Positions 1 through 64,000 of a DNA stretch of 64,000 nucleotides are shown here, in pieces. The DNA comes from Desulfurivibrionaceae bacterium (lineage in GTDB: Bacteria > Desulfobacterota > Desulfobulbia > Desulfobulbales > VMSU01). Numbering within the stretch: position 1 is the first letter of the stretch; each line of letters starts with the position of its first letter. Position numbers and translations under genes: made by a program. The notes under the pieces were generated by a model, which searched no databases, had not been told where the DNA came from, and worked only from the letters and a program-made list of their open reading frames with translations. Where the stretch lies: the NCBI GenBank assembly GCA_030145275.1, contig JAQYVV010000006.1, positions 8,000 to 71,999 of the forward strand, in the 5' to 3' direction.

Positions 1-4
1 GAAA

Positions 5-1549
5 TTGGGAGTTCATGAAGACGAAATAGTCGCAGTAATCGATCCCCAAGGGGTCATTTTCATCTCCAACAAACAGGAATGGCTCCTAAAAATTTTCAGC
101 GAAATCAACCTCACTAACAAAAGTCTCATCTCCGAGTCCAGGCAGTTTGGTTCAGGCCCCTGGGAGTGGACCAAACTGCGGGAAATTTCCCCGCAAACAT
201 ACACCGCCACTGAGGGTACCACCTACATCGGCCACAAAACCGATCTTGAAGCTTACCAAGGTTGGACAGTCCTTCTTTTGAGAAACCAAGACCTACTACG
301 CAAGGCCCTTGCCGGGCCATTTGTCAGAGTAAGCGGCCTTGTCATTCTGCTCTTTTGTTTAATAATTGGCGTAACCGTTCTGTTCTTGTACAAAAGGGCA
401 AGTTCTGAAATTATGCATCGCAAAACAGCTGAAAAAGCATTAACAGAAAGTGAAGAGAGATATAGGTCTCTCTATAACAAAACCCCGGCGATGCTCCACT
501 CCATCGACAAAGAAGGCAGACTACTCAGTGTCAGCGACTATTGGCTTAAAGCTCTTGGCTACAACCTGGATGAAGTCATAGATAAAAAATTAACCAAGTT
601 CTATACGGAAAATTCACGTAAGCATGCGGAAGAAATTGTGATCCCCAACTTTTTCAAGAAAGGGTCCTGCTCGAACATCCCATACCAGTTTATCAAAAAA
701 AATGGTGAGCTTATTAACGTCTTACTCTCGGCAATTAGTGAAAAAAACTCCCAAGGTGAAATTGTCCGTTCTCTGGCAATCTCTGTTGACGTAACCGAAA
801 GAACCAAGACAGAAGAGGCCCTGCGCCAGGCCAAAGAAGAGTTGAGCCAATATTCAAGAGAACTAGAAGACCAGGTGCAAGAAAGGACAAAAGAGATCAG
901 TAAGGCGCAGGCACAGCTCCGCAGACTGTCTGCCTCCATCATGGAAAACCAAGAGAAAGAAAGGGCAGCGATTGCCCGTGAACTACACGATGAACTTGGC
1001 CAGGTCCTCACCGCCTTGCGTCTTGAAACCGTGGCCCTAAGGGATCAAGTGGGCAGCATCGCACCCCCTTTAAGTGAACGCAGCGATCGCATGTGCAAGC
1101 TGATTGACAATACCATCGATGAGGTCCGAGGCATGGCCTTTAGACTGCGCCCAGGTGTTCTGGATGACCTAGGCCTTGTTGATGCCTTGGAGGTGTACAC
1201 TGGTGATTTCGAACGGCGCACCGGTATCAGCTGCTTTTTTGAGAGCAATACGATTCCTGCAATAAGTGATGCCATAGCCACGACGGCATATCGTATTACC
1301 CAAGAGGCCTTGACCAACGTGGCCCGACACGCAAATGCCAGCAATGTCGAGATCGCCATAAAAAAAGAGGGCACTAAACTTATTCTCTCAATTATTGATG
1401 AGGGGGAAGGCTTCGATGCAAATCTTTATGAACCTGAGGGCCTCGGCTTGGCAGGTATGCGCGAACGTGCCTCTCTGGCTGGAGGAACACTCAAGATTAT
1501 CTCTTCTCCAGGCACAGGAACGAGCATTAAATTTGAGGTCGATCTCTAA
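5..1549 (+). CDS. Sensor histidine kinase, HisKA_3 (NarX/LiaS-like) type; 5' end probably cut by the window edge
   Basis: The frame is open to position 2. It has a TM segment (VSGLVILLFCLIIGVTVLFLY), a PAS-like region, an H-box ELHDELGQVLTAL typical of HisKA_3, and a C-terminal HATPase_c domain (IIDEGEGF, GLGLAGMRERA). Confidence 0.85.
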   Translation: MGVHEDEIVAVIDPQGVIFISNKQEWLLKIFSEINLTNKSLISESRQFGSGPWEWTKLREISPQTYTATEGTTYIGHKTDLEAYQGWTVLLLRNQDLLRKALAGPFVRVSGLVILLFCLIIGVTVLFLYKRASSEIMHRKTAEKALTESEERYRSLYNKTPAMLHSIDKEGRLLSVSDYWLKALGYNLDEVIDKKLTKFYTENSRKHAEEIVIPNFFKKGSCSNIPYQFIKKNGELINVLLSAISEKNSQGEIVRSLAISVDVTERTKTEEALRQAKEELSQYSRELEDQVQERTKEISKAQAQLRRLSASIMENQEKERAAIARELHDELGQVLTALRLETVALRDQVGSIAPPLSERSDRMCKLIDNTIDEVRGMAFRLRPGVLDDLGLVDALEVYTGDFERRTGISCFFESNTIPAISDAIATTAYRITQEALTNVARHANASNVEIAIKKEGTKLILSIIDEGEGFDANLYEPEGLGLAGMRERASLAGGTLKIISSPGTGTSIKFEVDL

Positions 1550-1700
1550 CGGCAGTTGACGGACTACGTCTGCGCTTATCTAACGGCTAAAAAAATGCTC
1601 CCGTAAATAGCATAAACTTGAACCGTCAAATGTCTGAGTTGGCAAATAAAATAACGTATATATTCGACTTGTCTGAAAAGTTTAAACAACCAGCCAATCC

Positions 1701-1807
1701 GTAAATATTTGGCATCGCTTTTCAGGGAGGTGAGCAGGCTGGCGTAGCGTAGTTGGCTACGTGAGACAGCCTGATCGCCTTCCTGGGAAGTGATGCCGAA
1801 TATTTAC
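1701..1807. repeat. Palindromic intergenic repeat, type A (termini GTAAATATTTGGCA...TGCCGAATATTTAC)
   Basis: The two ~41-nt arms are reverse complements apart from 7 mismatches. The core GATCAGGCTG-type module is shared with other copies in the window. Confidence 0.85.
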
Positions 1808-1840
1808 AAAATAACGACGAAGGGCCAAGGCATAAATATC

Positions 1841-2479
1841 ATGATAAAAATACTTCTCGCAGATGACCATAATCTTGTTCGTGAAGGTTTACGCCGTATC
1901 ATTGAAGAGAGTGAAGGCATTGAAGTTGTCGCAGAGGCTGAAAACGGCAGGGACGCACTTCAACTGATAAAAGAACATAAGCTGGATGTCGCCGTCATAG
2001 ATCTTTCCATGCCGGGGATTGACGGACTTGAGGTGATAAACATTCTCCGCGAGACAAATCCTGAGCTACCGGTAATCGTACTGACCATGCATGAAGAAGA
2101 GCAATACGTGGTTCGTGCCATTGAGGCCGGAGCAATGGGATACCTGACCAAGAGATCCGCCGCTGAACAACTGGTCAGCGCTATAAAAAAAGTACACGGC
2201 GGCTCTCGCTACCTCACTCCTGAAGCGGCAGAACTTCTTGCCTTGAGGCTTGCAACAGGTACAAGGGGGCAATCCCCTCTAGACAGCCTCTCCACAAGAG
2301 AGCTGCAAGTTTTGCGGCGCTTGGCAATGGGCAGAACAAACAGGGAGATTGCAGAATCATACTGCATCAGCATTAAGACAGTTGACACCTATCGCCTTAG
2401 AATCTTGAAAAAACTAAATTTGCGCAACAATGCGGATTTGTCCAGATTCGCTTTACAAAATAAGTTGATAGAAGGGTAA
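1841..2479 (+). CDS. NarL/FixJ-family response regulator (REC + LuxR-type HTH)
   Basis: MIKILLADDH start and the acceptor context VAVIDLSMPGIDG. The C-terminal region LSTRELQVLRRLAMGRTNREIAE...SIKTVDTYR is a LuxR HTH. The upstream 17 codons of the ORF lie in the repeat element, so the start was moved to 1841. Confidence 0.9.
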   Translation: MIKILLADDHNLVREGLRRIIEESEGIEVVAEAENGRDALQLIKEHKLDVAVIDLSMPGIDGLEVINILRETNPELPVIVLTMHEEEQYVVRAIEAGAMGYLTKRSAAEQLVSAIKKVHGGSRYLTPEAAELLALRLATGTRGQSPLDSLSTRELQVLRRLAMGRTNREIAESYCISIKTVDTYRLRILKKLNLRNNADLSRFALQNKLIEG

Positions 2480-2488
2480 GTGGGTGGA

Positions 2489-2530
2489 GATGCAAGATGA
2501 AAGATGAAAGATGAAAGATGAAAGATGAAA
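2489..2530 (+). repeat. Heptamer tandem array GATGCAA (GATGAAA)x5
   Basis: Six head-to-tail 7-nt units begin 9 nt after the response-regulator stop codon. Confidence 0.9.
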
Positions 2531-2562
2531 AGAGTAAACTAGAATTTAATACCTGCAACCGT

Positions 2563-2973
2563 CTATTCGAGAGATAAAAACCTTTTTGCTTTTTTGCATT
2601 TGTCTTGGACGGAGACTTTCAAATCAGTCTCTGAGGCCAAGATCAGAAGATCGTCCAGGTCAGTAGTCAGTAAAGTTCTATAGCCATCTGCATCAAATTT
2701 TCCCTGCCCAGCCTTTTTGTATTTTTGCGCTTCCTCTGCTTCTCTACGCTTCAACTCTGCGACAACCGCGATACCTTCCTGATCTTCCAGATAAACTGCG
2801 GCCCACAGCATGTGAGCCGAAGAGGGGTTGATCTTTTGGTCACTCTGCCAGAAATGGTATGGAAGATTCAGGACACCCATTTTCTTAATCAAAGAGATAT
2901 CAAGCCTCTTGCGTAAATCAACCATATCTGGCTCTCTTCCCTTTTGTAATGATTCAACAAATAAAGAAAACAT
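2563..2973 (-). CDS. Hypothetical protein (136 aa)
   Basis: Clean ORF with no motif I recognise. Confidence 0.45.
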   Translation of the reverse strand: MFSLFVESLQKGREPDMVDLRKRLDISLIKKMGVLNLPYHFWQSDQKINPSSAHMLWAAVYLEDQEGIAVVAELKRREAEEAQKYKKAGQGKFDADGYRTLLTTDLDDLLILASETDLKVSVQDKCKKAKRFLSLE

Positions 2974-3240
2974 CGGCTAAACCTGTACCTTTTATTCTCC
3001 GATTCTTGAAATTATAGAAGTGCGTTTTTGAAAGAAACATCGGCTCTTGTAGCTTTAGAAATTTGAACGAAAGGCGCTGGATTTGTTGCAATGCTAACTA
3101 TCAATAATGTTTCTAAAGATACTTTCCTTGAATTATCGCCACCTCAAGGTGGAGCAAACAGCAAAATTAGATGCTTTGCAAGCATTGAATGCGGTCGATG
3201 GACCCCAGCAGCATTTCAAATCTTTTTTTACAGAAGGCGA

Positions 3241-3275
3241 AAATATAAAAAGGGGGAAAGACACCTCTTTCCCCC
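3241..3275 (-). terminator. Rho-independent terminator downstream of the giant gene
   Basis: On the minus strand, the hairpin GGGGGAAAGA-GGTG-TCTTTCCCCC is followed by TTTTTATATTT. It lies ~120 nt after the stop at 3394. Confidence 0.65.
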
Positions 3276-3393
3276 AAAATAAGATTACTATCTATTTGTA
3301 AAACAATAAGGCTATTACGGTGCCACATATTCAGAGGCACCCTCAGCAACTTAGTTTACCTATCCGGTCCTGCAAGGCTGGCAGATTAATTCG

Positions 3394-4980
3394 CTAAGGA
3401 ACATACTCGTCGGCACCCATGTCGTAATCGTCAACGTCATCACCTAATCCACCCACATCATAAGGACGTGCATCTCCTTCTATATCGTCAGCCGGAGCAG
3501 AGGTGGCAGAGGCGCTATCGATACAGGGTGAAACGTTGGTGCAACCAGCTGGATTATCGGCCCCGTTACAGATCCGAAAATCCCCTGCAGTGGTGGGGCT
3601 GCCAGACCCAGCCTGCTGAAAATCAACAAACTCAGGGTTGGCGTCAATGTTGCCGGTGCCTGCATAACCACCTTCCACATCGGAATAGGTAACTGTCGGA
3701 GTACCACTAATATTCGGGCCGGTACCACCAGCAGTATTCCCCCAGATAACACTGTTGATAATGGTGCCAATACCATACAGGCCACCACCCCTATTCGCGG
3801 AATAATTGCCGCTGATGGTAGTGTTGTAAACGTTCAGCGTTCCAGCGCCGCAATATATACCACCGCCGTCATTAGCTTCGATAATATTACCGCTGACAAT
3901 ACAGTTGGTCAGGGTAACAGTACCTCCCAAATTCCTGATAGCGCCGCCATATGCCCCCGCCTTGTTTCCTTGGATTAAGCTACTGTTTACTTCGGCGCTT
4001 CCATTCTGGATGTATAAGGCGCCGCCATTCTTAACAGTAGCAGCTATATTGTCGTTGATGGTACTATTAGTAATAACCAAGGACGTGCCAGCATCAGCAC
4101 TGTAGACAGCGCCACCGTGCTGAGTTGAAGTGTTGCTGCTTACACTAACATTCGTCAACGCTGCCACAACCGTGCCTCTCAATCTGATAGCTCCACCATA
4201 AGTCCCACCATTGGAGTCAATGCTTGTGTCACTGATAGTTAACGTAGAGCCAGCATCTGCGTACACGGCACCACCGCTACCGGCAGTGTTACCGTTGATG
4301 CTGCTACCACCGCTAATAGTGGCGGCGGTGTTGTCGTCAAGGAAGATACCGCCGCCACTGTAAGCGGTGTTGCTTACAGTGTTGTTGTCGATGTTACTGT
4401 CGGTAATGGTAACAGTGCTCGAGGCACCGCTCAAATAGATGCCACCGCCATCTCTGGTTGTAGTGTTGCTGCTTACGCTGCTACTGGTAATGGCCAGTTT
4501 TGAGTTGTCGCAACGAATACCAGCACCATATTGCGCAGTATTGCCTATTACGTTTATATTAAGCAAGGTGGTGGCAGTAGTGGTCGACGCATTTAACAGG
4601 TAAATGCCACCACCAGATCCAGTGGGCTGGTTGCCCTGGATGATACAGTTCTTGATAAGTGGTGCAGAGAGGCTGTCAACCAAGATACCACGGGTGTTAC
4701 TGTTAGTGATGACAGACCCCTGATTATCAATAGTGAATCCATCCAGTACTGCACTATGTGCACCACTGCTGATATCAACCACCTGGCCATTAGTTCCGTC
4801 GCCTTGAATGGTTGTGGTTGCAGCACCATAGACTGACTGAACGGTGACACTTTTAGTCGTTGGGAAAACTATCCTTTCACTATAAGTGCCGTTGCTGACC
4901 AAGACACATTGACCATCGGCGGCTGCGTTGATACCGGCCTGAATGGTGGCTGCCTCACTGGGCACCTCGACGGCGTCAAC
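3394..4980 (-). other. Parallel beta-helix region 2 of the giant protein
   Basis: The same GGG(I/A)Y / GGA(V/I)Y periodicity as region 1. The C-terminus is DIEGDARPYDVGGLGDDVDDYDMGADEYVP. Coordinates are approximate. Confidence 0.7.
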
Positions 4981-7900
4981 CACGGTTAAGGTTTGCTCTA
5001 CAATGGCATTTCCGTTAGCATCAGCAGTACCGTCATTGGCGTAGAACAGGTATGCAACACCACCATCGGCCACATAAGGAACAAGGGTAGAAATAGTGTA
5101 GAGTTTGCCATCGGTGTAGTCACTATCACCACCATCCACAACGGTCAGGTCTATCTTTTCACCGCCGTCAAGGTAATCGCCGTCATCATTTTTGTCCACC
5201 CACAGCTGAATAGTCACAGGAGCAGTATTGAGTAATTGGGTATACTGGACCCGGAAAGTGTAAAGCCCGCCACAGGGCCCAGATTCTTCTTCAACACCAT
5301 CGATGGTATAACCGCTCTCTCCGGTCCAATCCAGATCTGGCGGAGGACTGGCTGCAAAAATTCCTACGGTGGAGTCAGAGGTTGGGTCACCGGTGGCCGC
5401 ATCTGTACCATCTCCAGCCCTAAAGCTGTAGTTAAGATTGTTGTCACCCGCAGAGTTAAGATTGATGGCAACCTTATAGAGTTTGCCGTCAGTGTAGTCG
5501 CTGTCGCCACCATCCACTGCGCTTAGGTCTACCTTTTCACCGACGTCAAGGTAGTCGCTGTCATCATTTTTATCCAGCCAGAGCTGGATGGAAGCAGGTG
5601 CCTCATTGTCTGCGTCGGTATACTTGATGCGGAAGTCAAAGAGGCTGCCATCCTCGTCATTATTAGGATCAACACCGTCTGAGACATAATTCAGCAATCC
5701 AGTCCAATCCAAGGTCGGAACATGGTTGGCAATGGTCACACTACTGGTTGTGGTTGTTACCGGATCACCGATGGCCGCGACGCCGTTGGCGGCGTAGAAG
5801 CGGTAGTTAAGGGTATTGTCTCCTGCCTTGAAAAAATTCACAGTCCTGGTGTAGATTTTACCATCAGTACAGTCGGTATCAGCACTACTAATCTCGGTCA
5901 TGGTGAGGGTTTCACCACTATCAAGATAATCACCGTCGTCGTTTCTATCCAGCCACACCTGAATGGAGGTGGGCGGCGTGTTATGGGCATCAGTATAGGA
6001 AACCTGGAAGACGAAATCACTGCTGATAAAGCCACTGTCCGGATGGGCTCCGTCCGTTACATAATCACCACTACCAAGCCATGCCAGTTGCGGCACACTG
6101 CTGAGAACAACGGTGTTGTCGGTAACGGGTTCGCCTGTGGCGAGATCATAAGTGTCGGCAGCATAAAAACGATAGTTGAGCACATCGTCACCAGCGTAAA
6201 CTAGGTTTAAAGACTTGCTGTAGAGTTTACCGTCGGTATAGGTGATGTCCCCGCCATCAACTGCACTCATGGTATACTTTTCACCAGCTTCATAGCTGCC
6301 ATTGTCGTTTTCATCCACCCAGAGCTGGATGGCAACAGGTGCATCGTTATCAGCATCAACGTATGTAGTCCGGAATTCGAAACTGGCTCCACTCACCCCC
6401 TGATCGGGGTCAACGCCATCAGCAGCATAATTTGTCTCGCCAGTCCACTCAAGACTCGGGATATTGTTAAACACAGTCCCGACCTCATAGGCCCCCATGT
6501 CAATACCAGCGCCATTGGGACGGATGTTGTTTTCAATATCCGAGGCAGGTGCACCGGTGGCGGTCCCTGCATCCACGGCTGCCGAGTGATTTGGCAGATG
6601 GTAATCGCCCTCGGAAGTGGGGGCATACGAAAAGTCAAGGGGATCAACAAAATATGGGTCAATATTAATATTATTGTTACCGCTGTAACCGTCCTCACCA
6701 ATGTCGGAATAACTGGCAGTGACAGTACCGTTTATCTGCGAACTGCTACCGTTGCCCCAAATGATGGAGTTTGTTAGCGTTACCGTGGCTGTAGCGTCAA
6801 AGGCGACCTCCACTGCACTGCCAGAGTTGCTAGTGTTACCGCTGATGGTGCAATTCAAAATATCAGCAGCCAGAACAACATCCTCCCCGCTGAAATGAAA
6901 CCCACCACCGTTATAATCTCCCTTGTTGCCGCTTACCACACTGTTAACGAATGATGCAGTTGTGTTGCCGTCAACATAGGCACCGCCGCCATACTGGGAA
7001 CTATTTCCGGTAAAGAAAGATCTCTCAATAGTCGCGGTGCCGCCAGAGAGCAGTAGACCGCCACCTTTGGCAAAAAAAGCGCTAGAATTATCACGAATAG
7101 AGGAATCGATAAGGGTGAAGGTATTACCTGCCCCATTGACAACAGCTACGCCGCCGCCGCCTGTTCTACCATCGTTATCATTGAAGGTGGAACCGCTTAT
7201 GGTCATCGAGTCCAGAGCGACCAAACGTATAGCCCCCCCTGCAGAAGTACTTGAAGTATTACTGCTAAACGTGCTGTCGGAGATGCTGCCGGTAAGAAGA
7301 GTGGCCCCAGCACTTTCTAAATACACGCCGCCGCCATTCTGGGCACTGTTGCCACTGATGGTGCTATCGTCGATACTCACGATTACAGTACCGCCTGTGG
7401 CATTGCAATAGATTCCGCCGCCATAGGCGAAGTTGGTTCCGGAGTTGCCGCTGATGGTAGAACTGGAAACGGCCAGCGATGCATCAGCACTGGTTGCCAT
7501 AAAGATTCCGCCGCCACGATTGCCGCTGTGGTTATTACTGATGGTGGAGCCGGAAATATCCGCCGAACTGCCGCTGTCCAGATAGATGCCGGCACCATGT
7601 GATCCAGCGGTGTTACTGCTGATAGTCGTGGCACTAATAGTCACAGTGGACGAAGCCCCAATGACGTAGATACCACCGCCGCCACTATTGCCGATGTTAT
7701 TAGTTATAATAGAATTGATAATGGCAGGCGAAGAATCACTGATGTAGAGACCGCCCCCTTTGCCAAAATTTATTTGATTGCCGTTCTGCACAGTTACGCC
7801 GTTAAGTACTGTATCAGCGCCATTTTTAATCGTAACCGTTGAACCGGAGGCATTACCATCAATAATGCTGGAAGCAGCGCCGTTTTCAGAGATAATGGTC

Positions 7901-10900
7901 AGGTCCTTGTTGTCAATGGTGATTTTCTCCGTGCAGGTTCCGTCTGCAAGCAGGAGGGTATCACCATTCGCAGCATTGTTGATCGCTGTCTGCAGTGAGG
8001 TGTAGTCATAGTCTCCGGTGCCGTCACAAGACACCTTGATAGTATTAACGAAAAGGGTAACGATGTTGTCATTAGCCGCTATACCGCCGGCATCCACGCT
8101 GCCGTCAGAAGCAAAGAAACGATAGTTGATCACGCCGTCCCCCGCAATAAGCAAGGTTGTTGTCGCAACATACATTTTACCATCAGAGTAATCGGTATCC
8201 GAAGCATCAACGACGGTCAGGTCGATCTTTTCATCGCTGTCGTCGTAATCATCATCATCATTCCTGTCCACCCAAAGCTGTATTGCAGTAGGTGTGGTAT
8301 TGTCGGCGTCACTGTATTGCACCTGGAAGCTGAAACTGCTGTTATCAAGCCCGCTATCCGGATCGACACCGTCGGTGACATAATTGCTTACCCCGGTCCA
8401 GGTTAGTAGCGGCGCTGTGTTGCTGCTAGTCACGTTTACTGATCTGTCAGTGGTGGGCGTGCCTGTGGCTTCAAGCGCATCGCGTAAGGCGTAGAAGCGG
8501 TAGTTAAGCGAACCATCACCCGCATAGGCGAGGGCCAGCGTCTTGGAATATAATTTGCTGTCTGTTAAGGTGGTGTCGCCACTATCAACCTCGGTCATCT
8601 CATACTTTTCACCAGGCTCATAACTGCCGCTGTCATCAACATCCACCCATACCTGAATATTGCTTGGCAAGAGATTGTCGGCATGGCTGTAATCTATCTG
8701 GAAAACAAAAGAAGATCCGGAGGCTCCACTGTTGGGACTGACACCATCGGCGCTGTACCCTGCCTCACCACTCCAAGCCAGAACCGGAACATCCGGGTTC
8801 AGGGTAATCGTGGCGCCAGTAACCGGACTGCCGGTCGCTGTGCCATTTCTGTCCATGGCATGGAAGCGATATGAGAGAGTGCCGTCTCCGACACTGTTGA
8901 GCGCCATGATCCTGGTATACAACTTGCCATCTGATGAGTCGTGATCGCTGTCGTCAACATCAAACATGGTGAATTTTTCGTTCTCTGCATAACTGCCGCT
9001 GTCATCAACATCCACCCATACCTGGATAACAGTGGGGCGGTCACGATTGGCGTCAGTATATTCTACCCGGAAGGCAAAATAATTGCCGGACTGAGCGCTA
9101 TCAGGGCTGACACCATCGGTGGTGTAGCCTGCTTCGCCGGTCCAGGCCAGGGTCGGCGCTTCCTGGGCTATAGGATTGGAGCTTCGGGGATAGATATAGC
9201 CCCCACCAGTCGCATTACCATGGCAGTCTGAACACAGATTATCGGAAGTGTTGGAATCCCAGAATGTGCCGGTGCTGTCTGGCAAGTAAATTGGTTGGCT
9301 GGGCTCGACTACATCCCTGGTAGTTACATAACTGACTGAGGGAGATCCTACTACCATATCGGTGTAGAAAATTTTCATCCCCGGCTCCTTGCCAGTCAGC
9401 TTGCCGTCCCTGATCATGGAGAGTTGAGTTGATCCATGGACGTTGTGGCAGTTGATACAGGTGATAGTATTTTTCCCTGTGGTGCTGCGCCAATCGGATC
9501 TAAACCTGTATTGCATGCCAAGATGGTACTCGTGAGCATTGACAGGAGCAGGGTCAGGGCCTGTTGGATTCCAGTCTAAATCGTCCCGGAAGGTGGTACC
9601 GTATTCCGTAGATTTAGTCAGGTATTTATCCGGCAGATGGCAACCGTTACTGGAAAAACAGAGCCGATGCTCGTCTTGATTGGGCGTAACTCCAGTAAGT
9701 GGTACCACCATGGGATTAAGATCGTCCACCAGATTAAGACGATACCCCAGTCGGTACTCGTCCGAGTCGCAGTCACGATCATTTTGATCAATATCATTAG
9801 CAGGATCAGCATCAGTACAATCAAAGGACCGTGCCACGCCGTCGATATGTGCGGCGGAGTAGTCATGGCAATCATCGCACCCCTTGCCGGCACCCTGGAC
9901 CACGCCTCCGCTGGCGGGATAGGTGTCAGCACTATCCAGACCATGACCGGTCTTGTAATAGCCCCAGCCGGTACCGACGCCGTAGGTATAGTCACCGTCT
10001 TCGTCGCCGATGACATTGGGGGCACTGATAGCGCTGGCTACTGACGGAGCCTCATCATGACAGGTGGCACACCATTTATCTTTACCGGCCTGCAGCGTAA
10101 CACTGTCTGACTCGTAAATAGCGGTGTCCCAGTTATTTTTTGCGCCCACCACAGCGTCACTGACGCCGTCGTATGTACCGCCTTGACTATGGCAGGTATC
10201 GCAGACCGTGGTCAACAGCAGACTGGAAGCCCCATCCGCAAAGTCTGGGAAATTAGCTGTATCATGGCAGGTATCACAACCCACATTGGGGCCTTTTAAG
10301 TCATCACTGTCATTTTCTGTATGGGTTGAATGGCTCCAAAATGAGCCTGCGCCACCAGTGGCACCACCGTAGCCTGGATCATGGCCATGGCAGGGCTCAC
10401 AGCCCGGCCCCTGGGAATCAATACCATGGGCAAAGCCCTGAGTATGGGCATGGCAGCTAATGCAGTCGATGCTGGTCACGGCCCCGGCATTGGTATGATT
10501 CTGGTCCGGACCGCTCCCGTCATTACGAAAATGGTCGGTCATGGTATGGCAAACTTCACAGATGCCGTCGTAGATTGCATCGCCATCAGCAAAAGAATTG
10601 TCCCCCTGCCTGTCGGAGAACTTGACCGTGGCATCATCTGTGCCATCATCCGGCGTGTTATTCCAGTCAACCAATCGCTTGATGTATTGACCGTAGATGA
10701 CACCAAAGTTAGTGGGAGGACTGATATAGGTGTACATAGAGCGAACATCCCCAGCCACGGTCATGGTCGTGGCGTCGATAGCTGTAACCGCAAAGGCGTT
10801 ACCCGTTTTTCTCAGGTTGGGTAAGAGGATGGGCCGCCTGGCCGCTGTAGTCTTTTCGGTTATGGAATCTATGTCCCAGCCACTCTTAAAAGCCCCGCCG

Positions 10901-11331
10901 GAGTACGTCAGCACACTAATATCATTGCCAGACTCATAGGCGTAGGCATCTATCTGCCCAGAGAACAGTATGAGTTCAGCGCCTTCAGTGCGAATCCGGG
11001 CCTTCTGGTATTGATAGTGCGGATCATGGCAGTCTATACACTGCTTGCTCCAAGTGCCATACTTGGCGCTGGTATTCTCGCTGGTGTGACCGAGAACTAT
11101 GGGCGCACTGGTGTTACTATATGGGCTGGTGGCAGCATTGTGACAATTTACCGTGCAGAAGTTATTGATATTACTGCCGGTAAGTAGAGGTGAATCAGCC
11201 AGCGAAGTATCATGACAACTGGAGCAGGAGATATTATGACCTGCGTCATGGGGCGCATCAAGCCCGGCAAAAACCGGGGCCATTAAAAAAAGAGAGACCC
11301 ACGTGAAGCAAATAACTTTTAAGAGAAGCAT
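3394..11331 (-). CDS. Giant secreted multihaem cytochrome c fused to seven Ig-like modules and two parallel beta-helix regions (2645 aa)
   Basis: Signal peptide MLLLKVICFTWVSLFLMAPVFA. The first ~720 aa hold 11 CXXCH motifs plus CTVNCH and CFSSNGCH. There are seven ~120-aa modules. Two Gly/Ser/Thr/Asn-rich regions are full of GGG(I/L/V)Y and GGA(I/V) turns, as in PMP-type right-handed beta-helices. These regions end in IDMGAYE and YDMGADEY. Confidence 0.9.
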   Translation of the reverse strand: MLLLKVICFTWVSLFLMAPVFAGLDAPHDAGHNISCSSCHDTSLADSPLLTGSNINNFCTVNCHNAATSPYSNTSAPIVLGHTSENTSAKYGTWSKQCIDCHDPHYQYQKARIRTEGAELILFSGQIDAYAYESGNDISVLTYSGGAFKSGWDIDSITEKTTAARRPILLPNLRKTGNAFAVTAIDATTMTVAGDVRSMYTYISPPTNFGVIYGQYIKRLVDWNNTPDDGTDDATVKFSDRQGDNSFADGDAIYDGICEVCHTMTDHFRNDGSGPDQNHTNAGAVTSIDCISCHAHTQGFAHGIDSQGPGCEPCHGHDPGYGGATGGAGSFWSHSTHTENDSDDLKGPNVGCDTCHDTANFPDFADGASSLLLTTVCDTCHSQGGTYDGVSDAVVGAKNNWDTAIYESDSVTLQAGKDKWCATCHDEAPSVASAISAPNVIGDEDGDYTYGVGTGWGYYKTGHGLDSADTYPASGGVVQGAGKGCDDCHDYSAAHIDGVARSFDCTDADPANDIDQNDRDCDSDEYRLGYRLNLVDDLNPMVVPLTGVTPNQDEHRLCFSSNGCHLPDKYLTKSTEYGTTFRDDLDWNPTGPDPAPVNAHEYHLGMQYRFRSDWRSTTGKNTITCINCHNVHGSTQLSMIRDGKLTGKEPGMKIFYTDMVVGSPSVSYVTTRDVVEPSQPIYLPDSTGTFWDSNTSDNLCSDCHGNATGGGYIYPRSSNPIAQEAPTLAWTGEAGYTTDGVSPDSAQSGNYFAFRVEYTDANRDRPTVIQVWVDVDDSGSYAENEKFTMFDVDDSDHDSSDGKLYTRIMALNSVGDGTLSYRFHAMDRNGTATGSPVTGATITLNPDVPVLAWSGEAGYSADGVSPNSGASGSSFVFQIDYSHADNLLPSNIQVWVDVDDSGSYEPGEKYEMTEVDSGDTTLTDSKLYSKTLALAYAGDGSLNYRFYALRDALEATGTPTTDRSVNVTSSNTAPLLTWTGVSNYVTDGVDPDSGLDNSSFSFQVQYSDADNTTPTAIQLWVDRNDDDDYDDSDEKIDLTVVDASDTDYSDGKMYVATTTLLIAGDGVINYRFFASDGSVDAGGIAANDNIVTLFVNTIKVSCDGTGDYDYTSLQTAINNAANGDTLLLADGTCTEKITIDNKDLTIISENGAASSIIDGNASGSTVTIKNGADTVLNGVTVQNGNQINFGKGGGLYISDSSPAIINSIITNNIGNSGGGGIYVIGASSTVTISATTISSNTAGSHGAGIYLDSGSSADISGSTISNNHSGNRGGGIFMATSADASLAVSSSTISGNSGTNFAYGGGIYCNATGGTVIVSIDDSTISGNSAQNGGGVYLESAGATLLTGSISDSTFSSNTSSTSAGGAIRLVALDSMTISGSTFNDNDGRTGGGGVAVVNGAGNTFTLIDSSIRDNSSAFFAKGGGLLLSGGTATIERSFFTGNSSQYGGGAYVDGNTTASFVNSVVSGNKGDYNGGGFHFSGEDVVLAADILNCTISGNTSNSGSAVEVAFDATATVTLTNSIIWGNGSSSQINGTVTASYSDIGEDGYSGNNNINIDPYFVDPLDFSYAPTSEGDYHLPNHSAAVDAGTATGAPASDIENNIRPNGAGIDMGAYEVGTVFNNIPSLEWTGETNYAADGVDPDQGVSGASFEFRTTYVDADNDAPVAIQLWVDENDNGSYEAGEKYTMSAVDGGDITYTDGKLYSKSLNLVYAGDDVLNYRFYAADTYDLATGEPVTDNTVVLSSVPQLAWLGSGDYVTDGAHPDSGFISSDFVFQVSYTDAHNTPPTSIQVWLDRNDDGDYLDSGETLTMTEISSADTDCTDGKIYTRTVNFFKAGDNTLNYRFYAANGVAAIGDPVTTTTSSVTIANHVPTLDWTGLLNYVSDGVDPNNDEDGSLFDFRIKYTDADNEAPASIQLWLDKNDDSDYLDVGEKVDLSAVDGGDSDYTDGKLYKVAINLNSAGDNNLNYSFRAGDGTDAATGDPTSDSTVGIFAASPPPDLDWTGESGYTIDGVEEESGPCGGLYTFRVQYTQLLNTAPVTIQLWVDKNDDGDYLDGGEKIDLTVVDGGDSDYTDGKLYTISTLVPYVADGGVAYLFYANDGTADANGNAIVEQTLTVVDAVEVPSEAATIQAGINAAADGQCVLVSNGTYSERIVFPTTKSVTVQSVYGAATTTIQGDGTNGQVVDISSGAHSAVLDGFTIDNQGSVITNSNTRGILVDSLSAPLIKNCIIQGNQPTGSGGGIYLLNASTTTATTLLNINVIGNTAQYGAGIRCDNSKLAITSSSVSSNTTTRDGGGIYLSGASSTVTITDSNIDNNTVSNTAYSGGGIFLDDNTAATISGGSSINGNTAGSGGAVYADAGSTLTISDTSIDSNGGTYGGAIRLRGTVVAALTNVSVSSNTSTQHGGAVYSADAGTSLVITNSTINDNIAATVKNGGALYIQNGSAEVNSSLIQGNKAGAYGGAIRNLGGTVTLTNCIVSGNIIEANDGGGIYCGAGTLNVYNTTISGNYSANRGGGLYGIGTIINSVIWGNTAGGTGPNISGTPTVTYSDVEGGYAGTGNIDANPEFVDFQQAGSGSPTTAGDFRICNGADNPAGCTNVSPCIDSASATSAPADDIEGDARPYDVGGLGDDVDDYDMGADEYVP
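4990..6458 (-). repeat. Four tandem ~120-aa modules (in-gene repeat set 2)
   Basis: The modules start LEWTGETNYAADG, LAWLGSGDYVTDG, LDWTGLLNYVSDG and LDWTGESGYTIDG, with the same internal signature as set 1. Coordinates are approximate. Confidence 0.8.
6480..8050 (-). other. Parallel beta-helix region 1 of the giant protein
   Basis: ~20-residue periodic turns of the form ..S.I..N.A...GGGIY.. It ends with the NIRPNGAGIDMGAYEVG motif. Coordinates are approximate. Confidence 0.7.
8060..9153 (-). repeat. Three tandem ~120-aa modules (in-gene repeat set 1)
   Basis: The modules start LAWTGEAGYTTDG, LAWSGEAGYSADG and LTWTGVSNYVTDG. Each contains Y(T/S)DADN..P..IQ(V/L)WVD..D(D/S)G.Y and ends in L.YRF.A. 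Coordinates are approximate. Confidence 0.8.
9154..11331 (-). other. Haem-rich N-terminal region of the giant protein
   Basis: All CXXCH motifs of the protein fall here: CSSCH, CIDCH, CEVCH, CISCH, CEPCH, CDTCH x2, CATCH, CDDCH, CINCH, CSDCH. Confidence 0.85.
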
Positions 11332-11818
11332 ATAACCTATTTCCTGTTCCTTTGAGAAAAACTCATATTATTCCAACCGATTACCAGCAGGTGCAATACG
11401 GTCAAATTTCTAGATGATAACGATGCAACAGCCTTTACGTATGCTCGATGAACTCGCTTGCTTCATTCAGAGAGCCTAATTTCATAAGCGAATCATCGGT
11501 GTGGTGGATAAGACGCATGAGCATAACTACCATCAATAATGACGTAGCGATAGTTGACAGAGGCCAGATCCGTGCTATTTATGGGAGATCTACGGCGCCT
11601 CGGCAAATTATACTGCTGCCTCTGCCCAAGGCCTGCACTCGGCGACCCAGACAATCCATGCGTAGCATGGATAAGCGGGCCGAGCTTATGGCAATCTTAC
11701 ACTAGGGAACTCCAGGAAACACACGGAGCACTCTGAATCAATCATATTGATGATACCACTAAAATTTCGAATTTCTCACAACTTTTTAAGAAAACAACTA
11801 ATAGCTTACATGGTTTTT

Positions 11819-14188
11819 TCATGGAATAGTGACTTTCAGTGTGTAACAGGTATCACAATCATCTTGGTCCGCCCAACTGTCCCAATAAAGCTCGTGAATA
11901 CTGTAATCAGGGGCATATATTTTCAACCAAATCTCATAAGTCCCGGCACTGTAGGTGTGTTGAACTGATCCGGTAGGCGACGTGAACGAGTCTGATCCTG
12001 AGGGCCAATAGACATAAACCTTACCATACGGATCGCCATTGACCGACACCGTGACAGTGCTGCCGCTAATCGATACATCTGGATACCAGGCAGGCGGCGG
12101 TGGTGGTGGCGCACTTGGCGTGAACGAAATCGTAGTCTTTTCGCCGGTCAAACCATTGGCGCCAGTCACACTGACCACGGCCTGATAGGTTCCTGCCGCA
12201 CCGTATTCATAGGATACGGAGGAAGAGGTCCCAAAATCCTGCTCCGTATAGACGACAGAGCCGGAAGCTGCGAGACCATCATAAAATTCCCAGGTATAGG
12301 TGTACGGCGACACACAGGCACTTGCGGGGAAACAGGATGGGGAGCCGGTGATTATGGAAATGCCGTAATCGCCTTGATCTGTTAAGTCATAGCTGAAACC
12401 TGCAGGAGTTAATGAGGCGCCCCCCCAGTTGAAGGATGCGCCAAAACCATATACACCGTGGCAGGAAATATTGGAGCACCTGCCAGCGCCGCCATTGAAG
12501 GTGTAGTCGAGGGTTGAGTCATAGGGTATGCTGTTCTTCAAAAAGGTAGGAGAAGCCACAACATCATACACACCGTTGATGTGTTTGGTCGCATCGGTAA
12601 TAGTAACACCGTCTGTGGTCGTGGCATAATGGCATATCTCACAGTCAAACCCAATGCTCTCATGTCTTTCGTGCGTATTCGATTTGCTGCCGCCAACAAA
12701 ATTACCATATGCCGGCGGGTAGCCATGACAGTTGTTACAGTTGTTCCCATCCCCCTGCGGATCAGGTGAAGAACCGTCCCACTTGGGAGAGGTGTTTATT
12801 CCCACTTCAGGGGAAACAAATCCTGTTGAAATTGAGGTGCCGTCACTGTGACAATAGGTGTTGGCACAGACAATCCCGCCACCTGTAGTAACTGTCGTAT
12901 TGTTGACCCCCTGGTATGTATAACCGTTGGCAAGGGTCTGGCCGTCATAGGATGTATCCGTCCCGTCGCTCATGCCGCTGACCGCTACCCCGGAAAAACC
13001 GATCTGGATAGCAGCATCGCCCTCCTGGTTACTGGCAGTCATGGTGGTTGACATGCCCCCGTAATGACAGATGTGGCAAGGATATCCCATGCCGCTCGGG
13101 GTGGCATGCAAGGTGTGCTGGCCGCTGCTGGCCGAAGCAGTTGCATCCGGGGGAGGATAGCGAGCCTCCTCCGGTACATTGCCTGACCCCACCAGACCAC
13201 TGGGGCCATTAGGGCTATCCTGGCTGGGAGGCAAGCCGTGACAGTCTGTACAACTGGGCCGAAAGCCATCGGCATGATTATGACAGAACAAGCACTGCTC
13301 CTCACTCTCCAGGTTGACGTTAGCCTCGTCAAGCAGGGCAATATTGGCATGGTTTGGGTCTGGAGCGGCTGCGGCGCCGGCATTACGGAAGTGATCGGTT
13401 TGGGTATGACAAATTTCACAGACATTACTGCCGTCCCCGGCGGTAAAGCCATAGGTGCCGTTCTTATCCATGAACTTCAGGGCTTTTTCGTAGCTGCCGT
13501 CGCCATCAGTATCAACGAACTTCCTGATGTACTGACCATAGATGACGCCAAAGTTAGTGGGCGGGCTAATGTAGGTGTACATGGCCCTGACATCGCCGGC
13601 CACGGTCATGGTAGTAGCGTCGATAGCTGTAACTGCAAAGGCGTTGCCAGTTTTCTTCAGATTGGGCAGGAGGATGGGCCGCCTGGCCGCTGTGGTCTTT
13701 TCGGTTATGGAATCTATGTTCCAGCCGCTCTTAAAAGTCCCGCCGGAATACGTCAGCGCACTGGTGTTGTCATCGGCGTCATAAACATAAGCATCAACCT
13801 GACCGCTGAAGAGGAACAGTTCAACACTCTCGGTGCTGGCCCAATATTTCTGATTTTGATAGTGCGGATCATGGCAGTCCAGGCACTGTTTGGTCCAAGG
13901 GCCAAACTGGGTGCTGGTATAGGCGCTAGTATGCCCGAGGACCATGGGAGCACTGGTGTTGCTGTAAGATTCAACATTGGCGGCATTATGACAATTTACC
14001 GTACAGAAATTGTTGATATTGCTGCCGATAAGCAAAGGGGAATCCGACAGCGAAGTATCATGACAACTGGAACAAGAGATTTTATGGCCTGCGTCGTGGG
14101 GCGCATCAAGGCCGGCAAAGACCAGATCCGCAGAGAAAAGAGATACACAGATGACACAAAAAATTTTTAGAAAAAGAGCATAGCCCAT
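11819..14188 (-). CDS. Secreted multihaem cytochrome c with C-terminal PKD/Ig-like domains (789 aa); N-terminal paralogue of the giant protein
   Basis: It has a signal peptide and 8 CXXCH motifs, plus CTVNCH, CANTYCH and CSNISCH. The CX4CH...CXXCH pattern resembles the Geobacter-type domain. The first ~270 aa are ~80% identical to the giant protein. A PKD-like region is present (YTYTWEFYDG...YQAVVSVTGANGLTGEKTTISF). Confidence 0.9.
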   Translation of the reverse strand: MGYALFLKIFCVICVSLFSADLVFAGLDAPHDAGHKISCSSCHDTSLSDSPLLIGSNINNFCTVNCHNAANVESYSNTSAPMVLGHTSAYTSTQFGPWTKQCLDCHDPHYQNQKYWASTESVELFLFSGQVDAYVYDADDNTSALTYSGGTFKSGWNIDSITEKTTAARRPILLPNLKKTGNAFAVTAIDATTMTVAGDVRAMYTYISPPTNFGVIYGQYIRKFVDTDGDGSYEKALKFMDKNGTYGFTAGDGSNVCEICHTQTDHFRNAGAAAAPDPNHANIALLDEANVNLESEEQCLFCHNHADGFRPSCTDCHGLPPSQDSPNGPSGLVGSGNVPEEARYPPPDATASASSGQHTLHATPSGMGYPCHICHYGGMSTTMTASNQEGDAAIQIGFSGVAVSGMSDGTDTSYDGQTLANGYTYQGVNNTTVTTGGGIVCANTYCHSDGTSISTGFVSPEVGINTSPKWDGSSPDPQGDGNNCNNCHGYPPAYGNFVGGSKSNTHERHESIGFDCEICHYATTTDGVTITDATKHINGVYDVVASPTFLKNSIPYDSTLDYTFNGGAGRCSNISCHGVYGFGASFNWGGASLTPAGFSYDLTDQGDYGISIITGSPSCFPASACVSPYTYTWEFYDGLAASGSVVYTEQDFGTSSSVSYEYGAAGTYQAVVSVTGANGLTGEKTTISFTPSAPPPPPPAWYPDVSISGSTVTVSVNGDPYGKVYVYWPSGSDSFTSPTGSVQHTYSAGTYEIWLKIYAPDYSIHELYWDSWADQDDCDTCYTLKVTIP

Positions 14189-14372
14189 ATTCAGTCCCCT
14201 TGATAAAAACTCGCTATCATTATAACCGGATCCCGGCAGGTTAACTCAAATCAACGATCCATATTATCATTGTACAAATGGCCCCACGATACCCAAACAG
14301 AGAAGAAAGAAGCTTCCTTAAGTTTGAGCTTCTAAGAGTTCCCAAATGGGGTACTGCGGGAACTTTACTGGT

Positions 14373-16952
14373 CTACTTAACCTTGCGCAGCTTTGCCGGT
14401 CCAGAAAGATCGACAATTACCCCATTAGCAACCCCATCGGCATCGCCCAAACCACCGTCGGTGAGTTCCAGAACAGCTGACAAGCGATCACGACTGATCT
14501 GAGTCAAACCGCTATAATCAAGCCACCCATTAAACGGATCATAATGGACCCAGCTGCTGCCAGATGGAATAGCCCGCCCCTCCTCGGCAAAATAGAAAGA
14601 CACGGATACGGAGGCGCCAGGAGAAGCAACCTCAATTTTGTTAGCCAGCAAGCCAAGTGAGAACTTAATAGATTTACCAGGGGGCTCCAGTAAATTTTCC
14701 GGGGCAACGGCCTTGACCGCCAGTAAACTTGCCACCTCGGATACCACACTTAAGCAAGCTCTATTCCCCCCTTCTGCCGTATCAACACAGAAGAGTTCAT
14801 CCTGCTCGCGATCGGCAATGCCGTCAGCATTTACATCATCAATGCCCATTTCTCCATCTACCGGCTCCTCAAGCCCCTGGAGACCGGTTTGAAAAGTAAA
14901 GACATCAGACCATTCCGACTGACTACCCAGGGTAGACCAGAACTTTGCCCGCCAGTAGTAGGTGGTTTCAGGGTCAAGAAGTAGTTCCGCTAACGGTAGT
15001 TCGGTCAAATTCTCGCCAGAACCATTCACCGCCAGGAGGAGATGGCTAAATTCAGGATCAGGGCTAACCTGCCAACTCGTGAACCAGTGCTCAGCGCAGC
15101 CTGCCGGATCAACATAGACTCCCGCACTCAACTGTGCTGTTACAGAGATATCCTCGGAATAATTTTCAGGAGAGAGCGGCAGTGGCCAATCCGGCCAAGA
15201 GAGACACTCAAAGCTATCTCCCAGGCCAATGATGGCTGGCATACTCCAGCTACTGATATTTCCGGCCTGATCAATGGAACTTACCCTCCAGTACCAAATA
15301 CCGTCAGCAAACAAATTGCCTAAGTCATACCAGCCGTCGGTGATGATCGTACTCGTCGTAAGGCCATTAAAATCTGGATTATCTGCCACTTCCACCCTAA
15401 AGGCAACGGCGTCCGCCGCTGTCCAACTTATGATGCTTGTACCGGGCAGAAACCCAAAATCGACAACGGGAGTGAGGGGCGGTTTGGTATCGAGAATGAC
15501 CTCGGCTGCGATTTCGATAGTGTTACCACCAGCATCCTGCAAGTTCCCCAGAACCGTCTTCACTCCATCACCAGTAGTAAGCAGCCAGGCCAAATCAGCA
15601 CCAAAAGGCTTCCATTCGCCAAATGGTTCTCCAGCATTGGCAAAACGCATGATCTCGGCTTCAGGAGAGATGATGGAGAGCAGCACATCTGCGCCACTGG
15701 TGTAGGTAGCGCCATTATTAATTTGCAGAGAGCCACTGAGCTGATTCTTCACTGCCACCGTGCAGAAGTCCGGTTCTGATAGCAGCCCCAGGGCATTGGT
15801 TACCGTCAGTTGAAAAACAAGCTCCTCACCAAGAGGCGCCACTTCCGGAGCCTCGAAAATCGGCCTAACAGAATCAGGATCATCCAAATTCACTAATGGG
15901 CCACCCACCTGGGTCCAGGTAAAAGAGAGCAGCTCACCTTCCGGATCACTGGAACTGCTGCCATCCAAGCTTACCATGGCATGCTCGGTAACCAGAAGGT
16001 CCTCGCCGGCATGGGCCTCTGGAGGCTTATTGTCCCAGTTCATCTCCCCGGAAGCATCGGCAAGTCCTAACACCCTCACCCCACGCCAGAAGGGAGAACC
16101 GATCAAAAGCCGCAAATCTGCAGTTACTGCAAGAGCCTGGGCAGGAAGTTCTGCTCCGTTTTCCTCGCGAATCGAGCCAAGATACTCTCCACTGCTGCTA
16201 TAGCAGAACACCCCACCTCGGGCAGGATCACTGATATAGACATTGCCCCCGGGGGCGACGCTGATACCACGAGGCCGGATTAACTGCCCTTCGCCCAGGC
16301 CGTAACTAGCGAAACTCCTAAGAAACACCCCTGAAAGTGTACACACCGAAACTCTCACCCCGTGAATCATACCGCCGTCATTCCCCACAATGGGAGGCTG
16401 TTCAAGGATATAGAGTTCATCACCGGCAATAGCAATGGATTCAGGGAGGTTCGGACTATCATCAATGGTAAAAAGCAGGCTGCCGCCTGGTTCATAAACC
16501 TTTATAGCGTGAGCCAACTGATCAACAACGTAGATATTGCCGCTCTGACTATCAACAGCGAGACTCACCGGACGTTTGAACTCACCGGCTCCGCTGCCTA
16601 AATAACCAAGCTCAACTCCAGACGCAGCATCAATAATAGTTACGGAGAGATCCTTAGCTGAACTGACGAAAAGACGGTCTCTGTCACTGGCAACTGCTAA
16701 AGGAGAGGAGACAGGGAACATATTGCGCAAAACACCCTGCAGAGAGTAGCTCGCCACCAGATCACGGTCCGAGTCAACCGCATAGATCACTCCCCTGGCA
16801 ACGGAGAGGTGTTCAACGGTGGAGAGTTTGGAAGTAATGGAGGGAAGCGGTACATATTCAATGTAGGCCATGGCCATAATGGGAAAAGAAAGTAGAACAA
16901 TAAATAACACAAGCGCTAAATAACCTTTTATTTTGACCATAACCATCCCCAT
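14373..16952 (-). CDS. Secreted NHL-repeat beta-propeller protein with PKD-like and two Fn3/Ig-like modules (859 aa)
   Basis: Signal/TM segment LALVLFIVLLSFPIMAMA. NHL-like blades repeat (...IYVVDQLAHAIKVY, GNVYISDPARGGVFCY). A PKD-like segment reads SLDGSSSSDPEGELLSFTWTQVGGP. Two modules carry the ...YYWR(V/A)...S.WS signature. There is a DDVNADGIAD Ca-loop-like motif and a C-terminal DGGLGDADGVANGVIVDLSGP motif. Confidence 0.85.
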   Translation of the reverse strand: MGMVMVKIKGYLALVLFIVLLSFPIMAMAYIEYVPLPSITSKLSTVEHLSVARGVIYAVDSDRDLVASYSLQGVLRNMFPVSSPLAVASDRDRLFVSSAKDLSVTIIDAASGVELGYLGSGAGEFKRPVSLAVDSQSGNIYVVDQLAHAIKVYEPGGSLLFTIDDSPNLPESIAIAGDELYILEQPPIVGNDGGMIHGVRVSVCTLSGVFLRSFASYGLGEGQLIRPRGISVAPGGNVYISDPARGGVFCYSSSGEYLGSIREENGAELPAQALAVTADLRLLIGSPFWRGVRVLGLADASGEMNWDNKPPEAHAGEDLLVTEHAMVSLDGSSSSDPEGELLSFTWTQVGGPLVNLDDPDSVRPIFEAPEVAPLGEELVFQLTVTNALGLLSEPDFCTVAVKNQLSGSLQINNGATYTSGADVLLSIISPEAEIMRFANAGEPFGEWKPFGADLAWLLTTGDGVKTVLGNLQDAGGNTIEIAAEVILDTKPPLTPVVDFGFLPGTSIISWTAADAVAFRVEVADNPDFNGLTTSTIITDGWYDLGNLFADGIWYWRVSSIDQAGNISSWSMPAIIGLGDSFECLSWPDWPLPLSPENYSEDISVTAQLSAGVYVDPAGCAEHWFTSWQVSPDPEFSHLLLAVNGSGENLTELPLAELLLDPETTYYWRAKFWSTLGSQSEWSDVFTFQTGLQGLEEPVDGEMGIDDVNADGIADREQDELFCVDTAEGGNRACLSVVSEVASLLAVKAVAPENLLEPPGKSIKFSLGLLANKIEVASPGASVSVSFYFAEEGRAIPSGSSWVHYDPFNGWLDYSGLTQISRDRLSAVLELTDGGLGDADGVANGVIVDLSGPAKLRKVK

Positions 16953-16958
16953 CCTCCG

Positions 16959-18110
16959 TTAAACACCATCTTTGTTACTATGACAGACAAAACAGCCGTT
17001 GCCAGCACCAGCCCCTGTGGTCCCAGCTGAAATTAAGGTGTAATCCCAACGCAGCATATCAGAAAAGGGGCTGCCATGGGCTCGATGACAGGAGAGACAG
17101 AGTACCGTATCCGTCCCCGGAGTTACAGTCCCAGAAGCTGTGCTTCCGGTAATGCTCACCCGGCCCACCGGAACATCTAGGTCATAGCTGGTATAGGCGG
17201 CATACTCACCACTGTTGGGTAAGAGAATATCGGTGGGGTGCCTAATCCATGGTGAAGAAGGCCCGCCAATATCAGCACTGGCATGAAAAAGACCGTGACA
17301 TTCAGCACAGAGCTGGCTGATGCTCTCGATATCCGCCCAGTCCTGGGTACTACGATCAGCATAGACTATGCCCTTATACTCGTTATGATCTGTTGGACCG
17401 GTGGTCGCCTGCCAGTCCGCATCCTCAGCCCCATGTACCTTATTGAGAAAACGGTAACTGGTAGCCACCGTGGCCCCCTGAGACGCCTCATCCAATGAAC
17501 CGAACTTCAAAACCGAATCGTCACCGTGATGAGTAGCGTGCATGGCCTGGGTCTGGCTGATCTTCTCCCGATCGCCATGACAACCATTAGTACCGGCGCA
17601 CATAACCTGCGGAGCCGTCCCAGAGTAAGCGGGCTGGTACTTTGCAGTAGAGGGATCATAGTCGGCAACATAGCCTGGCGGTGTGTTCTGCAGGTCACTG
17701 TCCTGAGCGACAATGTCATTACCAAATCCGTGGATATTATGACCGTAGCTATCATCAACAAAAACGTGATGGTAGTTCCCTGCGGCCAAATCCGTGCCAA
17801 CATGGGCAATCTGCGGGGCATCGGCTATAATATTATCACCGCCATCCACGGCCTGCGCATGGCAGCCTAGACAGTCAAGACGCAGCATAGAGGAACGGGC
17901 TGAGCTATGACAATCGTTACACTCAGCGGCCCCAGCAACATTAGGGGTGGAATCAATTTTCATGGAAGCACCGTTCTGGCTGTCATGCATGGTGTGGCAG
18001 CTGGAACACTGGCCACTCTGGATTTTAGTCCATCCAATCGCAGGGAGAAAGAAGGATAAAAAGAGGCAAAGCAAAAGGGTGAAGAGAGGCTGCCAGCAGG
18101 CAAACCGCAT
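16959..18110 (-). CDS. Secreted multihaem cytochrome c (6 CXXCH)
   Basis: Motifs CSSCH, CNDCH, CLGCH, CAECH, CLSCH and CFVCH, plus CAGTNGCH. The start was moved to MRFACWQPLFTLLLCLFLSFFLPAIG so that the protein begins with its signal peptide. The ORF itself is open up to 18284. Confidence 0.85.
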   Translation of the reverse strand: MRFACWQPLFTLLLCLFLSFFLPAIGWTKIQSGQCSSCHTMHDSQNGASMKIDSTPNVAGAAECNDCHSSARSSMLRLDCLGCHAQAVDGGDNIIADAPQIAHVGTDLAAGNYHHVFVDDSYGHNIHGFGNDIVAQDSDLQNTPPGYVADYDPSTAKYQPAYSGTAPQVMCAGTNGCHGDREKISQTQAMHATHHGDDSVLKFGSLDEASQGATVATSYRFLNKVHGAEDADWQATTGPTDHNEYKGIVYADRSTQDWADIESISQLCAECHGLFHASADIGGPSSPWIRHPTDILLPNSGEYAAYTSYDLDVPVGRVSITGSTASGTVTPGTDTVLCLSCHRAHGSPFSDMLRWDYTLISAGTTGAGAGNGCFVCHSNKDGV

Positions 18111-18412
18111 GGTCTGCCGACACGCAGCCTTTTGGGATAAACACTCCACAACTAAACGGTCAGGCCTGCCCATCCAGTTGTGATCTCTCAGGTATAACGG
18201 ATACTCTCCCACAATAAACTCCCCTTGTTTATAAATATATCCCCAAAAAGAGTTTTTCCCTCTTTCAGCAGCCACAAAACACATATCACCTAACCTCGGG
18301 AACTCTGTAACTTTGCACCAAGCAACGACAAACTAAACAATCAGCCCAACAAACATTTCACGCTTTACTTAATAACTGTTTAACTTAATCCTTAAAGACT
18401 ACTACAATGTGA

Positions 18413-18428
18413 TGCATCAATAGTGCCA
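18413..18428 (-). promoter_or_regulatory. Candidate sigma-54 (-24/-12) promoter for the cytochrome gene set
   Basis: The minus strand reads TGGCAC-TATTG-ATGCA, against the consensus TGGCAC-N5-TTGCW. GG and GC have the correct spacing. It lies ~300 nt upstream of the start at 18110. Confidence 0.45.
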
Positions 18429-18984
18429 AGTACAAATAAAATCCTGCACAGCTACGTTGTGATCAGGGGCAAAGTGCCCCAAGAGAACATCAAGACCGGG
18501 GTTCTACCTATAAAAAAACTCCATCTTAATCCCCCCGTGTGTAAGAATTCTGACGGCCCAAAAGGAACCAAGAGACTATTCTATTTACAAAATCGTAACC
18601 GGAAACTCAGCCATGGCTCCAATTATGCGCAGCAGAATGAGAACAGCCCAGATAACACCAAGATACCGCTCGAATTACATAAACGCAACCAAATAGTCCA
18701 TCGGTAATTCCAATTACACCTGGTAGTGGTTTTTTTGACACAAAAGCGAAGAGGGAAGCTGACTCAAAAAGTGGCAGTGAGGGCGTAAGAAAACGAGGAA
18801 AAGGCTTCAGCAATGAGAATCGCAATGCCGATGCCTTCGGGATTGCGGATAATCATCATAGGATTGACGACAAGCACCCAGACGTGTCCATCCAGCAGCG
18901 GGCCGCCGCTATTCCAACGGATTAATGGGGGCAGCGACCTGGATAACAGGTTGACTGTTGGTCAAACGATACCGGGAAATAATG

Positions 18985-19016
18985 CCAGGTTTCAGTCACA
19001 GTAGACTGAAACCTGG
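18985..19016. other. Strong isolated hairpin (13-bp perfect stem)
   Basis: CCAGGTTTCAGTC-acagta-GACTGAAACCTGG, inside a 1.26-kb stretch with no credible ORF and with no U-tract on either side. Confidence 0.5.
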
Positions 19017-19546
19017 CCGGACTCCCGACGATACAACCTTTGCCCCTGGGCGGCAGATTGTATAAATGGAGAATTAAAGGCGTTTAACGACAGCAGGCCA
19101 AGTCAAGCCTATCCCCAGTCATGATGGGCCTGCAACTCCTGATCTTTGGGAGATAAAAAAAGAAACTTGCCCGGCCTATGGTGCAGTAGTGAATGATCTG
19201 CTGACAGCGCAAGGTGCGCGGTAAAAGCACTGAACCGAGGAATGTTGCAATGTTTCTCTCCGGGCATTGCGCAACAGCACCATCAAGCCCCTTGGCATGA
19301 CTGACTATAACCTGTAGGCAATACTGTTGATCGGGCTAAAGAAGAAACTACCAAGGGGACAGGAGACTGCAAAAGCAGCATTTAAGAAAGTTTTGTTTTG
19401 ATTCTTTTTGGCAGCAGTTGACCTTCTTTTTCATGTCTGAGATCCCCCAAATAAGCGATTACTTACCATCATCTCAGATCCAGATTTATTCCTAGAACAA
19501 AAGAGGTCAGTTTTGGAGAAGAAGTGATACACTATAACTTCCTCCG

Positions 19547-20320
19547 CTACTTTCTCGGCTTTAGGGTTGGCGCACCTGTCAACATGTATTGCAGCCACTT
19601 AAATCCAAAACGAAGTAAGGCCTCATCATCTTTTTCCATCTCTCTGACCTCGGATTTACTCAATTTAAAAGCGTTAAATAGTTGATGCTCTTGGGCATAG
19701 ACCCGGAAGGCATCAAGATTGTAGCACACCATAAATGCCATGCGCTGCCTTGGACCAGCCGCCCCTTCATCCCCCCAGGGGTTCTTGGAAAAGATAGTAT
19801 CCATTTCAGCCCAGAGATCATCCATCATATTGTAATAAAGCAGGTGCTGGTCTTGGAGCCACTCTTTCACGGTCCATTGCCGCTCTTCCCCATGGCCTTT
19901 GCAGTACGGATGGTCTGTCATAAAATAAAATTCATCACGCTGCCCCGACGAGGCGCTGCGATCCACCGCCCTCTCCAAGGGATAGGTGCGGCAGGCAGAA
20001 GGCCGGTCCTCATAGACTCGACAGCCGATTTTATCCAAAAAAGGACAGGTATGTTCCTGATTATCCAGCATCCTCAGAATAACTGCGGGGAAATAGGGAT
20101 TTGCTCCCTGGGCCACTCCAGCATATTTATCAAGAAACTCCTCCGAGGTGATGCCAAGCTTTTGTTTAAGCCTGATTATGTCATACGGGTAGAGGAAAAG
20201 TTCTAGTTTTCTGCAACAATGGGTAAAACAAGTTACACCAGAATGGCAGGCAAACTTAAATGTACTGTTTCCCAGGGGCACCATACCATCTGGAAACTCT
20301 TTTTTTTCTCCAGTGCTCAT
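19547..20320 (-). CDS. YkgJ-family (CxxCxxCC-type) cysteine-cluster protein
   Basis: N-terminal cluster FACHSGVTCFTHCCRKLELFLYPYDI, with further conserved Cys/His residues (HTCPFLD..GCRVYEDRPSACRTYP). Confidence 0.65.
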   Translation of the reverse strand: MSTGEKKEFPDGMVPLGNSTFKFACHSGVTCFTHCCRKLELFLYPYDIIRLKQKLGITSEEFLDKYAGVAQGANPYFPAVILRMLDNQEHTCPFLDKIGCRVYEDRPSACRTYPLERAVDRSASSGQRDEFYFMTDHPYCKGHGEERQWTVKEWLQDQHLLYYNMMDDLWAEMDTIFSKNPWGDEGAAGPRQRMAFMVCYNLDAFRVYAQEHQLFNAFKLSKSEVREMEKDDEALLRFGFKWLQYMLTGAPTLKPRK

Positions 20321-20341
20321 TGTATCTTCACTCCTTTATTG

Positions 20342-20450
20342 GTAAATATTCGGCAACACTCCAGCTACGCCCGACCTGGCCGACTCACGTAGAACTACTA
20401 CGCTTCGCCAGCCAGATCGAACACATCTGAAGCGTTGTCAAACATTTACA
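20342..20450. repeat. Palindromic intergenic repeat, type A
   Basis: GTAAATATTCGGCAACAC...GTTGTCAAACATTTAC. It shares the CACGTAGAACTACTACGCTTCGCC core with the copies at 21498 and 34149. Confidence 0.85.
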
Positions 20451-20465
20451 GAATAGTGGTTTTTA

Positions 20466-21476
20466 TTAGTTTTGGGCAGCAAGCCGAATATTTACCTTTA
20501 TTGAATCGGAAAGCATCCCCACGGCGAGGGCGTAATAGGTTGATCGGTTCCATTTCATTAGGACCCTGAAATTATCATATATCAAAAAATATCGGTTTTC
20601 AGATTTATCCGGATGAATGAGAGATGCGCTCACCTGTGCGGCAGGAAGGGAAGCTCCTTTTGCTGTGCGCACTCCAAGTCCCTGCCAATAAGACAAATCT
20701 TTTTGGGTGGAAAGCCCAATCAAACTGGGGTCCAATCCCGAGGGGACAAGGACCTCCCTGCCCCATTTCCAGCCAGGTTGCCATCCAGAGACAGAGAGAT
20801 AGTTGGCTCCGGAGGCAAAAAGATCGCCACCCTGTTGCCATATTTCTATCTTCCCGTCAGGTTCAAAGTCGACTCCATATTTCCGAAAAACAGAGGGTAG
20901 AAACTGAAGATACCCCATCGCCCCGGCCCATGACCCTTCCATCTGCGACATGGAAACTTTTCCATCATCCAGTAGGTGCAAGGCATCAAGCAGTTCTTTT
21001 TTAAAAAAGGCACTGCGCCTTGGATCATAGGACAACGTTGCAAGTGCTTCTATTATTGGAAAGCCGCCGGTTACCCTGCCAAAGTCAGTCTCTATGCCCC
21101 ATAAAGCAACGAGTACGTGAGGTGGAACTCCGTACTTCCGGGCCACCTTTTCCAAAAGGGGATAATTTTTATTAAGCTCATTGCGCCCTTTTTTAACCCG
21201 AATAGAAGATATTGTCCGAGATAAATATTGGCTGAGGTTTAGTTTAAATTCAGGCTGGTTTCTATCAAGTTTTATGACCAGTTCATTATAGCTAACTCGA
21301 GAAAAGGCGTTTTCCAAAGTCCCAGAGGATATACCCGCAGTAATGGCCTCCCCCTTAAACTGCTGTACCCAGGAATCAAAACCAGCCCCTTCAGATTCCG
21401 TGGCCTGACAGATCGCGGCAACAGCAAAGAACAATACAAAAACAATGATTCCCTGGATAGATACTCTATGACTCAT
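20466..21476 (-). CDS. mltB: Lytic murein transglycosylase (MltB family)
   Basis: Signal peptide, then LVALWGIETDFG and GAMGYLQFLPSVF motifs. The start was moved to MSHRVSIQG because the first 13 ORF codons lie in a repeat terminus. Confidence 0.8.
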   Translation of the reverse strand: MSHRVSIQGIIVFVLFFAVAAICQATESEGAGFDSWVQQFKGEAITAGISSGTLENAFSRVSYNELVIKLDRNQPEFKLNLSQYLSRTISSIRVKKGRNELNKNYPLLEKVARKYGVPPHVLVALWGIETDFGRVTGGFPIIEALATLSYDPRRSAFFKKELLDALHLLDDGKVSMSQMEGSWAGAMGYLQFLPSVFRKYGVDFEPDGKIEIWQQGGDLFASGANYLSVSGWQPGWKWGREVLVPSGLDPSLIGLSTQKDLSYWQGLGVRTAKGASLPAAQVSASLIHPDKSENRYFLIYDNFRVLMKWNRSTYYALAVGMLSDSIKVNIRLAAQN

Positions 21477-21497
21477 GCTATACTGTAATCCCTTAAG

Positions 21498-21722
21498 GTA
21501 AATGTTCGGCAACACTCCATGACGGAGTCTACACTACGTTTCGCTTACCTACGCCCGCCCAACGGAAGTGCCCTTGGGGTGCGATCAGGCTGACTCACGT
21601 AGAACTACTACGCTTCGCCAACCTGATCGAACACATCTGAAGCGTCGGAGTCTTCGCTTACCTGTCAAACATTTACATTTTATTGGTTATTGTTGTTTTC
21701 CAGTGTTAGCCGAATATTTACC
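21498..21722. repeat. Composite type A repeat (nested modules plus TTATTGTTGTTTTCCAGTGTTAGCCGAATATTTAC tail)
   Basis: It is homologous in inverse orientation to 34149-34315, and its tail is also present at 24078-24122. Confidence 0.85.
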
Positions 21723-21920
21723 CTTTAAGATAGAAATATTGGTAAATGTTGCTACTCTACCGTATTCCCCCCTTTTTTTCCAGCAAAGACAGCCCCCCCC
21801 TGGGCAACTATCTGCCTCAACAACATCCTCAAGCCCCCAGCAGATCAAAAAAAAAGGGTGCCTTATAAAAGACACCCTTATCCCAGAGCCTATCTCGCCC
21901 TTATGTAAATATAATCATAG

Positions 21921-22095
21921 TTGCTATTCAGGTAGGGCCCCAAAACGGGCATAACCACCAAATTGTAACTGTTTAGATGTGCCCCAGGTGTGTGTGAACA
22001 GGCCTTTCAGCAGATAGCGAACAAAGTGAGACTTCGATACATCGGTATGCTGGAAGTCCTGTTCGCGCGCAGATGGGGTGCAGCTGAACAGTTAC
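21921..22095. repeat. Palindromic intergenic repeat, type B (GTAACTGTTTAGATGTGCCCC...GCAGCTGAACAGTTAC)
   Basis: It shares CAGGTAGGGCCC-AAAACGGGCATAACCAC and the GAACAGGCCTTTCAG hairpin module with 30537-30726 and 52632-52780. Confidence 0.85.
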
Positions 22096-22110
22096 ATATA
22101 ATCATCGTAA

Positions 22111-23418
22111 CTATTCTACTGTACAATCGCCCCCTTCACAGCTAAGATCACCAACAAGAAAGCGGGACTTGAATCCGGCCTTTTTCAAAACAGTGTGGGC
22201 CATTTCCGCCCGAGCTCCGGTTGTGCAATGGACAAGCATTTCCTTGTCTTTCGGCAGCTCTGCCATACGTGCTTCAAGATTGTCTAAGGGTATGGTGATA
22301 ACATTTGAGAAAGTACCTCCTACTGTTTCCTCTGCCCCCCTGACATCAAGAACAACTTGGGTGGCACTTCCCTCTTCGGCGACTACCAGAAATTCTTCCG
22401 AACTAACTTCACCTTTGCCAAGTTTTCTGACCCATTCAATCTCAGTAGCAGGTTCGCCGGAGACTAATTTCCCGCCCCTTGCCTGGTATCCCTGCAAACC
22501 TCCATCAATAAGGGAAACACCCTTTATTCCCGCTTGCGCCAACTCCTTGCGCGCACCTTTGGCGTTGTCACCATAGATGACAACAGGAGCCTTCGAATCA
22601 AAATCATCCAGATAATCCTCCAACTCATCATACGGGATATTCACGGTTCTGGCTATATGGCCTGCCGCTGACTCTTTTTCAGAGCGGAGATCCACCAAAA
22701 TAATATTACCCTTCTGGATAAACGCGTCACTGGCAACTACTGACTGTCCTGCCTTTTTCCAACCTGGAACACCTTGGAGATATATTTTAACATTTGTGTA
22801 ACCTAATTTCTTCGCCAGACCGGCGGATTTTGAGCTCATGCCTCAGGTAGGGCCTCCACAATGAAAAACCAAGAGGGTATCTTTATCAGCCGGGAGTAAT
22901 TCTGCTCCTTTTGCAACCATTGCCCCCACTGGGATAGAAACCGACGAAGGAACATGGCCTGCAGCAAATCGACCAGCAGGCCTTGAATCTACCAGAAAGA
23001 AACCTCCCTTCTCAGGCCCGAGAGCAACTAGGCCAATCATCTCTTCAGACTGTATTTCGGTTACACCGGCAGGCAGCTTGGCAAGTTTTGGCTTCACAAC
23101 AGTGGCAAATTTATCAGCGCCTCGTACTTCAAAGTGAACGATGGCAGCTTCACCTTTCTTAGCATGGTCCATGCCTTTGGTGTCATCATCGAATTTAACC
23201 ATCACCAGGTCTTTACCAACGACCATAGAAATACTTTTGGCCTTGTTCGATACACCCGCCACTTTGCCTTTATAGACGTTTGCGTCCTTTTTCTCAACTG
23301 CAGAAGTTGGAGCAGCAGCGCTTTGCGTGCCACTGCCTGTATTACCGACACACCCCCCTGCCAGGAATCCCGCAAAGACGAGAAACGCAACAAGTCTTAA
23401 TACTTTAATTTTCTTCAT
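22111..23418 (-). CDS. Lipoprotein with three rhodanese domains; the in-frame UGA at 22843-22845 is read as selenocysteine (candidate selenoprotein)
   Basis: ORFs 22843-23418 and 22111-22839 are in the same frame and are separated only by TGA-GGC. The junction ...LLVFHCGGPT-U-GMSSKSAGLAKKLGYTNV... is the active-site loop and helix of a single rhodanese fold. The lipobox is FLAGGC. The third domain has a normal HCTTGARA active site. Confidence 0.6.
22800..22842 (-). promoter_or_regulatory. Candidate bacterial SECIS hairpin
   Basis: The mRNA reads UGA GGC AUG AGC UCA AAA UCC GCC GGU CUG GCG. The stem CGCC/GGCG closes a GGUCU loop that starts 21 nt after the UGA. This resembles the GCA-GGUC-UGC apex of E. 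coli fdhF, which starts 18 nt after its UGA. Confidence 0.45.
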
Positions 23419-23440
23419 AACTACCTCCCTTTTCTTTTTA

Positions 23441-23827
23441 TTAATTATACCAACTAAGTACTTTATGAATACCAGCTATAAGCTCTGCTGCTTCTACCGG
23501 TTTACTTATCATCAAAGCACATCTATCACGAAATTCTTGATTTATGATTTCCTCGTCTCCATATCTGACCAAAGCAACAATTGGTATACCCTCCCCTATT
23601 TGTAGTAGTGTTTCTGCCATATTTTCGCAGCAACCATCAGGAGAATTTGTATCTACAAGCAACATGCTGACCGGATTATGATCCTTGGCGGATTCAGATA
23701 TTTTCGCCATGACCAAGGAACAGTCGTCAACTGTACTTATGGAAAAATTTTCGCTTTTCAGGGTCAAAGACAATATTCGCTGCAGTCCTATTTCACGCTC
23801 AGCTACAAGTATATGTTTTCGATTCAT
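23441..23827 (-). CDS. Single-domain response regulator (REC only)
   Basis: ILVAEREIGLQ...SMLLVDTNSPDG...ISKP. The acceptor Asp and the Lys are conserved. Confidence 0.8.
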   Translation of the reverse strand: MNRKHILVAEREIGLQRILSLTLKSENFSISTVDDCSLVMAKISESAKDHNPVSMLLVDTNSPDGCCENMAETLLQIGEGIPIVALVRYGDEEIINQEFRDRCALMISKPVEAAELIAGIHKVLSWYN

Positions 23828-23909
23828 TAATTTAATCGTTCATTAATAATTTCAGATACAGCCTGACAAAAAGTATCCTGATCTTAGACGTTGCCGTACC
23901 CTTGACTAT

Positions 23910-23925
23910 AGCAAACTGCATGCCA
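23910..23925 (-). promoter_or_regulatory. Sigma-54 (-24/-12) promoter for the REC-rhodanese operon
   Basis: The minus strand reads TGGCAT-GCAGT-TTGCT, near-perfect against TGGCAC-N5-TTGCW. The GC of the -12 box is ~85 nt upstream of the ATG at 23827. Confidence 0.6.
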
Positions 23926-24006
23926 AAACCAATAATCAAACACAAGACATTGATATATAAAGGTTTTATCAAGATATCCAAGAAAAATGATTGCTCAGCA
24001 TTAATG

Positions 24007-24018
24007 CAAATTAATTTG
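24007..24018. promoter_or_regulatory. Perfect 12-bp palindrome CAAATTAATTTG (possible enhancer/IHF-type site)
   Basis: It lies ~90 nt upstream of the -24 box; the function is a guess. Confidence 0.2.
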
Positions 24019-24077
24019 ACACAGTAAGTCCTTATATGGTTTAACTCCTACATGTAGCCTGTCTTCTGGCCATAATA

Positions 24078-24122
24078 ATTTTGTTGATTATTGTTGTTTT
24101 CCAGTGTTAGTCGAATATTTAC
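24078..24122. repeat. Partial type A repeat (tail module only)
   Basis: AATTTTGTTGATTATTGTTGTTTTCCAGTGTTAGTCGAATATTTAC matches the tail of 21498-21722. Confidence 0.8.
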
Positions 24123-24363
24123 CGGTAATCAGTAGTGCCACCCTTGCACTACGATCAGCAATATGACGCCGCTTTGCTGCTATCTGATCATTATAAACAT
24201 TTTCATTTTTGACCAATTGGCAGTTTAGTACCTTAGAAATCATTTCGAAGTCTGCGCTTATCTCGTGTTTTTTATACCCCCCCAGGTAAGCGTTAGACTC
24301 CGAGGGGGTACTGAACTGAGTGGCAATAAATGAAGAAAGTAGATTCATTTGAGCGTGTTGCAT
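24088..24363 (-). CDS. Hypothetical protein (91 aa), doubtful
   Basis: Its last ~11 codons (..GKYSTNTGKQQ) are encoded by the repeat, and it has no recognisable motif. Confidence 0.25.
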   Translation of the reverse strand: MQHAQMNLLSSFIATQFSTPSESNAYLGGYKKHEISADFEMISKVLNCQLVKNENVYNDQIAAKRRHIADRSARVALLITGKYSTNTGKQQ

Positions 24364-24426
24364 CTACTGTTAAGGTACTTATTTCCGGTTTATCCGGATT
24401 GGGATCATGGTGTCTTTTTGAAGCAC

Positions 24427-24457
24427 GCAAATAAACTTGACAAAGCAAATAAACTTG
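24427..24457 (+). repeat. Direct repeat GCAAATAAACTTG x2 (18-nt period)
   Basis: There are two identical 13-mers. The second ends 22 nt before the kinase ATG, so it may be an operator. Confidence 0.5.
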
Positions 24458-24479
24458 CACCCGTTGCCCCTCTTAATAT

Positions 24480-26435
24480 ATGAAATTACGAACCATCATA
24501 TTCTGGACCATCTTTTCCATAGGGATTACCCCCCTCCTCACCTTGGTGGCGATTAATCTTAAAGGGCATATGGAAAGGCATGAAGAGGTCGAACATCAAA
24601 GGCTCTTGGCTCAGTCAAAGCTTATCCAGGGAACATTATTAAACAGCATCAAATATCTTGACGCAGACCCGATTGACTTTATTCCTGAGTATGCAGATTA
24701 TATCTGGATTGACCGAAAAGGCACATATAGACATCTCCCCTCCGCCTTTCTTTTCCCAGAGCTACAAATACAGACCAACAAAAAGAAAAAAACAGCTACC
24801 CATGCTTTTCGTGACTTTCCTGGACTGCAAAATGAGATGCCAACTAATAAGCCCTTTTTATTGAACGTCAGGGGGAGGACCTTTTCGTGGCTCCCTCTTT
24901 CTGATAGCCATAGCAAGAAGACTATTTTCTGGGTTGGCAAAGAAATTGACACCTCTGCATCTCAGAAGTGGCGGCAATCACTGATTGAAAATATTTTTGT
25001 TATTGTTGTGTCAACAATGCTGCTCGTTTTTTTTATTGCTAAATTTATATCCTCAAAGGTTGACCGGTGGCAAAAAGAGCTGATTCAAGGACTAATTACC
25101 GTGCTCAACAAGGAAGAAAAAGTGACCTTTGTCTGGAATGACACCCAGGAAATGAAAGACTTGGGAAACGACCTCACCTCTCTTTGCAGTCAATACATAG
25201 AAAGCAGAAAGACCAGTCGCACCTCGGAAATGGAACTAAAAGAAAGTGAAAACAGATTCAGAAAACTGACGGCTTCGGCTCAAGATGCCATCATTATGAT
25301 GGACAACAATGGTAACACCGCTTTCTGGAACAAAGCGGCTGAAACAACATTCGGCTACAGCAGTGAACAGGCAATTGGCCAGCCGATCCACTCGCTTCTG
25401 GACCTTCGGAGGCACAATTCACCCGACGCGCACAACAGTTTCCCGCAAGATGAAAGCAAAAAAAAACAGGCCCCAGTTAGACATGAAACCCTTGAACTGA
25501 CAGCCCGTAAACAGGATGGGAACGACATAAGTATTGAACTCTCGTTATCTGCTGCCCAAATAAATGAGCAGTGGCATGCCATCTGGATAGCTCGCGACAT
25601 CTCAGAAAGGAAAAAAGCTGAAAAAGAGGCAAAACTGCGGCAACAGCAACTTCTCCAAGCAGACAAAATGCACTCATTGGGTCTCCTGGTCTCCGGCATG
25701 GCCCATGAAATTAACAACCCGAACAGCATTACGATTCTTAACTCCTCCATGCTAGCCAACGCCTGGAAAAGTATAACACCAGTCCTTGAAGATTATTACC
25801 AAGAAAATGGCGACTTTATCGTGGCAGGTCTTGAGTATAGTGAGATGAGGGAACAGATCCCCATGCTGCTTGATGAACTTGAAGATAGTGGAAAAAGGGT
25901 CAAAAACATTGTCAAGGACCTGAAAGACTACGCCCGCCAGGAGTCTTCTATGATATCGAAAGATATTGACCTGAACAAGGTGGTAGACAAAGCTATCCGA
26001 CTCACAAACAATCAGATAAAAAAAGCCACATCTAACTTTCACTTTCATCCGGCATCTCACCTCCCCCTGCTCAAGGGGAACCAGCAAAGATTTGAACAGG
26101 TTGTCATTAACCTTATCCAAAATGCCTGTGAAGCACTACAGGAAAGCAGCGCCCAAATAAAGATCAGCACCTCCTACAACCTCACAGACAGAACCACACA
26201 GCTATGTGTCGAAGACCAAGGACACGGGATTGCCAAGGAGGATCTGCAACATGTTATCGACCCTTTCTTTACCACAAAAAGAGATTTTGGCGGAACCGGT
26301 CTCGGTCTTTCAGTTTCAGCAGGCATCATAAAAAGATACAAAGGAAGCATTGATTTTACCTCCGAAGCCGGCAAAGGGACCAAGGTCACCGTATCCTTCC
26401 CCTCAGCTGAACAAACAACGCTAAAACCTCAGTAA
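24480..26435 (+). CDS. Membrane sensor histidine kinase with PAS domain (NtrB-like partner)
   Basis: It has two TM segments and a PAS domain (FRKLTASAQDAIIMMDNNGNTAFWN). The H-box is GMAHEINNPN and HATPase_c is marked by GTGLGLSV. Confidence 0.85.
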   Translation: MKLRTIIFWTIFSIGITPLLTLVAINLKGHMERHEEVEHQRLLAQSKLIQGTLLNSIKYLDADPIDFIPEYADYIWIDRKGTYRHLPSAFLFPELQIQTNKKKKTATHAFRDFPGLQNEMPTNKPFLLNVRGRTFSWLPLSDSHSKKTIFWVGKEIDTSASQKWRQSLIENIFVIVVSTMLLVFFIAKFISSKVDRWQKELIQGLITVLNKEEKVTFVWNDTQEMKDLGNDLTSLCSQYIESRKTSRTSEMELKESENRFRKLTASAQDAIIMMDNNGNTAFWNKAAETTFGYSSEQAIGQPIHSLLDLRRHNSPDAHNSFPQDESKKKQAPVRHETLELTARKQDGNDISIELSLSAAQINEQWHAIWIARDISERKKAEKEAKLRQQQLLQADKMHSLGLLVSGMAHEINNPNSITILNSSMLANAWKSITPVLEDYYQENGDFIVAGLEYSEMREQIPMLLDELEDSGKRVKNIVKDLKDYARQESSMISKDIDLNKVVDKAIRLTNNQIKKATSNFHFHPASHLPLLKGNQQRFEQVVINLIQNACEALQESSAQIKISTSYNLTDRTTQLCVEDQGHGIAKEDLQHVIDPFFTTKRDFGGTGLGLSVSAGIIKRYKGSIDFTSEAGKGTKVTVSFPSAEQTTLKPQ

Positions 26436-26454
26436 CTATATTATATAAGCCCAT

Positions 26455-27879
26455 ATGACCCCCACAAAAACTTTGTCCCCATATCTCCCGGTTCTTCTGG
26501 TCGATGACGAGAAACCATGGCTGAACAGCCTTAGCCTGAAACTGCGTGCCACAGGTATCAACAACGTCACCTGCTGCTCCGACAGCAGGCAGGTCTTGAA
26601 TCTTCTGGCAAAACAGCAATTCACCGCAATGGTCCTCGATCTCATCATGCCCCATGTGCAAGGCGACACTCTCCTGCCGGAGATTACCCGCCTCTACCCT
26701 GACATGCCGGTGATTATTATCACAGGCCTTGACCAGGTTGACACAGCTGTAAACTGCATACAGCAAGGTGCTTTTGATTATCAGGTCAAAGGGAATGAAA
26801 ACCAAAAGCTTATTGAGGTCATAAAGCGGGCCATTGAACTCAGCCAGCTGCGCAGAGAAAATGAGCTTTTAAAGGATCGTTTTCTCTCTGATAAAATCGA
26901 TAACCCCTCAGTTTTTAAAGCGATTGTCACCGGCAATAAATCTATGCGCTCCCTGTTCCAGTACATGGAGGCCATTGCCCACACAAATGAACCAGTCCTT
27001 ATCACCGGTGAAACTGGGGCCGGCAAAGAACTTTTTGCCCAAGCATTACACGATCTTTCCCAGAGATCAGGAAAATTTGTCCCGGTCAATATAGCTGGTT
27101 TTGATAAAGACATGTTATCAGACAGTCTTTTCGGGCATAAAAAAGGTGCCTTTACCGGTGCAGAAACATCCAGGGACGGCCTGTTGCTTAAGTCCTCGGG
27201 AGGCACCATTTTCCTGGATGAGATAGGAGACCTTGACCAGACATCCCAAGTCAAACTGCTGCGGCTTATCCAGGAAAAAGAGTATTTTCCACTTGGCTCA
27301 GACATAGCAAAGAAAACGGATGCCCGGATGATTTTTGCAACCTTGCGCGACATACAAACACTGCAAAACGCAGAGACATTCCGCCCTGACCTCTTCTACC
27401 GCTTACGGGCCCATCATATTCACATACCGCCGTTGCGTGAGCGCCTGGATGACTTGCCTATACTCCTCGATTACTTCCTTAAAATCGCAGCTGCCCAACA
27501 AGGAAAGAAAGTGCCTAGCTATCCTAAAGAACTGCTCCTTGTCCTGGAGAATTATGCATATCCAGGCAATGTCAGAGAGCTAAAAAACATGATCTTTGAC
27601 GCAGTGAGTAAACATAGCAGCAAAACACTTTCAATGGATGCATTCAGATCTTACCTTAAGGATATCCCTGTCATTCGAGAAACAAGCCCTAAGCTAAGCG
27701 AGGATGATGCAATATTTTCCCATCTGGCCACACTTCCTTCTTTAAAAAATTCAACCCAGCTTCTTGTCCAAGAGGCCCTTCAGCGCGCCAAAGGCAACCA
27801 ATCGATCGCAGCGGAAATGCTTGGCATTACAAGGCAGGCTCTGAACTGGCGTATCAAAAAAGAAGAAAAGAAAATATAG
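26455..27879 (+). CDS. Sigma-54-dependent response regulator (NtrC family)
   Basis: REC domain (VLLVDDE..MVLDLIMP), AAA+ domain with GETGAGKELFAQALH and GAFTGA, and a C-terminal Fis-type HTH (AAEMLGITRQALNWRIKK). Confidence 0.9.
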   Translation: MTPTKTLSPYLPVLLVDDEKPWLNSLSLKLRATGINNVTCCSDSRQVLNLLAKQQFTAMVLDLIMPHVQGDTLLPEITRLYPDMPVIIITGLDQVDTAVNCIQQGAFDYQVKGNENQKLIEVIKRAIELSQLRRENELLKDRFLSDKIDNPSVFKAIVTGNKSMRSLFQYMEAIAHTNEPVLITGETGAGKELFAQALHDLSQRSGKFVPVNIAGFDKDMLSDSLFGHKKGAFTGAETSRDGLLLKSSGGTIFLDEIGDLDQTSQVKLLRLIQEKEYFPLGSDIAKKTDARMIFATLRDIQTLQNAETFRPDLFYRLRAHHIHIPPLRERLDDLPILLDYFLKIAAAQQGKKVPSYPKELLLVLENYAYPGNVRELKNMIFDAVSKHSSKTLSMDAFRSYLKDIPVIRETSPKLSEDDAIFSHLATLPSLKNSTQLLVQEALQRAKGNQSIAAEMLGITRQALNWRIKKEEKKI

Positions 27880-27880
27880 G

Positions 27881-29377
27881 ATGGATTTTAAGCAAGCCCA
27901 AGACATATGGCATGATTGGCAGAATAAGAAAATGCCCACGGGTGAACTTCACCTTGCCTCTGACATCGCAGCCTCTTTTATTTCGTCATTTCAGCAGAGA
28001 GAGCCAGAAGATTTGCGTCTTATTGACCTCCTCTGCGAAATGGCCATGGCCAAGCAGGCAAAGATCGCCAAACATGCCTCAGCCACCCTCTTCAGTGAAA
28101 TAATTGAAATTCTCTGCGATGATTTCTCCAAAGAGGGGGTTGCAACCTGCGCCCATGTCCTTCTCCGGATACTTGACTCGATTCGAAAGCAACCGGAAGG
28201 AAGGGAACTTGATTCCCTCCTGAGAAAAAAAGGACTTAATACAACAGCGCAGCTTCTGGAGCGTTTTGAGGCAATACGAGAAAAAACTCGTATTCCAGAG
28301 GGGCAGCTAAGAAAGACCCAAAAAATCATTATACTTTCAAGAGTAACCGCAGGGGCTGATATTTCCATAACCGGCATTATCATCCAAAGGCTCCGAAAGA
28401 GTTTTCCCCAAGCAGAATTTATCCTAATCGGCCCTGAACATCTTCCACATATGTTCGGTCAGGCTAAAAGATGCCGTTCTATCCCCTTTATTTACAAAAA
28501 TAACGGCAGCCTCCTTGAAAAAATGACCACCTGGCCGGCTCTTTTGGCCATCGTCACTAAGGAAAGTCACGATTTTTACCCAGGTGAGGTGCTCCTATTT
28601 GACCCCGACACACGACTTTCCCAACTAGGCCTTTTACCGCTGCTAGATGACGAGCACACGTGGTACTTCCCCTCTAGAACGATAGGCCTTACAGATGGCC
28701 GCCAGAAAAGCCTCTCCGAACTGAGCAACCAATGGCTGAACGAGATACTTGGAGAGAACAAACCGCCTCTAGCATATCCGTTACTCTCTGTTCTCGAAGA
28801 GCAGTACTCTGCAATTCGCAACAGCTTAAAAAATGAGCACACCTTCATCATTACAATCAATTTTGGAGTCGGCAACGATCCAAGAAAAAAAATCGGGGCT
28901 CATTTTGAATTGACTCTCTTGCATGAGCTCCTCAAAACACCTCAAACAGTAATTATTCTGGACAACGGCTGCGGGGATGAAGAACACAAAAGGACAGAGC
29001 ATCATCTGCAGGTATTAAAACAGTTTGGCTTCAATACTCAGACAATCACAAAGGGAGAAAATATCGAGAAAATATCGTTGCATCATGGTATTATCTCGCA
29101 CCAAGGTCCCTTATGTGACTTAGGAAAATGGATCAAGATATCAGACTGTTTTATCGGCTATGACTCCTGCGGTCAGCATATTGCCAACGCCGCAGGGACA
29201 CCATCGGTAATTACCTTTGCCGGGGCCCCCTCAGCACGATTTGTGGCACGCTGGTCTCCGAACAACAAGACAGGCTCTACCTTCCCCATCTACAGACATA
29301 GTAAACTTGGCAAAAGAGAACTTGACACCCTGCTCAAAAATGTAGTAGAGGCGGTGGCTAAGGTTAGAAAAAACTGA
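27881..29377 (+). CDS. Glycosyltransferase family 9 (heptosyltransferase)-like protein with an unassigned N-terminal region
   Basis: The C-terminal CFIGYDSCGQHIANAAGTPSVITFAG resembles the GT9 motif (..GNDSGPMHLAAALG.P.V.LFG). It starts 1 nt after the regulator's stop codon. Confidence 0.55.
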   Translation: MDFKQAQDIWHDWQNKKMPTGELHLASDIAASFISSFQQREPEDLRLIDLLCEMAMAKQAKIAKHASATLFSEIIEILCDDFSKEGVATCAHVLLRILDSIRKQPEGRELDSLLRKKGLNTTAQLLERFEAIREKTRIPEGQLRKTQKIIILSRVTAGADISITGIIIQRLRKSFPQAEFILIGPEHLPHMFGQAKRCRSIPFIYKNNGSLLEKMTTWPALLAIVTKESHDFYPGEVLLFDPDTRLSQLGLLPLLDDEHTWYFPSRTIGLTDGRQKSLSELSNQWLNEILGENKPPLAYPLLSVLEEQYSAIRNSLKNEHTFIITINFGVGNDPRKKIGAHFELTLLHELLKTPQTVIILDNGCGDEEHKRTEHHLQVLKQFGFNTQTITKGENIEKISLHHGIISHQGPLCDLGKWIKISDCFIGYDSCGQHIANAAGTPSVITFAGAPSARFVARWSPNNKTGSTFPIYRHSKLGKRELDTLLKNVVEAVAKVRKN

Positions 29378-29428
29378 AGGAGAGTAAATTTTCGGGTTGA
29401 AGCTGAAAACTACTAAAACCACCTAATT

Positions 29429-29536
29429 GTAAATGTTTGACAGCGCTTCACAGGGAGGTGATCAGGTCGATCAGCTATACAATCGGTATGCTGGTTGGCC
29501 TGATCACCTTTCTGTGGAGTGCTGCCGAATATTTAC
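29429..29536. repeat. Palindromic intergenic repeat, type A
   Basis: GTAAATGTTTGACAGCGCTTCACAGGGAGGTGATCAGG...CCTGATCACCTTTCTGTGGAGTGCTGCCGAATATTTAC. Confidence 0.85.
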
Positions 29537-29549
29537 GAAGGAGAAGCAT

Positions 29550-30533
29550 TTGAACACACCTGATTACAACAAGCTGCGCAACGCCATAGCCCAATTTGAC
29601 TCGGCCCGCATCCTTGTCATTGGCGATATCATTCTTGATCATTTTATCTGGGGATCCGTGGCAAGAATTTCACCGGAGGCACCAGTTCCGGTCGTTAATG
29701 TCACCCATGAGAACCTTTTGCTTGGCGGTTCGGCCAATGTCCTTCATAATATCTACGCCTTGAACGGCCAGGCGACCATCTGCGGCATAATCGGCCAGGA
29801 CCAGATGGGTGAGCATATCATCAAACTGCTTGAAGACCTCGGTTCTTCAACAGAAGGAACTATCCGCTCTCCAGACCGGCCAACAACCATTAAAACCAGA
29901 ATTATTGCAAGGCATCAGCAGGTTGTTCGTTTTGACCGTGAGGCAACTGAGTGCATTGATGACGCCATTCTAAAAAATGTTTTGGACTTTTTCGGGGCTA
30001 ATCTTGGTGAATTTGATGCCGTTATTGTTTCGGATTATGCCAAGGGCATTGTCTGTGATGCTCTCATGACCTCACTACAAGAAGAATTAGTAAAACATCC
30101 TCATATTCCTTTGGTGGTAGACCCAAAACCTGGATCACAAAGACGTCTGAAAGGGGCCACTCTGATAACCCCAAATCATCATGAAGCTGAACAGATGTCA
30201 GGCATCAAAATAGTTGATGACAACAGCCTACAGATTGCCGGAAGCAAACTTCTCGAGGAGCTGGAGAGCAAAGCCGTTCTCATTACTCGCGGCGAGGCTG
30301 GCATGGCCCTTTTTGAAAAAAATAAACCAATGGTTACCATTCCGACCATGGCCAAAGAGGTCTTCGATGTTACAGGCGCTGGAGATACCGTCATAGCCAC
30401 CCTTTCACTAGGCCTTGCTGCGGGCCTCTCATTTGTCGAGGCAGCAACTCTGGCAAACGTTGCAGCTGGAATTGTAGTTGGAAAGGTGGGAACCGCCACC
30501 GCAAATATTGAAGAGATACTAGGAGCATTTTAA
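29550..30533 (+). CDS. hldA: D-glycero-beta-D-manno-heptose-7-phosphate kinase (RfaE domain I only, PfkB fold)
   Basis: ARILVIGDIILDHFIWGSV.RISPEAPVPVV, ITPNHHEAE, and DVTGAGDTVIA. A TTG start at 29550 follows AGGAG at a 6-nt spacing. The longer ORF start lies inside the repeat. Confidence 0.8.
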   Translation: MNTPDYNKLRNAIAQFDSARILVIGDIILDHFIWGSVARISPEAPVPVVNVTHENLLLGGSANVLHNIYALNGQATICGIIGQDQMGEHIIKLLEDLGSSTEGTIRSPDRPTTIKTRIIARHQQVVRFDREATECIDDAILKNVLDFFGANLGEFDAVIVSDYAKGIVCDALMTSLQEELVKHPHIPLVVDPKPGSQRRLKGATLITPNHHEAEQMSGIKIVDDNSLQIAGSKLLEELESKAVLITRGEAGMALFEKNKPMVTIPTMAKEVFDVTGAGDTVIATLSLGLAAGLSFVEAATLANVAAGIVVGKVGTATANIEEILGAF

Positions 30534-30536
30534 CTT

Positions 30537-30726
30537 CAGGTAGGGCCCAAAAACGGGCATAACCACAGAATTGTAACTGTTTAGATGTGCCCCACTCCGG
30601 GTGTGTGTGAACAGGCCTTTCAGCTATACATCGGTATGCTGGAAGGCCTGTTCGCACCCCAAGGGTACTTCCGTTGGGCGCGCGCAGGTAGCGCAGACTC
30701 CGGATGGGGAGCAGCTGAATAGTTAC
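30537..30726. repeat. Palindromic intergenic repeat, type B
   Basis: It is the reverse-complement homologue of 52632-52780 and shares its 5' flank module with 21921-22095. Confidence 0.85.
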
Positions 30727-30737
30727 GGAGCATTAGC

Positions 30738-31622
30738 ATGAAGCGTCCACTCAGTATGACCTCATTTGGCCGGGGAGAACAAGGAAATGAACAGGAAAAA
30801 TGGGTTGTAGAACTTCGCTCAGTCAACCACCGTTTTTGTGACATAAAAGTTAAAATGCCACGGGAATATGCACCTCTGGAAGAAAAAATCAAAAAAGTTA
30901 TTGCTGCCTCCATAGGCCGAGGTCACGTGGATGTCTATGTCACAATCACAGGTACCAATACCGGCAACAGCCGCCTGGCAGTCAATCTCCCCCTGGCAAA
31001 AGAGTACTATGCCTCTCTAGTGAAACTGCAAGAGGCCTTAGGCTTGGACGCCCCACCAACCCTTGAGATGATGGCCGCCAATCGTGACCTAATTACCACA
31101 ACAGAGGAATCAGCTGATCTGGACCAGGCCTGGGAAATACTCCAAAAAGCTTTATCTGAGGCCTTGAAAAACAGTCAAAAAATGAGAGAAGATGAAGGTG
31201 AGGCCCTCAAAATTGACTTGCTTGAACGCCTTGATGGTCTTGAAAAGACGGTTAAAGAGATTGATGAAATTGTCCCAGAACTTCTGAAGCAAAAAGAAGC
31301 GACATTACAGGACCGGCTTAAAAAACTACTTGCCAATGTCGATCTTGACCCGCTCAGATTAGCCCAGGAAGTTGCAATTATTGCCGACAAATCAGATATT
31401 ACGGAAGAACTGGTGCGAATCAAAAGTCATACTGAGCAATTCAGAAATTTCCTGGAACAGGATGAACCGGTGGGTAGACAACTCGACTTTCTGCTGCAGG
31501 AATTTCTTAGGGAAATAAATACAACAGCGTCAAAGATTAATGATCCAAAGGCGACCCATAAAACCGTTTTCCTTAAAAATGAAGTTGAAAAGATGAAAGA
31601 ACAAGTTCAAAATATTGAATAA
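30738..31622 (+). CDS. yicC: YicC-family stress-induced protein
   Basis: SMTSFGRGE, VELRSVNHRF, and C-terminal EIVRIKSH...REINT.ASK. Confidence 0.85.
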   Translation: MKRPLSMTSFGRGEQGNEQEKWVVELRSVNHRFCDIKVKMPREYAPLEEKIKKVIAASIGRGHVDVYVTITGTNTGNSRLAVNLPLAKEYYASLVKLQEALGLDAPPTLEMMAANRDLITTTEESADLDQAWEILQKALSEALKNSQKMREDEGEALKIDLLERLDGLEKTVKEIDEIVPELLKQKEATLQDRLKKLLANVDLDPLRLAQEVAIIADKSDITEELVRIKSHTEQFRNFLEQDEPVGRQLDFLLQEFLREINTTASKINDPKATHKTVFLKNEVEKMKEQVQNIE

Positions 31623-31628
31623 AAAAAA

Positions 31629-31781
31629 GTTGAAAGGTAAAAGTTAAAAGTTGAAAGGTATAGTCTTGCTTTATCACTTTATTGATGATACCCCCAAGCT
31701 CTCTTCTTCATCAACCCCGGCATGCCATTAACTTGGGGCCAGTGTCTTTCAACTTTCATCTTGCATCTTTCATCTTGCATT
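31629..31781. repeat. Element bounded by inverted heptamer arrays
   Basis: The left array is GTTGAAA GGTAAAA GTTAAAA GTTGAAA GGTA. The right array is TTTCAAC TTTCATC TTGCATC TTTCATC TTGCATT, the reverse complement of GWTGMAA. A ~85-bp core lies between them. Confidence 0.8.
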
Positions 31782-31832
31782 CAAGTACAAAGAATGAGAC
31801 TAATACCAAATTATTTTTTCGGGATCTGAAAT

Positions 31833-32105
31833 ATGGACAATAGACTTATTAACGTTGGTTTCGGTAATTCGGTGGTTGCAGGCAGGGTTTTAGCAGTTGT
31901 CAACCCAAAGTCCTCTCCAATGAAAACTCTGCGGGATCAGGCAAAGAGAAACAATCAATTGATTGATGTTACAGAAGGCAGGCGCACTAGGTCCATCGTT
32001 GTCATGGACACAAATCATGTCCTCTTGTCGGCAATCCAGCCAGATACCCTCTCCCAGAGGTTTCAGCCCGCTACTATTCACGACCTGGAGGATACACCTA
32101 AGTGA
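31833..32105 (+). CDS. remA: RemA/DUF370-family regulator
   Basis: [30 protein letters not shown]...[31 protein letters not shown]. It sits in the conserved yicC-remA-gmk position. Confidence 0.8.
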
Positions 32106-32710
32106 AAGGCAATTTATTTATCATTTCCGCCCCATCAGGAACTGGCAAGACCACCATTTTAAAAGAGATAATCGGCCATATTCCACGCATCTCTTTTTCC
32201 GTTTCTCACACGACCCGACCGGCTAGAGAGGGTGAAAAGGACAAGGTTGATTATTTTTTCGTCAGCAAGGAATCCTTTATTGAGAGCAGAGACCACAACG
32301 ATTTCTTAGAATGGGCCGAAGTCCACGGCAATTTCTATGGCACCAGCAAGCAAACGGTTATGGAGCAACTGGAGCAAGGCAACGATATAGTCCTAGATAT
32401 TGACGTACAGGGGGCCCGGCAATTACGCAGCAGCTCACTTGAGGCCATATTTATTTTCATTACCCCTCCCTCTTGGCAGGAACTGAAAAAAAGGCTAACA
32501 GGTCGAGGCACCGACGACCAGACAACCATTGATCTTCGTCTTAAGAATGCCCGCCTGGAAATGAAGGATGCGGAGCTGTATGATTATGTGATTATTAACG
32601 ATGATATTTCCACAGCCGTTGATGTCTTGCGAGCCATTATTATTGAAAAAAGGTGCAAAAACCGCAGGGCTCCTAACGGCACCCCTCTCACTTTAGCAGA
32701 TCTGACCTAA
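32102..32710 (+). CDS. gmk: Guanylate kinase
   Basis: P-loop [11 protein letters not shown], and [16 protein letters not shown]. Confidence 0.9.
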
Positions 32711-33516
32711 TGGTAAAAAAAGCCAAAGCATATTCCCGACCTGGACAAAATAAACCGCGCAGTTCCCCTAAACATAGCCCAGAGAAAGAGCAAAACGCTT
32801 CAACCTGGATATGGGGGATCCACCCCATCCTGGAACTACTAAAGGTAAATCCTATAAAGATTCTAGAAATTACTATTCTGGAAGGTAAATCAGGAGAAAA
32901 ACTGAAACAAATTTCAGCGCTTGCAAAACAGAACAGGATTACCGTTCATTTTAGCAAAACCCTTATAAATGAGAGCCAGGCCCATCAAGGCGTGGAGGCA
33001 AAGACAAAACCGGTATCCTTCCTCTCCCTACACGAGCTTTTACTAAAGACAAAATCTTCTCAACCTCTCTTTCTGGCCCTGGATAGTATTCAAGACCCCC
33101 ATAATTTAGGCGCAATCATCAGGTCTGCTTCTGCTGCAGGCGTTCATGGCATAATCATACCCAAAGACCGTTCTGCCCCAATAACTGGAACTGTTGCAAA
33201 AACAGCCGCAGGGGCAATGGCCCTGGTTAATTTCTGCCAAGTGACCAATCTATCTGACACCTTGCAACAGCTTAAAGAAAAGAATTTCTGGATATACGGA
33301 GCAGACGGAAACGCCGACCAGACCGTGCATTCCTGTGACTTTCAGGGGGCGATCTGCATGGTTATAGGAGGAGAGGGAAAAGGAATACGGCCGCTGGTCA
33401 AAAAGAACTGTGATTTTTTGGTCTCAATACCCATGCACAGCTCCCTTGACTCCCTGAACGCCTCCGTTGCCGCTGGAGTGATTCTCTTTGAGGTCGTGCG
33501 TCAAAGGAGCAAGTGA
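32710..33516 (+). CDS. rlmB: 23S rRNA (guanosine-2'-O)-methyltransferase, SpoU/TrmH family (RlmB-like)
   Basis: LDSIQDPHNLGAIIRSA, VIGGEGKGIRPLV, and SLNASVAAGVILFE. Confidence 0.85.
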   Translation: MVKKAKAYSRPGQNKPRSSPKHSPEKEQNASTWIWGIHPILELLKVNPIKILEITILEGKSGEKLKQISALAKQNRITVHFSKTLINESQAHQGVEAKTKPVSFLSLHELLLKTKSSQPLFLALDSIQDPHNLGAIIRSASAAGVHGIIIPKDRSAPITGTVAKTAAGAMALVNFCQVTNLSDTLQQLKEKNFWIYGADGNADQTVHSCDFQGAICMVIGGEGKGIRPLVKKNCDFLVSIPMHSSLDSLNASVAAGVILFEVVRQRSK

Positions 33517-33584
33517 TCAACCCCCGTGATATACAGGGGGTATAATCGCGTGTCTCGACCACGCACATCAGGGTGCCCCTGAAA

Positions 33585-33637
33585 CGTTTACGGACTCGGG
33601 GTTATGCAATCTTGGGTGTACTTAATTGATCTCTAAC
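33585..33637. repeat. Third repeat type (CGTTTACGG...TTGGGTGTACTTAATTGATCTCTAAC), copy 1
   Basis: A ~52-nt match, including a 28-nt identical core, to the reverse complement of 42472-42523. Confidence 0.8.
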
Positions 33638-33666
33638 GATAAAAACAATGAGTTAACAATCAGCCC

Positions 33667-34131
33667 TTAAATTTCAGGACGATATTTAAGCTGCACACCT
33701 TTTATAAAATTACGTAAAATTTGATTTTGGCAGTCACGATAGTGTTTATGGCTTGGTTTACGAAAAAACGCACTTAATTCGTGTTTACTCAGGTGCAAAT
33801 CAACCAGGGCCAAAATCTCCAATACATCTTCGGCCTTCAGGTTTAGGGCGATTTTTAATTTCTTAAAAATAATGTTGTTAGTTAAATGCTTCTCTGGCTC
33901 AGGCTGGGGACCTTCTTTTTTGCCTCGCTTAGCGTTAATCAAACCATTCAGAAAAATCGCCAGTTGAGTATCACCACATTCCTGATAGGCAGGATCATCA
34001 TCCTTTTTTAACCAATCGCTGATTTGCTCCCGCGTTACCAGGCAATCAGCCAAACCAAATATAGCAATCATTTTAGAATCGCCAAAATTGAAGGCGTAGC
34101 GGATACGGCGCAAAATATCGTTATTTGTCAT
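33667..34131 (-). CDS. DUF1456 (YehS-like) protein
   Basis: It starts MTNNDILRRIRYAFNF and has a duplicated ~70-aa module. Confidence 0.7.
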   Translation of the reverse strand: MTNNDILRRIRYAFNFGDSKMIAIFGLADCLVTREQISDWLKKDDDPAYQECGDTQLAIFLNGLINAKRGKKEGPQPEPEKHLTNNIIFKKLKIALNLKAEDVLEILALVDLHLSKHELSAFFRKPSHKHYRDCQNQILRNFIKGVQLKYRPEI

Positions 34132-34148
34132 AATTATGTCTTACTCTA

Positions 34149-34315
34149 GTAAATATTCGACTAACACGTGAAAACAACAACCAACGAAATGTAAATGTTT
34201 GACAGGTAAGCGAAGACTCCGACGCTTCAGATGTGTTCGATCAGGTTGGCGAAGCGTAGTAGTTCTACGTGAGTCAGCCTGATCGGGCGCAGCTGAAGGG
34301 TTGCCGAATATTTAC
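34149..34315. repeat. Composite type A repeat (inverse orientation of 21498-21722)
   Basis: GTAAATATTCGACTAACACGTGAAAACAACAA... followed by a nested GTAAATGTTTGACA...TTGCCGAATATTTAC unit. Confidence 0.85.
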
Positions 34316-34320
34316 CCGCT

Positions 34321-35541
34321 CTAGCTGCGGAGTTTAGCCTTGAGAAGGTCTCCCAGGGTGCCGAGGGAACCGGTTGCCTGGGCTTTTTTCTCTTTCTTGT
34401 AACTATCGTAATCCTTTCCTGAGGTATCTTCCCTTTCCTGGGCTTCCATTTTCTTTCCTTTCAGGTGAGGACAGAGGTTTTTGGTGGGCGACAGAGATAT
34501 TCTTTTTTCTTCCAGGTTGATCTTATCAATTTTCACCTCAAGTTCCTGGCCAAGCTCCACAGCTTCCTTCGGGTGGCTAATTTTTCTTCCTTCGGCCATG
34601 GTACTGATATGCAGAAGCCCATCAACTCCCTCTTCTAAACTTACAAAGGCACCGAAGGTTAAAAGCCGCACAACTTTACCCTTTTGAACTGAACCTTCAG
34701 GATATTTCTCAGCAACATTTTTCCACGGATCGGGCTGGGCATTCTTCAGGCTGAAGGAAAAACGCTGCTGCTCCCAATCCAGTTTCAGAATCTGCACTTC
34801 AACCCGCTGACCGACACTAAGGCGCTCGTTGATATCTTCAACCCGCCCCCAGCAAATTTCAGAGATTGGTAACAGTCCCTCAATACCCTCATCAATCCGC
34901 ACAAAGGCACCAAACTTCTGCAGAGATGTAACTGTTCCCTGAACAATCGCACCTTCCTCCAGAGTATCTCGCAGCGCTTCAATTTTTTCTTGTAATTCTT
35001 CTTCCTGGATGGCCCGATGGGAAACAATAATATTACGGCCAGCCTCCTTGTATTCGATAATCTTAAATTGGATCTGCCTGCCGACAAACTCTTCCGATTC
35101 AACCCTTTGTAAACCAGCTTGAGAAAAAGGGCAAAAACTGCGGATAGAACCGGCAATTTTAACCTCATAACCGCCCTTCACCTCTTTTCCGACCACGCCC
35201 TCAATGGGAATACCAGCATGGTGAGCTTGTTCAAGGTGGGCCTGGGCCTCGGCCCCAGCCCCTAGTTTTGTGGTAAATTTCATGCCATCTTTTGTGGCTG
35301 ACAGAAAATAGACGGAGACATTATCCCCCTCCTGCACTGCAAGGTTGCCCTCTGCATCCCGTATTTCACTGGTGGCAAAATACCCCTCACTCTTGCCGCT
35401 CAAGTTCAGGAAGGTCCACTCCCGCCCTATTCTGATAACTGGGACAATAACCTTTTTGCCAGGCTCATATCGAACCGGTTCGGCATAACTTTCTTCAAGA
35501 AGATCGGCAAAACTCTGTCCATTAGTCGTATCCATTATCAC
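34321..35541 (-). CDS. S1 RNA-binding-domain protein (four S1 repeats, RpsA-like)
   Basis: Repeated G..V.G.V.....GAFV... units and a Lys-rich C-terminal tail. Confidence 0.75.
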   Translation of the reverse strand: MIMDTTNGQSFADLLEESYAEPVRYEPGKKVIVPVIRIGREWTFLNLSGKSEGYFATSEIRDAEGNLAVQEGDNVSVYFLSATKDGMKFTTKLGAGAEAQAHLEQAHHAGIPIEGVVGKEVKGGYEVKIAGSIRSFCPFSQAGLQRVESEEFVGRQIQFKIIEYKEAGRNIIVSHRAIQEEELQEKIEALRDTLEEGAIVQGTVTSLQKFGAFVRIDEGIEGLLPISEICWGRVEDINERLSVGQRVEVQILKLDWEQQRFSFSLKNAQPDPWKNVAEKYPEGSVQKGKVVRLLTFGAFVSLEEGVDGLLHISTMAEGRKISHPKEAVELGQELEVKIDKINLEEKRISLSPTKNLCPHLKGKKMEAQEREDTSGKDYDSYKKEKKAQATGSLGTLGDLLKAKLRS

Positions 35542-35570
35542 TCATTCCTTTTTTTTTATTAACTTTCCTC

Positions 35571-35630
35571 GTAATTATTCAGATGTGCCCCAGGTAAGCG
35601 CCCGCCGGTGGGGTGCAGCTGAATAGTTAC
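35571..35630. repeat. Minimal type B repeat
   Basis: GTAATTATTCAGATGTGCCCC-aggtaagcgcccgccggt-GGGGTGCAGCTGAATAGTTAC. Confidence 0.8.
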
Positions 35631-35632
35631 GT

Positions 35633-36139
35633 TTATTCAAACATTTCACCGACTTCAACCCTCTCCACGTCCATAGTTGAGGTCTCAAGAATACAGAACC
35701 CCGGCTGACTGTCTTTTCCCAACAGGTGTCCCGGGTTAATCAATACAGTATTTCCTATCTTTTCCACCTTGTACTTGTGATTATGACCACAACAGACCGC
35801 ATCAAAAAAACCCTGACTGGCAATCCCCCTCGCCATTTCCGGATAATGGGTAAAGGCAAATTTCTTCCCGCCTGCCTCAACGGCACCTAAGGTACCGTGG
35901 TGGGTGATCGTAGGATATTTAGTGCCGCATTGCTGGGAAATAAGATGCTGGTCTCCCACATTATTACCATACACAAAATGAATCGCGCCACTGAACTTAG
36001 CCAATTCCGGCAGCATAAAGGGTGAAATCAGATCACCGCAATGAATTAGCATATGCGCACCATAGGCATTACAATATGTAACAGCAGCCCGCAAATTAAG
36101 AACCTGATCATGGGTATCTGATAAAATAGCTATTCTCAT
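35633..36139 (-). CDS. YfcE/MJ0936-family metallophosphoesterase
   Basis: MRIAILSDTHD, HCGDLIS, and CGHNHKY. The start was moved to the Met preceded by AAGGA. Confidence 0.8.
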   Translation of the reverse strand: MRIAILSDTHDQVLNLRAAVTYCNAYGAHMLIHCGDLISPFMLPELAKFSGAIHFVYGNNVGDQHLISQQCGTKYPTITHHGTLGAVEAGGKKFAFTHYPEMARGIASQGFFDAVCCGHNHKYKVEKIGNTVLINPGHLLGKDSQPGFCILETSTMDVERVEVGEMFE

Positions 36140-36222
36140 TGTTAATTCCTTTGCACCAATCTTTTCTCTAAGGTCTTGTAAGGAAAGAACCGCTAGCCGC
36201 ACCGTTCAACCCCCGCTGTCAC

Positions 36223-36243
36223 TTTCAACTTTCAACTTTCAAC
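36223..36243 (-). repeat. Heptamer array (GTTGAAA)x3 in the sense of lolA
   Basis: The plus strand reads TTTCAAC x3, beginning 12 nt after the lolA stop. Confidence 0.8.
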
Positions 36244-36255
36244 TTCTACCAAGCA

Positions 36256-36954
36256 TCACTGCTCAATAATTTCTGTCCCCTCTGGAGGCCTAAAAGAAAA
36301 AAGTTCCTCAGAAATTTGCGGATTAAGTTTAACATTGCTGAAAAGCATATCAGTCGTACTGCCGAATGTATCAACGATCAATAGTCTGTTAATTAAAAAT
36401 TTCTCATCGGTCCAAAGCAAAATATAATCGATCTGAGGATGTTCTTTTTTTGGGGCTACACGGAGAACTATCTCACTATTGTTTGTGTTCAAATCTTCTT
36501 CCCCAGGTGCTTCTATTGTAAAATCCCGGAGTAGATTACCTCTTCCTGCAAAAAAGGAGTAGGTAACATCTGATTCTAAGTACTGCTTGGCGGGAGCAAC
36601 CAGCATCTGTTTTTCCTGGGCAAAGTACATGGTTATGCTCTGACCATCACAGACAATAACCTGCTTGTCCGGAATTTCGTAATCCCAACGCATGCGCCCT
36701 GGTTTTAATAAAAGCATTGAACCTCGCCCCTCTTTCTCCCTCCTGCTCATTTGGGAGGACGTTAGCTGGACAAAATCAGCCGACATGGAAATAGTGGCAT
36801 CATACTTTTCCTGCAATCGCTGAGCTGCTTCCATTGGTGATATCTGCCCAGCAAAAAGAGATGGGATCATGCATGGGAGAAACAGAACTGACACAAAAAA
36901 GAGGAGAGAGCTCACCATGCCCCCTGTTGAATTATACTTTGGGTTTAACACCAT
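36256..36954 (-). CDS. lolA: Outer-membrane lipoprotein carrier LolA-like protein
   Basis: Signal peptide, size, and F.Q........GRG...LLKPGRMRWDY pattern. Confidence 0.65.
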   Translation of the reverse strand: MVLNPKYNSTGGMVSSLLFFVSVLFLPCMIPSLFAGQISPMEAAQRLQEKYDATISMSADFVQLTSSQMSRREKEGRGSMLLLKPGRMRWDYEIPDKQVIVCDGQSITMYFAQEKQMLVAPAKQYLESDVTYSFFAGRGNLLRDFTIEAPGEEDLNTNNSEIVLRVAPKKEHPQIDYILLWTDEKFLINRLLIVDTFGSTTDMLFSNVKLNPQISEELFSFRPPEGTEIIEQ

Positions 36955-37041
36955 AAATCCTGCCCTTTTATACCTTAGTGGTTATTTTCTCAATGTCTCA
37001 ATCTTAATATTATCGCGACAAGGCGCTTATCCGAAAACTGG

Positions 37042-37842
37042 CTAAAAGCCTTTGTCCTTTATAAGTTCAATCTTACGCCCGAAAATCCTTCTGGCTGTGC
37101 TGGTTGCCGCTTCCGTCACATCCGAAACGTAATAGAAATTCTCTCCACCTTTTTCCAGTTCGCTGGCAAACTCTGAGTTGTCTTGAAGATACTCTTTCAG
37201 ATTTTCGGCAAGTTCCTCTGAAGAATCAATTATGGTGGTGCGTTTGCCAATTCGGGGCTGAATAATTTTTTTCAGGAGCGGATAATGGGTACATCCCAAG
37301 ACTAAGGCCGTAACCTGTTTTCTTTTCAAAGGAGCCAAATAGCTGCGCACAATCATCTTGGTCTCCCGCTTGTTAACCCACCCCTCTTCTACCAAAGGTA
37401 CCAGAAGAGGACATTCCTGGGAGAAAATATGGGCATCCAGGCACAGTTCTCTGATTTTTTTAGGATAAATACCGCTATTAACAGTAGCTCGGGTGCCGAT
37501 AACCCCTATTCTTGCCTTTTCATTGACACAAATCTGCAAATTCTTGACCCTTTTAACAGCCGGCTCAATAACATCAAAAATGGGTAGATCAAAGGTCTCC
37601 CGAACGTAGTCTGATGCAACACTCGCAGCAGAATTACAAGCTATCACTATCAGTCGGGCACCTTTCTCTATCAAAAACTCAATATTCTGCCTTGAGTATC
37701 TTTCTATTGCCTCAGGGCTTTTGGAGCCATATGGGGTCCGTGCCAGATCGCCAAAATAGACCAACCGGTACTCAGGCAAAGCCTTTTCAATGGCATGTGC
37801 AACGGTCATACCACCAACCCCTGAATCAAATATTCCGATCAT
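37042..37842 (-). CDS. murI: Glutamate racemase
   Basis: IGIFDSGVGGMTV, IACNSAS, and LGCTHYPLL. Confidence 0.92.
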   Translation of the reverse strand: MIGIFDSGVGGMTVAHAIEKALPEYRLVYFGDLARTPYGSKSPEAIERYSRQNIEFLIEKGARLIVIACNSAASVASDYVRETFDLPIFDVIEPAVKRVKNLQICVNEKARIGVIGTRATVNSGIYPKKIRELCLDAHIFSQECPLLVPLVEEGWVNKRETKMIVRSYLAPLKRKQVTALVLGCTHYPLLKKIIQPRIGKRTTIIDSSEELAENLKEYLQDNSEFASELEKGGENFYYVSDVTEAATSTARRIFGRKIELIKDKGF

Positions 37843-37887
37843 TTTACTCTTTTATTTGGAATTACGAAGCAAAGAAAATGGACATTA

Positions 37888-38058
37888 GTAAGTATTCGGC
37901 ATGACTCCATCTTCGCACGATCAGGCTGTCTCACATAGCCAACTATGCTACGCCAGCCTGATCGCACGAGGTAAGCGTAGACTCCGATATGAAGCCATGC
38001 CAAACATTTACAAATTTTTCGGTTTATGTAACTTTTTTAGCTCATGCCGAATATTTAC
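37888..38058. repeat. Composite type A repeat
   Basis: GTAAGTATTCGGCATGACTCC...GATCAGGCTG...CAGCCTGATC...CATGCCAAACATTTAC plus a second CATGCCGAATATTTAC terminus. Confidence 0.85.
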
Positions 38059-38134
38059 GGGCATTAGCAGCAATTGCCTTGCAGTTCTAAGGTTTAAGGT
38101 TCATACCTGTTCCTGCTGAACCTAGAATGAAACA

Positions 38135-39073
38135 TCAGGAGGGACAATAACCAGTACGTCGATCTATAAGATAATTATTTCCGGGTACTTCCTTGGCCTT
38201 ATGTTTAACCTGAGATGCAACAGCAGACACCTCACCAAAATGTTTAAATTCACCATGGCTTGTGGGGATAACTGCAATGGATATACTCAAGAGGCCAAAT
38301 TCGGTGATTCTGCCCTGCCGATCCTTTTCTACAAAGCCGCCCCTTTTCACATCTTCAGGCTCAATAAACATATTTCGAACTGTTTCAAAATTCGAAATAA
38401 TCCGCTGGCACACTTGCTCGACCTTTTCTTCTTTGACAATAAAAACAAAATCATCGCCGCCAATATGTCCGGCAAAACTACCCTCCCGAGCTATTTCATC
38501 GATAACATTAACCATTATCCTTGCCATCATCAGAATAACTTCATCACCTTGTGAAAAGCCATAATGATCGTTATATGGTTTAAAATTATCAATATCAATA
38601 TAACCAACCGCCGCACCGTTCTGAGCATCCAGAACCGCTTGAATTCTTTTAAGAATAGAGGTATTGCCAGGCAGTTTGCTTAAAGGGTTATTATCGAACA
38701 CCCGGTTCATCCTGGCATCAGCAAGGCGTAGCCTGGTCAGCAAAAACTCCGGCACCACAGGTTTAACCATCAGATCATCAACAGGAAATAGATCCCAGTC
38801 GATACCGGTAATCATATCTTCATGGGAAACAACAAGAATGATTGGAATATTGGCTTTCTGTAGACAGGCTTTGACCACCCTGATAAGGTCATGATCGCCG
38901 TTCCCGGCAAACCCCTTTTCTAAAAGAAGAAGGTCAGGGGGATCTTCAAGGACGAAGGATACAGCGACTTGTAGGTCAGCACAGGAGATTATTTTATATT
39001 CATTTGCCTCAAGTATAACTCGACACTCTGCCCTATCCATGAGTTCATGTCCGGCAAACAGAATTCTGACCAT
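38135..39073 (-). CDS. Pseudo-receiver + GGDEF-family domain protein (GGDDF variant)
   Basis: The REC-like N-terminus has Glu where the acceptor Asp is expected (DLLLLEKG). The GGDEF domain contains DIDNFKPYNDHYGFSQGDEVI and HIGGDDFVF. Confidence 0.8.
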   Translation of the reverse strand: MVRILFAGHELMDRAECRVILEANEYKIISCADLQVAVSFVLEDPPDLLLLEKGFAGNGDHDLIRVVKACLQKANIPIILVVSHEDMITGIDWDLFPVDDLMVKPVVPEFLLTRLRLADARMNRVFDNNPLSKLPGNTSILKRIQAVLDAQNGAAVGYIDIDNFKPYNDHYGFSQGDEVILMMARIMVNVIDEIAREGSFAGHIGGDDFVFIVKEEKVEQVCQRIISNFETVRNMFIEPEDVKRGGFVEKDRQGRITEFGLLSISIAVIPTSHGEFKHFGEVSAVASQVKHKAKEVPGNNYLIDRRTGYCPS

Positions 39074-39079
39074 AGCCTA

Positions 39080-39967
39080 TTAGGCCTCCCCTGCTTCCAT
39101 GGCATTTTCAATGCCGGCATTAACTTCAAGACTGAACCCCTTAACATCCCACAGTTTTTCTTCAACTTCTTCTATTATTTCATCTAAATCAGTGGGACTT
39201 AAGTCTAAAAGTTTCCAAGCGCGCTTACTCAGTTTAGGGACTTTTGTATCGGCAGCATGACAATACCCCATGCCACGGATTAAAATATCACTAAAATGAA
39301 TGATCGCACTGCTCAACTGTTCGTCCTTGGCAGTTCTCGGGTCATGGTGGCAGGTAATCGGTTCGACCAGTTTTTTAGGAAGATTCCAGCTTTTGGTCAG
39401 CCAGCCACCAGCCTCGGCGTGATCTATGCCAAGAATTTCCAATTCCGCCTGGCGCATGGAAATTCCCTTTTCTGCTACAAGTGCATTTATTTGTGCATAT
39501 TCTTTAGGTAATTCCATTTTGATGGCAACTTTGCCAATATCGTGGATCAGACCAGCCGTGCTGATCTCCTCAGGATCATCAACACCTAGTCTTTTTGCGA
39601 TAACACTACAGGCAACAGCACAGCCGAGAGAGTGCTCCCAAAGCTCAACATCCTGGTCTTCCATAACCTCAAAAATGGAAGCACTTATAATCAGACTTTT
39701 CACAACATTAAAGCCCAAGAGAATAATGGCACTGCTTAGGGAACTGATCCTTTGCGGAAAGCCGTAAAAAGCAGAATTCACAAGTTTTAGAAGTTTTGCA
39801 GCGAGAATGTGATCCTTGCTGATCACCTTACCCATCCGCTCAGTGGTCGTCTCAGGGTCGTCGGCCATGTTGGTCAATTTTTCAACGATTCCGGGCAAGG
39901 TAGGTAGACTTTTACAGTTTCTAAGCGCAGTACGAAACTCCGCCTTTTTGTCACGTTCCATCATCAA
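39080..39967 (-). CDS. HDOD-domain signalling protein
   Basis: LPTLPGIVEKLTNMADDPETT...ISKDHILAAKLLKLVNSAFYGF...AIILLG, followed by HDIGK. Confidence 0.8.
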   Translation of the reverse strand: MMMERDKKAEFRTALRNCKSLPTLPGIVEKLTNMADDPETTTERMGKVISKDHILAAKLLKLVNSAFYGFPQRISSLSSAIILLGFNVVKSLIISASIFEVMEDQDVELWEHSLGCAVACSVIAKRLGVDDPEEISTAGLIHDIGKVAIKMELPKEYAQINALVAEKGISMRQAELEILGIDHAEAGGWLTKSWNLPKKLVEPITCHHDPRTAKDEQLSSAIIHFSDILIRGMGYCHAADTKVPKLSKRAWKLLDLSPTDLDEIIEEVEEKLWDVKGFSLEVNAGIENAMEAGEA

Positions 39968-40296
39968 CTCCGTGAAGCAATCAATCTTTGCATCAAACGT
40001 TTTTTCATATACATCAATGGTTTTATATCCGTCACCAGAGTGAATCTGTCTTCCATATCCTGTAATTCTTCCTTCAGGGATTTTTCGCCTGCAATTTCTA
40101 CGGGGTGACCTTCAACCGTGATATTAGAAATATCCATACGGAGAAGCCTATCAATTAGACTTGCGGTTAAGGCTGTCCCCTTACCGCACAGGACTCTGCC
40201 TCCCTCAATTTCAATATCTTTGCCAAGAATCATACCCTCTTTAGCCTGGGCACTCAATATCTGCTGCATTGAATAAATCCTCCAAATATCATCCAT
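39964..40296 (-). CDS. Hypothetical small protein, 4-nt overlap with the HDOD gene
   Basis: The ORF is translationally coupled to the HDOD gene. The pattern GMILGKDIEIEGGRVLCGKGTALTASLIDRL resembles N-terminal modules of HD-GYP-type proteins, but the resemblance is weak. Confidence 0.45.
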   Translation of the reverse strand: MDDIWRIYSMQQILSAQAKEGMILGKDIEIEGGRVLCGKGTALTASLIDRLLRMDISNITVEGHPVEIAGEKSLKEELQDMEDRFTLVTDIKPLMYMKKRLMQRLIASRS

Positions 40297-40477
40297 GAAA
40301 GAAGCGACATAAACTCTTTCGAAGAAAGATCTACTCTATCATAAAAACATACTTAATCCCTCCTTTTTTCACAACCATGGGCCACAAAACTTCATTGACA
40401 CAAAGTAGATTCGTTATTAGTTTTAAATGGTTTTAAGGAAAGAGTCTTAACGTAGAATATAGGTAAGGAGTAGAAGA

Positions 40478-40780
40478 ATGCCAATTTATGAGTATGAATG
40501 TGATAGTTGCAAAGAAGTCCAAGAAATCTGTCAAAGTATGTCAGAGGAACCCAAAAAAACCTGCCCGAAATGTTCTGGGTCACTGCGAAAACTTATCTCG
40601 ATGAGTTCTTTTCAACTCAAGGGAGGCGGTTGGTATTCTGACGGATATAGCAGCAATAGCAATGCTTCATCAAAATCTGAGAAAAGCGCCCCTGCCTGTA
40701 GTAGTGCATCAAAAGCAAAACCCGCTACTAAGGAAACAAGCTGCCCGAAAGCAAATGGAGCCTCCTGCGCCTGCGCCTGA
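40478..40780 (+). CDS. FmdB-family zinc-ribbon protein
   Basis: MPIYEYECDSC...CPKCSG, a CxxC...CxxC ribbon. Confidence 0.85.
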   Translation: MPIYEYECDSCKEVQEICQSMSEEPKKTCPKCSGSLRKLISMSSFQLKGGGWYSDGYSSNSNASSKSEKSAPACSSASKAKPATKETSCPKANGASCACA

Positions 40781-40802
40781 TCCACCACATTTTCCACATC
40801 TC

Positions 40803-40838
40803 AAAAAAAAATAGAGGCCAACTGGCCTCTATTTTTTT
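40803..40838. terminator. Bidirectional rho-independent terminator (fmdB / queA)
   Basis: A9-TAGAGGCC-aact-GGCCTCTA-T7 between convergent genes. Confidence 0.85.
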
Positions 40839-40859
40839 GCATGCCTTGAGCTAGGTATA

Positions 40860-41954
40860 TCACTTTGTCAGGACCATGGCATCACCATAGCTGTAAAAAC
40901 GATACCCCTTTTTTAATGCCTCCTGGTATGCCTTCATAACTCTATCTTTTCCAGCAAAAGCGCTGACCATAAACAGGAGAGATGACTTAGGGAGATGAAA
41001 GTTGGTAACGAGATTGTCAACAACTTGAAAAGTATATCCCGGATAAATATACAGATCACAGGGACCCTGGGTTTCACGAATTCCGCCCTTTCCATCCGCT
41101 GAATACTCAAGAGCCCTTGTGGTTGTCGTCCCAACCGCCCACACTCGTCCTTTGGCGCTCCTTGCCCTGTTAACTGCTGCCACTGCATCTTTTGAAACCG
41201 TTATATATTCAGCATGAATTTTATGCTGCCTGATATCATCAACACGGACGGGTGAAAAAGTGCCATAACCGACGTGTAAAGTTATCCTTGCAACCTTTAC
41301 CCCTTTTTTTTGAATATCTGCCAGCAACGCCTCCGTAAAATGTAACCCGGCTGTCGGCGCCGCGATAGCGCCGCTTCTATTAGCATAAACGGTCTGATAG
41401 CGATCACGATCATCCGATCCAGCCTTAGAATCTCTTCGTATATAAGGGGGCAAAGGAACATTGCCATATTGTGACAACACCTGGTCAAGTTCGCCGTTCC
41501 AGGAGAGCCGTACAGAAACGGTAGCATCCGGGGCAATCTCAATAACTTCCCCCTGCAGATTTGGACCAAAAAAAAGTCTCGCCCCAGGCTTGGGCCGCTT
41601 TGAACTTTTCAAAAGTCCCTGAATTGTTGCCTCCGACTCCCAAGCAGTAGTATCACCTTTCCCCTTCCCCCTTTGTATACATCCAGACTCCGGATAGTGC
41701 AGGAGCATAAATTCAATCTTGCCTCCAGTCTCCTTTTGCCCAAGAAGTCGGGCCGGAAAAACTCGGGTATCATTAACAACCAGCACATCATTTGGCTTTA
41801 ACAGGTCAACAAGGGATGAAAAAAGGCCATGGGAAACATCACCAGACACAGTATCCAGGTGCAAGAGACGGGATTCATCCCGCTTTTCTGCCGGTTTTTG
41901 AGCAATACTGCTTTCCGGCAGTTCAAAATCGTATGAGGAGAGAGTATAAGACAA
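40860..41954 (-). CDS. queA: S-adenosylmethionine:tRNA ribosyltransferase-isomerase
   Basis: YDFELPESSIAQKPAEKRDESRLL, and APTAGLHFT. Confidence 0.92.
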   Translation of the reverse strand: MSYTLSSYDFELPESSIAQKPAEKRDESRLLHLDTVSGDVSHGLFSSLVDLLKPNDVLVVNDTRVFPARLLGQKETGGKIEFMLLHYPESGCIQRGKGKGDTTAWESEATIQGLLKSSKRPKPGARLFFGPNLQGEVIEIAPDATVSVRLSWNGELDQVLSQYGNVPLPPYIRRDSKAGSDDRDRYQTVYANRSGAIAAPTAGLHFTEALLADIQKKGVKVARITLHVGYGTFSPVRVDDIRQHKIHAEYITVSKDAVAAVNRARSAKGRVWAVGTTTTRALEYSADGKGGIRETQGPCDLYIYPGYTFQVVDNLVTNFHLPKSSLLFMVSAFAGKDRVMKAYQEALKKGYRFYSYGDAMVLTK

Positions 41955-42000
41955 GATGAATGCTTTAGTAATAAAGGGTTAAGAAAAAAAGATATAAGTA

Positions 42001-42198
42001 TCAGAACATACTTGTTCGTTGAGTCAGATAACAGAGCCAAAGCCCCAAAGCCACCGCGACAAAACCACTGATCCGTAATGCCCGGGGAGGCAGAGCCGTT
42101 ACTTGCCGCAGCCATTTCTGCATTGCTTCTGGAAAAGCGGCATACGGTAATCCCTCAAAAATCAGAACAAGTCCTACCAGGGAAACAAATAATTCCAT
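42001..42198 (-). CDS. DUF2065-family small membrane protein
   Basis: LVGLVLIFEGLPYAAFPEAMQKWL. Confidence 0.65.
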   Translation of the reverse strand: MELFVSLVGLVLIFEGLPYAAFPEAMQKWLRQVTALPPRALRISGFVAVALGLWLCYLTQRTSMF

Positions 42199-42471
42199 AT
42201 ATGTACTCCGCCCTTTAAATTTTCAAGTTAGCCAACCAAGCTACCGACTTTGCTTCCCCTTGACAATGAGTTTTTTACAATGTGCGAAACAACTTGGCAA
42301 AAACAAAACATCAAACCTAATCTCTTTGGGAAAACTGCAAAGAAACAGATCCCAACTGAATCAGTGGATGAACATATCCCATAATAATATTATTTCAGAT
42401 AAAACACCCCATCGATGAACCCGGTGTCCACTTTTTCTCCCAACCAATCGCATTTGAGTATTACTGAAAAG

Positions 42472-42523
42472 GTTAGAGATCAATTAAGTACACCCAATAT
42501 TGCGCCCCCCTAACCCGTAAACG
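42472..42523. repeat. Third repeat type, copy 2 (inverted)
   Basis: GTTAGAGATCAATTAAGTACACCCAA...CCGTAAACG, the reverse complement of 33585-33637. Confidence 0.8.
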
Positions 42524-42757
42524 CTCCATGAACACCATAAAAATTTACCATGAGTGGCGAACCTATCAGAACCACAAGATTTCTGCCTATAATTATTACC
42601 TTTTTTCTTGCGCTCATACTTGAGGTGTGGTATCAAAATTCGTATTCAGGATCATATAAATTATCATCCGGGATATTGTCCTTTGGCAGAGTCTAACGTT
42701 GAAAAGTTCATAAGGTTTAAAAAAAATAAATTGAAAAAAATCACATCTAGGAGACAA

Positions 42758-43699
42758 ATGATGCCTGAAAGAAAATCAACTCATCGCAACATTATGGGGA
42801 TAAAAATACTTCTTCTTGCGGCAATTTCTCTAGCTGCTTGGGGCTGTGTCCAGACGCAACCGACAGCAACAAAAGAAATGCCATCCCCCTCACAGGAAAA
42901 CCAGGCAACTGTCATAGTCCCTATGGAACAACAAGCAGCTCCTGTAGCCCCAGTATCAAAATCACTTCAGAATACGGACTGTGCAAAATGTCATGACGGT
43001 GAACCAGCAGACATTGAAACAAGCGGCGCACGTCATAAAACAGAGATAGGATGCCAAGATTGTCATCTTGATCATCCCCTCGTTGGCACTGAAATCATTC
43101 CACAGTGCGCTATGTGCCACGATGCAGGAGACAAGGAACATTTTAATCTTGGCGCCAGCGCCGTCTGCCTTGAATGCCACAGCAATCCTCACGCTCCACT
43201 GAAGATTGCAATGTCTGACACCCCTGAAACTTCTCAAGTATGTTTCACCTGCCACGAAGATAAAAACAAAGAATTTCAAGCATTTCCAAGCCTTCACTCG
43301 GAGCAGAATTGTACCTTATGTCATCCTAGCGAGCATAAAGTCATAGACAAGTGCTTTGAATGTCACGCCAAAGACGAATATCACGGTGGCAACGGCGCCT
43401 TTATGGTCTACGAAGATTGTATTGATTGCCATAAACCACACAGCCCATTAGATATTACCTATTCAGCTGACACACCATCCATTGTCTGCGGTACTTGCCA
43501 TGGTGATCTTTTAGAATCTCTTAGCGCCAATAAATCCAAACACAATTCTCTTCTTTGTGTTGACTGCCATCTAGACAGGCACCCAACTGTACCGAACTGT
43601 AGCGATTGTCACGATGCACCGCATGCCGCTTCCATGTTAACTTCCTTTAACGAAGATTGTCTTAAGTGTCACAATAATCCGCACGACCTGATCTATTAA
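42758..43699 (+). CDS. Dodecahaem cytochrome c (3 x tetrahaem modules), probable lipoprotein
   Basis: There are 12 CXXCH motifs in three units, each ending C..CH..PH.(P)L. The start was moved to the ATG after TAGGAGA. The signal reads ILLLAAISLAAWGC. Confidence 0.85.
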   Translation: MMPERKSTHRNIMGIKILLLAAISLAAWGCVQTQPTATKEMPSPSQENQATVIVPMEQQAAPVAPVSKSLQNTDCAKCHDGEPADIETSGARHKTEIGCQDCHLDHPLVGTEIIPQCAMCHDAGDKEHFNLGASAVCLECHSNPHAPLKIAMSDTPETSQVCFTCHEDKNKEFQAFPSLHSEQNCTLCHPSEHKVIDKCFECHAKDEYHGGNGAFMVYEDCIDCHKPHSPLDITYSADTPSIVCGTCHGDLLESLSANKSKHNSLLCVDCHLDRHPTVPNCSDCHDAPHAASMLTSFNEDCLKCHNNPHDLIY

Positions 43700-43727
43700 T
43701 TCAGTTAAGCAGAGACTTGTGCAACAT

Positions 43728-43768
43728 AAGCGACTCATAGATTTATTTTCATGAATCATGAGTCGCTT
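43728..43768 (+). other. Intercistronic hairpin (11-bp perfect stem, 19-nt loop)
   Basis: AAGCGACTCAT...ATGAGTCGCTT between the two cytochrome genes. It is followed by TAATATTA and not by a clean U-tract. Confidence 0.4.
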
Positions 43769-43866
43769 TAATATTATAGAAAACACCTTGTTCTTCTCCA
43801 GTGCAAAAAACAGTTCATAAACGTACTGAAGAGGGAAAAAAGAACCTGAGAATAGGAGATTAAAAA

Positions 43867-45024
43867 ATGAAAAGAAGCAAGTTACTTGTCCATTATGGTC
43901 TTTCCAGTCTTCTTTGCTTTATGGCGGGCCTTATTTTGTTCAGTATGCCGGCACAAGCAGGAACAGATGGAGTACCCCTGACCAAAAAAATAACCGCTGT
44001 CCCGGAAAGACCAGGGATTTTTGATCAAAATATTCAACCACTCACTCTCCAGCAATGCTCCCAATGTCACATTGGGGTTTTCACGCTTCTTAAAGAACAA
44101 GGCACACGCCATCAACTTGACTGTGTATTCTGCCACGAAGCTTATCATACATTTGCACCGGGTAAGGTTGAATACCAGGATTCCATCCCTAAATGCACAA
44201 CATGCCACGGTTTACCCCACGGAACTACCGCAGAGGTATCAACTTGTAGCAATTGTCATTCAAATGCGCATAGCCCATTAAATATCCCTGCGGTTACCGC
44301 AGATCAGTGTATTATGTGCCACAGCGGGCCTCCACAGGAGCTGCAAGATTTCCCAAGCCTTCATTCCGATGTCGCTTGTACCGATTGCCATACAACTCAT
44401 GGTCTAATCCCAAGCTGCTACGATTGCCACAGTGAGACTGGCGGAGAACCATACCATCTTACTGATGTCGAGTCGGCTACATGTGTCACCTGCCACCCCG
44501 TACATAATCCGCTAAAACTACAATACGCAGATGACACCCCACAAAATCAATGTGCTCCATGTCACAAAAATGAATCACATGAACGCGTTCTAAAAGTTGT
44601 CCAAACTGCAAATTCAAAGCATAATACAGAAGTAACCTGTGCAAGTTGTCATACCGAACATGCACAAATTCCTTCATGTTTCGACTGCCATGACACAGAG
44701 GGACATCGTGCCGGCCTAGCGGATGCAGATTGTCTGCGTTGTCATACCGACCCACATGACCCACTTAATCTGACCTTCAGCAAAGCGGAGCCTCAAAAGA
44801 GTTGCGCTGGATGCCATGGTGAAGTGTATGACACTCTGCTGAAAAGTGACACCCGCCATACTCAGCTAACATGTACTCTGTGCCATCCGTCGCATGGTGA
44901 AATTCCAGAGTGCCAAAAATGTCACGGAGTTCCACATGGAGAAGTAATGCTGAAACAATTTCCTGGAGGTTGTGGTAGCTGCCATGGTATTGCCCATGAG
45001 GTTGAAGGTAGAATGAAGGATTAA
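43867..45024 (+). CDS. Hexadecahaem cytochrome c (4 x tetrahaem modules), secreted
   Basis: There are 16 CXXCH motifs in 385 aa. The signal peptide reads ...LILFSMPAQA. Confidence 0.88.
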   Translation: MKRSKLLVHYGLSSLLCFMAGLILFSMPAQAGTDGVPLTKKITAVPERPGIFDQNIQPLTLQQCSQCHIGVFTLLKEQGTRHQLDCVFCHEAYHTFAPGKVEYQDSIPKCTTCHGLPHGTTAEVSTCSNCHSNAHSPLNIPAVTADQCIMCHSGPPQELQDFPSLHSDVACTDCHTTHGLIPSCYDCHSETGGEPYHLTDVESATCVTCHPVHNPLKLQYADDTPQNQCAPCHKNESHERVLKVVQTANSKHNTEVTCASCHTEHAQIPSCFDCHDTEGHRAGLADADCLRCHTDPHDPLNLTFSKAEPQKSCAGCHGEVYDTLLKSDTRHTQLTCTLCHPSHGEIPECQKCHGVPHGEVMLKQFPGGCGSCHGIAHEVEGRMKD

Positions 45025-45045
45025 ACTACACCTGCTGTATTTGTT

Positions 45046-45092
45046 AAAAAGGTTATTGAGACTGCCATTGCGGTCTCAATAACCTTTTTTTA
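45046..45092 (+). terminator. Rho-independent terminator after the cytochrome pair
   Basis: GGTTATTGAGAC-tgccattgcg-GTCTCAATAACC followed by TTTTTTTA. Confidence 0.85.
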
Positions 45093-45161
45093 TTTCTACC
45101 TATCCTTAGGCACTTGATACACGCCTAAACAGCAAAATATACTATTCTACTCTCATTATTA

Positions 45162-46853
45162 ATGACACATCCTTCCCCCAATATGCATTTACCTCACCTG
45201 CTTGACGACTGCCAGGAAGCTTTTCTTTTTTGCGAACCAGACGGCAGGGTTGTATACTTCAATAAATCTTACGAACTTTTTATAAAAAACAATTTCAACT
45301 CTTCCTTAAAAAAAGAAGAGATCATATATGACCTGCTGCCCAAGCGCCTGCAACCGGGACTTAAAAAGTTACACGCCAAAACATTGCGGGGAGAGTTACA
45401 ATCTGTTGAATTATCCCACCCGCATCCTTCCGGGAAACTCGCATATTTTGAGTTATCCGTATCGCCTGTCTATTCCAACAAAAAAATTGAGGGTGTATTT
45501 GAAATTATAAAAGAAATAACTCCACGAAAAGATAAGCAAAACGAACTCGAACACAATTTCAATCGTTTAGAGAAGCAGATATCTGAGGAAGAGGCCTACT
45601 ATCTAGACACCAATATCGTTCTCGCCAAAGAGATCGCTGAGCGCAATTTGGTGGAAGAAAAGTTAAAAGAAAACGAAGAACGCCTTGCTCAAATCATTCA
45701 CGGTAACTCAATCCCTACCTTTGTTATAGACCAAAACCACACCATCACCCATTGGAATAAGGCCTGCGAACGATTAACCGGGCTTCCTGGCACTGACATG
45801 ATAGGTACCAAAAACCAGTGGAAGCCATTTTACCTTCATAAACGACCAACCCTTGCTGATTTGGTTTTAGATCGTGCCAACACAAAGGGATTTAAACATT
45901 TTTATAGAGGGAAATTCAGAAAATCATCGCTGCTGAGCGAAGCTTATGAGGCCGAAGATTATTTTGATTTCCGTGAAGTAGGTAAATGGCTTTTCTTTGC
46001 GGCAGCTCCCTTAAAAAACACCTCAGGTGAAATAATTGGAGCCATTGAGACACTACAGGACATTACAGACCGGAAAGGAATGGAGCAGGAGATTCGGGAT
46101 TATCACAAAATCCTGCAAACTCGCATTGAAGAACGTACCGAACAGTTAAAAATAACCTACGACCAACTTCTTCATGCTGAAAAATTAAGCGCCGCAGGAA
46201 AACTCGCAGCTTCCATTGCCCATGAATTTGGTAATCCCATTATCGGCATCAGGAATTTTCTTAAGGCACTACTGAAATCGTCTTCAATTGATAAAAATGA
46301 CCTTGAGGTTATAGAACTTGCTGTTCATGAGTGCCAGAGGGTCAAAGATCTCATTAGCAACCTACAGGACTTCAACAGACCCACCAGCGGTACAATTGCT
46401 CCAATGCACCTTCATAAAGCAATTGACGACATGCTCTTGTTTTGCAAAAAGAACATGAAGGAAAGACATATACAGGTTATTAAAAAATATGCGGGAAAAT
46501 TACCACGCATTCATGCTATATCAGACCAAATAAAACAGGTAATTCTAAATTGCCTAAATAACGCCGCTGAATCAATCAAAGAAGAACATGGCACCGTTAC
46601 CATACAGACAGAAGTTGATAACAATAAAATTTTACTCCACATCAGTGACACAGGTAAAGGAATAAAGGATTCTGACATTGACTCTATATTTGAGCCTTTT
46701 TTCTCTACAAAAGCAGCAGTAGAAGGAACAGGCTTAGGACTTTCCGTGAGCTACGGCATTATCAAAAGACATTGCGGAGATATTGAAGTGACTGAAACGT
46801 CTGAAAAAGGAACAACTTTTACCATTAGCCTGCCTATAAAGGCACCCGAATAA
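45162..46853 (+). CDS. Cytoplasmic PAS-domain sensor histidine kinase
   Basis: Two PAS-like regions, H-box SIAHEFGNP, and HATPase_c with GTGLGLSVSYGI. I see no TM segment. Confidence 0.85.
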   Translation: MTHPSPNMHLPHLLDDCQEAFLFCEPDGRVVYFNKSYELFIKNNFNSSLKKEEIIYDLLPKRLQPGLKKLHAKTLRGELQSVELSHPHPSGKLAYFELSVSPVYSNKKIEGVFEIIKEITPRKDKQNELEHNFNRLEKQISEEEAYYLDTNIVLAKEIAERNLVEEKLKENEERLAQIIHGNSIPTFVIDQNHTITHWNKACERLTGLPGTDMIGTKNQWKPFYLHKRPTLADLVLDRANTKGFKHFYRGKFRKSSLLSEAYEAEDYFDFREVGKWLFFAAAPLKNTSGEIIGAIETLQDITDRKGMEQEIRDYHKILQTRIEERTEQLKITYDQLLHAEKLSAAGKLAASIAHEFGNPIIGIRNFLKALLKSSSIDKNDLEVIELAVHECQRVKDLISNLQDFNRPTSGTIAPMHLHKAIDDMLLFCKKNMKERHIQVIKKYAGKLPRIHAISDQIKQVILNCLNNAAESIKEEHGTVTIQTEVDNNKILLHISDTGKGIKDSDIDSIFEPFFSTKAAVEGTGLGLSVSYGIIKRHCGDIEVTETSEKGTTFTISLPIKAPE

Positions 46854-46863
46854 GATTATTACT

Positions 46864-46879
46864 GTAGCTGAATAGTTAC
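46864..46879. repeat. Solo type B terminus (GTAGCTGAATAGTTAC)
   Basis: It matches the right terminus of the type B copies and lies between convergent kinase genes. Confidence 0.5.
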
Positions 46880-46882
46880 CAT

Positions 46883-48328
46883 TCACAGTTCAATTCTAAA
46901 AACAGTCCCCTCACCTTTCTCACTCGTAACCATAATAGTACCATTGTGATTCTCTATAATATTTTTCACTATAGCCAATCCCAGACCAGTCCCCCTGGTT
47001 TTATCCGTAAAAAAGGGATTAAATATCTGCTCTTGGACCTCAGCATCCATTCCTTCCCCGGTATCGCATATTTCTATCAATAGCGAAGCTTTACTGCGTC
47101 GAGGTAGTTTCCTGGTAGAGACCAAAAGAACACCACCATCTGGCATGGCATGAACAGCATTTACGAAAATGTTTAAGAATGCCCGATACAACTGTTCCTG
47201 ATCAATAAGGAGTGGCTTCAAACCATCTTGCATACCATCTTCAAATTTAATATTTTGCTTTTTTAACTCTGGCTCCATAAAGGTGATCACCCTTCGAAGT
47301 AGGTCATTAACTGAGGTTTTCTCAAATTTTGGTTTTTGTGGGCGAGCAAAGTCTAAAAATTCAGAGACAATCCCATTTAACCTGCCAGTTTCATCAATAA
47401 TTATCTTGGCAAGATATTCATTTCCCGGCGCAAGTTTCCTAAGGCGTCTTGCCAAAAGCTCAGCGGTACTGCGTACAATCCCCAATGGATTTTTTATTTC
47501 ATGGGAAACAGAGGCAACCATTTTCCCCAACCCTGCCAATCTCTCGGCATGATTTAATTTTTCTTCTAATTTTCTTCGTTCTGCAGCTCTAGCCTCTATA
47601 ATCTTATCGGCCCGCGCCACAATCAAGCCCAAGACAACAAAAAGGGCTGACATTATGATAACTGCGGTTCCAATTATCACCCCTTGCAAACGAATAAGTG
47701 CCGTAAATTCTTGGGACAGATCTTGTACAATCTCAAAAACTCCCATGATGGGCCCGGTGCTTTGCCCAGGACCTTTTTCCTGGCGAAAAGGAATAAAAGT
47801 TCTCAGTTCACAAAATATAGGATCCGTAGTCGGCATCAAACTTAGTATAGAGCCGGAAAAGTTTAAATTAGAATTATTCTCACCCTTTAAGGCCTTTTGA
47901 TACTCGCTGCGACCAAGACCTTTTTTACCGATGAGATCAGAGATCGTGCTGTAGGAAACAATCCCCTCATCCCGGTCAAAAATAGTAACTGACTGTACAT
48001 GCATACCGTGGGTTGTGTTTCTAACAATTGTATCAAGTCGTTCAAACTGATCGGGGTTACTTATGGCAATTTTCCCATATCGTCGTAACGCCGGGATAAC
48101 AAATTGTAAAAAGACCTGGTGATTGAGATTATTGGCCAGGACCCGAGCATATCCCTCACTCTGTTCGATGAGCATTTGCTTTGTGTGATTTGAAATGATC
48201 CATACCAGAATTATAGTCGAAAGCAAAAAAACGATAAGGCCGGTAAAAGAAAAAAACTTGACCAGCCTGAAAGGTTTCAAGGTTGAAAGATCTCGGGCAA
48301 TAACCGATTTTTTTTCGGCATCAGTCAT
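46883..48328 (-). CDS. Membrane sensor histidine kinase
   Basis: Two TM segments, H-box SVSHEIKNPL, and HATPase_c with GTGLGLAIV. The start was set at ATGACTGA, which overlaps the upstream stop by 8 nt. Confidence 0.8.
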   Translation of the reverse strand: MTDAEKKSVIARDLSTLKPFRLVKFFSFTGLIVFLLSTIILVWIISNHTKQMLIEQSEGYARVLANNLNHQVFLQFVIPALRRYGKIAISNPDQFERLDTIVRNTTHGMHVQSVTIFDRDEGIVSYSTISDLIGKKGLGRSEYQKALKGENNSNLNFSGSILSLMPTTDPIFCELRTFIPFRQEKGPGQSTGPIMGVFEIVQDLSQEFTALIRLQGVIIGTAVIIMSALFVVLGLIVARADKIIEARAAERRKLEEKLNHAERLAGLGKMVASVSHEIKNPLGIVRSTAELLARRLRKLAPGNEYLAKIIIDETGRLNGIVSEFLDFARPQKPKFEKTSVNDLLRRVITFMEPELKKQNIKFEDGMQDGLKPLLIDQEQLYRAFLNIFVNAVHAMPDGGVLLVSTRKLPRRSKASLLIEICDTGEGMDAEVQEQIFNPFFTDKTRGTGLGLAIVKNIIENHNGTIMVTSEKGEGTVFRIEL

Positions 48329-50057
48329 TACAAACTCCACATCGCTTGCACTTGGTAGGCCCTGCAATCCCACATCCTTTTGATGATTCACTTTTTAGTG
48401 ACATTTGATACTCTTTCCAAAGATAGCTTTTCTTAATGCCATGATCAATTATTTCCCAGGGGAAGACCTCATCCCTTTCTCTGTCCCTCATGGCATAAAA
48501 ACCTGGATCTATATTCTCTTCAACCAAAACTTGCCGCCAATTCCTTTCCTGTCTGGATATTTCCAGCAAGGCCCTACCAACTTTTCGGTCACCTCGCGCC
48601 ATGACTGCTTGGAAAAAAGCCTTCTCGGGATTATCAACGGTGATTCTGAGGTTTGCAATTCCAGCCAATTTCTTGCGTATATATTTTATTTTACCCTTCA
48701 ACTCCTTAACCGGCCTAAAACTACAGTACTGGAAAGGAGTCCAAGCCTTTGGCACAAATGAATTAATACTTAAGAAAATATCACTTAAATGCCCCCGCGC
48801 ACGACCAATCTCTGTTACCCTTTCATGAATCTCCCGGATCAACCGAACCATTTCGGCCAAATCCTCTTCATTTTCAGTGGGAAGACCTATCATATAATAT
48901 AGTTTTAGATTTTTCACCCCAGCCCTGACTAAAGATTCGGCAGCACTAAATATATCTTTTTCGGTAATATTCTTACTGATTACCCGCCGCAAACGTTCAG
49001 AGCCACCATCCGGCGCGATGGCTGCACTTTTCAAAGCACTTCGTTCAAGTAGCTGCAAAAGTTGGGGATTGATCATATCTGCCCTAAGGGAGGAAAAAGA
49101 GAGGGCACAGGACTCTTTAAGGAGATATTTGGTAATGTTCTCAAGGTCAGCCGGGTTGACCATCTCCATACCAAGAAGCCCAACCCTACTCGCCCCTTCT
49201 GGTCGCAGATCAATGGCCTTAATAATGGAATCAGAGCTCCAGAGACGAGGAGGACGATAGACAAAACCGGCGGCACAAAACCGGCACCCTCGGCTGCAGC
49301 CGCGGCCAAGCTCAGTAAGAAAAATATTAGAAAACTCGGTATTTGGAGTCAGTATGGCTGAATGACCAGCCTCTGGTTGTTCTTCCGTACGTATTTTTTT
49401 AATTTTTTCAGGAAAACCATTGAGAACAGAAAAGGAATGAAATGTACCGTCATCGTTATAACTGGGTTCGTAATATGCGGGGACATAACATCCTGGTACC
49501 TTTTGGGCTATATCCTCAAGAAGGGAACCTTTTGCCAATTGAGCATGCTTATCAAGTAGTATAGTCAGAATCTCAGGCAAAACAGATTCAGCCTCACCCA
49601 AGACAAAAAAATCGAAAAATGGCGCAAGTGGTTCAGGGTTAATAAAGGTTGCAACCCCTCCAGCAATTATCAATGGATTGGTAGATTGTATTTTTTTGTC
49701 GTTGGGACGATCCTGAGCCAAGGGTTCAAGACCTGCCATATCTAGGATCGAGATCAGGTTTGGGAAATCAAGTTCAAAGCTGATAGAAAAAAGGATGACC
49801 GGAAAATCGGCCAAGGGACGATTGGATTCTATTGATAACGGTTTGGAATCAATGGGAAGAAAAACACGTTCACAGACAATTTCATCATAACTGTTTAGAA
49901 TTTTGTAGATTAGCTGGAAACCAAGATTTGACATCCCCAACTGATATGAGTTTGGAAAGACCAAAGCAACAGGCAGTTTGTCCTTCCATTTTTTCTTTAT
50001 ACTGCCCGTCTCTTCTAATTGGGTATTTTTATCCCCCCCTCTAACATATTTCTTCAT
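48321..50057 (-). CDS. Radical SAM protein with an N-terminal B12-binding-like domain
   Basis: The Cx3Cx2C cluster is in TELGRGCSRGCRFCAAG. The Rossmann-like N-terminus reads VALVFPNSYQLGMSNLGFQ. Confidence 0.8.
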   Translation of the reverse strand: MKKYVRGGDKNTQLEETGSIKKKWKDKLPVALVFPNSYQLGMSNLGFQLIYKILNSYDEIVCERVFLPIDSKPLSIESNRPLADFPVILFSISFELDFPNLISILDMAGLEPLAQDRPNDKKIQSTNPLIIAGGVATFINPEPLAPFFDFFVLGEAESVLPEILTILLDKHAQLAKGSLLEDIAQKVPGCYVPAYYEPSYNDDGTFHSFSVLNGFPEKIKKIRTEEQPEAGHSAILTPNTEFSNIFLTELGRGCSRGCRFCAAGFVYRPPRLWSSDSIIKAIDLRPEGASRVGLLGMEMVNPADLENITKYLLKESCALSFSSLRADMINPQLLQLLERSALKSAAIAPDGGSERLRRVISKNITEKDIFSAAESLVRAGVKNLKLYYMIGLPTENEEDLAEMVRLIREIHERVTEIGRARGHLSDIFLSINSFVPKAWTPFQYCSFRPVKELKGKIKYIRKKLAGIANLRITVDNPEKAFFQAVMARGDRKVGRALLEISRQERNWRQVLVEENIDPGFYAMRDRERDEVFPWEIIDHGIKKSYLWKEYQMSLKSESSKGCGIAGPTKCKRCGVCND

Positions 50058-50084
50058 CTTAGACGAGAATCTCTTACGACGCCA

Positions 50085-51314
50085 TCAGTTTTCGTTTCTG
50101 CGGATAAAGGTAGGGCGATCCAATTCGTCTTCGTCAAAGATATTATTTGTCTGAGGAAACGGGCTTCTGATGGGAGGCCGCCGGTGACTTGGCGGATTAT
50201 TGGCAGTAAAACCAACTCCTTCAGCCTTCTCGTCCTCGCTTATCATTTCACTCGGCGAGGTTTGTGCCGGTGCCATCCGTGTCTTTTCAATGTTTTCCGG
50301 TTTCATCACCAAGGTTTTAACCTTGGACGGAAGCTGCTCCATCTCGTCTTCAGAATTAATCCCGGTGGCAACAACCGTCACCCTCATCGTCTCGCCAAGA
50401 GACTCATCAAACATTACACCTAAGATAATATTGGCGTCGTCATGCACTTCCTCATAAATCCTGGTGGTTGCTTCTGTCACTTCTGCCATGGTCAGAGAAT
50501 CCTCTCTGGCAGAAATGTTAACGAGTACCCCCTTGGCACCATCTATACTAATGTCCTGTAAAAGAGGGCTGGCAATGGCATTATTGACAGCCTCGGAGGC
50601 ACGGTTTTCACCAACTCCCTGCCCTGCCCCCATCAGTGCCGGTCCCATTTCATTCATAACCGCACGAACGTCAGCAAAATCTGGGTTAATATATCCTCTT
50701 AAATTAATAAGATCGGTAATGCCTTTTACTGCCTGAACCAGAACATTGTCGGCCATTTTCATCCCATCAATAAAGGTGGTCCCTTTCTGGGTCAATGAGA
50801 TAAGACGATCATTGGGAATAGTGATAATTGTATCAACATGTTTTTTAAGTTCCAGCCAACCTTTCTCAGCATTTTTCATCCGAGACCGCCCTTCAAAAAC
50901 AAACGGTTTGGTGACAACAGCAACTGTAAGTGCGCCAAGCTCCCGGCTTATTCTTGCAACGACGGGCGCAGCCCCAGTTCCAGTACCACCGCCAAGACCG
51001 GCAGTAACAAAAACCATGTCAGACCCCCTAAGGGTCTCTTTTATCTCTTCCAAGCTCTCTTCGGCGGAATCCCGTCCTAGATCAGGGTTTGCACCTGCCC
51101 CCAGGCCCTTAGTCTTATGGGGTCCCAACTGGATACGAATATCTGCCTTGGATGACTCCAATGCCTGAAGATCGGTATTTCCAGAAATAAAATCAACACC
51201 CACCATTTTACTTTCAACCATGGTATTGACAGCATTGCCGCCTCCACCACCAACCCCTACTACCCGGATTTTCGCCCTTGAATCTACTTCCGCAAATTCA
51301 AATGTCATATTCAT
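50085..51314 (-). CDS. ftsZ: Cell division GTPase FtsZ
   Basis: GVGGGGGNAVN, GLGGGTGTGAAPV. Confidence 0.97.
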   Translation of the reverse strand: MNMTFEFAEVDSRAKIRVVGVGGGGGNAVNTMVESKMVGVDFISGNTDLQALESSKADIRIQLGPHKTKGLGAGANPDLGRDSAEESLEEIKETLRGSDMVFVTAGLGGGTGTGAAPVVARISRELGALTVAVVTKPFVFEGRSRMKNAEKGWLELKKHVDTIITIPNDRLISLTQKGTTFIDGMKMADNVLVQAVKGITDLINLRGYINPDFADVRAVMNEMGPALMGAGQGVGENRASEAVNNAIASPLLQDISIDGAKGVLVNISAREDSLTMAEVTEATTRIYEEVHDDANIILGVMFDESLGETMRVTVVATGINSEDEMEQLPSKVKTLVMKPENIEKTRMAPAQTSPSEMISEDEKAEGVGFTANNPPSHRRPPIRSPFPQTNNIFDEDELDRPTFIRRNEN

Positions 51315-51373
51315 CTCCCTTTCTAACTGTTCAGGTTGGGTTGCAAACTACCCTCAACTCAGTAGTGTACGGT

Positions 51374-52615
51374 TTACATTATTCTACCGAAAAGCTCCTT
51401 GAAACGAGAACCAATTTGTCTAATTACGTTTTTATTCCTTCCAACAAATTGACTCGGCTTATTAGCCATTCCATAAATTACCAATCCCACGCCAGTAGCA
51501 CACTGGGGAGTAGTTACAATATCACTCACACCACCAATACCTTGTGGAATACCTATCCTCACCGGCAAATCAAAAATCTGCTCGGCAATCTCATGAATGT
51601 TTTCAAGAAGTGCCGTACCCCCGGTAATAACAACTCCAGCAGTAGCCAGACCCTTAAGTGTTGTATCATTATAGGATCTTTCATCCATCTCCTGATTAAT
51701 CAGGGTCAACATCTCTTCGACCCTCGGTTCAAGAATTTCCCCCATAACCTTCCTGGACATACGCCTTGGGGTCCTGCCTCCGACACTTGGCACATCAATG
51801 GCCTGATCTTTGTCGATCATTGAAGACAAGGCACAGCCATACTCCTCTTTCAACCTCTGCGCTTCCTGCATAGGCGTGCGCAAACCAATGGAAAGATCAT
51901 TTGTCAAATTATTTCCACCAACTCCAAGTACAAAAGTGTGGCGGATCGCCCCTTCTGAAAATATAGCAAGATCAGATGTGCCTCCGCCAATATCGATAAG
52001 AGCGACACCAAGATCCATTTCCTCAGGAGACAAAACAGCACCAGCAGAAGCAAGAGGTTCAATAACCACGCTCGCCACTTCAAGCCCTGCCAAATTGCAG
52101 CATTTTACAATATTGTGGACTGCAGAAGCGGAACCCGTAACAATGTGCACATCCGCCTCAAGCCTGACCCCGGTCATACCCTGGGGATCCTGGATGCCTG
52201 AATGATCATCCACCGTATACTCCTGCGGCAAGACGTGGATAACCTCAAGATCAGGAGGAATCGGCACAGCTCGAGCGGCCTCAACAACACGCTCAATATC
52301 CTCTGCCCGGATTTCCCTCTGATTTATGGCAATCAAACCATGACTGTTGAAACCCTTAATATGACTGCCAGCAATACCGACATAGACAACTGAAACATCA
52401 CAACCGGCCATCATCTCAGCCTCGTGAATGGCCTTAGAGATCGATTTCACCGTGTTTTCAATGTTTACGACAACACCTTTGCGCATCCCCACAGAAGGGT
52501 GCGTCCCAATTCCGACAATATCAACATTGCCATCCTTGATCTCCCCTACAACCGCGCAAATCTTGGTGGTCCCTATATCAAGACCAACTATTAACTCAGC
52601 GTCATCACGACCCAT
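51374..52615 (-). CDS. ftsA: Cell division protein FtsA
   Basis: VGLDIGTTKICAVV, DIGGGTSDLAIF. Confidence 0.95.
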   Translation of the reverse strand: MGRDDAELIVGLDIGTTKICAVVGEIKDGNVDIVGIGTHPSVGMRKGVVVNIENTVKSISKAIHEAEMMAGCDVSVVYVGIAGSHIKGFNSHGLIAINQREIRAEDIERVVEAARAVPIPPDLEVIHVLPQEYTVDDHSGIQDPQGMTGVRLEADVHIVTGSASAVHNIVKCCNLAGLEVASVVIEPLASAGAVLSPEEMDLGVALIDIGGGTSDLAIFSEGAIRHTFVLGVGGNNLTNDLSIGLRTPMQEAQRLKEEYGCALSSMIDKDQAIDVPSVGGRTPRRMSRKVMGEILEPRVEEMLTLINQEMDERSYNDTTLKGLATAGVVITGGTALLENIHEIAEQIFDLPVRIGIPQGIGGVSDIVTTPQCATGVGLVIYGMANKPSQFVGRNKNVIRQIGSRFKELFGRIM

Positions 52616-52631
52616 TAAAGCTTCCTTTTGT

Positions 52632-52780
52632 GTAACTGTTCAGCTGCACCCCATCCGGAGTCTGCGCTACCTGCGCGCGCCCAACGGAAGTACCCTTGGG
52701 GTGCGAACAGGCCTTCCAGCATACCGATGTATAGCTGAAAGGCCTGTTCACACACACCTGGGGCACATCTGAACAGTTAC
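52632..52780. repeat. Palindromic intergenic repeat, type B, between ftsQ and ftsA
   Basis: GTAACTGTTCAGCTGCACCCC...GGGGCACATCTGAACAGTTAC with an internal GAACAGGCCTT...AAGGCCTGTTC hairpin. Confidence 0.9.
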
Positions 52781-52793
52781 CCTTTTGTCGTAC

Positions 52794-53663
52794 TTAATTT
52801 GTATCATTTTTTCCAACTAAAACCCTATTATTCATATAATCCATACGGATAAAGTTTACATCAGAAAACTCTCTTTTTTTATACAACCAATATAATACTT
52901 TTGCCAACCGATAATACCTTTTTGAGCTGACCTCTTTCCCTATGTATATTGGAAACGGGCGATCAGCTAGGAACAAAATATATTCATCGTTTTCAGTTAT
53001 ATGTATCTCTGAAATATTCTGCCTGGGAAGAGAGGAACTTCCTGCCCCCGCATATCTTATAAACAGGAGTGCTTTTTCTAGAACTTCACCCCTTTCCTGC
53101 TCTGCTTTAGCACCAGAAGCAACAGGGGCATCGAGCTTTTTTTCAATTCCTGTTATTACTGGATAATCAAGATCTTCCGGCGGATTGGCCTCAGCAAAAA
53201 CCACCCCGCTTTTATCCATAAAAAAGAGGCCATTTTCCGTGTTAACTAGAGCCGCAGGAACTCTCTCCTGTATTTTTATGATAAGATCGCTGGGAAGATC
53301 CCTTTCCACAACCACTTTTTTGACCCACTTATGCTCTTCAATTTTCTGTTTGACACTAGCTGCACTCATGGCCAAAAGATTTGTCCGGATAGTAACACCC
53401 GATAACTCTAGTATCTGCTGTTTGTCTAAACGCCTCACGCCCTCTATCTTGATGGAGGTGATCTGAAAAAAATCCGACACCGCCAACAATTTATAGATCG
53501 AAAATATACCGATCCCAACAAACAAACCAACAGCAGCTCCGGTGGAGAGAAACAAAAACCTTTTTTTATCTGGCTTTGAATCTTTCTTTTGCTTTGCTGC
53601 CCAGCCGCTTTGCTGCTTCTTTTGCTTGAAGCGAGAATCTGTTATTTTTTTTTTAATCACCAA
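52794..53663 (-). CDS. ftsQ: Cell division protein FtsQ (POTRA)
   Basis: A TM segment, then the POTRA domain ITSIKIEGVRRLDKQQILELSG. Its position is between murB and ftsA. Confidence 0.85.
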   Translation of the reverse strand: MVIKKKITDSRFKQKKQQSGWAAKQKKDSKPDKKRFLFLSTGAAVGLFVGIGIFSIYKLLAVSDFFQITSIKIEGVRRLDKQQILELSGVTIRTNLLAMSAASVKQKIEEHKWVKKVVVERDLPSDLIIKIQERVPAALVNTENGLFFMDKSGVVFAEANPPEDLDYPVITGIEKKLDAPVASGAKAEQERGEVLEKALLFIRYAGAGSSSLPRQNISEIHITENDEYILFLADRPFPIYIGKEVSSKRYYRLAKVLYWLYKKREFSDVNFIRMDYMNNRVLVGKNDTN

Positions 53664-54576
53664 GTATTTTCACTTCCGGTTCAAGCCACACCCCTGCTCT
53701 CACCTGGACTTTTTCTTGAATTTTCTTTTTAAGCTCAAGAATATCTGAGGCTGTTGCCCCACCTTTGTTCACAATAAAATTTGCATGGGCATGGGATACC
53801 TCTGCCCCTCCAACGCTCATCCCTTTCAACCCTGCCTCTTCAATCAATCTGCCGGCAAAATCACCCGGCGGGTTTTTAAAAAAGGAGCCGGCACTTGCGG
53901 CCTGAGGTTGTCTTTCTTTTCGATAGGTTATTGTCTTCAGGCAATCTTGCCTTATTGCTGTACCGTTCCCTCTTGAAAGAGTGAAACGGCTGGAAAGAAT
54001 AATACCCTCCTCCCCCCCCATCCATTTTCGATACTTGATATCTTCTGCCCGCATTTGTTTCAGATTAACCTTTCCGGATTTATCCAAAAGCTGTACCTGG
54101 TCAATACATGAGCAGATCGTAGCCCCCATGGCACCGGCGTTCATCGCGATTGCCCCACCAACTGAAGCGGGTATGCCTGAGAGAAATTCCAAGCCCGTCA
54201 ACTCCCTTTCAAGGCACCAGTTAAGCAGCTTTGCAATACTGCAACCCGCTTCCACCTCAAAGACCACATCCGCCCCCTGTTTTAATCCAGCCTCAAGCTC
54301 TACACATTTCAGTGCCGCTAATTTCTCTGACATAACTATGACAACGCCAGATAGCCCGCGATCAGAGACAAGAATATTGCTGCCCCTACCTATAACATGC
54401 CAAGGAATACCTTCTTTTGCCAACCCCGCCACCAACAAGGACAAATCTTTGACATTGTTTGGCAGAACCAATGCCTGAGCGGGTCCGCCGACCCTGAGAG
54501 TTGAGAAATCTGCCAAGGGGCAATCCCATCTAATTTCCCCTGGCCATAAATTTGCTATTTTTGTTGCATTGTCCAA
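53653..54576 (-). CDS. murB: UDP-N-acetylenolpyruvoylglucosamine reductase
   Basis: FSTLRVGGPAQ, GRGSNILV, and GSFFKNP. Confidence 0.92.
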   Translation of the reverse strand: MDNATKIANLWPGEIRWDCPLADFSTLRVGGPAQALVLPNNVKDLSLLVAGLAKEGIPWHVIGRGSNILVSDRGLSGVVIVMSEKLAALKCVELEAGLKQGADVVFEVEAGCSIAKLLNWCLERELTGLEFLSGIPASVGGAIAMNAGAMGATICSCIDQVQLLDKSGKVNLKQMRAEDIKYRKWMGGEEGIILSSRFTLSRGNGTAIRQDCLKTITYRKERQPQAASAGSFFKNPPGDFAGRLIEEAGLKGMSVGGAEVSHAHANFIVNKGGATASDILELKKKIQEKVQVRAGVWLEPEVKILGD

Positions 54577-54578
54577 GG

Positions 54579-55949
54579 TTAAAGCTTTTCCAACAGTTGT
54601 TCACCTGCAGATAAGATATTACCGGCGCCGAGAGTCAAAACAACATCCCCCTCTTCCAGCATTGGCAGGAGATGCGCAGGAATCTCTTCAACCTCTGGGG
54701 CGAGGGAGACATGACGATGTCCATACTTCTTGATCCCCTCCACCAGAGCCGTAGAGCTCACACCTTCAATTTCGGCCTCTCCAGCAGAGTAGATCTCTGT
54801 GACAAACAACAGATCCCCCTCATGAAATGCGGTGCAAAACTCCCTGAACAGGCCTTGTGTTCTTGTATAACGATGGGGCTGAAAAAGGACAATAAGTCTT
54901 CTTTTGGGCCATGCCGACCGTACTGCTGCCAAGGTTGCCCTTATCTCAGTGGGATGGTGTCCGTAATCATCGACGACCAGTATGCCTTTTTTCTCTCCCT
55001 TTATTTCCATCCGCCTTTGTACACCCGAAAAAGACTCCAATGCTGAGGCTATTTTTTTAAAAGGTATATCAAGTTCCAATGCAGCAGCGATTGTTGCCAG
55101 GGAATTTTGTATATTATGGATCCCAACCAGAGGCAGGGCAATACTCCCAAGAATCTCCCGTCCTGAATAAACATCAAAATGCGAGACAAGCCCTTCTATT
55201 TTAATTTCTCTGGCGTAGATATCTGCCTGGGAGGTCATTCCATAGGTGATAACCCGCTTCTGTATTTCTGGCAGCAGGTCTATAATGTTTGGATCATCCA
55301 TACATAGGACAGCAGCACCGTAGAAGGGTATCTTCTTGATAAATTCCAGAAAAACAGCTTTTATCTCTTCAATATCCTTATAAAAATCTAGGTGTTCCAA
55401 GTCAATATTGGTGACAATCTCAATGACCGGAGAAAGATGCAGAAAGGAGCCATCACTTTCATCCGCCTCTGCAACCAGGAAATCCCCCTCACCCAGTTTT
55501 GCATTACTGCCAATACTGTTCACCTTACCACCGATTACCACTGTAGGATCTAAGCCGCCCTGGGCCATCACCCAGCCAATAAGCGAAGTTGTCGATGTTT
55601 TTCCATGACTTCCAGCAACAGCAATACCAAATTTTTTGAGCCGCATAAGTTCGGCAAGCATTTCGGCCCGGGGAATTAGAGGAATGAAATTGGCGCGAGC
55701 GGCCAGCACCTCAGGGTTATCATCTTTAACCGCCGTAGAGGTGACAACCACATCGGCCCCTTTTACCCACTCTCCATGATGACCTTTGTAAATCTCCCCC
55801 CCAAGTGAAGCCAGTTTTTTAGTTATATCAGTCTCTCTCAGGTCAGAGCCGCTTATCTTGTACCCAAGATTCAACAACAGTTCAGCAATACCGCTCATGC
55901 CGATGCCGCCAATCCCAACGAAATGAATATGTTTATTTTTTTTATACAT
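54579..55949 (-). CDS. murC: UDP-N-acetylmuramate--L-alanine ligase
   Basis: [29 protein letters not shown]. Confidence 0.95.
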
Positions 55950-55982
55950 GTTTGCTCAGGATATTAATTTATCAAAGTTTGC

Positions 55983-57131
55983 TTAGGTAAGCTGCACGCC
56001 TTTGCTCTCTTCTAAAATTTGGATGCATTCATCCACAATACGTTTTGCTGCCTCAGGTTGCGCCAAACTGCCTGAATTTGCGGCCATCTCTTGCCGCTTC
56101 TTTCTATTCACACAAAGGTCGGCTATATGCTCAGCAAGCACTGTTCGATCTAATTCCTTTTGGCTAAACATCAGAGCTGCGCCACCTTTCACCAAAAACT
56201 CAGCATTTTTCGTCTGATGATCATCGGCGGCGTATGGATAAGGGACCAAAACAGCAGGTTTCCCTAGGGCGGTGAGCTCGGCCAAGGTAGTTGCTCCAGC
56301 CCTGCAGACCAATAAATCAGCCTTATTTATAATCTCTGCCATATTGTCAAAAAAGGCTTCAGCACGAGCAACTATCCCAGCCTCTTTGTAAGCTTCCACA
56401 ACCATTTGCTGATCGGCTAAACCAGTCTGGTGGATCACTTCGAATTCAAAAGAGTGGTCTTTCTTTAAATCTGCCAAAGCTTCGGGGAGCAAACAATTTA
56501 ATTGGTGGGCGCCAAGACTGCCGCCAATGACTGCCAAAGTTATAATTTTCGTCTTACCAGCTTCAGCTACATCACCTTTTTTATATTTTCGCAGAGCCAG
56601 AAACTCTTTTCGGATGGGATTTCCGAGCAAAGAACAGTCAGCCTTGAAATATTTCTCACTTCCTGGAATAGATAAAAACACCCTATCTACATACTTGCCG
56701 AGTTTTAGATTTGCCATGCCCGGCACTGAATTTTGCTCATGGATACAGCTTGTAATGCCAAGATATTTAGCTGTCAACACAACCGGTCCGGTTACATAAC
56801 CACCTACGCCAAAAACCAAATCTGGTTTAAATCTTTTAATAATTCTCATTGACTCAAACAAAGCAAAAGGCATCGAAATGAGGGTTTTCAACTTGGAAAG
56901 CAGAGTCCCTCCCTTTAAACCTCCGCAGTTAATAATCTCTGTTTCGTACCCTTTTCCAGACAAGGCACGCTTATCCATTGTCCTGCCGGCACCAATAAAA
57001 AGAATCCGGCAGCCTGCAAAGCGGCTCTTGAATTCCTCGGCAACGGCAATAGCTGGGAAAAGATGTCCTCCTGTGCCTCCGCCAGTAACAATTATTTTCA
57101 AATTGTCTTTTTTAGGTATATTTGTTTTCAA
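55983..57131 (-). CDS. murG: Undecaprenyl-PP-MurNAc-pentapeptide GlcNAc transferase
   Basis: IIVTGGGTGGHLFPAIAVA. The start is uncertain: TTG at 57131 or at 57101. The ORF upstream of that overlaps murD in another frame. Confidence 0.88.
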   Translation of the reverse strand: MKTNIPKKDNLKIIVTGGGTGGHLFPAIAVAEEFKSRFAGCRILFIGAGRTMDKRALSGKGYETEIINCGGLKGGTLLSKLKTLISMPFALFESMRIIKRFKPDLVFGVGGYVTGPVVLTAKYLGITSCIHEQNSVPGMANLKLGKYVDRVFLSIPGSEKYFKADCSLLGNPIRKEFLALRKYKKGDVAEAGKTKIITLAVIGGSLGAHQLNCLLPEALADLKKDHSFEFEVIHQTGLADQQMVVEAYKEAGIVARAEAFFDNMAEIINKADLLVCRAGATTLAELTALGKPAVLVPYPYAADDHQTKNAEFLVKGGAALMFSQKELDRTVLAEHIADLCVNRKKRQEMAANSGSLAQPEAAKRIVDECIQILEESKGVQLT

Positions 57132-57165
57132 AATAGTCTCATTTAGGAATAAGCGCTGGCGGTTC

Positions 57166-58614
57166 TTAGCCCTCTCTCCTTGCCATCTCACCCACACAAT
57201 CTGCAAAGCATCTGCCACGTGCGGCGTAACTTTCAAACATATCAAAACTGGCACATGCTGGTGACAAGAGAACGGTATCGCCAGGTGCCGCAATTTTATG
57301 GGCTTTGCGAACTGCGCCTTGCAAAGAATCAAACAGTTCAATTTGTGTTAATCCAGAAAATGATTCAGCCATTTTATCCTTTGCTTCACCGATGAGAAAA
57401 AGCGCTTTCACCTTCCGCTTCACTTCCTTTTTCAAGGGAGAATAATCTCCACCCTTGTCTCGCCCTCCAGCAATTAGGAGAACCTCCCCCTGGATTGACT
57501 CCAATGCACTTTGTACAGCACCCACGTTGGTAGCCTTGGAATCATCAATGTAGGTTACTCCATCAATTTCATCCACAAATGTGAGCCGATGAGGCAGAGG
57601 GTTGAAACTGGCCAACCCCTTTTTAATTCCATCCAGATCGCATCCCATTGATACCGCAGCCAAAATTGCGGCACCACTGTTTTCTAAATTTGGCGATTCT
57701 CTCAGCCTGGTTGTTGATAGATCTACAAGCTCCTCCTCTCTGGAGGTATCAGCAAACACCAGTTTAACTTTTTTATCCTGCAGCACAGCGCCCTTTTGGA
57801 AAGCACCACTTCTTCCGTAAAAAAGAACACTCCTCTCCTCCCACCCGTGCCTTAAACTGGTTTTATTTTCTATATATTTCTGGGCCTCAAAATCATCCGC
57901 ATTGATGATTGAGACATCTGTTCCCTGCTGGTTTTGGAATATGCTGTATTTCGACAGGGCATATTCTTGAAAAGATTCGTACCGGTCAAGATGGTCTTGG
58001 CTAATATTTAAGAGAACAGCCACTTCCGGTTTTAAATTACCTGCGGTATCGAGCTGGAAACTGCTAATTTCCAGAATAACCGCATCCATATCTTGGGCTC
58101 CTGCCAGATAATCAGTTAACGGTGTGCCAATATTTCCGCCAACAAACACCTTTTTGCCGCAGGACCTAAATATATCCCCTAAAAGGGTGGTAACCGTTGT
58201 CTTGCCATTTGTACCAGTAACTGCAAGCATTGGAGTTTTCAAATAGTTAGAGGCAAGGCTCATTTCCCCCACCACTGGCACGCCCTTACTTCGCACTGCA
58301 ATCAACACCTCTGAGTCAAGCGGCACACCAGGACTTACCAGAACCAAATCTGCTGTATCAAAAAGTTTTCTGCTATGCCCTCCCGATTCCAGATGAACTC
58401 CTATTTTTTTTAGTTCCTGGCAACGCTCCTGATCCAACTTAGCATAAGGGGCCGCATCTGAAACCGACACTCTGGCCCCAAGCTGTAGGCAGAATTTTGC
58501 GGCTGACAAACCTGATTTACCAAGCCCCACAACAATGACATGCTCATCTACACCAATGACAACCTGCCGCAAACTAGAAACTGCGACATTTTTTGCTGGT
58601 TTTTCAAAATTCAT
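57166..58614 (-). CDS. murD: UDP-N-acetylmuramoylalanine--D-glutamate ligase
   Basis: VVGLGKSGLSAAKF, VTGTNGKTTVTTL. Confidence 0.93.
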   Translation of the reverse strand: MNFEKPAKNVAVSSLRQVVIGVDEHVIVVGLGKSGLSAAKFCLQLGARVSVSDAAPYAKLDQERCQELKKIGVHLESGGHSRKLFDTADLVLVSPGVPLDSEVLIAVRSKGVPVVGEMSLASNYLKTPMLAVTGTNGKTTVTTLLGDIFRSCGKKVFVGGNIGTPLTDYLAGAQDMDAVILEISSFQLDTAGNLKPEVAVLLNISQDHLDRYESFQEYALSKYSIFQNQQGTDVSIINADDFEAQKYIENKTSLRHGWEERSVLFYGRSGAFQKGAVLQDKKVKLVFADTSREEELVDLSTTRLRESPNLENSGAAILAAVSMGCDLDGIKKGLASFNPLPHRLTFVDEIDGVTYIDDSKATNVGAVQSALESIQGEVLLIAGGRDKGGDYSPLKKEVKRKVKALFLIGEAKDKMAESFSGLTQIELFDSLQGAVRKAHKIAAPGDTVLLSPACASFDMFESYAARGRCFADCVGEMARREG

Positions 58615-58627
58615 AACTGACCAAGCA

Positions 58628-59707
58628 TTATCTCAGTTTGAGAGTAGCAAGAGCTGACAGTCCAAGGATTATGGAGACAATCCAAAACCTGACTACTATT
58701 TTAGGTTCATGCCAGCCTTTCTTTTCATAATGGTGATGAAATGGGGCCATCAAAAATATCCTCTTGCCGCCACTTACTTTGAAAAATCCAACCTGCATAA
58801 TGACAGACAAGGCCTCCATCACAAAAATACCTCCAACCAGGGCAAGAAGTATTTCCTGTTTAATGATTATTGCCACCGTGCCAATTGAGGCGCCAAGAGC
58901 AAGAGAACCCGTATCTCCCATAAAGATCTGGGCCGGGAAGGTATTAAACCATAGAAACCCCAGGCTCGCCCCAACCATGGCCCCACAAAAAATCGCCACC
59001 TCACCTGCTCCAGCAACGTAAGGGATCTGCAGGTACGAGGAAAGAAGTGCGTGGCCTGCCAGATATGAAAAAACCAAATAAACAGCACTGCTGGTCACAG
59101 TGGGACCAGTGGCCAGTCCATCCAACCCGTCTGTCAGATTGACCGCATTCGAGGATCCGACAATAACCAGTAGAGCAAACAGAATATAGCCACTTCCCAA
59201 ATCAGGCCTGAAATCCTTAAAAAAAGGCAGGCTAAGCTGACCGCCAAGATCGGATATATTATAGATAAACACCGCAGCAATTGTGCCCCCAATAATTTGC
59301 AGACATAATTTCCAGCGCGCACTAAGTCCTTTGCTATTATTCTTTTTTATTTTCCTAAAATCGTCATAACTGCCAATTGCAGCAAACCACAAAGCAACTG
59401 CCAGCAAGATCCATACATATATGTTGACAAGGTTAACCCACAATAAGGTAGTCAGCACCATGACGCCGATAATCATCGCCCCACCCATGGTGGGAACTCC
59501 CTCTTTGCTAAAATGGCTTTCCGGCCCATCTTCTCGTATCACCTGACCTATTTTATACTGCCGCAGCCTTCGTATAAACCAGGGCGTCAGGAAAACAACG
59601 AGCAGGAAAGAGGTTACAATGGCCCCGACACACCTAAAAGTAATGTATCGAAAGACATTAAAAACCCCAAACAGGTCGTTAAGTGGAAAAAGAAAATGAT
59701 AAAACAT
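58628..59707 (-). CDS. mraY: Phospho-N-acetylmuramoyl-pentapeptide transferase
   Basis: GVPTMGG, NAVNLTDGLDGLA, and a polytopic membrane profile. Confidence 0.95.
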   Translation of the reverse strand: MFYHFLFPLNDLFGVFNVFRYITFRCVGAIVTSFLLVVFLTPWFIRRLRQYKIGQVIREDGPESHFSKEGVPTMGGAMIIGVMVLTTLLWVNLVNIYVWILLAVALWFAAIGSYDDFRKIKKNNSKGLSARWKLCLQIIGGTIAAVFIYNISDLGGQLSLPFFKDFRPDLGSGYILFALLVIVGSSNAVNLTDGLDGLATGPTVTSSAVYLVFSYLAGHALLSSYLQIPYVAGAGEVAIFCGAMVGASLGFLWFNTFPAQIFMGDTGSLALGASIGTVAIIIKQEILLALVGGIFVMEALSVIMQVGFFKVSGGKRIFLMAPFHHHYEKKGWHEPKIVVRFWIVSIILGLSALATLKLR

Positions 59708-59760
59708 TGATTAAGTTTGTCCTGTTCCGGTTAAACTTCGTTTATTTACGTTCAATAATG

Positions 59761-59912
59761 GTAACTATTCAGCTGCGCCTCATCTGCGCCCGATCAGGAC
59801 GGCCAGCATACTTATGTATAGCTGACCGGCCTGATCGAACACATCTAAGGCACATCTGAACAGTTACGCTTGGGAGTTTACCCATGTTATGCAATTCTCT
59901 CTGAATAGTTAC
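59761..59912. repeat. Type B repeat plus extra terminus, between murF and mraY
   Basis: GTAACTATTCAGCTGCGCC...GGCACATCTGAACAGTTAC, followed by ...CTCTGAATAGTTAC. Confidence 0.88.
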
Positions 59913-59966
59913 CAATAATGGTCCTAATTTCACCAACTGCAGACTCGATGTCATTTTGCCACTTCT

Positions 59967-61475
59967 TCAAAGCAGCAGGCGCTCCATAAAAGTCTCCATC
60001 CGCATACCACGTGACCCCTTAAACAAAATAAGATCTCCCTTTTGCACAAGTTGATCACTGACAAGCTGCTCCAAACTCTCTGCCAAAGCATCTCTGTCGC
60101 TAAACGAAAGCGCCTTGTCCTCAGGCATCCCGGCAAGCCTGGCAGCTTCTACCATGATTTTTGAATACTCACCTATGGCAAGCAGATAATTAAAATCATT
60201 GCCGGCCACCATCGCCCCTATTTCCTGATGAGCTTCCAAGCTATAGTCCCCCAACTCCAGCATATCACCCAATACAGCCACGACTTTAACTCCTTCCCTC
60301 ATGCCGCTTATAGTTTCGATGGCAGCCCGCATTGAAGCCGGGTTTGCATTATAGGAATCGTTGAACAACAGAATGCCCCTTGAATTTGTACATATTTCAA
60401 GACGTTTAGTGGTTGCTTCAAAATTTTCCAATCCGGAGATTATATCTGTACAGCTCACCCCAACCGCATGAGCCATGGCGGCGGCAGCCAGACAGTTGCT
60501 GACATTATGCAAACCAAGCGCCTTTATTGAGAGCTGCCCCATTTCATCGCCGATATGCAGGTTAAAAAGCATACCCCTAACACCCTGATTGACAATATTG
60601 CTTGCCCGGACAAAGGATCCCTTCTTCAGTCCGAATGTAATCTTTGTACCCTGGGCTACCTCAGAGAGAGCTGCCACCCTTTTGTCATCAAGGTTAACAA
60701 TCACTTTGGCGCCAGCAGAACAGCCCCGGAAAAGTTCCCCCTTTGCTCGCGCCACCCCTTCAATGCTACCTAGCCCAGCTATATGGGCACTATGAACATT
60801 CAAGATACATGCGACATCCGGGTTTGCAATTTCCGTCAGCCTGGCAATCTCACCTTCCCTATTCATGCCCATTTCCAAAAGAGCAAATTCATGGCAATAA
60901 TTGGCAGGAAGCAGGGACAGCGGCAGACCAATAAGATTGTTAAAATTGCCTTTTGTTTTAATGACCTCACCTTGGTGTTCCAAGATAGCTGCGGTCATCT
61001 CTTTAACCGTGGTTTTACCTGAGCTTCCAGTAATCCCTATAACTTTAATATCTTTCAGCAGCCGGCGTCTGTATTTTGCCAGTTCACCCAAGGCATACAG
61101 AGAATCGGAAACGATTATACATGGAGCGGAAATCTTTTTTTCAGGTACCTTTTCGGTAATAATACAGGCGGCCCCTTTTTTTATCGCCTCATGGACATAA
61201 TTAGCCCCATCAAAAGTTTCACCATTCAAGGCAAGAAATATATCTCCTGGTTTTATTGTCCTGGTATCAGTTGAGATTGACCCAAAAGCACCCTGACTCT
61301 CACCATACAAAAGTCGTCCATGGCATGCCTTTAACAGCTCTTCCAATGTCCAGGATGGGCTTTGCAAAACCGCACAACCCAAGCCGATTCCCCCCTCAGG
61401 AAACATTGCTACCTCCGGCATCTTGCATCTTTGAATCATTTCCGCTTCCATCACAAGTTCTTCCTGGCATCTCAC
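59967..61475 (-). CDS. murF: UDP-MurNAc-tripeptide--D-alanyl-D-alanine ligase
   Basis: IGITGSSGKTTVKEM. The GTG start overlaps the murE stop (GTGA). Confidence 0.9.
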   Translation of the reverse strand: MRCQEELVMEAEMIQRCKMPEVAMFPEGGIGLGCAVLQSPSWTLEELLKACHGRLLYGESQGAFGSISTDTRTIKPGDIFLALNGETFDGANYVHEAIKKGAACIITEKVPEKKISAPCIIVSDSLYALGELAKYRRRLLKDIKVIGITGSSGKTTVKEMTAAILEHQGEVIKTKGNFNNLIGLPLSLLPANYCHEFALLEMGMNREGEIARLTEIANPDVACILNVHSAHIAGLGSIEGVARAKGELFRGCSAGAKVIVNLDDKRVAALSEVAQGTKITFGLKKGSFVRASNIVNQGVRGMLFNLHIGDEMGQLSIKALGLHNVSNCLAAAAMAHAVGVSCTDIISGLENFEATTKRLEICTNSRGILLFNDSYNANPASMRAAIETISGMREGVKVVAVLGDMLELGDYSLEAHQEIGAMVAGNDFNYLLAIGEYSKIMVEAARLAGMPEDKALSFSDRDALAESLEQLVSDQLVQKGDLILFKGSRGMRMETFMERLLL

Positions 61476-63091
61476 GCCGCCTGTTGATACAGTCTCTCTA
61501 ATTGCTTCCTGGCCTCTATCCTGTCATCAAAAAAAACTGTGCCCTCGGCGCTTATCTGATAATTTTCATGCCCTTTGCCAGCCAAAAGGACAACGTCATC
61601 TTTTAGCGCCATGGACACAGCATATTTTATGGCCTCCCCCCTGTCAGTAATCAGGAGATATCCTTTACTACTATTTGACAATTCATCTATTTTTTCTACT
61701 CCCGATGCAACAACACCTTTTTCAATTGCAGCCATTATTTCAACAGGAGATTCTGTCCTTGAATTATCTGAGGTTAGCACAACAACATCAGCCAAATAGC
61801 CGGCAACCTCTCCCATGGTATACCTTTTTCCAGTATCCCGGTCCCCGCCACAGCCAAAAACGACTATAATTCTACCTTCGCTAAGCTGACGCATTGTTTG
61901 CAGAACGTTTTTCAAGGCATCAGGAGTATGAGCATAATCAACAAAAACAGAACATCCAGGCTTTGAACCATCCTGCTTTTTCTCTTCACAAACTGTGGCA
62001 AGCCTGACTCTTTCAAGTCTGCCAGGGACATCTTTCAGTTCTGATATTCCTTTACTTATTAAATCACTTGCTATGCCCAAGCCTAAACCAGCCCCAACCG
62101 CTGCCAAAATATTTTTCAGATTGAAATCGCCCACCAGACTGCTTTTAATGGAAATCGCCTGCCCTTGAAAAACAGCACTCGCTGCAGTTCCCATCAAACC
62201 GCATGAAAAATCTGTTACATGCAGATCATTGGATGCGGCCAAACCACAGGAAAAAATCTCAAAAGTTGACTCTGCTTTTCCATGCTCTACCTGCAACTCC
62301 TGGATCATCGTGCTGCCCCAGTCAACCTCCCCGCTCTCTTTATGATCACTTCTGCCACAAAAAATAAAGGCCTTGCCGTTTTTCTTAACATAGCTTTGAA
62401 ACAACACTTTTTTTGCTTCAAAGTAATCCCTCATTGTGCCGTGAAAATCGAGATGATCTCTGCTTAGATTTGTGAACAGTACTAGATCAAATTTTAAGCC
62501 ATATATGCGTTTCTGGACCAGCGAATGAGATGATACCTCCATGACAAGATGGGTAACACCATCTTGAACCATTTCCCTAAGCAACTTTTGCAGAATTACA
62601 GGTTCTGGAGTTGTGAACGGAGCAGGGTGCTCCTTGCCATTGAATCGATAATTGACTGTGCCGATAACCCCGGGATTGTACCCCCCGGAACGGATAATGG
62701 ATTCCAGCAGATAAGTTGTGGTTGTTTTGCCATTCGTTCCGGTTATGCCGACGAGAATTAATTCTTTGGCAGGATTGTCATAAAAGGCGGCAGCTATCTC
62801 TGACAAGACCTCTCGGCTGTCTTGCACTTCCACAAAGAGGGCATCATTTTCAAAACTGCACCCTTTTTCTCCAACAACAGCAACACAACCTTTTTTCAGG
62901 GCCTCTTGAATATAATTATGCCCATCAGTACTGCTACCTGCAATAGCTACAAATAACGCCCCAGGCACAACCTTGCGGGAATCAGTTTCTATTGCAGTTA
63001 CTTCTCTATCACCTATGTCACCTATCAAGCGGCAATTAACTTCAGCCAGTAAGGTAGAAATCTTTTTGGCCCTTTCGGTGATCTCAGGCAT
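61472..63091 (-). CDS. murE: UDP-MurNAc-L-Ala-D-Glu--2,6-diaminopimelate ligase
   Basis: VGITGTNGKTTTTYL, and TSDNSRTE (a DNPR-like motif). Confidence 0.93.
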   Translation of the reverse strand: MPEITERAKKISTLLAEVNCRLIGDIGDREVTAIETDSRKVVPGALFVAIAGSSTDGHNYIQEALKKGCVAVVGEKGCSFENDALFVEVQDSREVLSEIAAAFYDNPAKELILVGITGTNGKTTTTYLLESIIRSGGYNPGVIGTVNYRFNGKEHPAPFTTPEPVILQKLLREMVQDGVTHLVMEVSSHSLVQKRIYGLKFDLVLFTNLSRDHLDFHGTMRDYFEAKKVLFQSYVKKNGKAFIFCGRSDHKESGEVDWGSTMIQELQVEHGKAESTFEIFSCGLAASNDLHVTDFSCGLMGTAASAVFQGQAISIKSSLVGDFNLKNILAAVGAGLGLGIASDLISKGISELKDVPGRLERVRLATVCEEKKQDGSKPGCSVFVDYAHTPDALKNVLQTMRQLSEGRIIVVFGCGGDRDTGKRYTMGEVAGYLADVVVLTSDNSRTESPVEIMAAIEKGVVASGVEKIDELSNSSKGYLLITDRGEAIKYAVSMALKDDVVLLAGKGHENYQISAEGTVFFDDRIEARKQLERLYQQAA

Positions 63092-63121
63092 ATGGAACCC
63101 TCAACTTTATTTAGCCCCCCT

Positions 63122-63141
63122 CGGAGTCCATCGCTTACCTG
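63122..63141. repeat. Fragment of a type A repeat module
   Basis: CGGAGTCCATCGCTTACCTG compared with CGGAGTCTTCGCTTACCTG in 21498-21722. Confidence 0.5.
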
Positions 63142-63203
63142 AGGAGGATAAGTGCCTTTACGAAAAAACAATGGAAGAAATTGAGAAATAAATCCCTAAA
63201 GCA

Positions 63204-64000
63204 CTAATTATCAACTTTCAACTTAAGGACACAATCACTCATCTCCTTCAACGTTGTTCCAGGCGCCGGGTGCTGGGATACAACACGGCCACTTCCCTCA
63301 ACCCTTATTCTCAGGTTATAATTCTGCAACACCTGCAAGGCCTTCCTGAAACTGAGATTCAACACCGAAGGCATCTCTTGGACCTGACTATTTTTTGAGA
63401 TTTCCCTGGTATCACTCGTGGCGTACAGCCTACTCCATTTTTCGTACAGCTCCTTCTCCTGCAAGCGCATATCAGGAACTTTATCAATCTTATTGGAGAC
63501 ATATACTTTCAAGCCTTTTTTAAGGATTTGGCTTGTGGTCGATTGCAGTTTTGAATAACTGCTTAAATCTGCCAGCATACCGTCAACAACCATTATCATG
63601 GAGAGCTCCGGGTTCAAGGAAGGAACAGCACCAAGAATAACATTTTGACTTCGAGGTGTTTGCTGAATGTCGACAAGCTCTGCCTGTTCCGCAGGCAGAG
63701 CTTTATCTTGACTAAATTCAAGCCCCTGCTCTTGAGCCTCATCTTTTTCCACGATAAGAGTCTCAAATATCACCTCACTCTTTTGGGGCTCTGCTGACAA
63801 GGCATGAATCAACTTGATAAAGTTTCTGTTTGAATCTACTTTTTGCTCAATTAATCCCTGTTCAAAAGAGGCAGATATTTTCTCCCCCCGTTGCTCAAAC
63901 CAAATTTCTTTCAGTACGTGGGGAACAACTCTTTTGCCTTGGTTAATGAGTCGATTAAAAGCAACCAGGGTCTGTAATCCCGTGGCTGAGGCATTTAAAT
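63204..64000 (-). CDS. ftsI: Penicillin-binding protein (FtsI-like transpeptidase), 3' part only, with a long linker and a C-terminal PASTA-like domain
   Basis: My hand translation shows the frame is open to the window end (...ATGLQTLVAFNRLINQGKRVVPHVLKEIW...). The C-terminus VLNLSFRKALQVLQNYNLRIRVEGSGRVVSQHPAPGTTL is PASTA-like. Its position is upstream of murE. Confidence 0.8.
   Translation of the reverse strand, partial: LNASATGLQTLVAFNRLINQGKRVVPHVLKEIWFEQRGEKISASFEQGLIEQKVDSNRNFIKLIHALSAEPQKSEVIFETLIVEKDEAQEQGLEFSQDKALPAEQAELVDIQQTPRSQNVILGAVPSLNPELSMIMVVDGMLADLSSYSKLQSTTSQILKKGLKVYVSNKIDKVPDMRLQEKELYEKWSRLYATSDTREISKNSQVQEMPSVLNLSFRKALQVLQNYNLRIRVEGSGRVVSQHPAPGTTLKEMSDCVLKLKVDN

What the first reader, a model, noticed from the sequence alone, without database searches (positions are those of the whole stretch)
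3394..11331. 2645-aa fusion of a multihaem domain, 3+4 Ig-like modules and two PMP-like beta-helices
One uninterrupted ORF encodes the following, in order. First a signal peptide, then ~700 aa with 11 CXXCH motifs. Then three ~120-aa modules and a ~520-aa Gly/Ser/Thr/Asn-rich beta-helix-type region that ends in IDMGAYE. Then four more modules and a second ~530-aa beta-helix-type region that ends in YDMGADEYVP. I know of giant cytochromes fused to S-layer-type domains in ANME archaea. I know PMP-like beta-helices as bacterial adhesin/autotransporter passengers. I do not recognise a described protein that combines the two. There is no visible C-terminal sorting signal (no beta-barrel, PEP-CTERM, LPXTG or T9SS-like tail), so how it is anchored is open. 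The ~120-aa module (W-T-G-E..Y..DGV.PD.G....F.F...Y.DADN..P..IQLWVD.NDDG.Y...EK......D..D.DY.DGKLY......L...GD..L.YRF.A) is Asp-rich and could bind Ca2+.
Basis: partly seen in the sequence, partly recalled or inferred. Interest (0 to 1): 0.8.

Follow-up and report, generated by a model that had tools for sequence, protein, structure and literature searches.

The report
Giant cytochrome with adhesin-like stalk
This is a real 2645-residue secreted bacterial protein that joins a 13-haem electron-carrying head to a long non-conducting stalk of Ig-like and beta-helix modules. It belongs to a widespread family that I found described nowhere in the searchable literature and that probably tethers a cytochrome outside the cell.

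Summary
ORF 3394..11331 (- strand) is uninterrupted. It encodes, in order:
- a signal peptide;
- a ~700-aa haem domain with 13 haem motifs (11 CXXCH, one CX3CH, one CX5CH), not 11;
- 3 Ig-like modules;
- a right-handed beta-helix;
- 4 more modules;
- a second beta-helix.

It is not an assembly artefact. At least 12 colinear full-length orthologues (44-59% identity) occur in independent MAGs, and the internal DNA repeats are at most 82% identical.

It is not unique. The haem domain defines a family of 883 clusters at 50% identity (E<=1e-30). The commonest family form is haem domain + 3 modules + 1 helix, and the window form doubles the stalk unit.

The IDMGAYE and DMGADEYVP endings are the NCBIfam 'choice-of-anchor Q' cap of the helix, not a sorting signal. 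Monoderm homologues add a linker and a C-terminal membrane anchor after this cap.

The gene follows an OmcS-like cytochrome gene and an NHL beta-propeller gene.

Best reading: an extracellular electron-transfer cytochrome held in the matrix, or on a surface, by an adhesin-type, probably Ca2+-stiffened stalk. The closest described analogue is the archaeal ANME MHC-C (cytochrome + pectin-lyase-like domain). I found no paper on the bacterial family. Function is inferred, not shown.

The parts
3394..11331 (-). Whole gene: 2645-aa precursor (mature apoprotein ~272 kDa, pI ~4.05) plus stop codon
   Evidence: An identical protein, P0001, is on a 137-kb NCBI contig.
11263..11331 (-). Signal peptide, aa 1-23 (MLLLKVICFTWVSLFLMAPVFA|G), Sec/SPase I type, no lipobox
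   Evidence: Read from the sequence. The N-terminus aligns with those of orthologues. The cleavage site is inferred.
9160..11262 (-). Multihaem c-type cytochrome domain, aa 24-724: 13 haem-binding motifs and 13 conserved distal His candidates
   Evidence: As a family profile it finds 883 clusters at E<=1e-30. No solved relative by sequence apart from weak MtrA motif matches.
10663..10980 (-). Haem-free beta-rich insert inside the haem domain (about aa 118-223)
   Evidence: It is the only confidently modelled part of the haem-domain AF2 model (block pLDDT mostly 72-92, one block at 64). It has no Pfam hit and no significant fold match.
8041..9159 (-). Ig-like modules 1-3 (aa 725-1097), each with an EF-hand-like DxDxDG loop
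6463..8040 (-). First right-handed beta-helix (aa 1098-1623), ~17-19 rungs
   Evidence: Pfam Beta_helix E 2.4e-16; rung spacing 25-32 aa.
6481..6603 (-). Choice-of-anchor Q cap of helix 1 (aa 1577-1617, ...GAGIDMGAYE)
   Evidence: NCBIfam NF041518, best stretch 1577-1617.
4975..6462 (-). Ig-like modules 4-7 (aa 1624-2119)
3397..4974 (-). Second right-handed beta-helix (aa 2120-2645) with 11 regular GG[GA][ILV] rungs, ending in the Q cap ...DDYDMGADEYVP at the C-terminus
   Evidence: Pfam Beta_helix E 1.9e-15 and Chlam_PMP 33.3 bits; rung register printed; second NF041518 stretch.
3252..3275 (-). Terminator-like hairpin (10 bp, 6 GC) plus T-run, ~120 nt after the stop codon
   Evidence: This is a pattern match only.
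11819..14188 (-). Upstream paralogue: 789-aa multihaem cytochrome with a PKD domain. Its first ~320 aa are 64% identical to the start of the giant protein.
14373..16952 (-). 859-aa NHL beta-propeller / PKD protein with a C-terminal choice-of-anchor U domain. Homologues lie next to the giant gene in 28 of 78 related loci.
16959..18110 (-). OmcS-like cytochrome (6 CXXCH + 1 CX5CH). The ORF runs to 18284, but the likely start is M59, which is followed by a signal peptide.
   Evidence: phmmer against 6ef8 OmcS gives E 7e-4, with haem motifs colinear; N-terminus read.

Best explanation
The gene encodes a secreted multihaem c-type cytochrome used in extracellular electron transfer. Its 13-haem head sits at the N-terminal end of a long stalk that carries no redox cofactor.

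Proposed steps:
- The precursor is exported by Sec and loaded with haem in the periplasm. This is established biology for CXXCH proteins.
- It then leaves the cell. The route is unknown and the step is inferred.
- The stalk is 7 Ig-like modules, each with a probable Ca2+ loop, and 2 right-handed beta-helices of the pectin-lyase / PMP type. If extended, it would be roughly 45-50 nm long (my estimate, assuming ~4 nm per Ig module and the ~17-19 rungs per helix at ~0.5 nm each).
- The stalk cannot conduct. It most likely acts as a tether or adhesin that fixes the haem head in the exopolysaccharide matrix, on the cell's own surface glycans, on a mineral or on a partner cell.
- There the head would exchange electrons with other cytochromes, including the co-encoded OmcS-like protein.

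What is shown: the domain anatomy, the family, and the conserved gene neighbours. What is inferred: the location outside the cell, the binding target, and the direction of electron flow.
For: - The 13 haem motifs and 13 conserved extra histidines fit bis-His electron-transfer haems rather than a catalytic site.
- The N-terminus reads as a signal peptide without a lipobox.
- The stalk domains are of adhesin / carbohydrate-binding type. The Ig-like fold is closest to an accessory module of a secreted xanthanase. The helices hit Beta_helix, Chlam_PMP and choice-of-anchor Q.
- The architecture is conserved and modular in 229 sampled relatives. 148 have modules and 107 end exactly at the helix cap.
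- Monoderm homologues add, after the cap, a Pro/Thr/Ser linker, a hydrophobic helix and a basic tail. That indicates surface display with the C-terminus cell-proximal and the haem head distal.
- The gene follows an OmcS-like cytochrome gene and an NHL propeller gene, a cassette repeated in several relatives.
- NHL propellers co-expressed with outer-membrane cytochromes are reported in Desulfovibrio ferrophilus (PMC5815863).
- The nearest genomes are Desulfurivibrionaceae / Desulfobulbales. That group has documented cytochrome-based iron-oxide respiration (PMC12545173).
- The same functional logic was proposed for ANME MHC-C (PMC9012536).
Against: - There are no expression, localisation or binding data for any family member.
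- The window protein has no anchor or recognised secretion signal, so extracellular location is an inference.
- The haem domain could not be modelled (pLDDT 48.9) and has no solved relative. Haem packing and ligation are therefore unverified.
- The cassette with OmcS-like and NHL genes is not universal. Some homologues stand alone.
- A haem head ~50 nm from the tether point raises the question of how it is electrically connected.
Confidence: 0.6

Rival explanations
1. Assembly artefact. The 3+4 module, two-helix arrangement would be a chimeric or mis-collapsed assembly of internal repeats.
For: The protein contains 7 similar modules and 2 similar helices. The source is an uncultured-organism contig.
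Against: - Thirteen sequences from different projects align end to end with the same 3+helix+4+helix order at 44-64% identity.
- 20 of 229 sampled relatives have exactly 7 modules.
- DNA copies of the modules are only 62-79% identical apart from one 41-nt pair, and the longest repeats (to the upstream paralogue) are 79-82% identical. There are no long exact repeats to confuse an assembler.
Confidence: 0.02
2. Periplasmic or outer-membrane-associated electron wire. The protein stays inside the outer membrane and the helices serve as structural or chaperone (NosD-like) parts rather than as adhesins.
For: - No outer-membrane secretion signal or anchor is visible.
- There are weak NosD matches in helix 1 and in homologues.
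Against: - The NosD hit is below threshold (13.7 bits against 23.6) and is generic for beta-helices.
- The extended length of tens of nm (my estimate) seems too long for a periplasm, whose width was not checked here.
- Monoderm homologues have cell-wall-spanning linkers and C-terminal anchors.
- Choice-of-anchor domains are, as I understand NCBIfam's naming, defined by preceding surface-sorting signals (one search shows only the domain match).
Confidence: 0.12
3. Polysaccharide-active enzyme fused to a redox module. The beta-helices would be lyases or hydrolases of the pectin-lyase fold that remodel EPS or a partner's envelope, and the haems would play a secondary role.
For: - Right-handed beta-helices are the fold of many polysaccharide lyases and phage tailspike depolymerases (background knowledge; noted in PMC9012536).
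- The Ig module's nearest relative sits in a glycoside hydrolase.
Against: - No Pfam or NCBIfam lyase, hydrolase or CAZy-type catalytic family was matched. Only the generic Beta_helix, Chlam_PMP and Q-cap models hit.
- The very regular GGxIY...N rungs, without long loops or an obvious cleft, resemble adhesin passengers.
Confidence: 0.1
4. Pro-protein. The stalk would be a secretion or assembly aid that is cleaved off to release a haem domain that polymerises or docks.
For: - The haem domain also occurs in shorter proteins. 81 of 229 relatives lack modules and caps, although some may be fragments.
- The neighbouring paralogue shares only the first 320 aa.
Against: - No protease gene lies next to the gene in the window.
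- The stalk is strongly conserved in sequence and domain grammar across phyla. That argues for a function of its own.
Confidence: 0.08

Closest known systems
ANME MHC-C (archaeal giant multihaem cytochromes with a pectin-lyase-like domain; Chadwick et al. 2022, PMC9012536)
   Same: - It is a giant multihaem cytochrome fused to a right-handed beta-helix (pectin-lyase-type) region.
- It has no S-layer domain and no transmembrane anchor.
- It is proposed to contact a surface or partner cell while passing electrons.
   Different: - It is archaeal, the beta-helix is N-terminal, and haem motifs run through the rest of the protein.
- The window protein is bacterial, its haems are confined to the N-terminal 700 aa, and two helices alternate with Ig-like modules.
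- Sequence homology was not tested because I had no ANME sequences. No archaeal genome appeared in the 80 best of 220 genome hits.
Chlamydial polymorphic membrane proteins and other type Va autotransporter passengers
   Same: Beta-helix rungs carry GGA[ILV]-type turns. The Pfam Chlam_PMP repeat is matched above threshold in helix 2.
   Different: - There is no C-terminal beta-barrel translocator.
- FxxN motifs are nearly absent (3 in helix 1, 0 in helix 2).
- The N-terminus is a cytochrome.
NCBIfam NF041518 choice-of-anchor Q domain proteins
   Same: The cap at the end of each helix matches the model (46 bits against a cut-off of 25). Database names of homologues use this label.
   Different: As I understand the name, it refers to proteins that continue into one of several sorting signals. 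This protein, and 107 of 229 relatives, stop at the cap.
Outer-surface cytochrome clusters with NHL beta-propellers (Desulfovibrio ferrophilus DFE_448-451 and DFE_461-465, PMC5815863) and Geobacter OmcS
   Same: The gene neighbourhood is similar: an OmcS-like cytochrome, then an NHL propeller, then large cytochromes.
   Different: The giant's own haem domain does not match OmcS or any solved cytochrome beyond single haem motifs. Those clusters are not reported to contain beta-helix fusions.
Accessory beta-sandwich module of Paenibacillus nanensis GH9 xanthanase (PDB 6FHJ, residues ~821-911)
   Same: It is the closest relative of the ~123-aa module by sequence profile (E 5.5e-10) and by fold (TM 0.73, rmsd 2.0 A, 26% identity).
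   Different: The xanthanase module lacks the DxDxDG loop, which appears as a gap in the alignment. Which of the xanthanase's beta modules this is, and what it does, I could not establish.

Membership tests
Multihaem c-type cytochrome | Several CXXCH (or CXnCH) haem-attachment motifs behind a Sec signal peptide | tested here: met
   11 CXXCH + CX3CH + CX5CH in aa 36-704; signal peptide aa 1-23.
Multihaem c-type cytochrome | A conserved distal ligand (usually His) for each haem | tested here: met
   13 invariant or nearly invariant non-motif His for 13 motifs. The assignment of each His to a haem was not tested.
NCBIfam NF041518 choice-of-anchor Q | HMM score above the curated cut-off | tested here: met
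   46.1 bits against 25, two stretches.
NCBIfam NF041518 choice-of-anchor Q | Followed by a C-terminal sorting signal (PEP-CTERM, LPXTG, T9SS and others; my understanding of the name) | tested here: not met
   The protein ends 3 residues after the cap and no sorting-signal model hit. Monoderm homologues do have a linker plus a C-terminal hydrophobic anchor.
Right-handed parallel beta-helix (Pfam PF13229) | HMM score above the gathering threshold, with a regular rung repeat | tested here: met
   95.9 bits for the whole protein; 60 and 57 bits for the two regions; rungs of 25-32 aa.
Chlamydial Pmp / type Va autotransporter | Repeated GGA[ILV] and FxxN tetrapeptides | tested here: inconclusive
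   GGA[ILV] occurs 6 times (5 in helix 2). FxxN occurs 3 times in helix 1 and not at all in helix 2. Chlam_PMP scores 33.3 bits in helix 2.
Chlamydial Pmp / type Va autotransporter | C-terminal beta-barrel translocator domain | tested here: not met
   Nothing follows the helix cap.
ANME MHC-C | Giant multihaem cytochrome with a pectin-lyase-like domain, no S-layer domain and no TM helix | tested here: met
   Domain content matches the published description.
ANME MHC-C | Sequence homology, and the same domain order (N-terminal helix, then haems) | tested here: not met
   The order is reversed. Homology could not be tested because no ANME sequences were available. The best 80 genome hits are all bacterial.
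OmcS / OmcE / OmcZ nanowire cytochromes | Sequence or fold similarity of the haem domain to a solved filament subunit | tested here: not met
   The profile search of the PDB found only weak MtrA and NrfA motif matches. The neighbour MHC441, not the giant, is OmcS-like.
GEVED domain (Pfam PF20009) | HMM score above the gathering threshold | tested here: not met
   16.2 bits against 24.4 in the window protein. 29 of 76 family modules give sub-threshold hits, so this may be a distant relative.

The most novel reading that the evidence does not exclude
The family could be a widespread, undescribed kind of 'cytochrome-tipped tether'. A Ca2+-stiffened stalk of tens of nm, anchored by its C-terminal end, would hold a 13-haem head away from the cell. 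The anchoring would be covalent or in the membrane in monoderms, and by glycan binding in diderms. The head would act as a mobile contact that ferries electrons between OmcS-like filaments or surface conduits and minerals or partner cells. That would be a physically tethered shuttle, rather than a fixed wire or a free diffusing mediator.
Probability: 0.2. Interest if true: 0.75.

Novelty: new variant of a known kind. Interest (0 to 1): 0.52.

Why it matters
Extracellular electron transfer is understood mainly from a few models: the Mtr complex, porin-cytochrome complexes, and OmcS/E/Z filaments. How cytochromes are held in place outside the cell is poorly known.

This bacterial family has about 900 clusters at 50% identity. 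It occurs in MAGs labelled Desulfobulbales, Nitrospirota, Geobacterales, Desulfuromonadales, Zixibacteria, Calditrichota, Actinomycetota and others (organism names as given in the records). It follows a strict domain grammar: haem head, then 3-4 Ig modules, then a capped beta-helix, repeated once or more.

The family would give a testable answer to the retention question, because the retention device is built into the cytochrome. It also offers a bacterial counterpart to the ANME MHC-C proteins thought to mediate contact in methane-oxidising consortia.

Tried and rejected
- AlphaFold2 of the haem domain (aa 24-725, 35-sequence alignment) gave pLDDT 48.9. The Foldseek search with that model found nothing at E<=0.001, so no statement about haem-domain fold is made.
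- The profile search with the Ig module in the 5.8-billion-protein index returned only 4 fragments. Whether the module occurs outside cytochromes remains open.
- Exact look-ups of window proteins found no contig record. The source organism is therefore inferred from relatives only: FtsZ is 67-73% identical to those of MAGs labelled Desulfobulbaceae, Thermodesulfobacteriota or similar, and the nearest giant orthologue is in a Desulfurivibrionaceae MAG.
- Four literature searches combining multihaem cytochrome with beta-helix, pectin lyase, PMP or Desulfobulbaceae terms found no paper on the bacterial family, and a check of Garber et al. 2024 found nothing. A separate search on 'choice-of-anchor' alone was also unhelpful. 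Only the ANME MHC-C description turned up.
- Rfam and tRNA scans of the window were empty.
- I considered the terminal DMGADEYVP as a new sorting signal. I rejected this because the same motif ends the internal helix and is followed directly by the next module.

Full report
**Observation**

The - strand ORF 3394..11331 is uninterrupted and encodes 2645 residues. A plausible ribosome-binding site (AGGAAA) lies ~9 nt upstream of the ATG. A strong hairpin plus T-run lies ~120 nt after the stop.

The N-terminus reads as a Sec signal peptide without a lipobox.

Residues 36-704 hold 11 CXXCH motifs. Both correspond to ordinary CXXCH sites in most orthologues, and their Cys and His are invariant. That makes 13 haem sites.

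Thirteen non-motif histidines are invariant or nearly so (H28, 82, 105, 279, 296, 302, 334, 337, 463, 495, 600, 603, 632). This count is what bis-His electron-transfer haems would need. The pairing of each His with a haem is inferred.

**Modules**

Seven copies of a ~123-aa unit lie at aa 725, 848 and 973 and at aa 1624, 1746, 1871 and 1997. They are 41-50% identical to each other.

AlphaFold2 on a 76-sequence alignment of family modules gave pLDDT 97.8 and an eight-stranded beta-sandwich. Foldseek's best hit is an accessory module of the Paenibacillus xanthanase 6FHJ (TM 0.73, rmsd 2.0 A). This agrees with a profile hit to residues 821-911 of that chain at E 5.5e-10. All other matches are generic Ig-like folds.

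All seven modules carry a D-x-[DN]-x-[DNS]-G-x-Y...E loop of EF-hand / DxDxDG type. So do 365 of 529 family modules. The loop is absent from the xanthanase module, where the alignment shows a gap. Ca2+ binding is therefore a reasonable but untested inference. Sub-threshold GEVED matches in 29 of 76 modules point to a distant relationship.

**Helices**

Residues 1098-1623 and 2120-2645 hit Pfam Beta_helix at E 2e-16 and 2e-15. The second region also hits the Chlam_PMP repeat above threshold. Rungs of 25-32 aa beginning GG[GA][ILV] can be read directly.

The same motif closes the internal helix and is followed at once by module 4. It is therefore a structural cap, not a terminal signal.

**Not an artefact, not unique**

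The identical protein is in NCBI on a 137-kb contig. Twelve further proteins from independent assemblies align end to end with the same 3+helix+4+helix order at 44-64% identity.

DNA copies of the modules are 62-79% identical apart from one short 41-nt pair. The longest DNA repeats, which match the upstream paralogue, are 79-82% identical.

A census of 120 hits shows a domain grammar: haem domain (8-26 motifs), then usually 3 modules, then one capped helix at the extreme C-terminus (~1500 aa). Longer forms repeat the stalk unit. Of 229 sampled relatives:
- 148 have modules;
- 20 have exactly seven modules;
- 107 end at the cap.

A profile of the haem domain finds 883 clusters at 50% identity with E<=1e-30, and 1649 with E<=1e-10, among 1.84 billion representatives. 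Among GTDB species genomes, 220 stretches encode relatives. They come mostly from MAGs labelled Desulfobulbales/Desulfurivibrionaceae, Nitrospirota, Geobacterales, Desulfuromonadales, Zixibacteria, Calditrichota, Chlorobiota, Bacteroidota and Actinomycetota.

The window itself comes from an uncultured Desulfobulbales-type bacterium. The nearest giant orthologue (59%) is in a Desulfurivibrionaceae MAG. FtsZ is 67-73% identical to those of MAGs labelled Desulfobulbaceae, Thermodesulfobacteriota or similar.

**Context**

Directly upstream on the same strand lie three genes.
- An OmcS-like cytochrome. phmmer against 6ef8 gives E 7e-4, with haem motifs colinear, including CHTMH.S and CLSCHRAH.S.F..M.R. 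Its likely start is M59.
- An NHL beta-propeller/PKD protein with a choice-of-anchor U end.
- A 789-aa cytochrome-PKD paralogue. Its first 320 aa are 64% identical to those of the giant.

The order OmcS-like, then NHL, then giant recurs in the closest relative, where it occurs twice on one contig, and in several other loci. NHL homologues lie in 28 of 78 loci. Some homologues stand alone.

A HisKA_3 kinase and a LuxR-type regulator flank the gene here. The same pair sits directly upstream of homologues in two Nitrospirae loci.

NHL propellers co-expressed with outer-membrane cytochromes were reported for Desulfovibrio ferrophilus (PMC5815863). OmcS-like cytochromes are implicated in iron-oxide respiration of Desulfurivibrio (PMC12545173).

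**Topology clue**

Homologues in MAGs labelled Actinomycetota and 'Eubacteriales', which I take to be monoderms, continue after the cap. They add ~100 residues rich in Pro/Thr/Ser, a hydrophobic helix and a basic tail. Two family proteins in the sampled set also end in a hydrophobic tail. This fits the 'choice of anchor' logic. It implies that in those organisms the C-terminus is at the cell and the haem head is distal.

The window protein has no such tail, so any attachment must be non-covalent.

**Mechanism**

The stalk carries no cofactor sites, so it cannot conduct. Its likely role is tethering or adhesion, with the haem head exchanging electrons with nearby cytochromes, minerals or partners.

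[quoted passage not shown] In MHC-C, however, the domain order is reversed. Homology to the bacterial family is untested.

I put 0.6 on this reading. The rivals are a periplasmic wire, a polysaccharide-active enzyme, a cleaved pro-protein and an assembly artefact. All are less supported, for the reasons given in their entries.

**Limits**

The haem domain has no solved relative by sequence and could not be modelled. No experimental data exist for any family member in the searchable literature.

**Verdict**

It is not singular: it is a member of a large, conserved bacterial family that carries only automatic database names, with a described archaeal analogue. I rate it a new variant of a known kind, of moderate interest.

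Noticed in passing
window 13230-14188 versus 10370-11331 (- strand): The 789-aa cytochrome upstream shares its signal peptide and first ~320 aa (64% protein identity, 79-82% DNA identity) with the giant, then diverges into a different haem region and a PKD domain. This looks like a local partial duplication or gene conversion of the N-terminal part.
   Followed up: partly
window 16959-18284 (-): An OmcS-like cytochrome with haem motifs colinear to Geobacter OmcS (6ef8), plus one extra CXXCH and a CX5CH. The listed ORF start is probably 58 codons too early: M59 is followed by a signal peptide.
   Followed up: partly
window 5-2479 (+); L009 8361-9687; L080 2601-4701: A HisKA_3 histidine kinase and a LuxR/GerE response regulator lie next to the giant gene here (convergent). 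They lie directly upstream of homologous giant cytochrome genes in two Nitrospirae MAG loci. This is a candidate dedicated regulator.
   Followed up: partly
L044, L045, L048, L049 (MAGs labelled Actinomycetota or 'Eubacteriales'): Homologues end with a Pro/Thr/Ser-rich linker and a tail of the form P-[LA]-A-A-G-M-A-S, then a hydrophobic helix, then R/K. This tripartite shape is typical of sorting signals, but it has no LPXTG. It may be an undescribed anchor.
   Followed up: no
window 14373-16952 (-): The NHL beta-propeller/PKD protein ends in a choice-of-anchor U domain (NF041766, 64.6 bits) and, like the giant, has no sorting signal after it.
   Followed up: no
window 10663-10980 (-), aa ~118-223 of the giant: A haem-free beta-rich insert between haem sites 3 and 4 is the only confidently modelled part of the haem domain. 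It has no Pfam match and no significant fold match.
   Followed up: partly
window 42608-45024 (+): Two adjacent c7/c3-type multihaem cytochrome genes (363 and 385 aa) lie next to a PAS histidine kinase.
   Followed up: no
window 22111-23418 (-) and 19547-20320 (-): Two rhodanese-domain proteins and a CxxCxxCC zinc/iron-chelating-domain protein lie just upstream of the cytochrome cluster. A 62%-identical copy of the CxxCxxCC protein lies ~7 kb upstream of a homologue of the giant in L027.
   Followed up: no
window 27881-29377 (+): A 498-aa ORF after a sigma-54 activator gene has no Pfam match at E<=1e-5.
   Followed up: no

Follow-up and report, generated by a model that had tools for sequence, protein, structure and literature searches.

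Gene arrangement at the locus

Within the window, by which we mean the whole 64-kb stretch of DNA analysed here, the minus strand from 23418 to 22111 forms a single frame of 435 codons whose sole interruption is a TGA at 22845..22843. The upstream ORF (23418..22843) encodes 191 aa and ends in ...LLVFHCGGPT-TGA, and the downstream ORF (22839..22111) encodes 242 aa and begins with MSSKSAGLAKK.... Between the two lie only the TGA and a GGC (22842..22840), and both ORFs share one frame, as had been noted in a previous interpretation of the DNA (in the following called the sequence-only reading). In the NCBI deposits, the two halves are likewise two separate gene calls. Full-length orthologues with a Cys codon in place of the TGA (~440 aa; Cys-type forms) align end to end with the read-through product, and more than 80 orthologues show conservation on both sides of the UGA. 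The two neighbouring ORFs are one gene, which encodes an exported three-domain rhodanese protein.

Table 1 Features of the rhodanese locus and its upstream region, in window coordinates.
Feature	Position	Strand	Remarks
Predicted selenoprotein gene, 435 residues	22111..23418	-	stop TAG 22111..22113; currently called as 191 + 242 aa ORFs
Signal peptide with lipobox (…FLAGG-C23)	23350..23418	-	read from the sequence
N-terminal all-beta domain, residues ~45-115	23074..23286	-	no Pfam match
Rhodanese domain 1, Cys187-X4-Sec192 loop	22750..23013	-	best Pfam stretch 136-223
Cys187, canonical rhodanese catalytic Cys of domain 1, first of the C-X4-U loop	22858..22860	-	alignment with domain 2 of 1yt8
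Gly188 codon GGA	22855..22857	-	GGA/GGG strongly preferred in Sec forms only
UGA codon, predicted to be read as selenocysteine, residue 192	22843..22845	-	TGA 61, TGC/TGT 18 of 80 genomes
Candidate SECIS core hairpin CGCC-GGUCU-GGCG	22813..22825	-	4-bp stem (extendable to 5-6 bp), 5-nt loop
Rhodanese domain 2, YGDN, without catalytic Cys	22462..22725	-	sequence, PDB alignment
Rhodanese domain 3, standard loop H-C398-TTGAR	22147..22371	-	Cys at least 90% conserved
C-terminal C427-EGGD-C432 pair	22123..22140	-	shared by most orthologues from Desulfobulbales, missing from those of Desulfuromonadales
Single-domain atypical response regulator, immediately upstream	23441..23827	-	Pfam Response_reg 28 bits, just below cut-off
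Predicted sigma-54 type -24/-12 promoter element TGGCATGCAGTTTGCT	23910..23925	-	upstream of the regulator-rhodanese pair
PAS histidine kinase, divergent	24480..26435	+	conserved beside the gene
Sigma-54 enhancer-binding response regulator, divergent	26455..27879	+	conserved beside the gene

Domain structure of the read-through product

The Pfam family PF00581 matched the 435-aa read-through product in three stretches (E = 4e-35), and alignments with PDB entries placed the rhodanese domains at residues ~137-227, 232-319 and 350-424. A catalytic Cys follows the central strand in domain 1 (Cys187) and in domain 3 (Cys398), and none is found in domain 2. This agrees with the lipoprotein with the domain order active, inactive, active that had been proposed from the DNA; domain 2 has YGDN and domain 3 HCTTGAR. 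The break between the two ORFs falls into the active-site loop of domain 1 and hence, as also proposed, inside a single rhodanese fold.

At the N-terminus, MKKIKVLRLVAFLVFAGFLAGG-C23 matches the lipobox by pattern and marks the protein as a predicted lipoprotein; its end, …FLAGG-C23, fits the PROSITE lipoprotein pattern. Many relatives carry AGC or TGC lipoboxes, others AxA-type signal peptides. In the AlphaFold model of one orthologue (P0002), the N-terminal beta domain consists of five strands (pLDDT 84-93); it is missing from the 386-aa Trichlorobacter-type relatives. We also considered an ExtJ fusion, but the beta domain does not resemble the ~106-aa proteins encoded ahead of Cys-type relatives.

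TGA and cysteine codons in the UGA column

We compared the position of the UGA across the orthologues of 80 species-representative genomes, the majority of them Desulfobulbales. The codon was TGA in 61 and TGC or TGT in 18 of them, never TAA or TAG, and unresolved in one. In the wider family, Cys occupies this column in 186 of 187 full-length proteins; Arg is found there in one relative (P0158). Such an alignment of homologues had been suggested as a check, and its outcome is the alternation of TGA with Cys codons expected of a Sec-type family. Isolates that carry the TGA form are Hydrosulfovibrio ferrireducens CB1MN (L054) and Desulfocapsa sulfexigens, and Sec-type members also occur in the Desulfuromonadales (L087). 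To call a protein of this kind unusual, as the sequence-only reading did, was an overstatement: the family occurs widely, and in the Desulfobulbales the Sec type prevails among the orthologues. Parsimony on an NJ tree yielded at least eight changes from Sec to Cys.

TGA terminates 11 of the 41 long ORFs in the window and is therefore not reassigned. A search through all TGA-interrupted frames and all GGUYN-loop hairpins of the window yielded no second selenoprotein. The sole candidate, a radical-SAM gene ending in CGVCND-TGA (48321-48323), was discarded because the sequence beyond its TGA does not look like protein and runs into the next gene, which makes this TGA a real stop.

A conserved hairpin downstream of the UGA

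Counted downstream from the UGA, the hairpin CGCC-GGUCU-GGCG has the start of its stem at 17 nt and that of its loop at 21 nt. The hairpin itself had been recognised from the DNA, where its distance was given as 21 nt, a value that holds for the loop and not for the stem. Across 60 distinct Sec forms, conservation from +20 to +32 after the UGA lies at 92-100%, apart from one base of the loop with 83%. It includes the third codon positions, which are fixed (C20 100%, C23 97%, T26 100%, G32 100%), compared with 35-53% at the equivalent positions of Cys forms and ~50% at flanking third positions. As a rule, the nearly invariant hairpin is confined to TGA forms. Exceptions are found among some Cys-type forms, which keep it (L009 in full), as is expected after recent switches from Sec to Cys. 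Compensatory changes in the stem replace C-G by A-U in two loci (L021 and L037) and by U-A in another (L087), and the RNAalifold consensus fold reached -6.43 kcal/mol for Sec forms versus -0.48 for Cys forms.

Folded as a single sequence, the 81 nt after the UGA were no better than shuffled sequences (z = +0.88), and neither the window as a whole nor 22700-22900 gave a SECIS or any other family when scanned with Rfam. The signal of this predicted hairpin emerges only in comparative analysis.

The apical part, GC(A/C)-GGUC-U-G(G)C, resembles that of the E. coli fdhF SECIS, and two orthologues even have GCAGGUCUUGC. In the MG1655 record, 18 nt lie between the UGA of fdhF and the start of its GGUC loop, which is thereby nearer by one codon than the loop found here at 21 nt. 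Unlike the fdhF element, the conserved stem spans just 4-6 bp and has neither the bulged U nor the long lower helix. From its position and conservation, the hairpin would serve as the SECIS core; the comparative pattern suggests that SelB with Sec-tRNA binds it and outcompetes RF2.

A further constraint lies just upstream of the UGA. The Gly188 codon is GGR in 60 of 62 Sec forms, against 30% gene-wide, and GGC in 14 of 17 Cys forms. In the window gene, its GGA creates a GGAGG 7 nt before the UGA. With the sequence changed in silico to GGC GGC, the hairpin had a probability of 0.64 instead of 0.93, and the GGR preference is adequately explained by the avoidance of a GGCGG that would pair with the 5' arm of the hairpin. 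An SD-like pause or a role in re-initiation is the alternative to such a competing helix as a reason for the GGAGG.

Position of the predicted selenocysteine in the rhodanese loop

Alignment with 1yt8 (NCAGRTRS versus HCGGPTUG) places Cys187, which is at least 90% conserved, on the canonical catalytic position. In the AlphaFold model of a Cys-type orthologue, the strand ends right before the first loop Cys and the helix begins right after the second. With Cys187 in the canonical position, the predicted Sec192 sits at +5, where ordinary CX4R loops have Arg; as aligned, it is the last residue of the loop in H-C-G-G-P-T-U-G-M-S and replaces this usual Arg instead of the catalytic Cys. The sequence-only reading had let the U head the C-X4-(R/K)-(S/T) loop, as U-G-M-S-S-K-S, which is incompatible with both the 1yt8 alignment and the model. 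The C-X4-U pair (CGGPTU) that it had also pointed out is real and consists of Cys187 and Sec192.

The two residues probably form a selenenylsulfide couple with redox activity, which may take up, resolve or reduce sulfane sulfur in the periplasm, in the form of persulfide, polysulfide or thiosulfate. In this scheme, domain 3 (HC398TTGAR) would carry persulfide in the ordinary way, with domain 2 as a catalytically dead spacer. As a whole, the protein would carry sulfane sulfur in the periplasm or serve there as a redox protein.

Alternative explanations for the UGA

If the UGA were a true stop, translation would end there and restart at the AUG two codons on, giving polypeptides of 191 and 242 aa, or the gene would be a decaying pseudogene. 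This AUG is invariant, a GGAGG lies 13 nt ahead of it and GGAGG or GGGGG is favoured upstream in TGA forms; moreover, public annotation shows two genes, and none of selA, selB, selD and tRNA-Sec was found within the 64-kb window. However, a stop here would cut the active-site loop of one rhodanese fold, orthologues with Cys in this column are single chains, and the codon is always TGA in 61 genomes and never TAA or TAG. The hairpin with its fixed synonymous sites downstream is specific to TGA, and the preference for GGR is accounted for by the avoidance of GGCGG pairing with the 5' arm. Since Met is also the commonest residue at this position in Cys forms (G-M-S), the AUG is explained by the protein. 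Decay is at odds with two halves that are intact and conserved even between very divergent genomes, with identities as low as 38%. We consider a true stop very improbable; termination with re-initiation at the AUG is possible as a side reaction alongside Sec decoding.

Bacterial UGA codons are leaky, and the UGA might also be read without selenium, by a near-cognate Trp or Cys tRNA or through another recoding signal, with the hairpin as a generic stimulator of read-through. Yet the column alternates strictly with Cys codons, the classic Sec/Cys signature, and the GGUC(U) loop and its spacing resemble the SelB-binding element of fdhF. Sec-type proteins with SECIS-like elements have in addition been reported from Desulfurivibrio alkaliphilus, a relative within the Desulfobulbales (PMC13510729). 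Decoding of this kind has little to recommend it. A sequencing or assembly error would need to change only one base of TGC or TGT to yield TGA, but over 60 genomes and metagenome contigs, each assembled independently, share this TGA and the hairpin behind it, which leaves a negligible chance of an error. Selenocysteine at the UGA is the reading that we retain. The frame, the three domains, the Cys/Sec column and the hairpin together bear out the initial proposal of one gene of a Sec-type rhodanese family. With high confidence, we describe the locus as one gene for an exported, probably lipid-anchored triple rhodanese, in which the UGA encodes Sec; Cys and Sec probably form a redox pair, and expression probably depends on a signal.

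Comparison with known rhodanese proteins

For about two decades, computational surveys have reported selenoproteins of the rhodanese family, so the overall picture is unchanged by the present gene. A review of prokaryotic selenoproteins lists five rhodanese forms (PMC13188914), in line with the earlier statement that such proteins had been predicted before; the gene described here is a further, misannotated member. "Form 1", a rhodanese-like selenoprotein represented by WP_010941598.1 of Geobacter sulfurreducens, is defined by PF00581 alone, with one Sec in a UxxS motif (PMC13188914, PMC9312934). The window protein, with U-G-M-S in a PF00581 protein, is similar in this motif, the only published descriptor of form 1, and the likeness is one of motif rather than of compared sequences. 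The catalogue entries for form 1 come without architecture, the Sec position relative to the catalytic Cys or a SECIS (PMC13188914, PMC9312934). The G. sulfurreducens form 1 protein was not among the matches of a homology search that started from a Desulfuromonadaceae relative.

TsoB is a fusion selenoprotein of rhodanese and DsbD-like parts with the motif UxxxxU (PMC13188914), that is, with two chalcogen residues at the spacing of the C-X4-U described here. Its model NF045694 gave the best match of all selenoprotein models, to domain 1 (residues 137-231), at 51.5 bits against a cut-off of 805. TsoB has two Sec and a DsbD-like membrane part, whereas the window protein has one Sec, three rhodanese domains and no membrane domain; by score, fusion and number of Sec it lies outside the TsoB family. 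NF041203 (LYCAU, "form 3") likewise combines a rhodanese domain with a Sec near a Cys in the active-site region, but as CxU in a single small domain and not as CxxxxU, and the window protein with 32.6 bits stays below its cut-off of 115.

ExtH (GSU2940), a lipoprotein of 49 kDa from the rhodanese family, belongs to the Geobacter extHIJKL cluster and is encoded beside the polysulfide-reducing selenoenzyme ExtKL/MccSep (PMC6148476, PMC5877670, PMC13510729). By description, on which this comparison is based, it shares the similar size, the lipobox and the rhodanese domains with the window protein. Cys-type relatives (38-40% identity) adjoin genes for a DUF3373 protein and a ~106-aa protein, alongside a molybdopterin oxidoreductase in one locus (L085) and a multihaem cytochrome and cytochrome b in another (L089), a layout that recalls extH-I-J-K...P. 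The oxidoreductase and cytochrome neighbours speak for a link of the family with sulfur. In contrast, the window gene lies outside such a cluster of porin, small periplasmic protein and multihaem cytochrome, which only distant Cys-type relatives have, and ExtH has not been reported as a selenoprotein. A 498-aa protein encoded at 27881-29377 was considered as an ExtI-type porin and rejected, since it does not resemble the DUF3373 protein of L085 and gives no more than a weak hint of glycosyltransferase-9.

Both in structure and in sequence, the protein is best matched by tandem rhodaneses of the periplasm or cytoplasm whose structures have been solved, namely 1yt8 (P. aeruginosa), YnjE (2wlr/3ipo; E. 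coli) and 6mxv (F. tularensis). At 13-20% identity, these differ from the window protein in their single-Cys CX4R loops without a second Cys or Sec.

Neighbouring genes and predicted regulation

The neighbours in the window are the receiver protein, an SLT_2 protein and a CxxCxxCC protein, and no sulfur-respiration enzyme adjoins the gene there. The response regulator immediately upstream recurs in 27 loci and is probably co-transcribed with the rhodanese gene. At the site equivalent to the predicted sigma-54 promoter, GGCAY-N5-TTGCW was found in 40 of 74 loci, compared with ~1.4 expected by chance. The PAS kinase and the sigma-54 activator both adjoin the gene in 41 of 83 loci. With the receiver gene, the sigma-54 promoter, the PAS kinase and the sigma-54 activator nearby, expression is probably signal-dependent and driven from the predicted sigma-54 promoter.

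Implications for annotation and sulfur metabolism

The gene is a well-supported yet unannotated member of a known bacterial selenoprotein class. About 60 orthologues in species-representative genomes are, like the window gene, publicly split into two ORFs, and the family escapes every NCBIfam selenoprotein model. A dedicated model would mend a widespread annotation error in the Desulfobulbales and Desulfuromonadales.

The Sec at +5, next to the catalytic Cys, and its Sec-Sec counterpart in TsoB hint at a rhodanese subtype that relies on a redox pair of two chalcogens instead of a lone persulfide. As a wider and rather doubtful proposal, the Cys-X4-Sec arrangement might turn the rhodanese into a selenenylsulfide module, working as a periplasmic or outer-surface sulfane-sulfur (polysulfide/persulfide) reductase or relay in the sulfur disproportionation or respiration of Desulfobulbales, continuous with the Geobacter ExtH-type lipoproteins and controlled by a dedicated sigma-54 two-component switch. 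The hosts are sulfur-cycling sediment bacteria, in which a selenium-dependent exported sulfur-handling protein, if true, would link the supply of selenium to sulfur disproportionation or respiration.

A single gene for a predicted tandem-rhodanese lipoprotein

The two annotated ORFs share one frame and are separated only by the TGA (22845..22843) and a GGC codon. Public NCBI gene calls enter both fragments as separate genes on the same contig. Reading through the UGA, which is codon 192, yields a product of 435 residues with five cysteines (C23, C187, C398, C427, and C432). Pfam recognizes three rhodanese stretches in this product (E = 4e-35), and a structure search returned tandem rhodaneses only (6mxv, 1yt8, EanB, and the periplasmic YnjE). 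Alignment to solved structures placed the domains such that the UGA break falls inside the first of them. Both the interrupted rhodanese fold and the order of a Sec-type, an inactive, and a Cys-type domain, as proposed in the sequence-only reading, were thereby recovered. Taken with the comparisons below, this shows at the level of gene sequence that the locus is one gene.

Features of the rhodanese locus and of the gene run at 3394-18284
Feature	Position	Strand	Details
Upstream ORF	23418..22843	minus	191 aa, ending ...DTLLVFHCGGPT-TGA
Downstream ORF	22839..22111	minus	242 aa, beginning MSSKSAGLAKKLGY...
Signal peptide with lipobox		minus	FLAGG-C23
All-beta domain	residues ~45-115		without family assignment
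Rhodanese 1	residues ~137-227		loop C-X4-U
Rhodanese 2	residues ~232-319		YGDN, without catalytic Cys
Rhodanese 3	residues ~350-424		loop HCTTGAR
C-terminal C-x4-C			not in all relatives
Gly188 codon	22855-22857	minus	four codons 5′ of the UGA
Hairpin	22825..22813	minus	CGCC-GGUCU-GGCG
Small receiver-domain gene	23441..23827	minus	5′ of rhodanese gene; Pfam 28 bits, just below cut-off
Sigma-54 -24/-12 element	23925..23910	minus	TGGCATGCAGTTTGCT; 83 nt 5′ of receiver gene
PAS histidine kinase	24480-26435		divergent
Sigma-54 enhancer-binding regulator	26455-27879
Lytic transglycosylase			downstream neighbor
CxxCxxCC protein			downstream neighbor
Beta-helix protein	within 3394-18284	minus	2645 aa, right-handed beta-helix repeats
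CxxxxCH/CXXCH cytochrome	within 3394-18284	minus	789 aa, Geobacter type
NHL/PKD protein	within 3394-18284	minus	859 aa
Doubled-CXXCH cytochrome	within 3394-18284	minus	441 aa

Cysteine or predicted selenocysteine at codon 192

A protein search found numerous full-length relatives, about 440 aa long, in Desulfobulbaceae and allies, 37-58% identical to the read-through product and carrying the motif F-Y-C-G-G-x-T-C-G-[ML]-S. The same search returned many proteins of 242-249 aa whose first residue is the Met right after the break; all four contigs encoding such proteins show an upstream ORF, TGA, GGN, and ATG in that order. Scanning one genome per species gave 80 loci, nearly all from Desulfobulbales metagenome-assembled genomes (MAGs). 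The column of codon 192, callable in 79 of them, holds TGA in 61 and TGC or TGT in 18, and never TAA or TAG. The question raised earlier, whether Cys or Sec occupies this column in homologs, is thus answered by an alignment that shows it alternating between Cys and predicted Sec. A sequencing error is ruled out, since the same TGA occurs in many independent assemblies. TGA terminates 11 of the 41 long ORFs of the window and is therefore an ordinary stop in the source genome.

On a neighbor-joining tree, Fitch parsimony reconstructed a Sec-type ancestor for the sampled clade and at least eight changes from Sec to Cys, a picture valid for the 80 loci nearest to the window protein, whose remoter relatives are mostly of the Cys type. 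In a wider set reaching to Desulfuromonadales and Comamonadaceae, the column holds Cys in 186 of 187 full-length proteins and Arg in the remaining one; a TGA form exists there too, on a Desulfuromonadales-type contig (L087). The protein with Arg (P0158; CGGPTRG) is the only such family member and has gone back to the usual CX4R loop of rhodaneses.

A conserved hairpin downstream of the UGA

Counted from the T of the TGA, positions +20 to +32 read C GCC GGT CTG GCG in the 60 distinct TGA-type sequences. They are 92-100% conserved (one loop base 83%), synonymous third positions included, compared with only about 40-60% at flanking third positions. The Sec forms have C at +20 (100%), C at +23 (97%), T at +26 (100%), and G at +32 (100%), whereas the commonest base in the Cys forms reaches 47%, 53%, 53%, and 35%, respectively. 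The RNAalifold consensus energy of the hairpin is -6.43 kcal/mol in the Sec set versus -0.48 in the Cys set. Substitutions in the stem preserve pairing: the innermost pair changes from C-G to A-U in two loci (L021 and L037) and the fourth from C-G to U-A in L087, while the two outer pairs vary among several compensatory types. The apical loop occurs as GGUCU, GGUCA, GGUUC, and, once, AGUUU. Folded alone, the window sequence after the UGA was no more stable than its shuffles, and no Rfam model matched the hairpin, so the evidence for it is comparative. On this evidence, a Sec-specific hairpin lies 3′ of the UGA at SECIS distance.

The likeness to the GGUC loop of E. coli fdhF, noticed from the sequence alone, was borne out by the MG1655 record, which has UGA-N18-GGUC within GCA-GGUC-UGC. 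The window has UGA-N21-GGUC(U) within GCC-GGUCU-GGC, one codon farther from the UGA, and its conserved stem is much shorter than the E. coli element. Among Cys-type genes, the hairpin is kept completely in L009 (4553-4600) and partially in L076, L041, and L012; these resemble relics of a recent switch from Sec to Cys.

Constraint is also seen upstream of the UGA. Of 62 Sec-form loci, 60 use GGA or GGG as the Gly188 codon, against 30% gene-wide, and 14 of 17 Cys forms use GGC. GGC GGC would yield GGCGG, the exact complement of the 5′ arm CCGCC of the hairpin. With this substitution made in silico, the median of the predicted probabilities of the hairpin fell from 0.93 to 0.64 and, in the window sequence, the minimum-energy fold shifted to a competing helix. 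Avoidance of a SECIS-disrupting helix would therefore, according to these predictions, suffice to explain the preference for GGA/GGG. The preferred codons also yield GGAGG or GGGGG 7 nt before the UGA, and a Shine-Dalgarno-like pausing role of this stretch is a possible alternative.

Position of the predicted selenocysteine in the active-site loop

When phmmer aligned the window protein with 1yt8, a thiosulfate sulfurtransferase from Pseudomonas, V-F-H-C-G-G-P-T-U-G lay opposite V-N-C-A-G-R-T-R-S. The AlphaFold2 model of the Cys-type relative P0002 (mean pLDDT 87.8, pTM 0.75) has a central strand to residue 189, cysteines at 190 and 195, and the next helix from 197. Together, these identify Cys187 as the canonical catalytic cysteine of the window protein. 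The C-X4-U pair suggested previously thus stands, but the Sec does not head a catalytic loop of its own. By alignment and model, Sec192 closes the six-residue active-site loop, at the position that Arg takes in CX4R loops (HC398-TTGA-R of domain 3, for example) and in P0158. The +5 side chain of rhodaneses faces the cradle around the catalytic sulfur, which makes it sterically plausible, by analogy, that Cys187 and Sec192 form a bond or that Sec attacks a persulfide on Cys187.

Genomic context

The receiver gene, the PAS kinase, and the sigma-54 regulator are each recurrent neighbors (27-41 of 83 loci). The receiver protein is atypical in starting with ILVAER and not the usual acidic DD pair, yet its gene is conserved as a neighbor in at least 27 loci. 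Of 74 loci, 40 have a GGCAY-N5-TTGCW motif upstream of the receiver or the rhodanese gene, where an estimated ~1.4 would be expected by chance; the element in the window fits the adjoining regulator and kinase. The two downstream neighbors look unrelated to the rhodanese gene. No sel genes, tRNA genes, or second selenoprotein candidate were found in the 64-kb window. A radical-SAM protein (48321-50057, minus strand) with the Cys-rich tail ...CKRCGVCND-TGA was rejected as a C-terminal selenoprotein: the extension is not protein-like and enters the next gene, so this TGA is a true stop.

Elsewhere in the window, large genes with secreted-looking products run along 3394-18284 (minus strand; see table), and two adjoining genes for c7/c3-like multihaem c-type cytochromes of 363 and 385 aa lie at 42608-45024 (plus strand), with a PAS histidine kinase after them. 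A division and cell-wall (dcw) cluster with mraY, murD, murG, murC, murB, ftsQ, ftsA, and ftsZ occupies 50085-63812 (minus strand); ftsW is not located between murD (57166-58614) and murG (55983-57341) on that strand. These two listed ORFs share 176 nt, probably as a result of a murG start codon placed too far upstream.

Distant Cys-type relatives follow a DUF3373 protein and a ~106-aa protein (L085:5683-11399 and L089:3397-9272). In L085, a Desulfuromonadaceae MAG, a molybdopterin oxidoreductase comes next after the rhodanese; in L089, from a Comamonadaceae genome, the rhodanese comes after a multihaem cytochrome and a cytochrome b. This layout recalls the Geobacter extHIJKL...P cluster, which encodes the 49-kDa rhodanese lipoprotein ExtH and, as ExtKL/MccSep, a polysulfide reductase that depends on Sec (PMC6148476, PMC5877670, PMC13510729). 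With ExtH compared by its description, a link between these clusters is suggestive only.

Proposed mechanism and relation to known rhodanese selenoproteins

We propose that Sec insertion at the UGA would be SelB-dependent and that the protein would be exported and lipidated at C23. Cys187 and Sec192 would form a selenenylsulfide couple acting on sulfane sulfur, Cys398 would be a conventional persulfide carrier, and expression would be sigma-54-dependent and signal-controlled. The redox pair has one independent support, by analogy, in TsoB, whose rhodanese domain is related to that of the window protein, carries U-x4-U, and is fused to a DsbD-like electron-transfer module.

No NCBIfam model captures the window protein; the best selenoprotein models, TsoB (NF045694; residues 137-231, 51.5 bits, cut-off 805) and the LYCAU family (NF041203; residues 178-224, 32.6 bits, cut-off 115), score far below their cut-offs. 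Predictions of rhodanese-family selenoproteins date from the mid-2000s, and deltaproteobacterial symbionts have such proteins in abundance (PMC1088965, PMC1976440), in line with the sequence-only reading. A 2026 review distinguishes five forms: UxxS (form 1, G. sulfurreducens), UxxG (forms 2 and 4), CxU (form 3), and UxxxxU (form 5, TsoB) (PMC13188914). The window motif C-G-G-P-T-U-G-M-S is compatible with both UxxS and CxxxxU, and the protein, compared through the published motif, may be form 1. The published sources examined do not mention Sec in the +5 position of the loop, the secreted triple-rhodanese architecture, the strongly conserved minimal SECIS, the sigma-54 context, or the predominance of Sec forms among Desulfobulbales. 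Rhodanese selenoproteins are thus already known as a class, of which the window gene would be a further, misannotated member.
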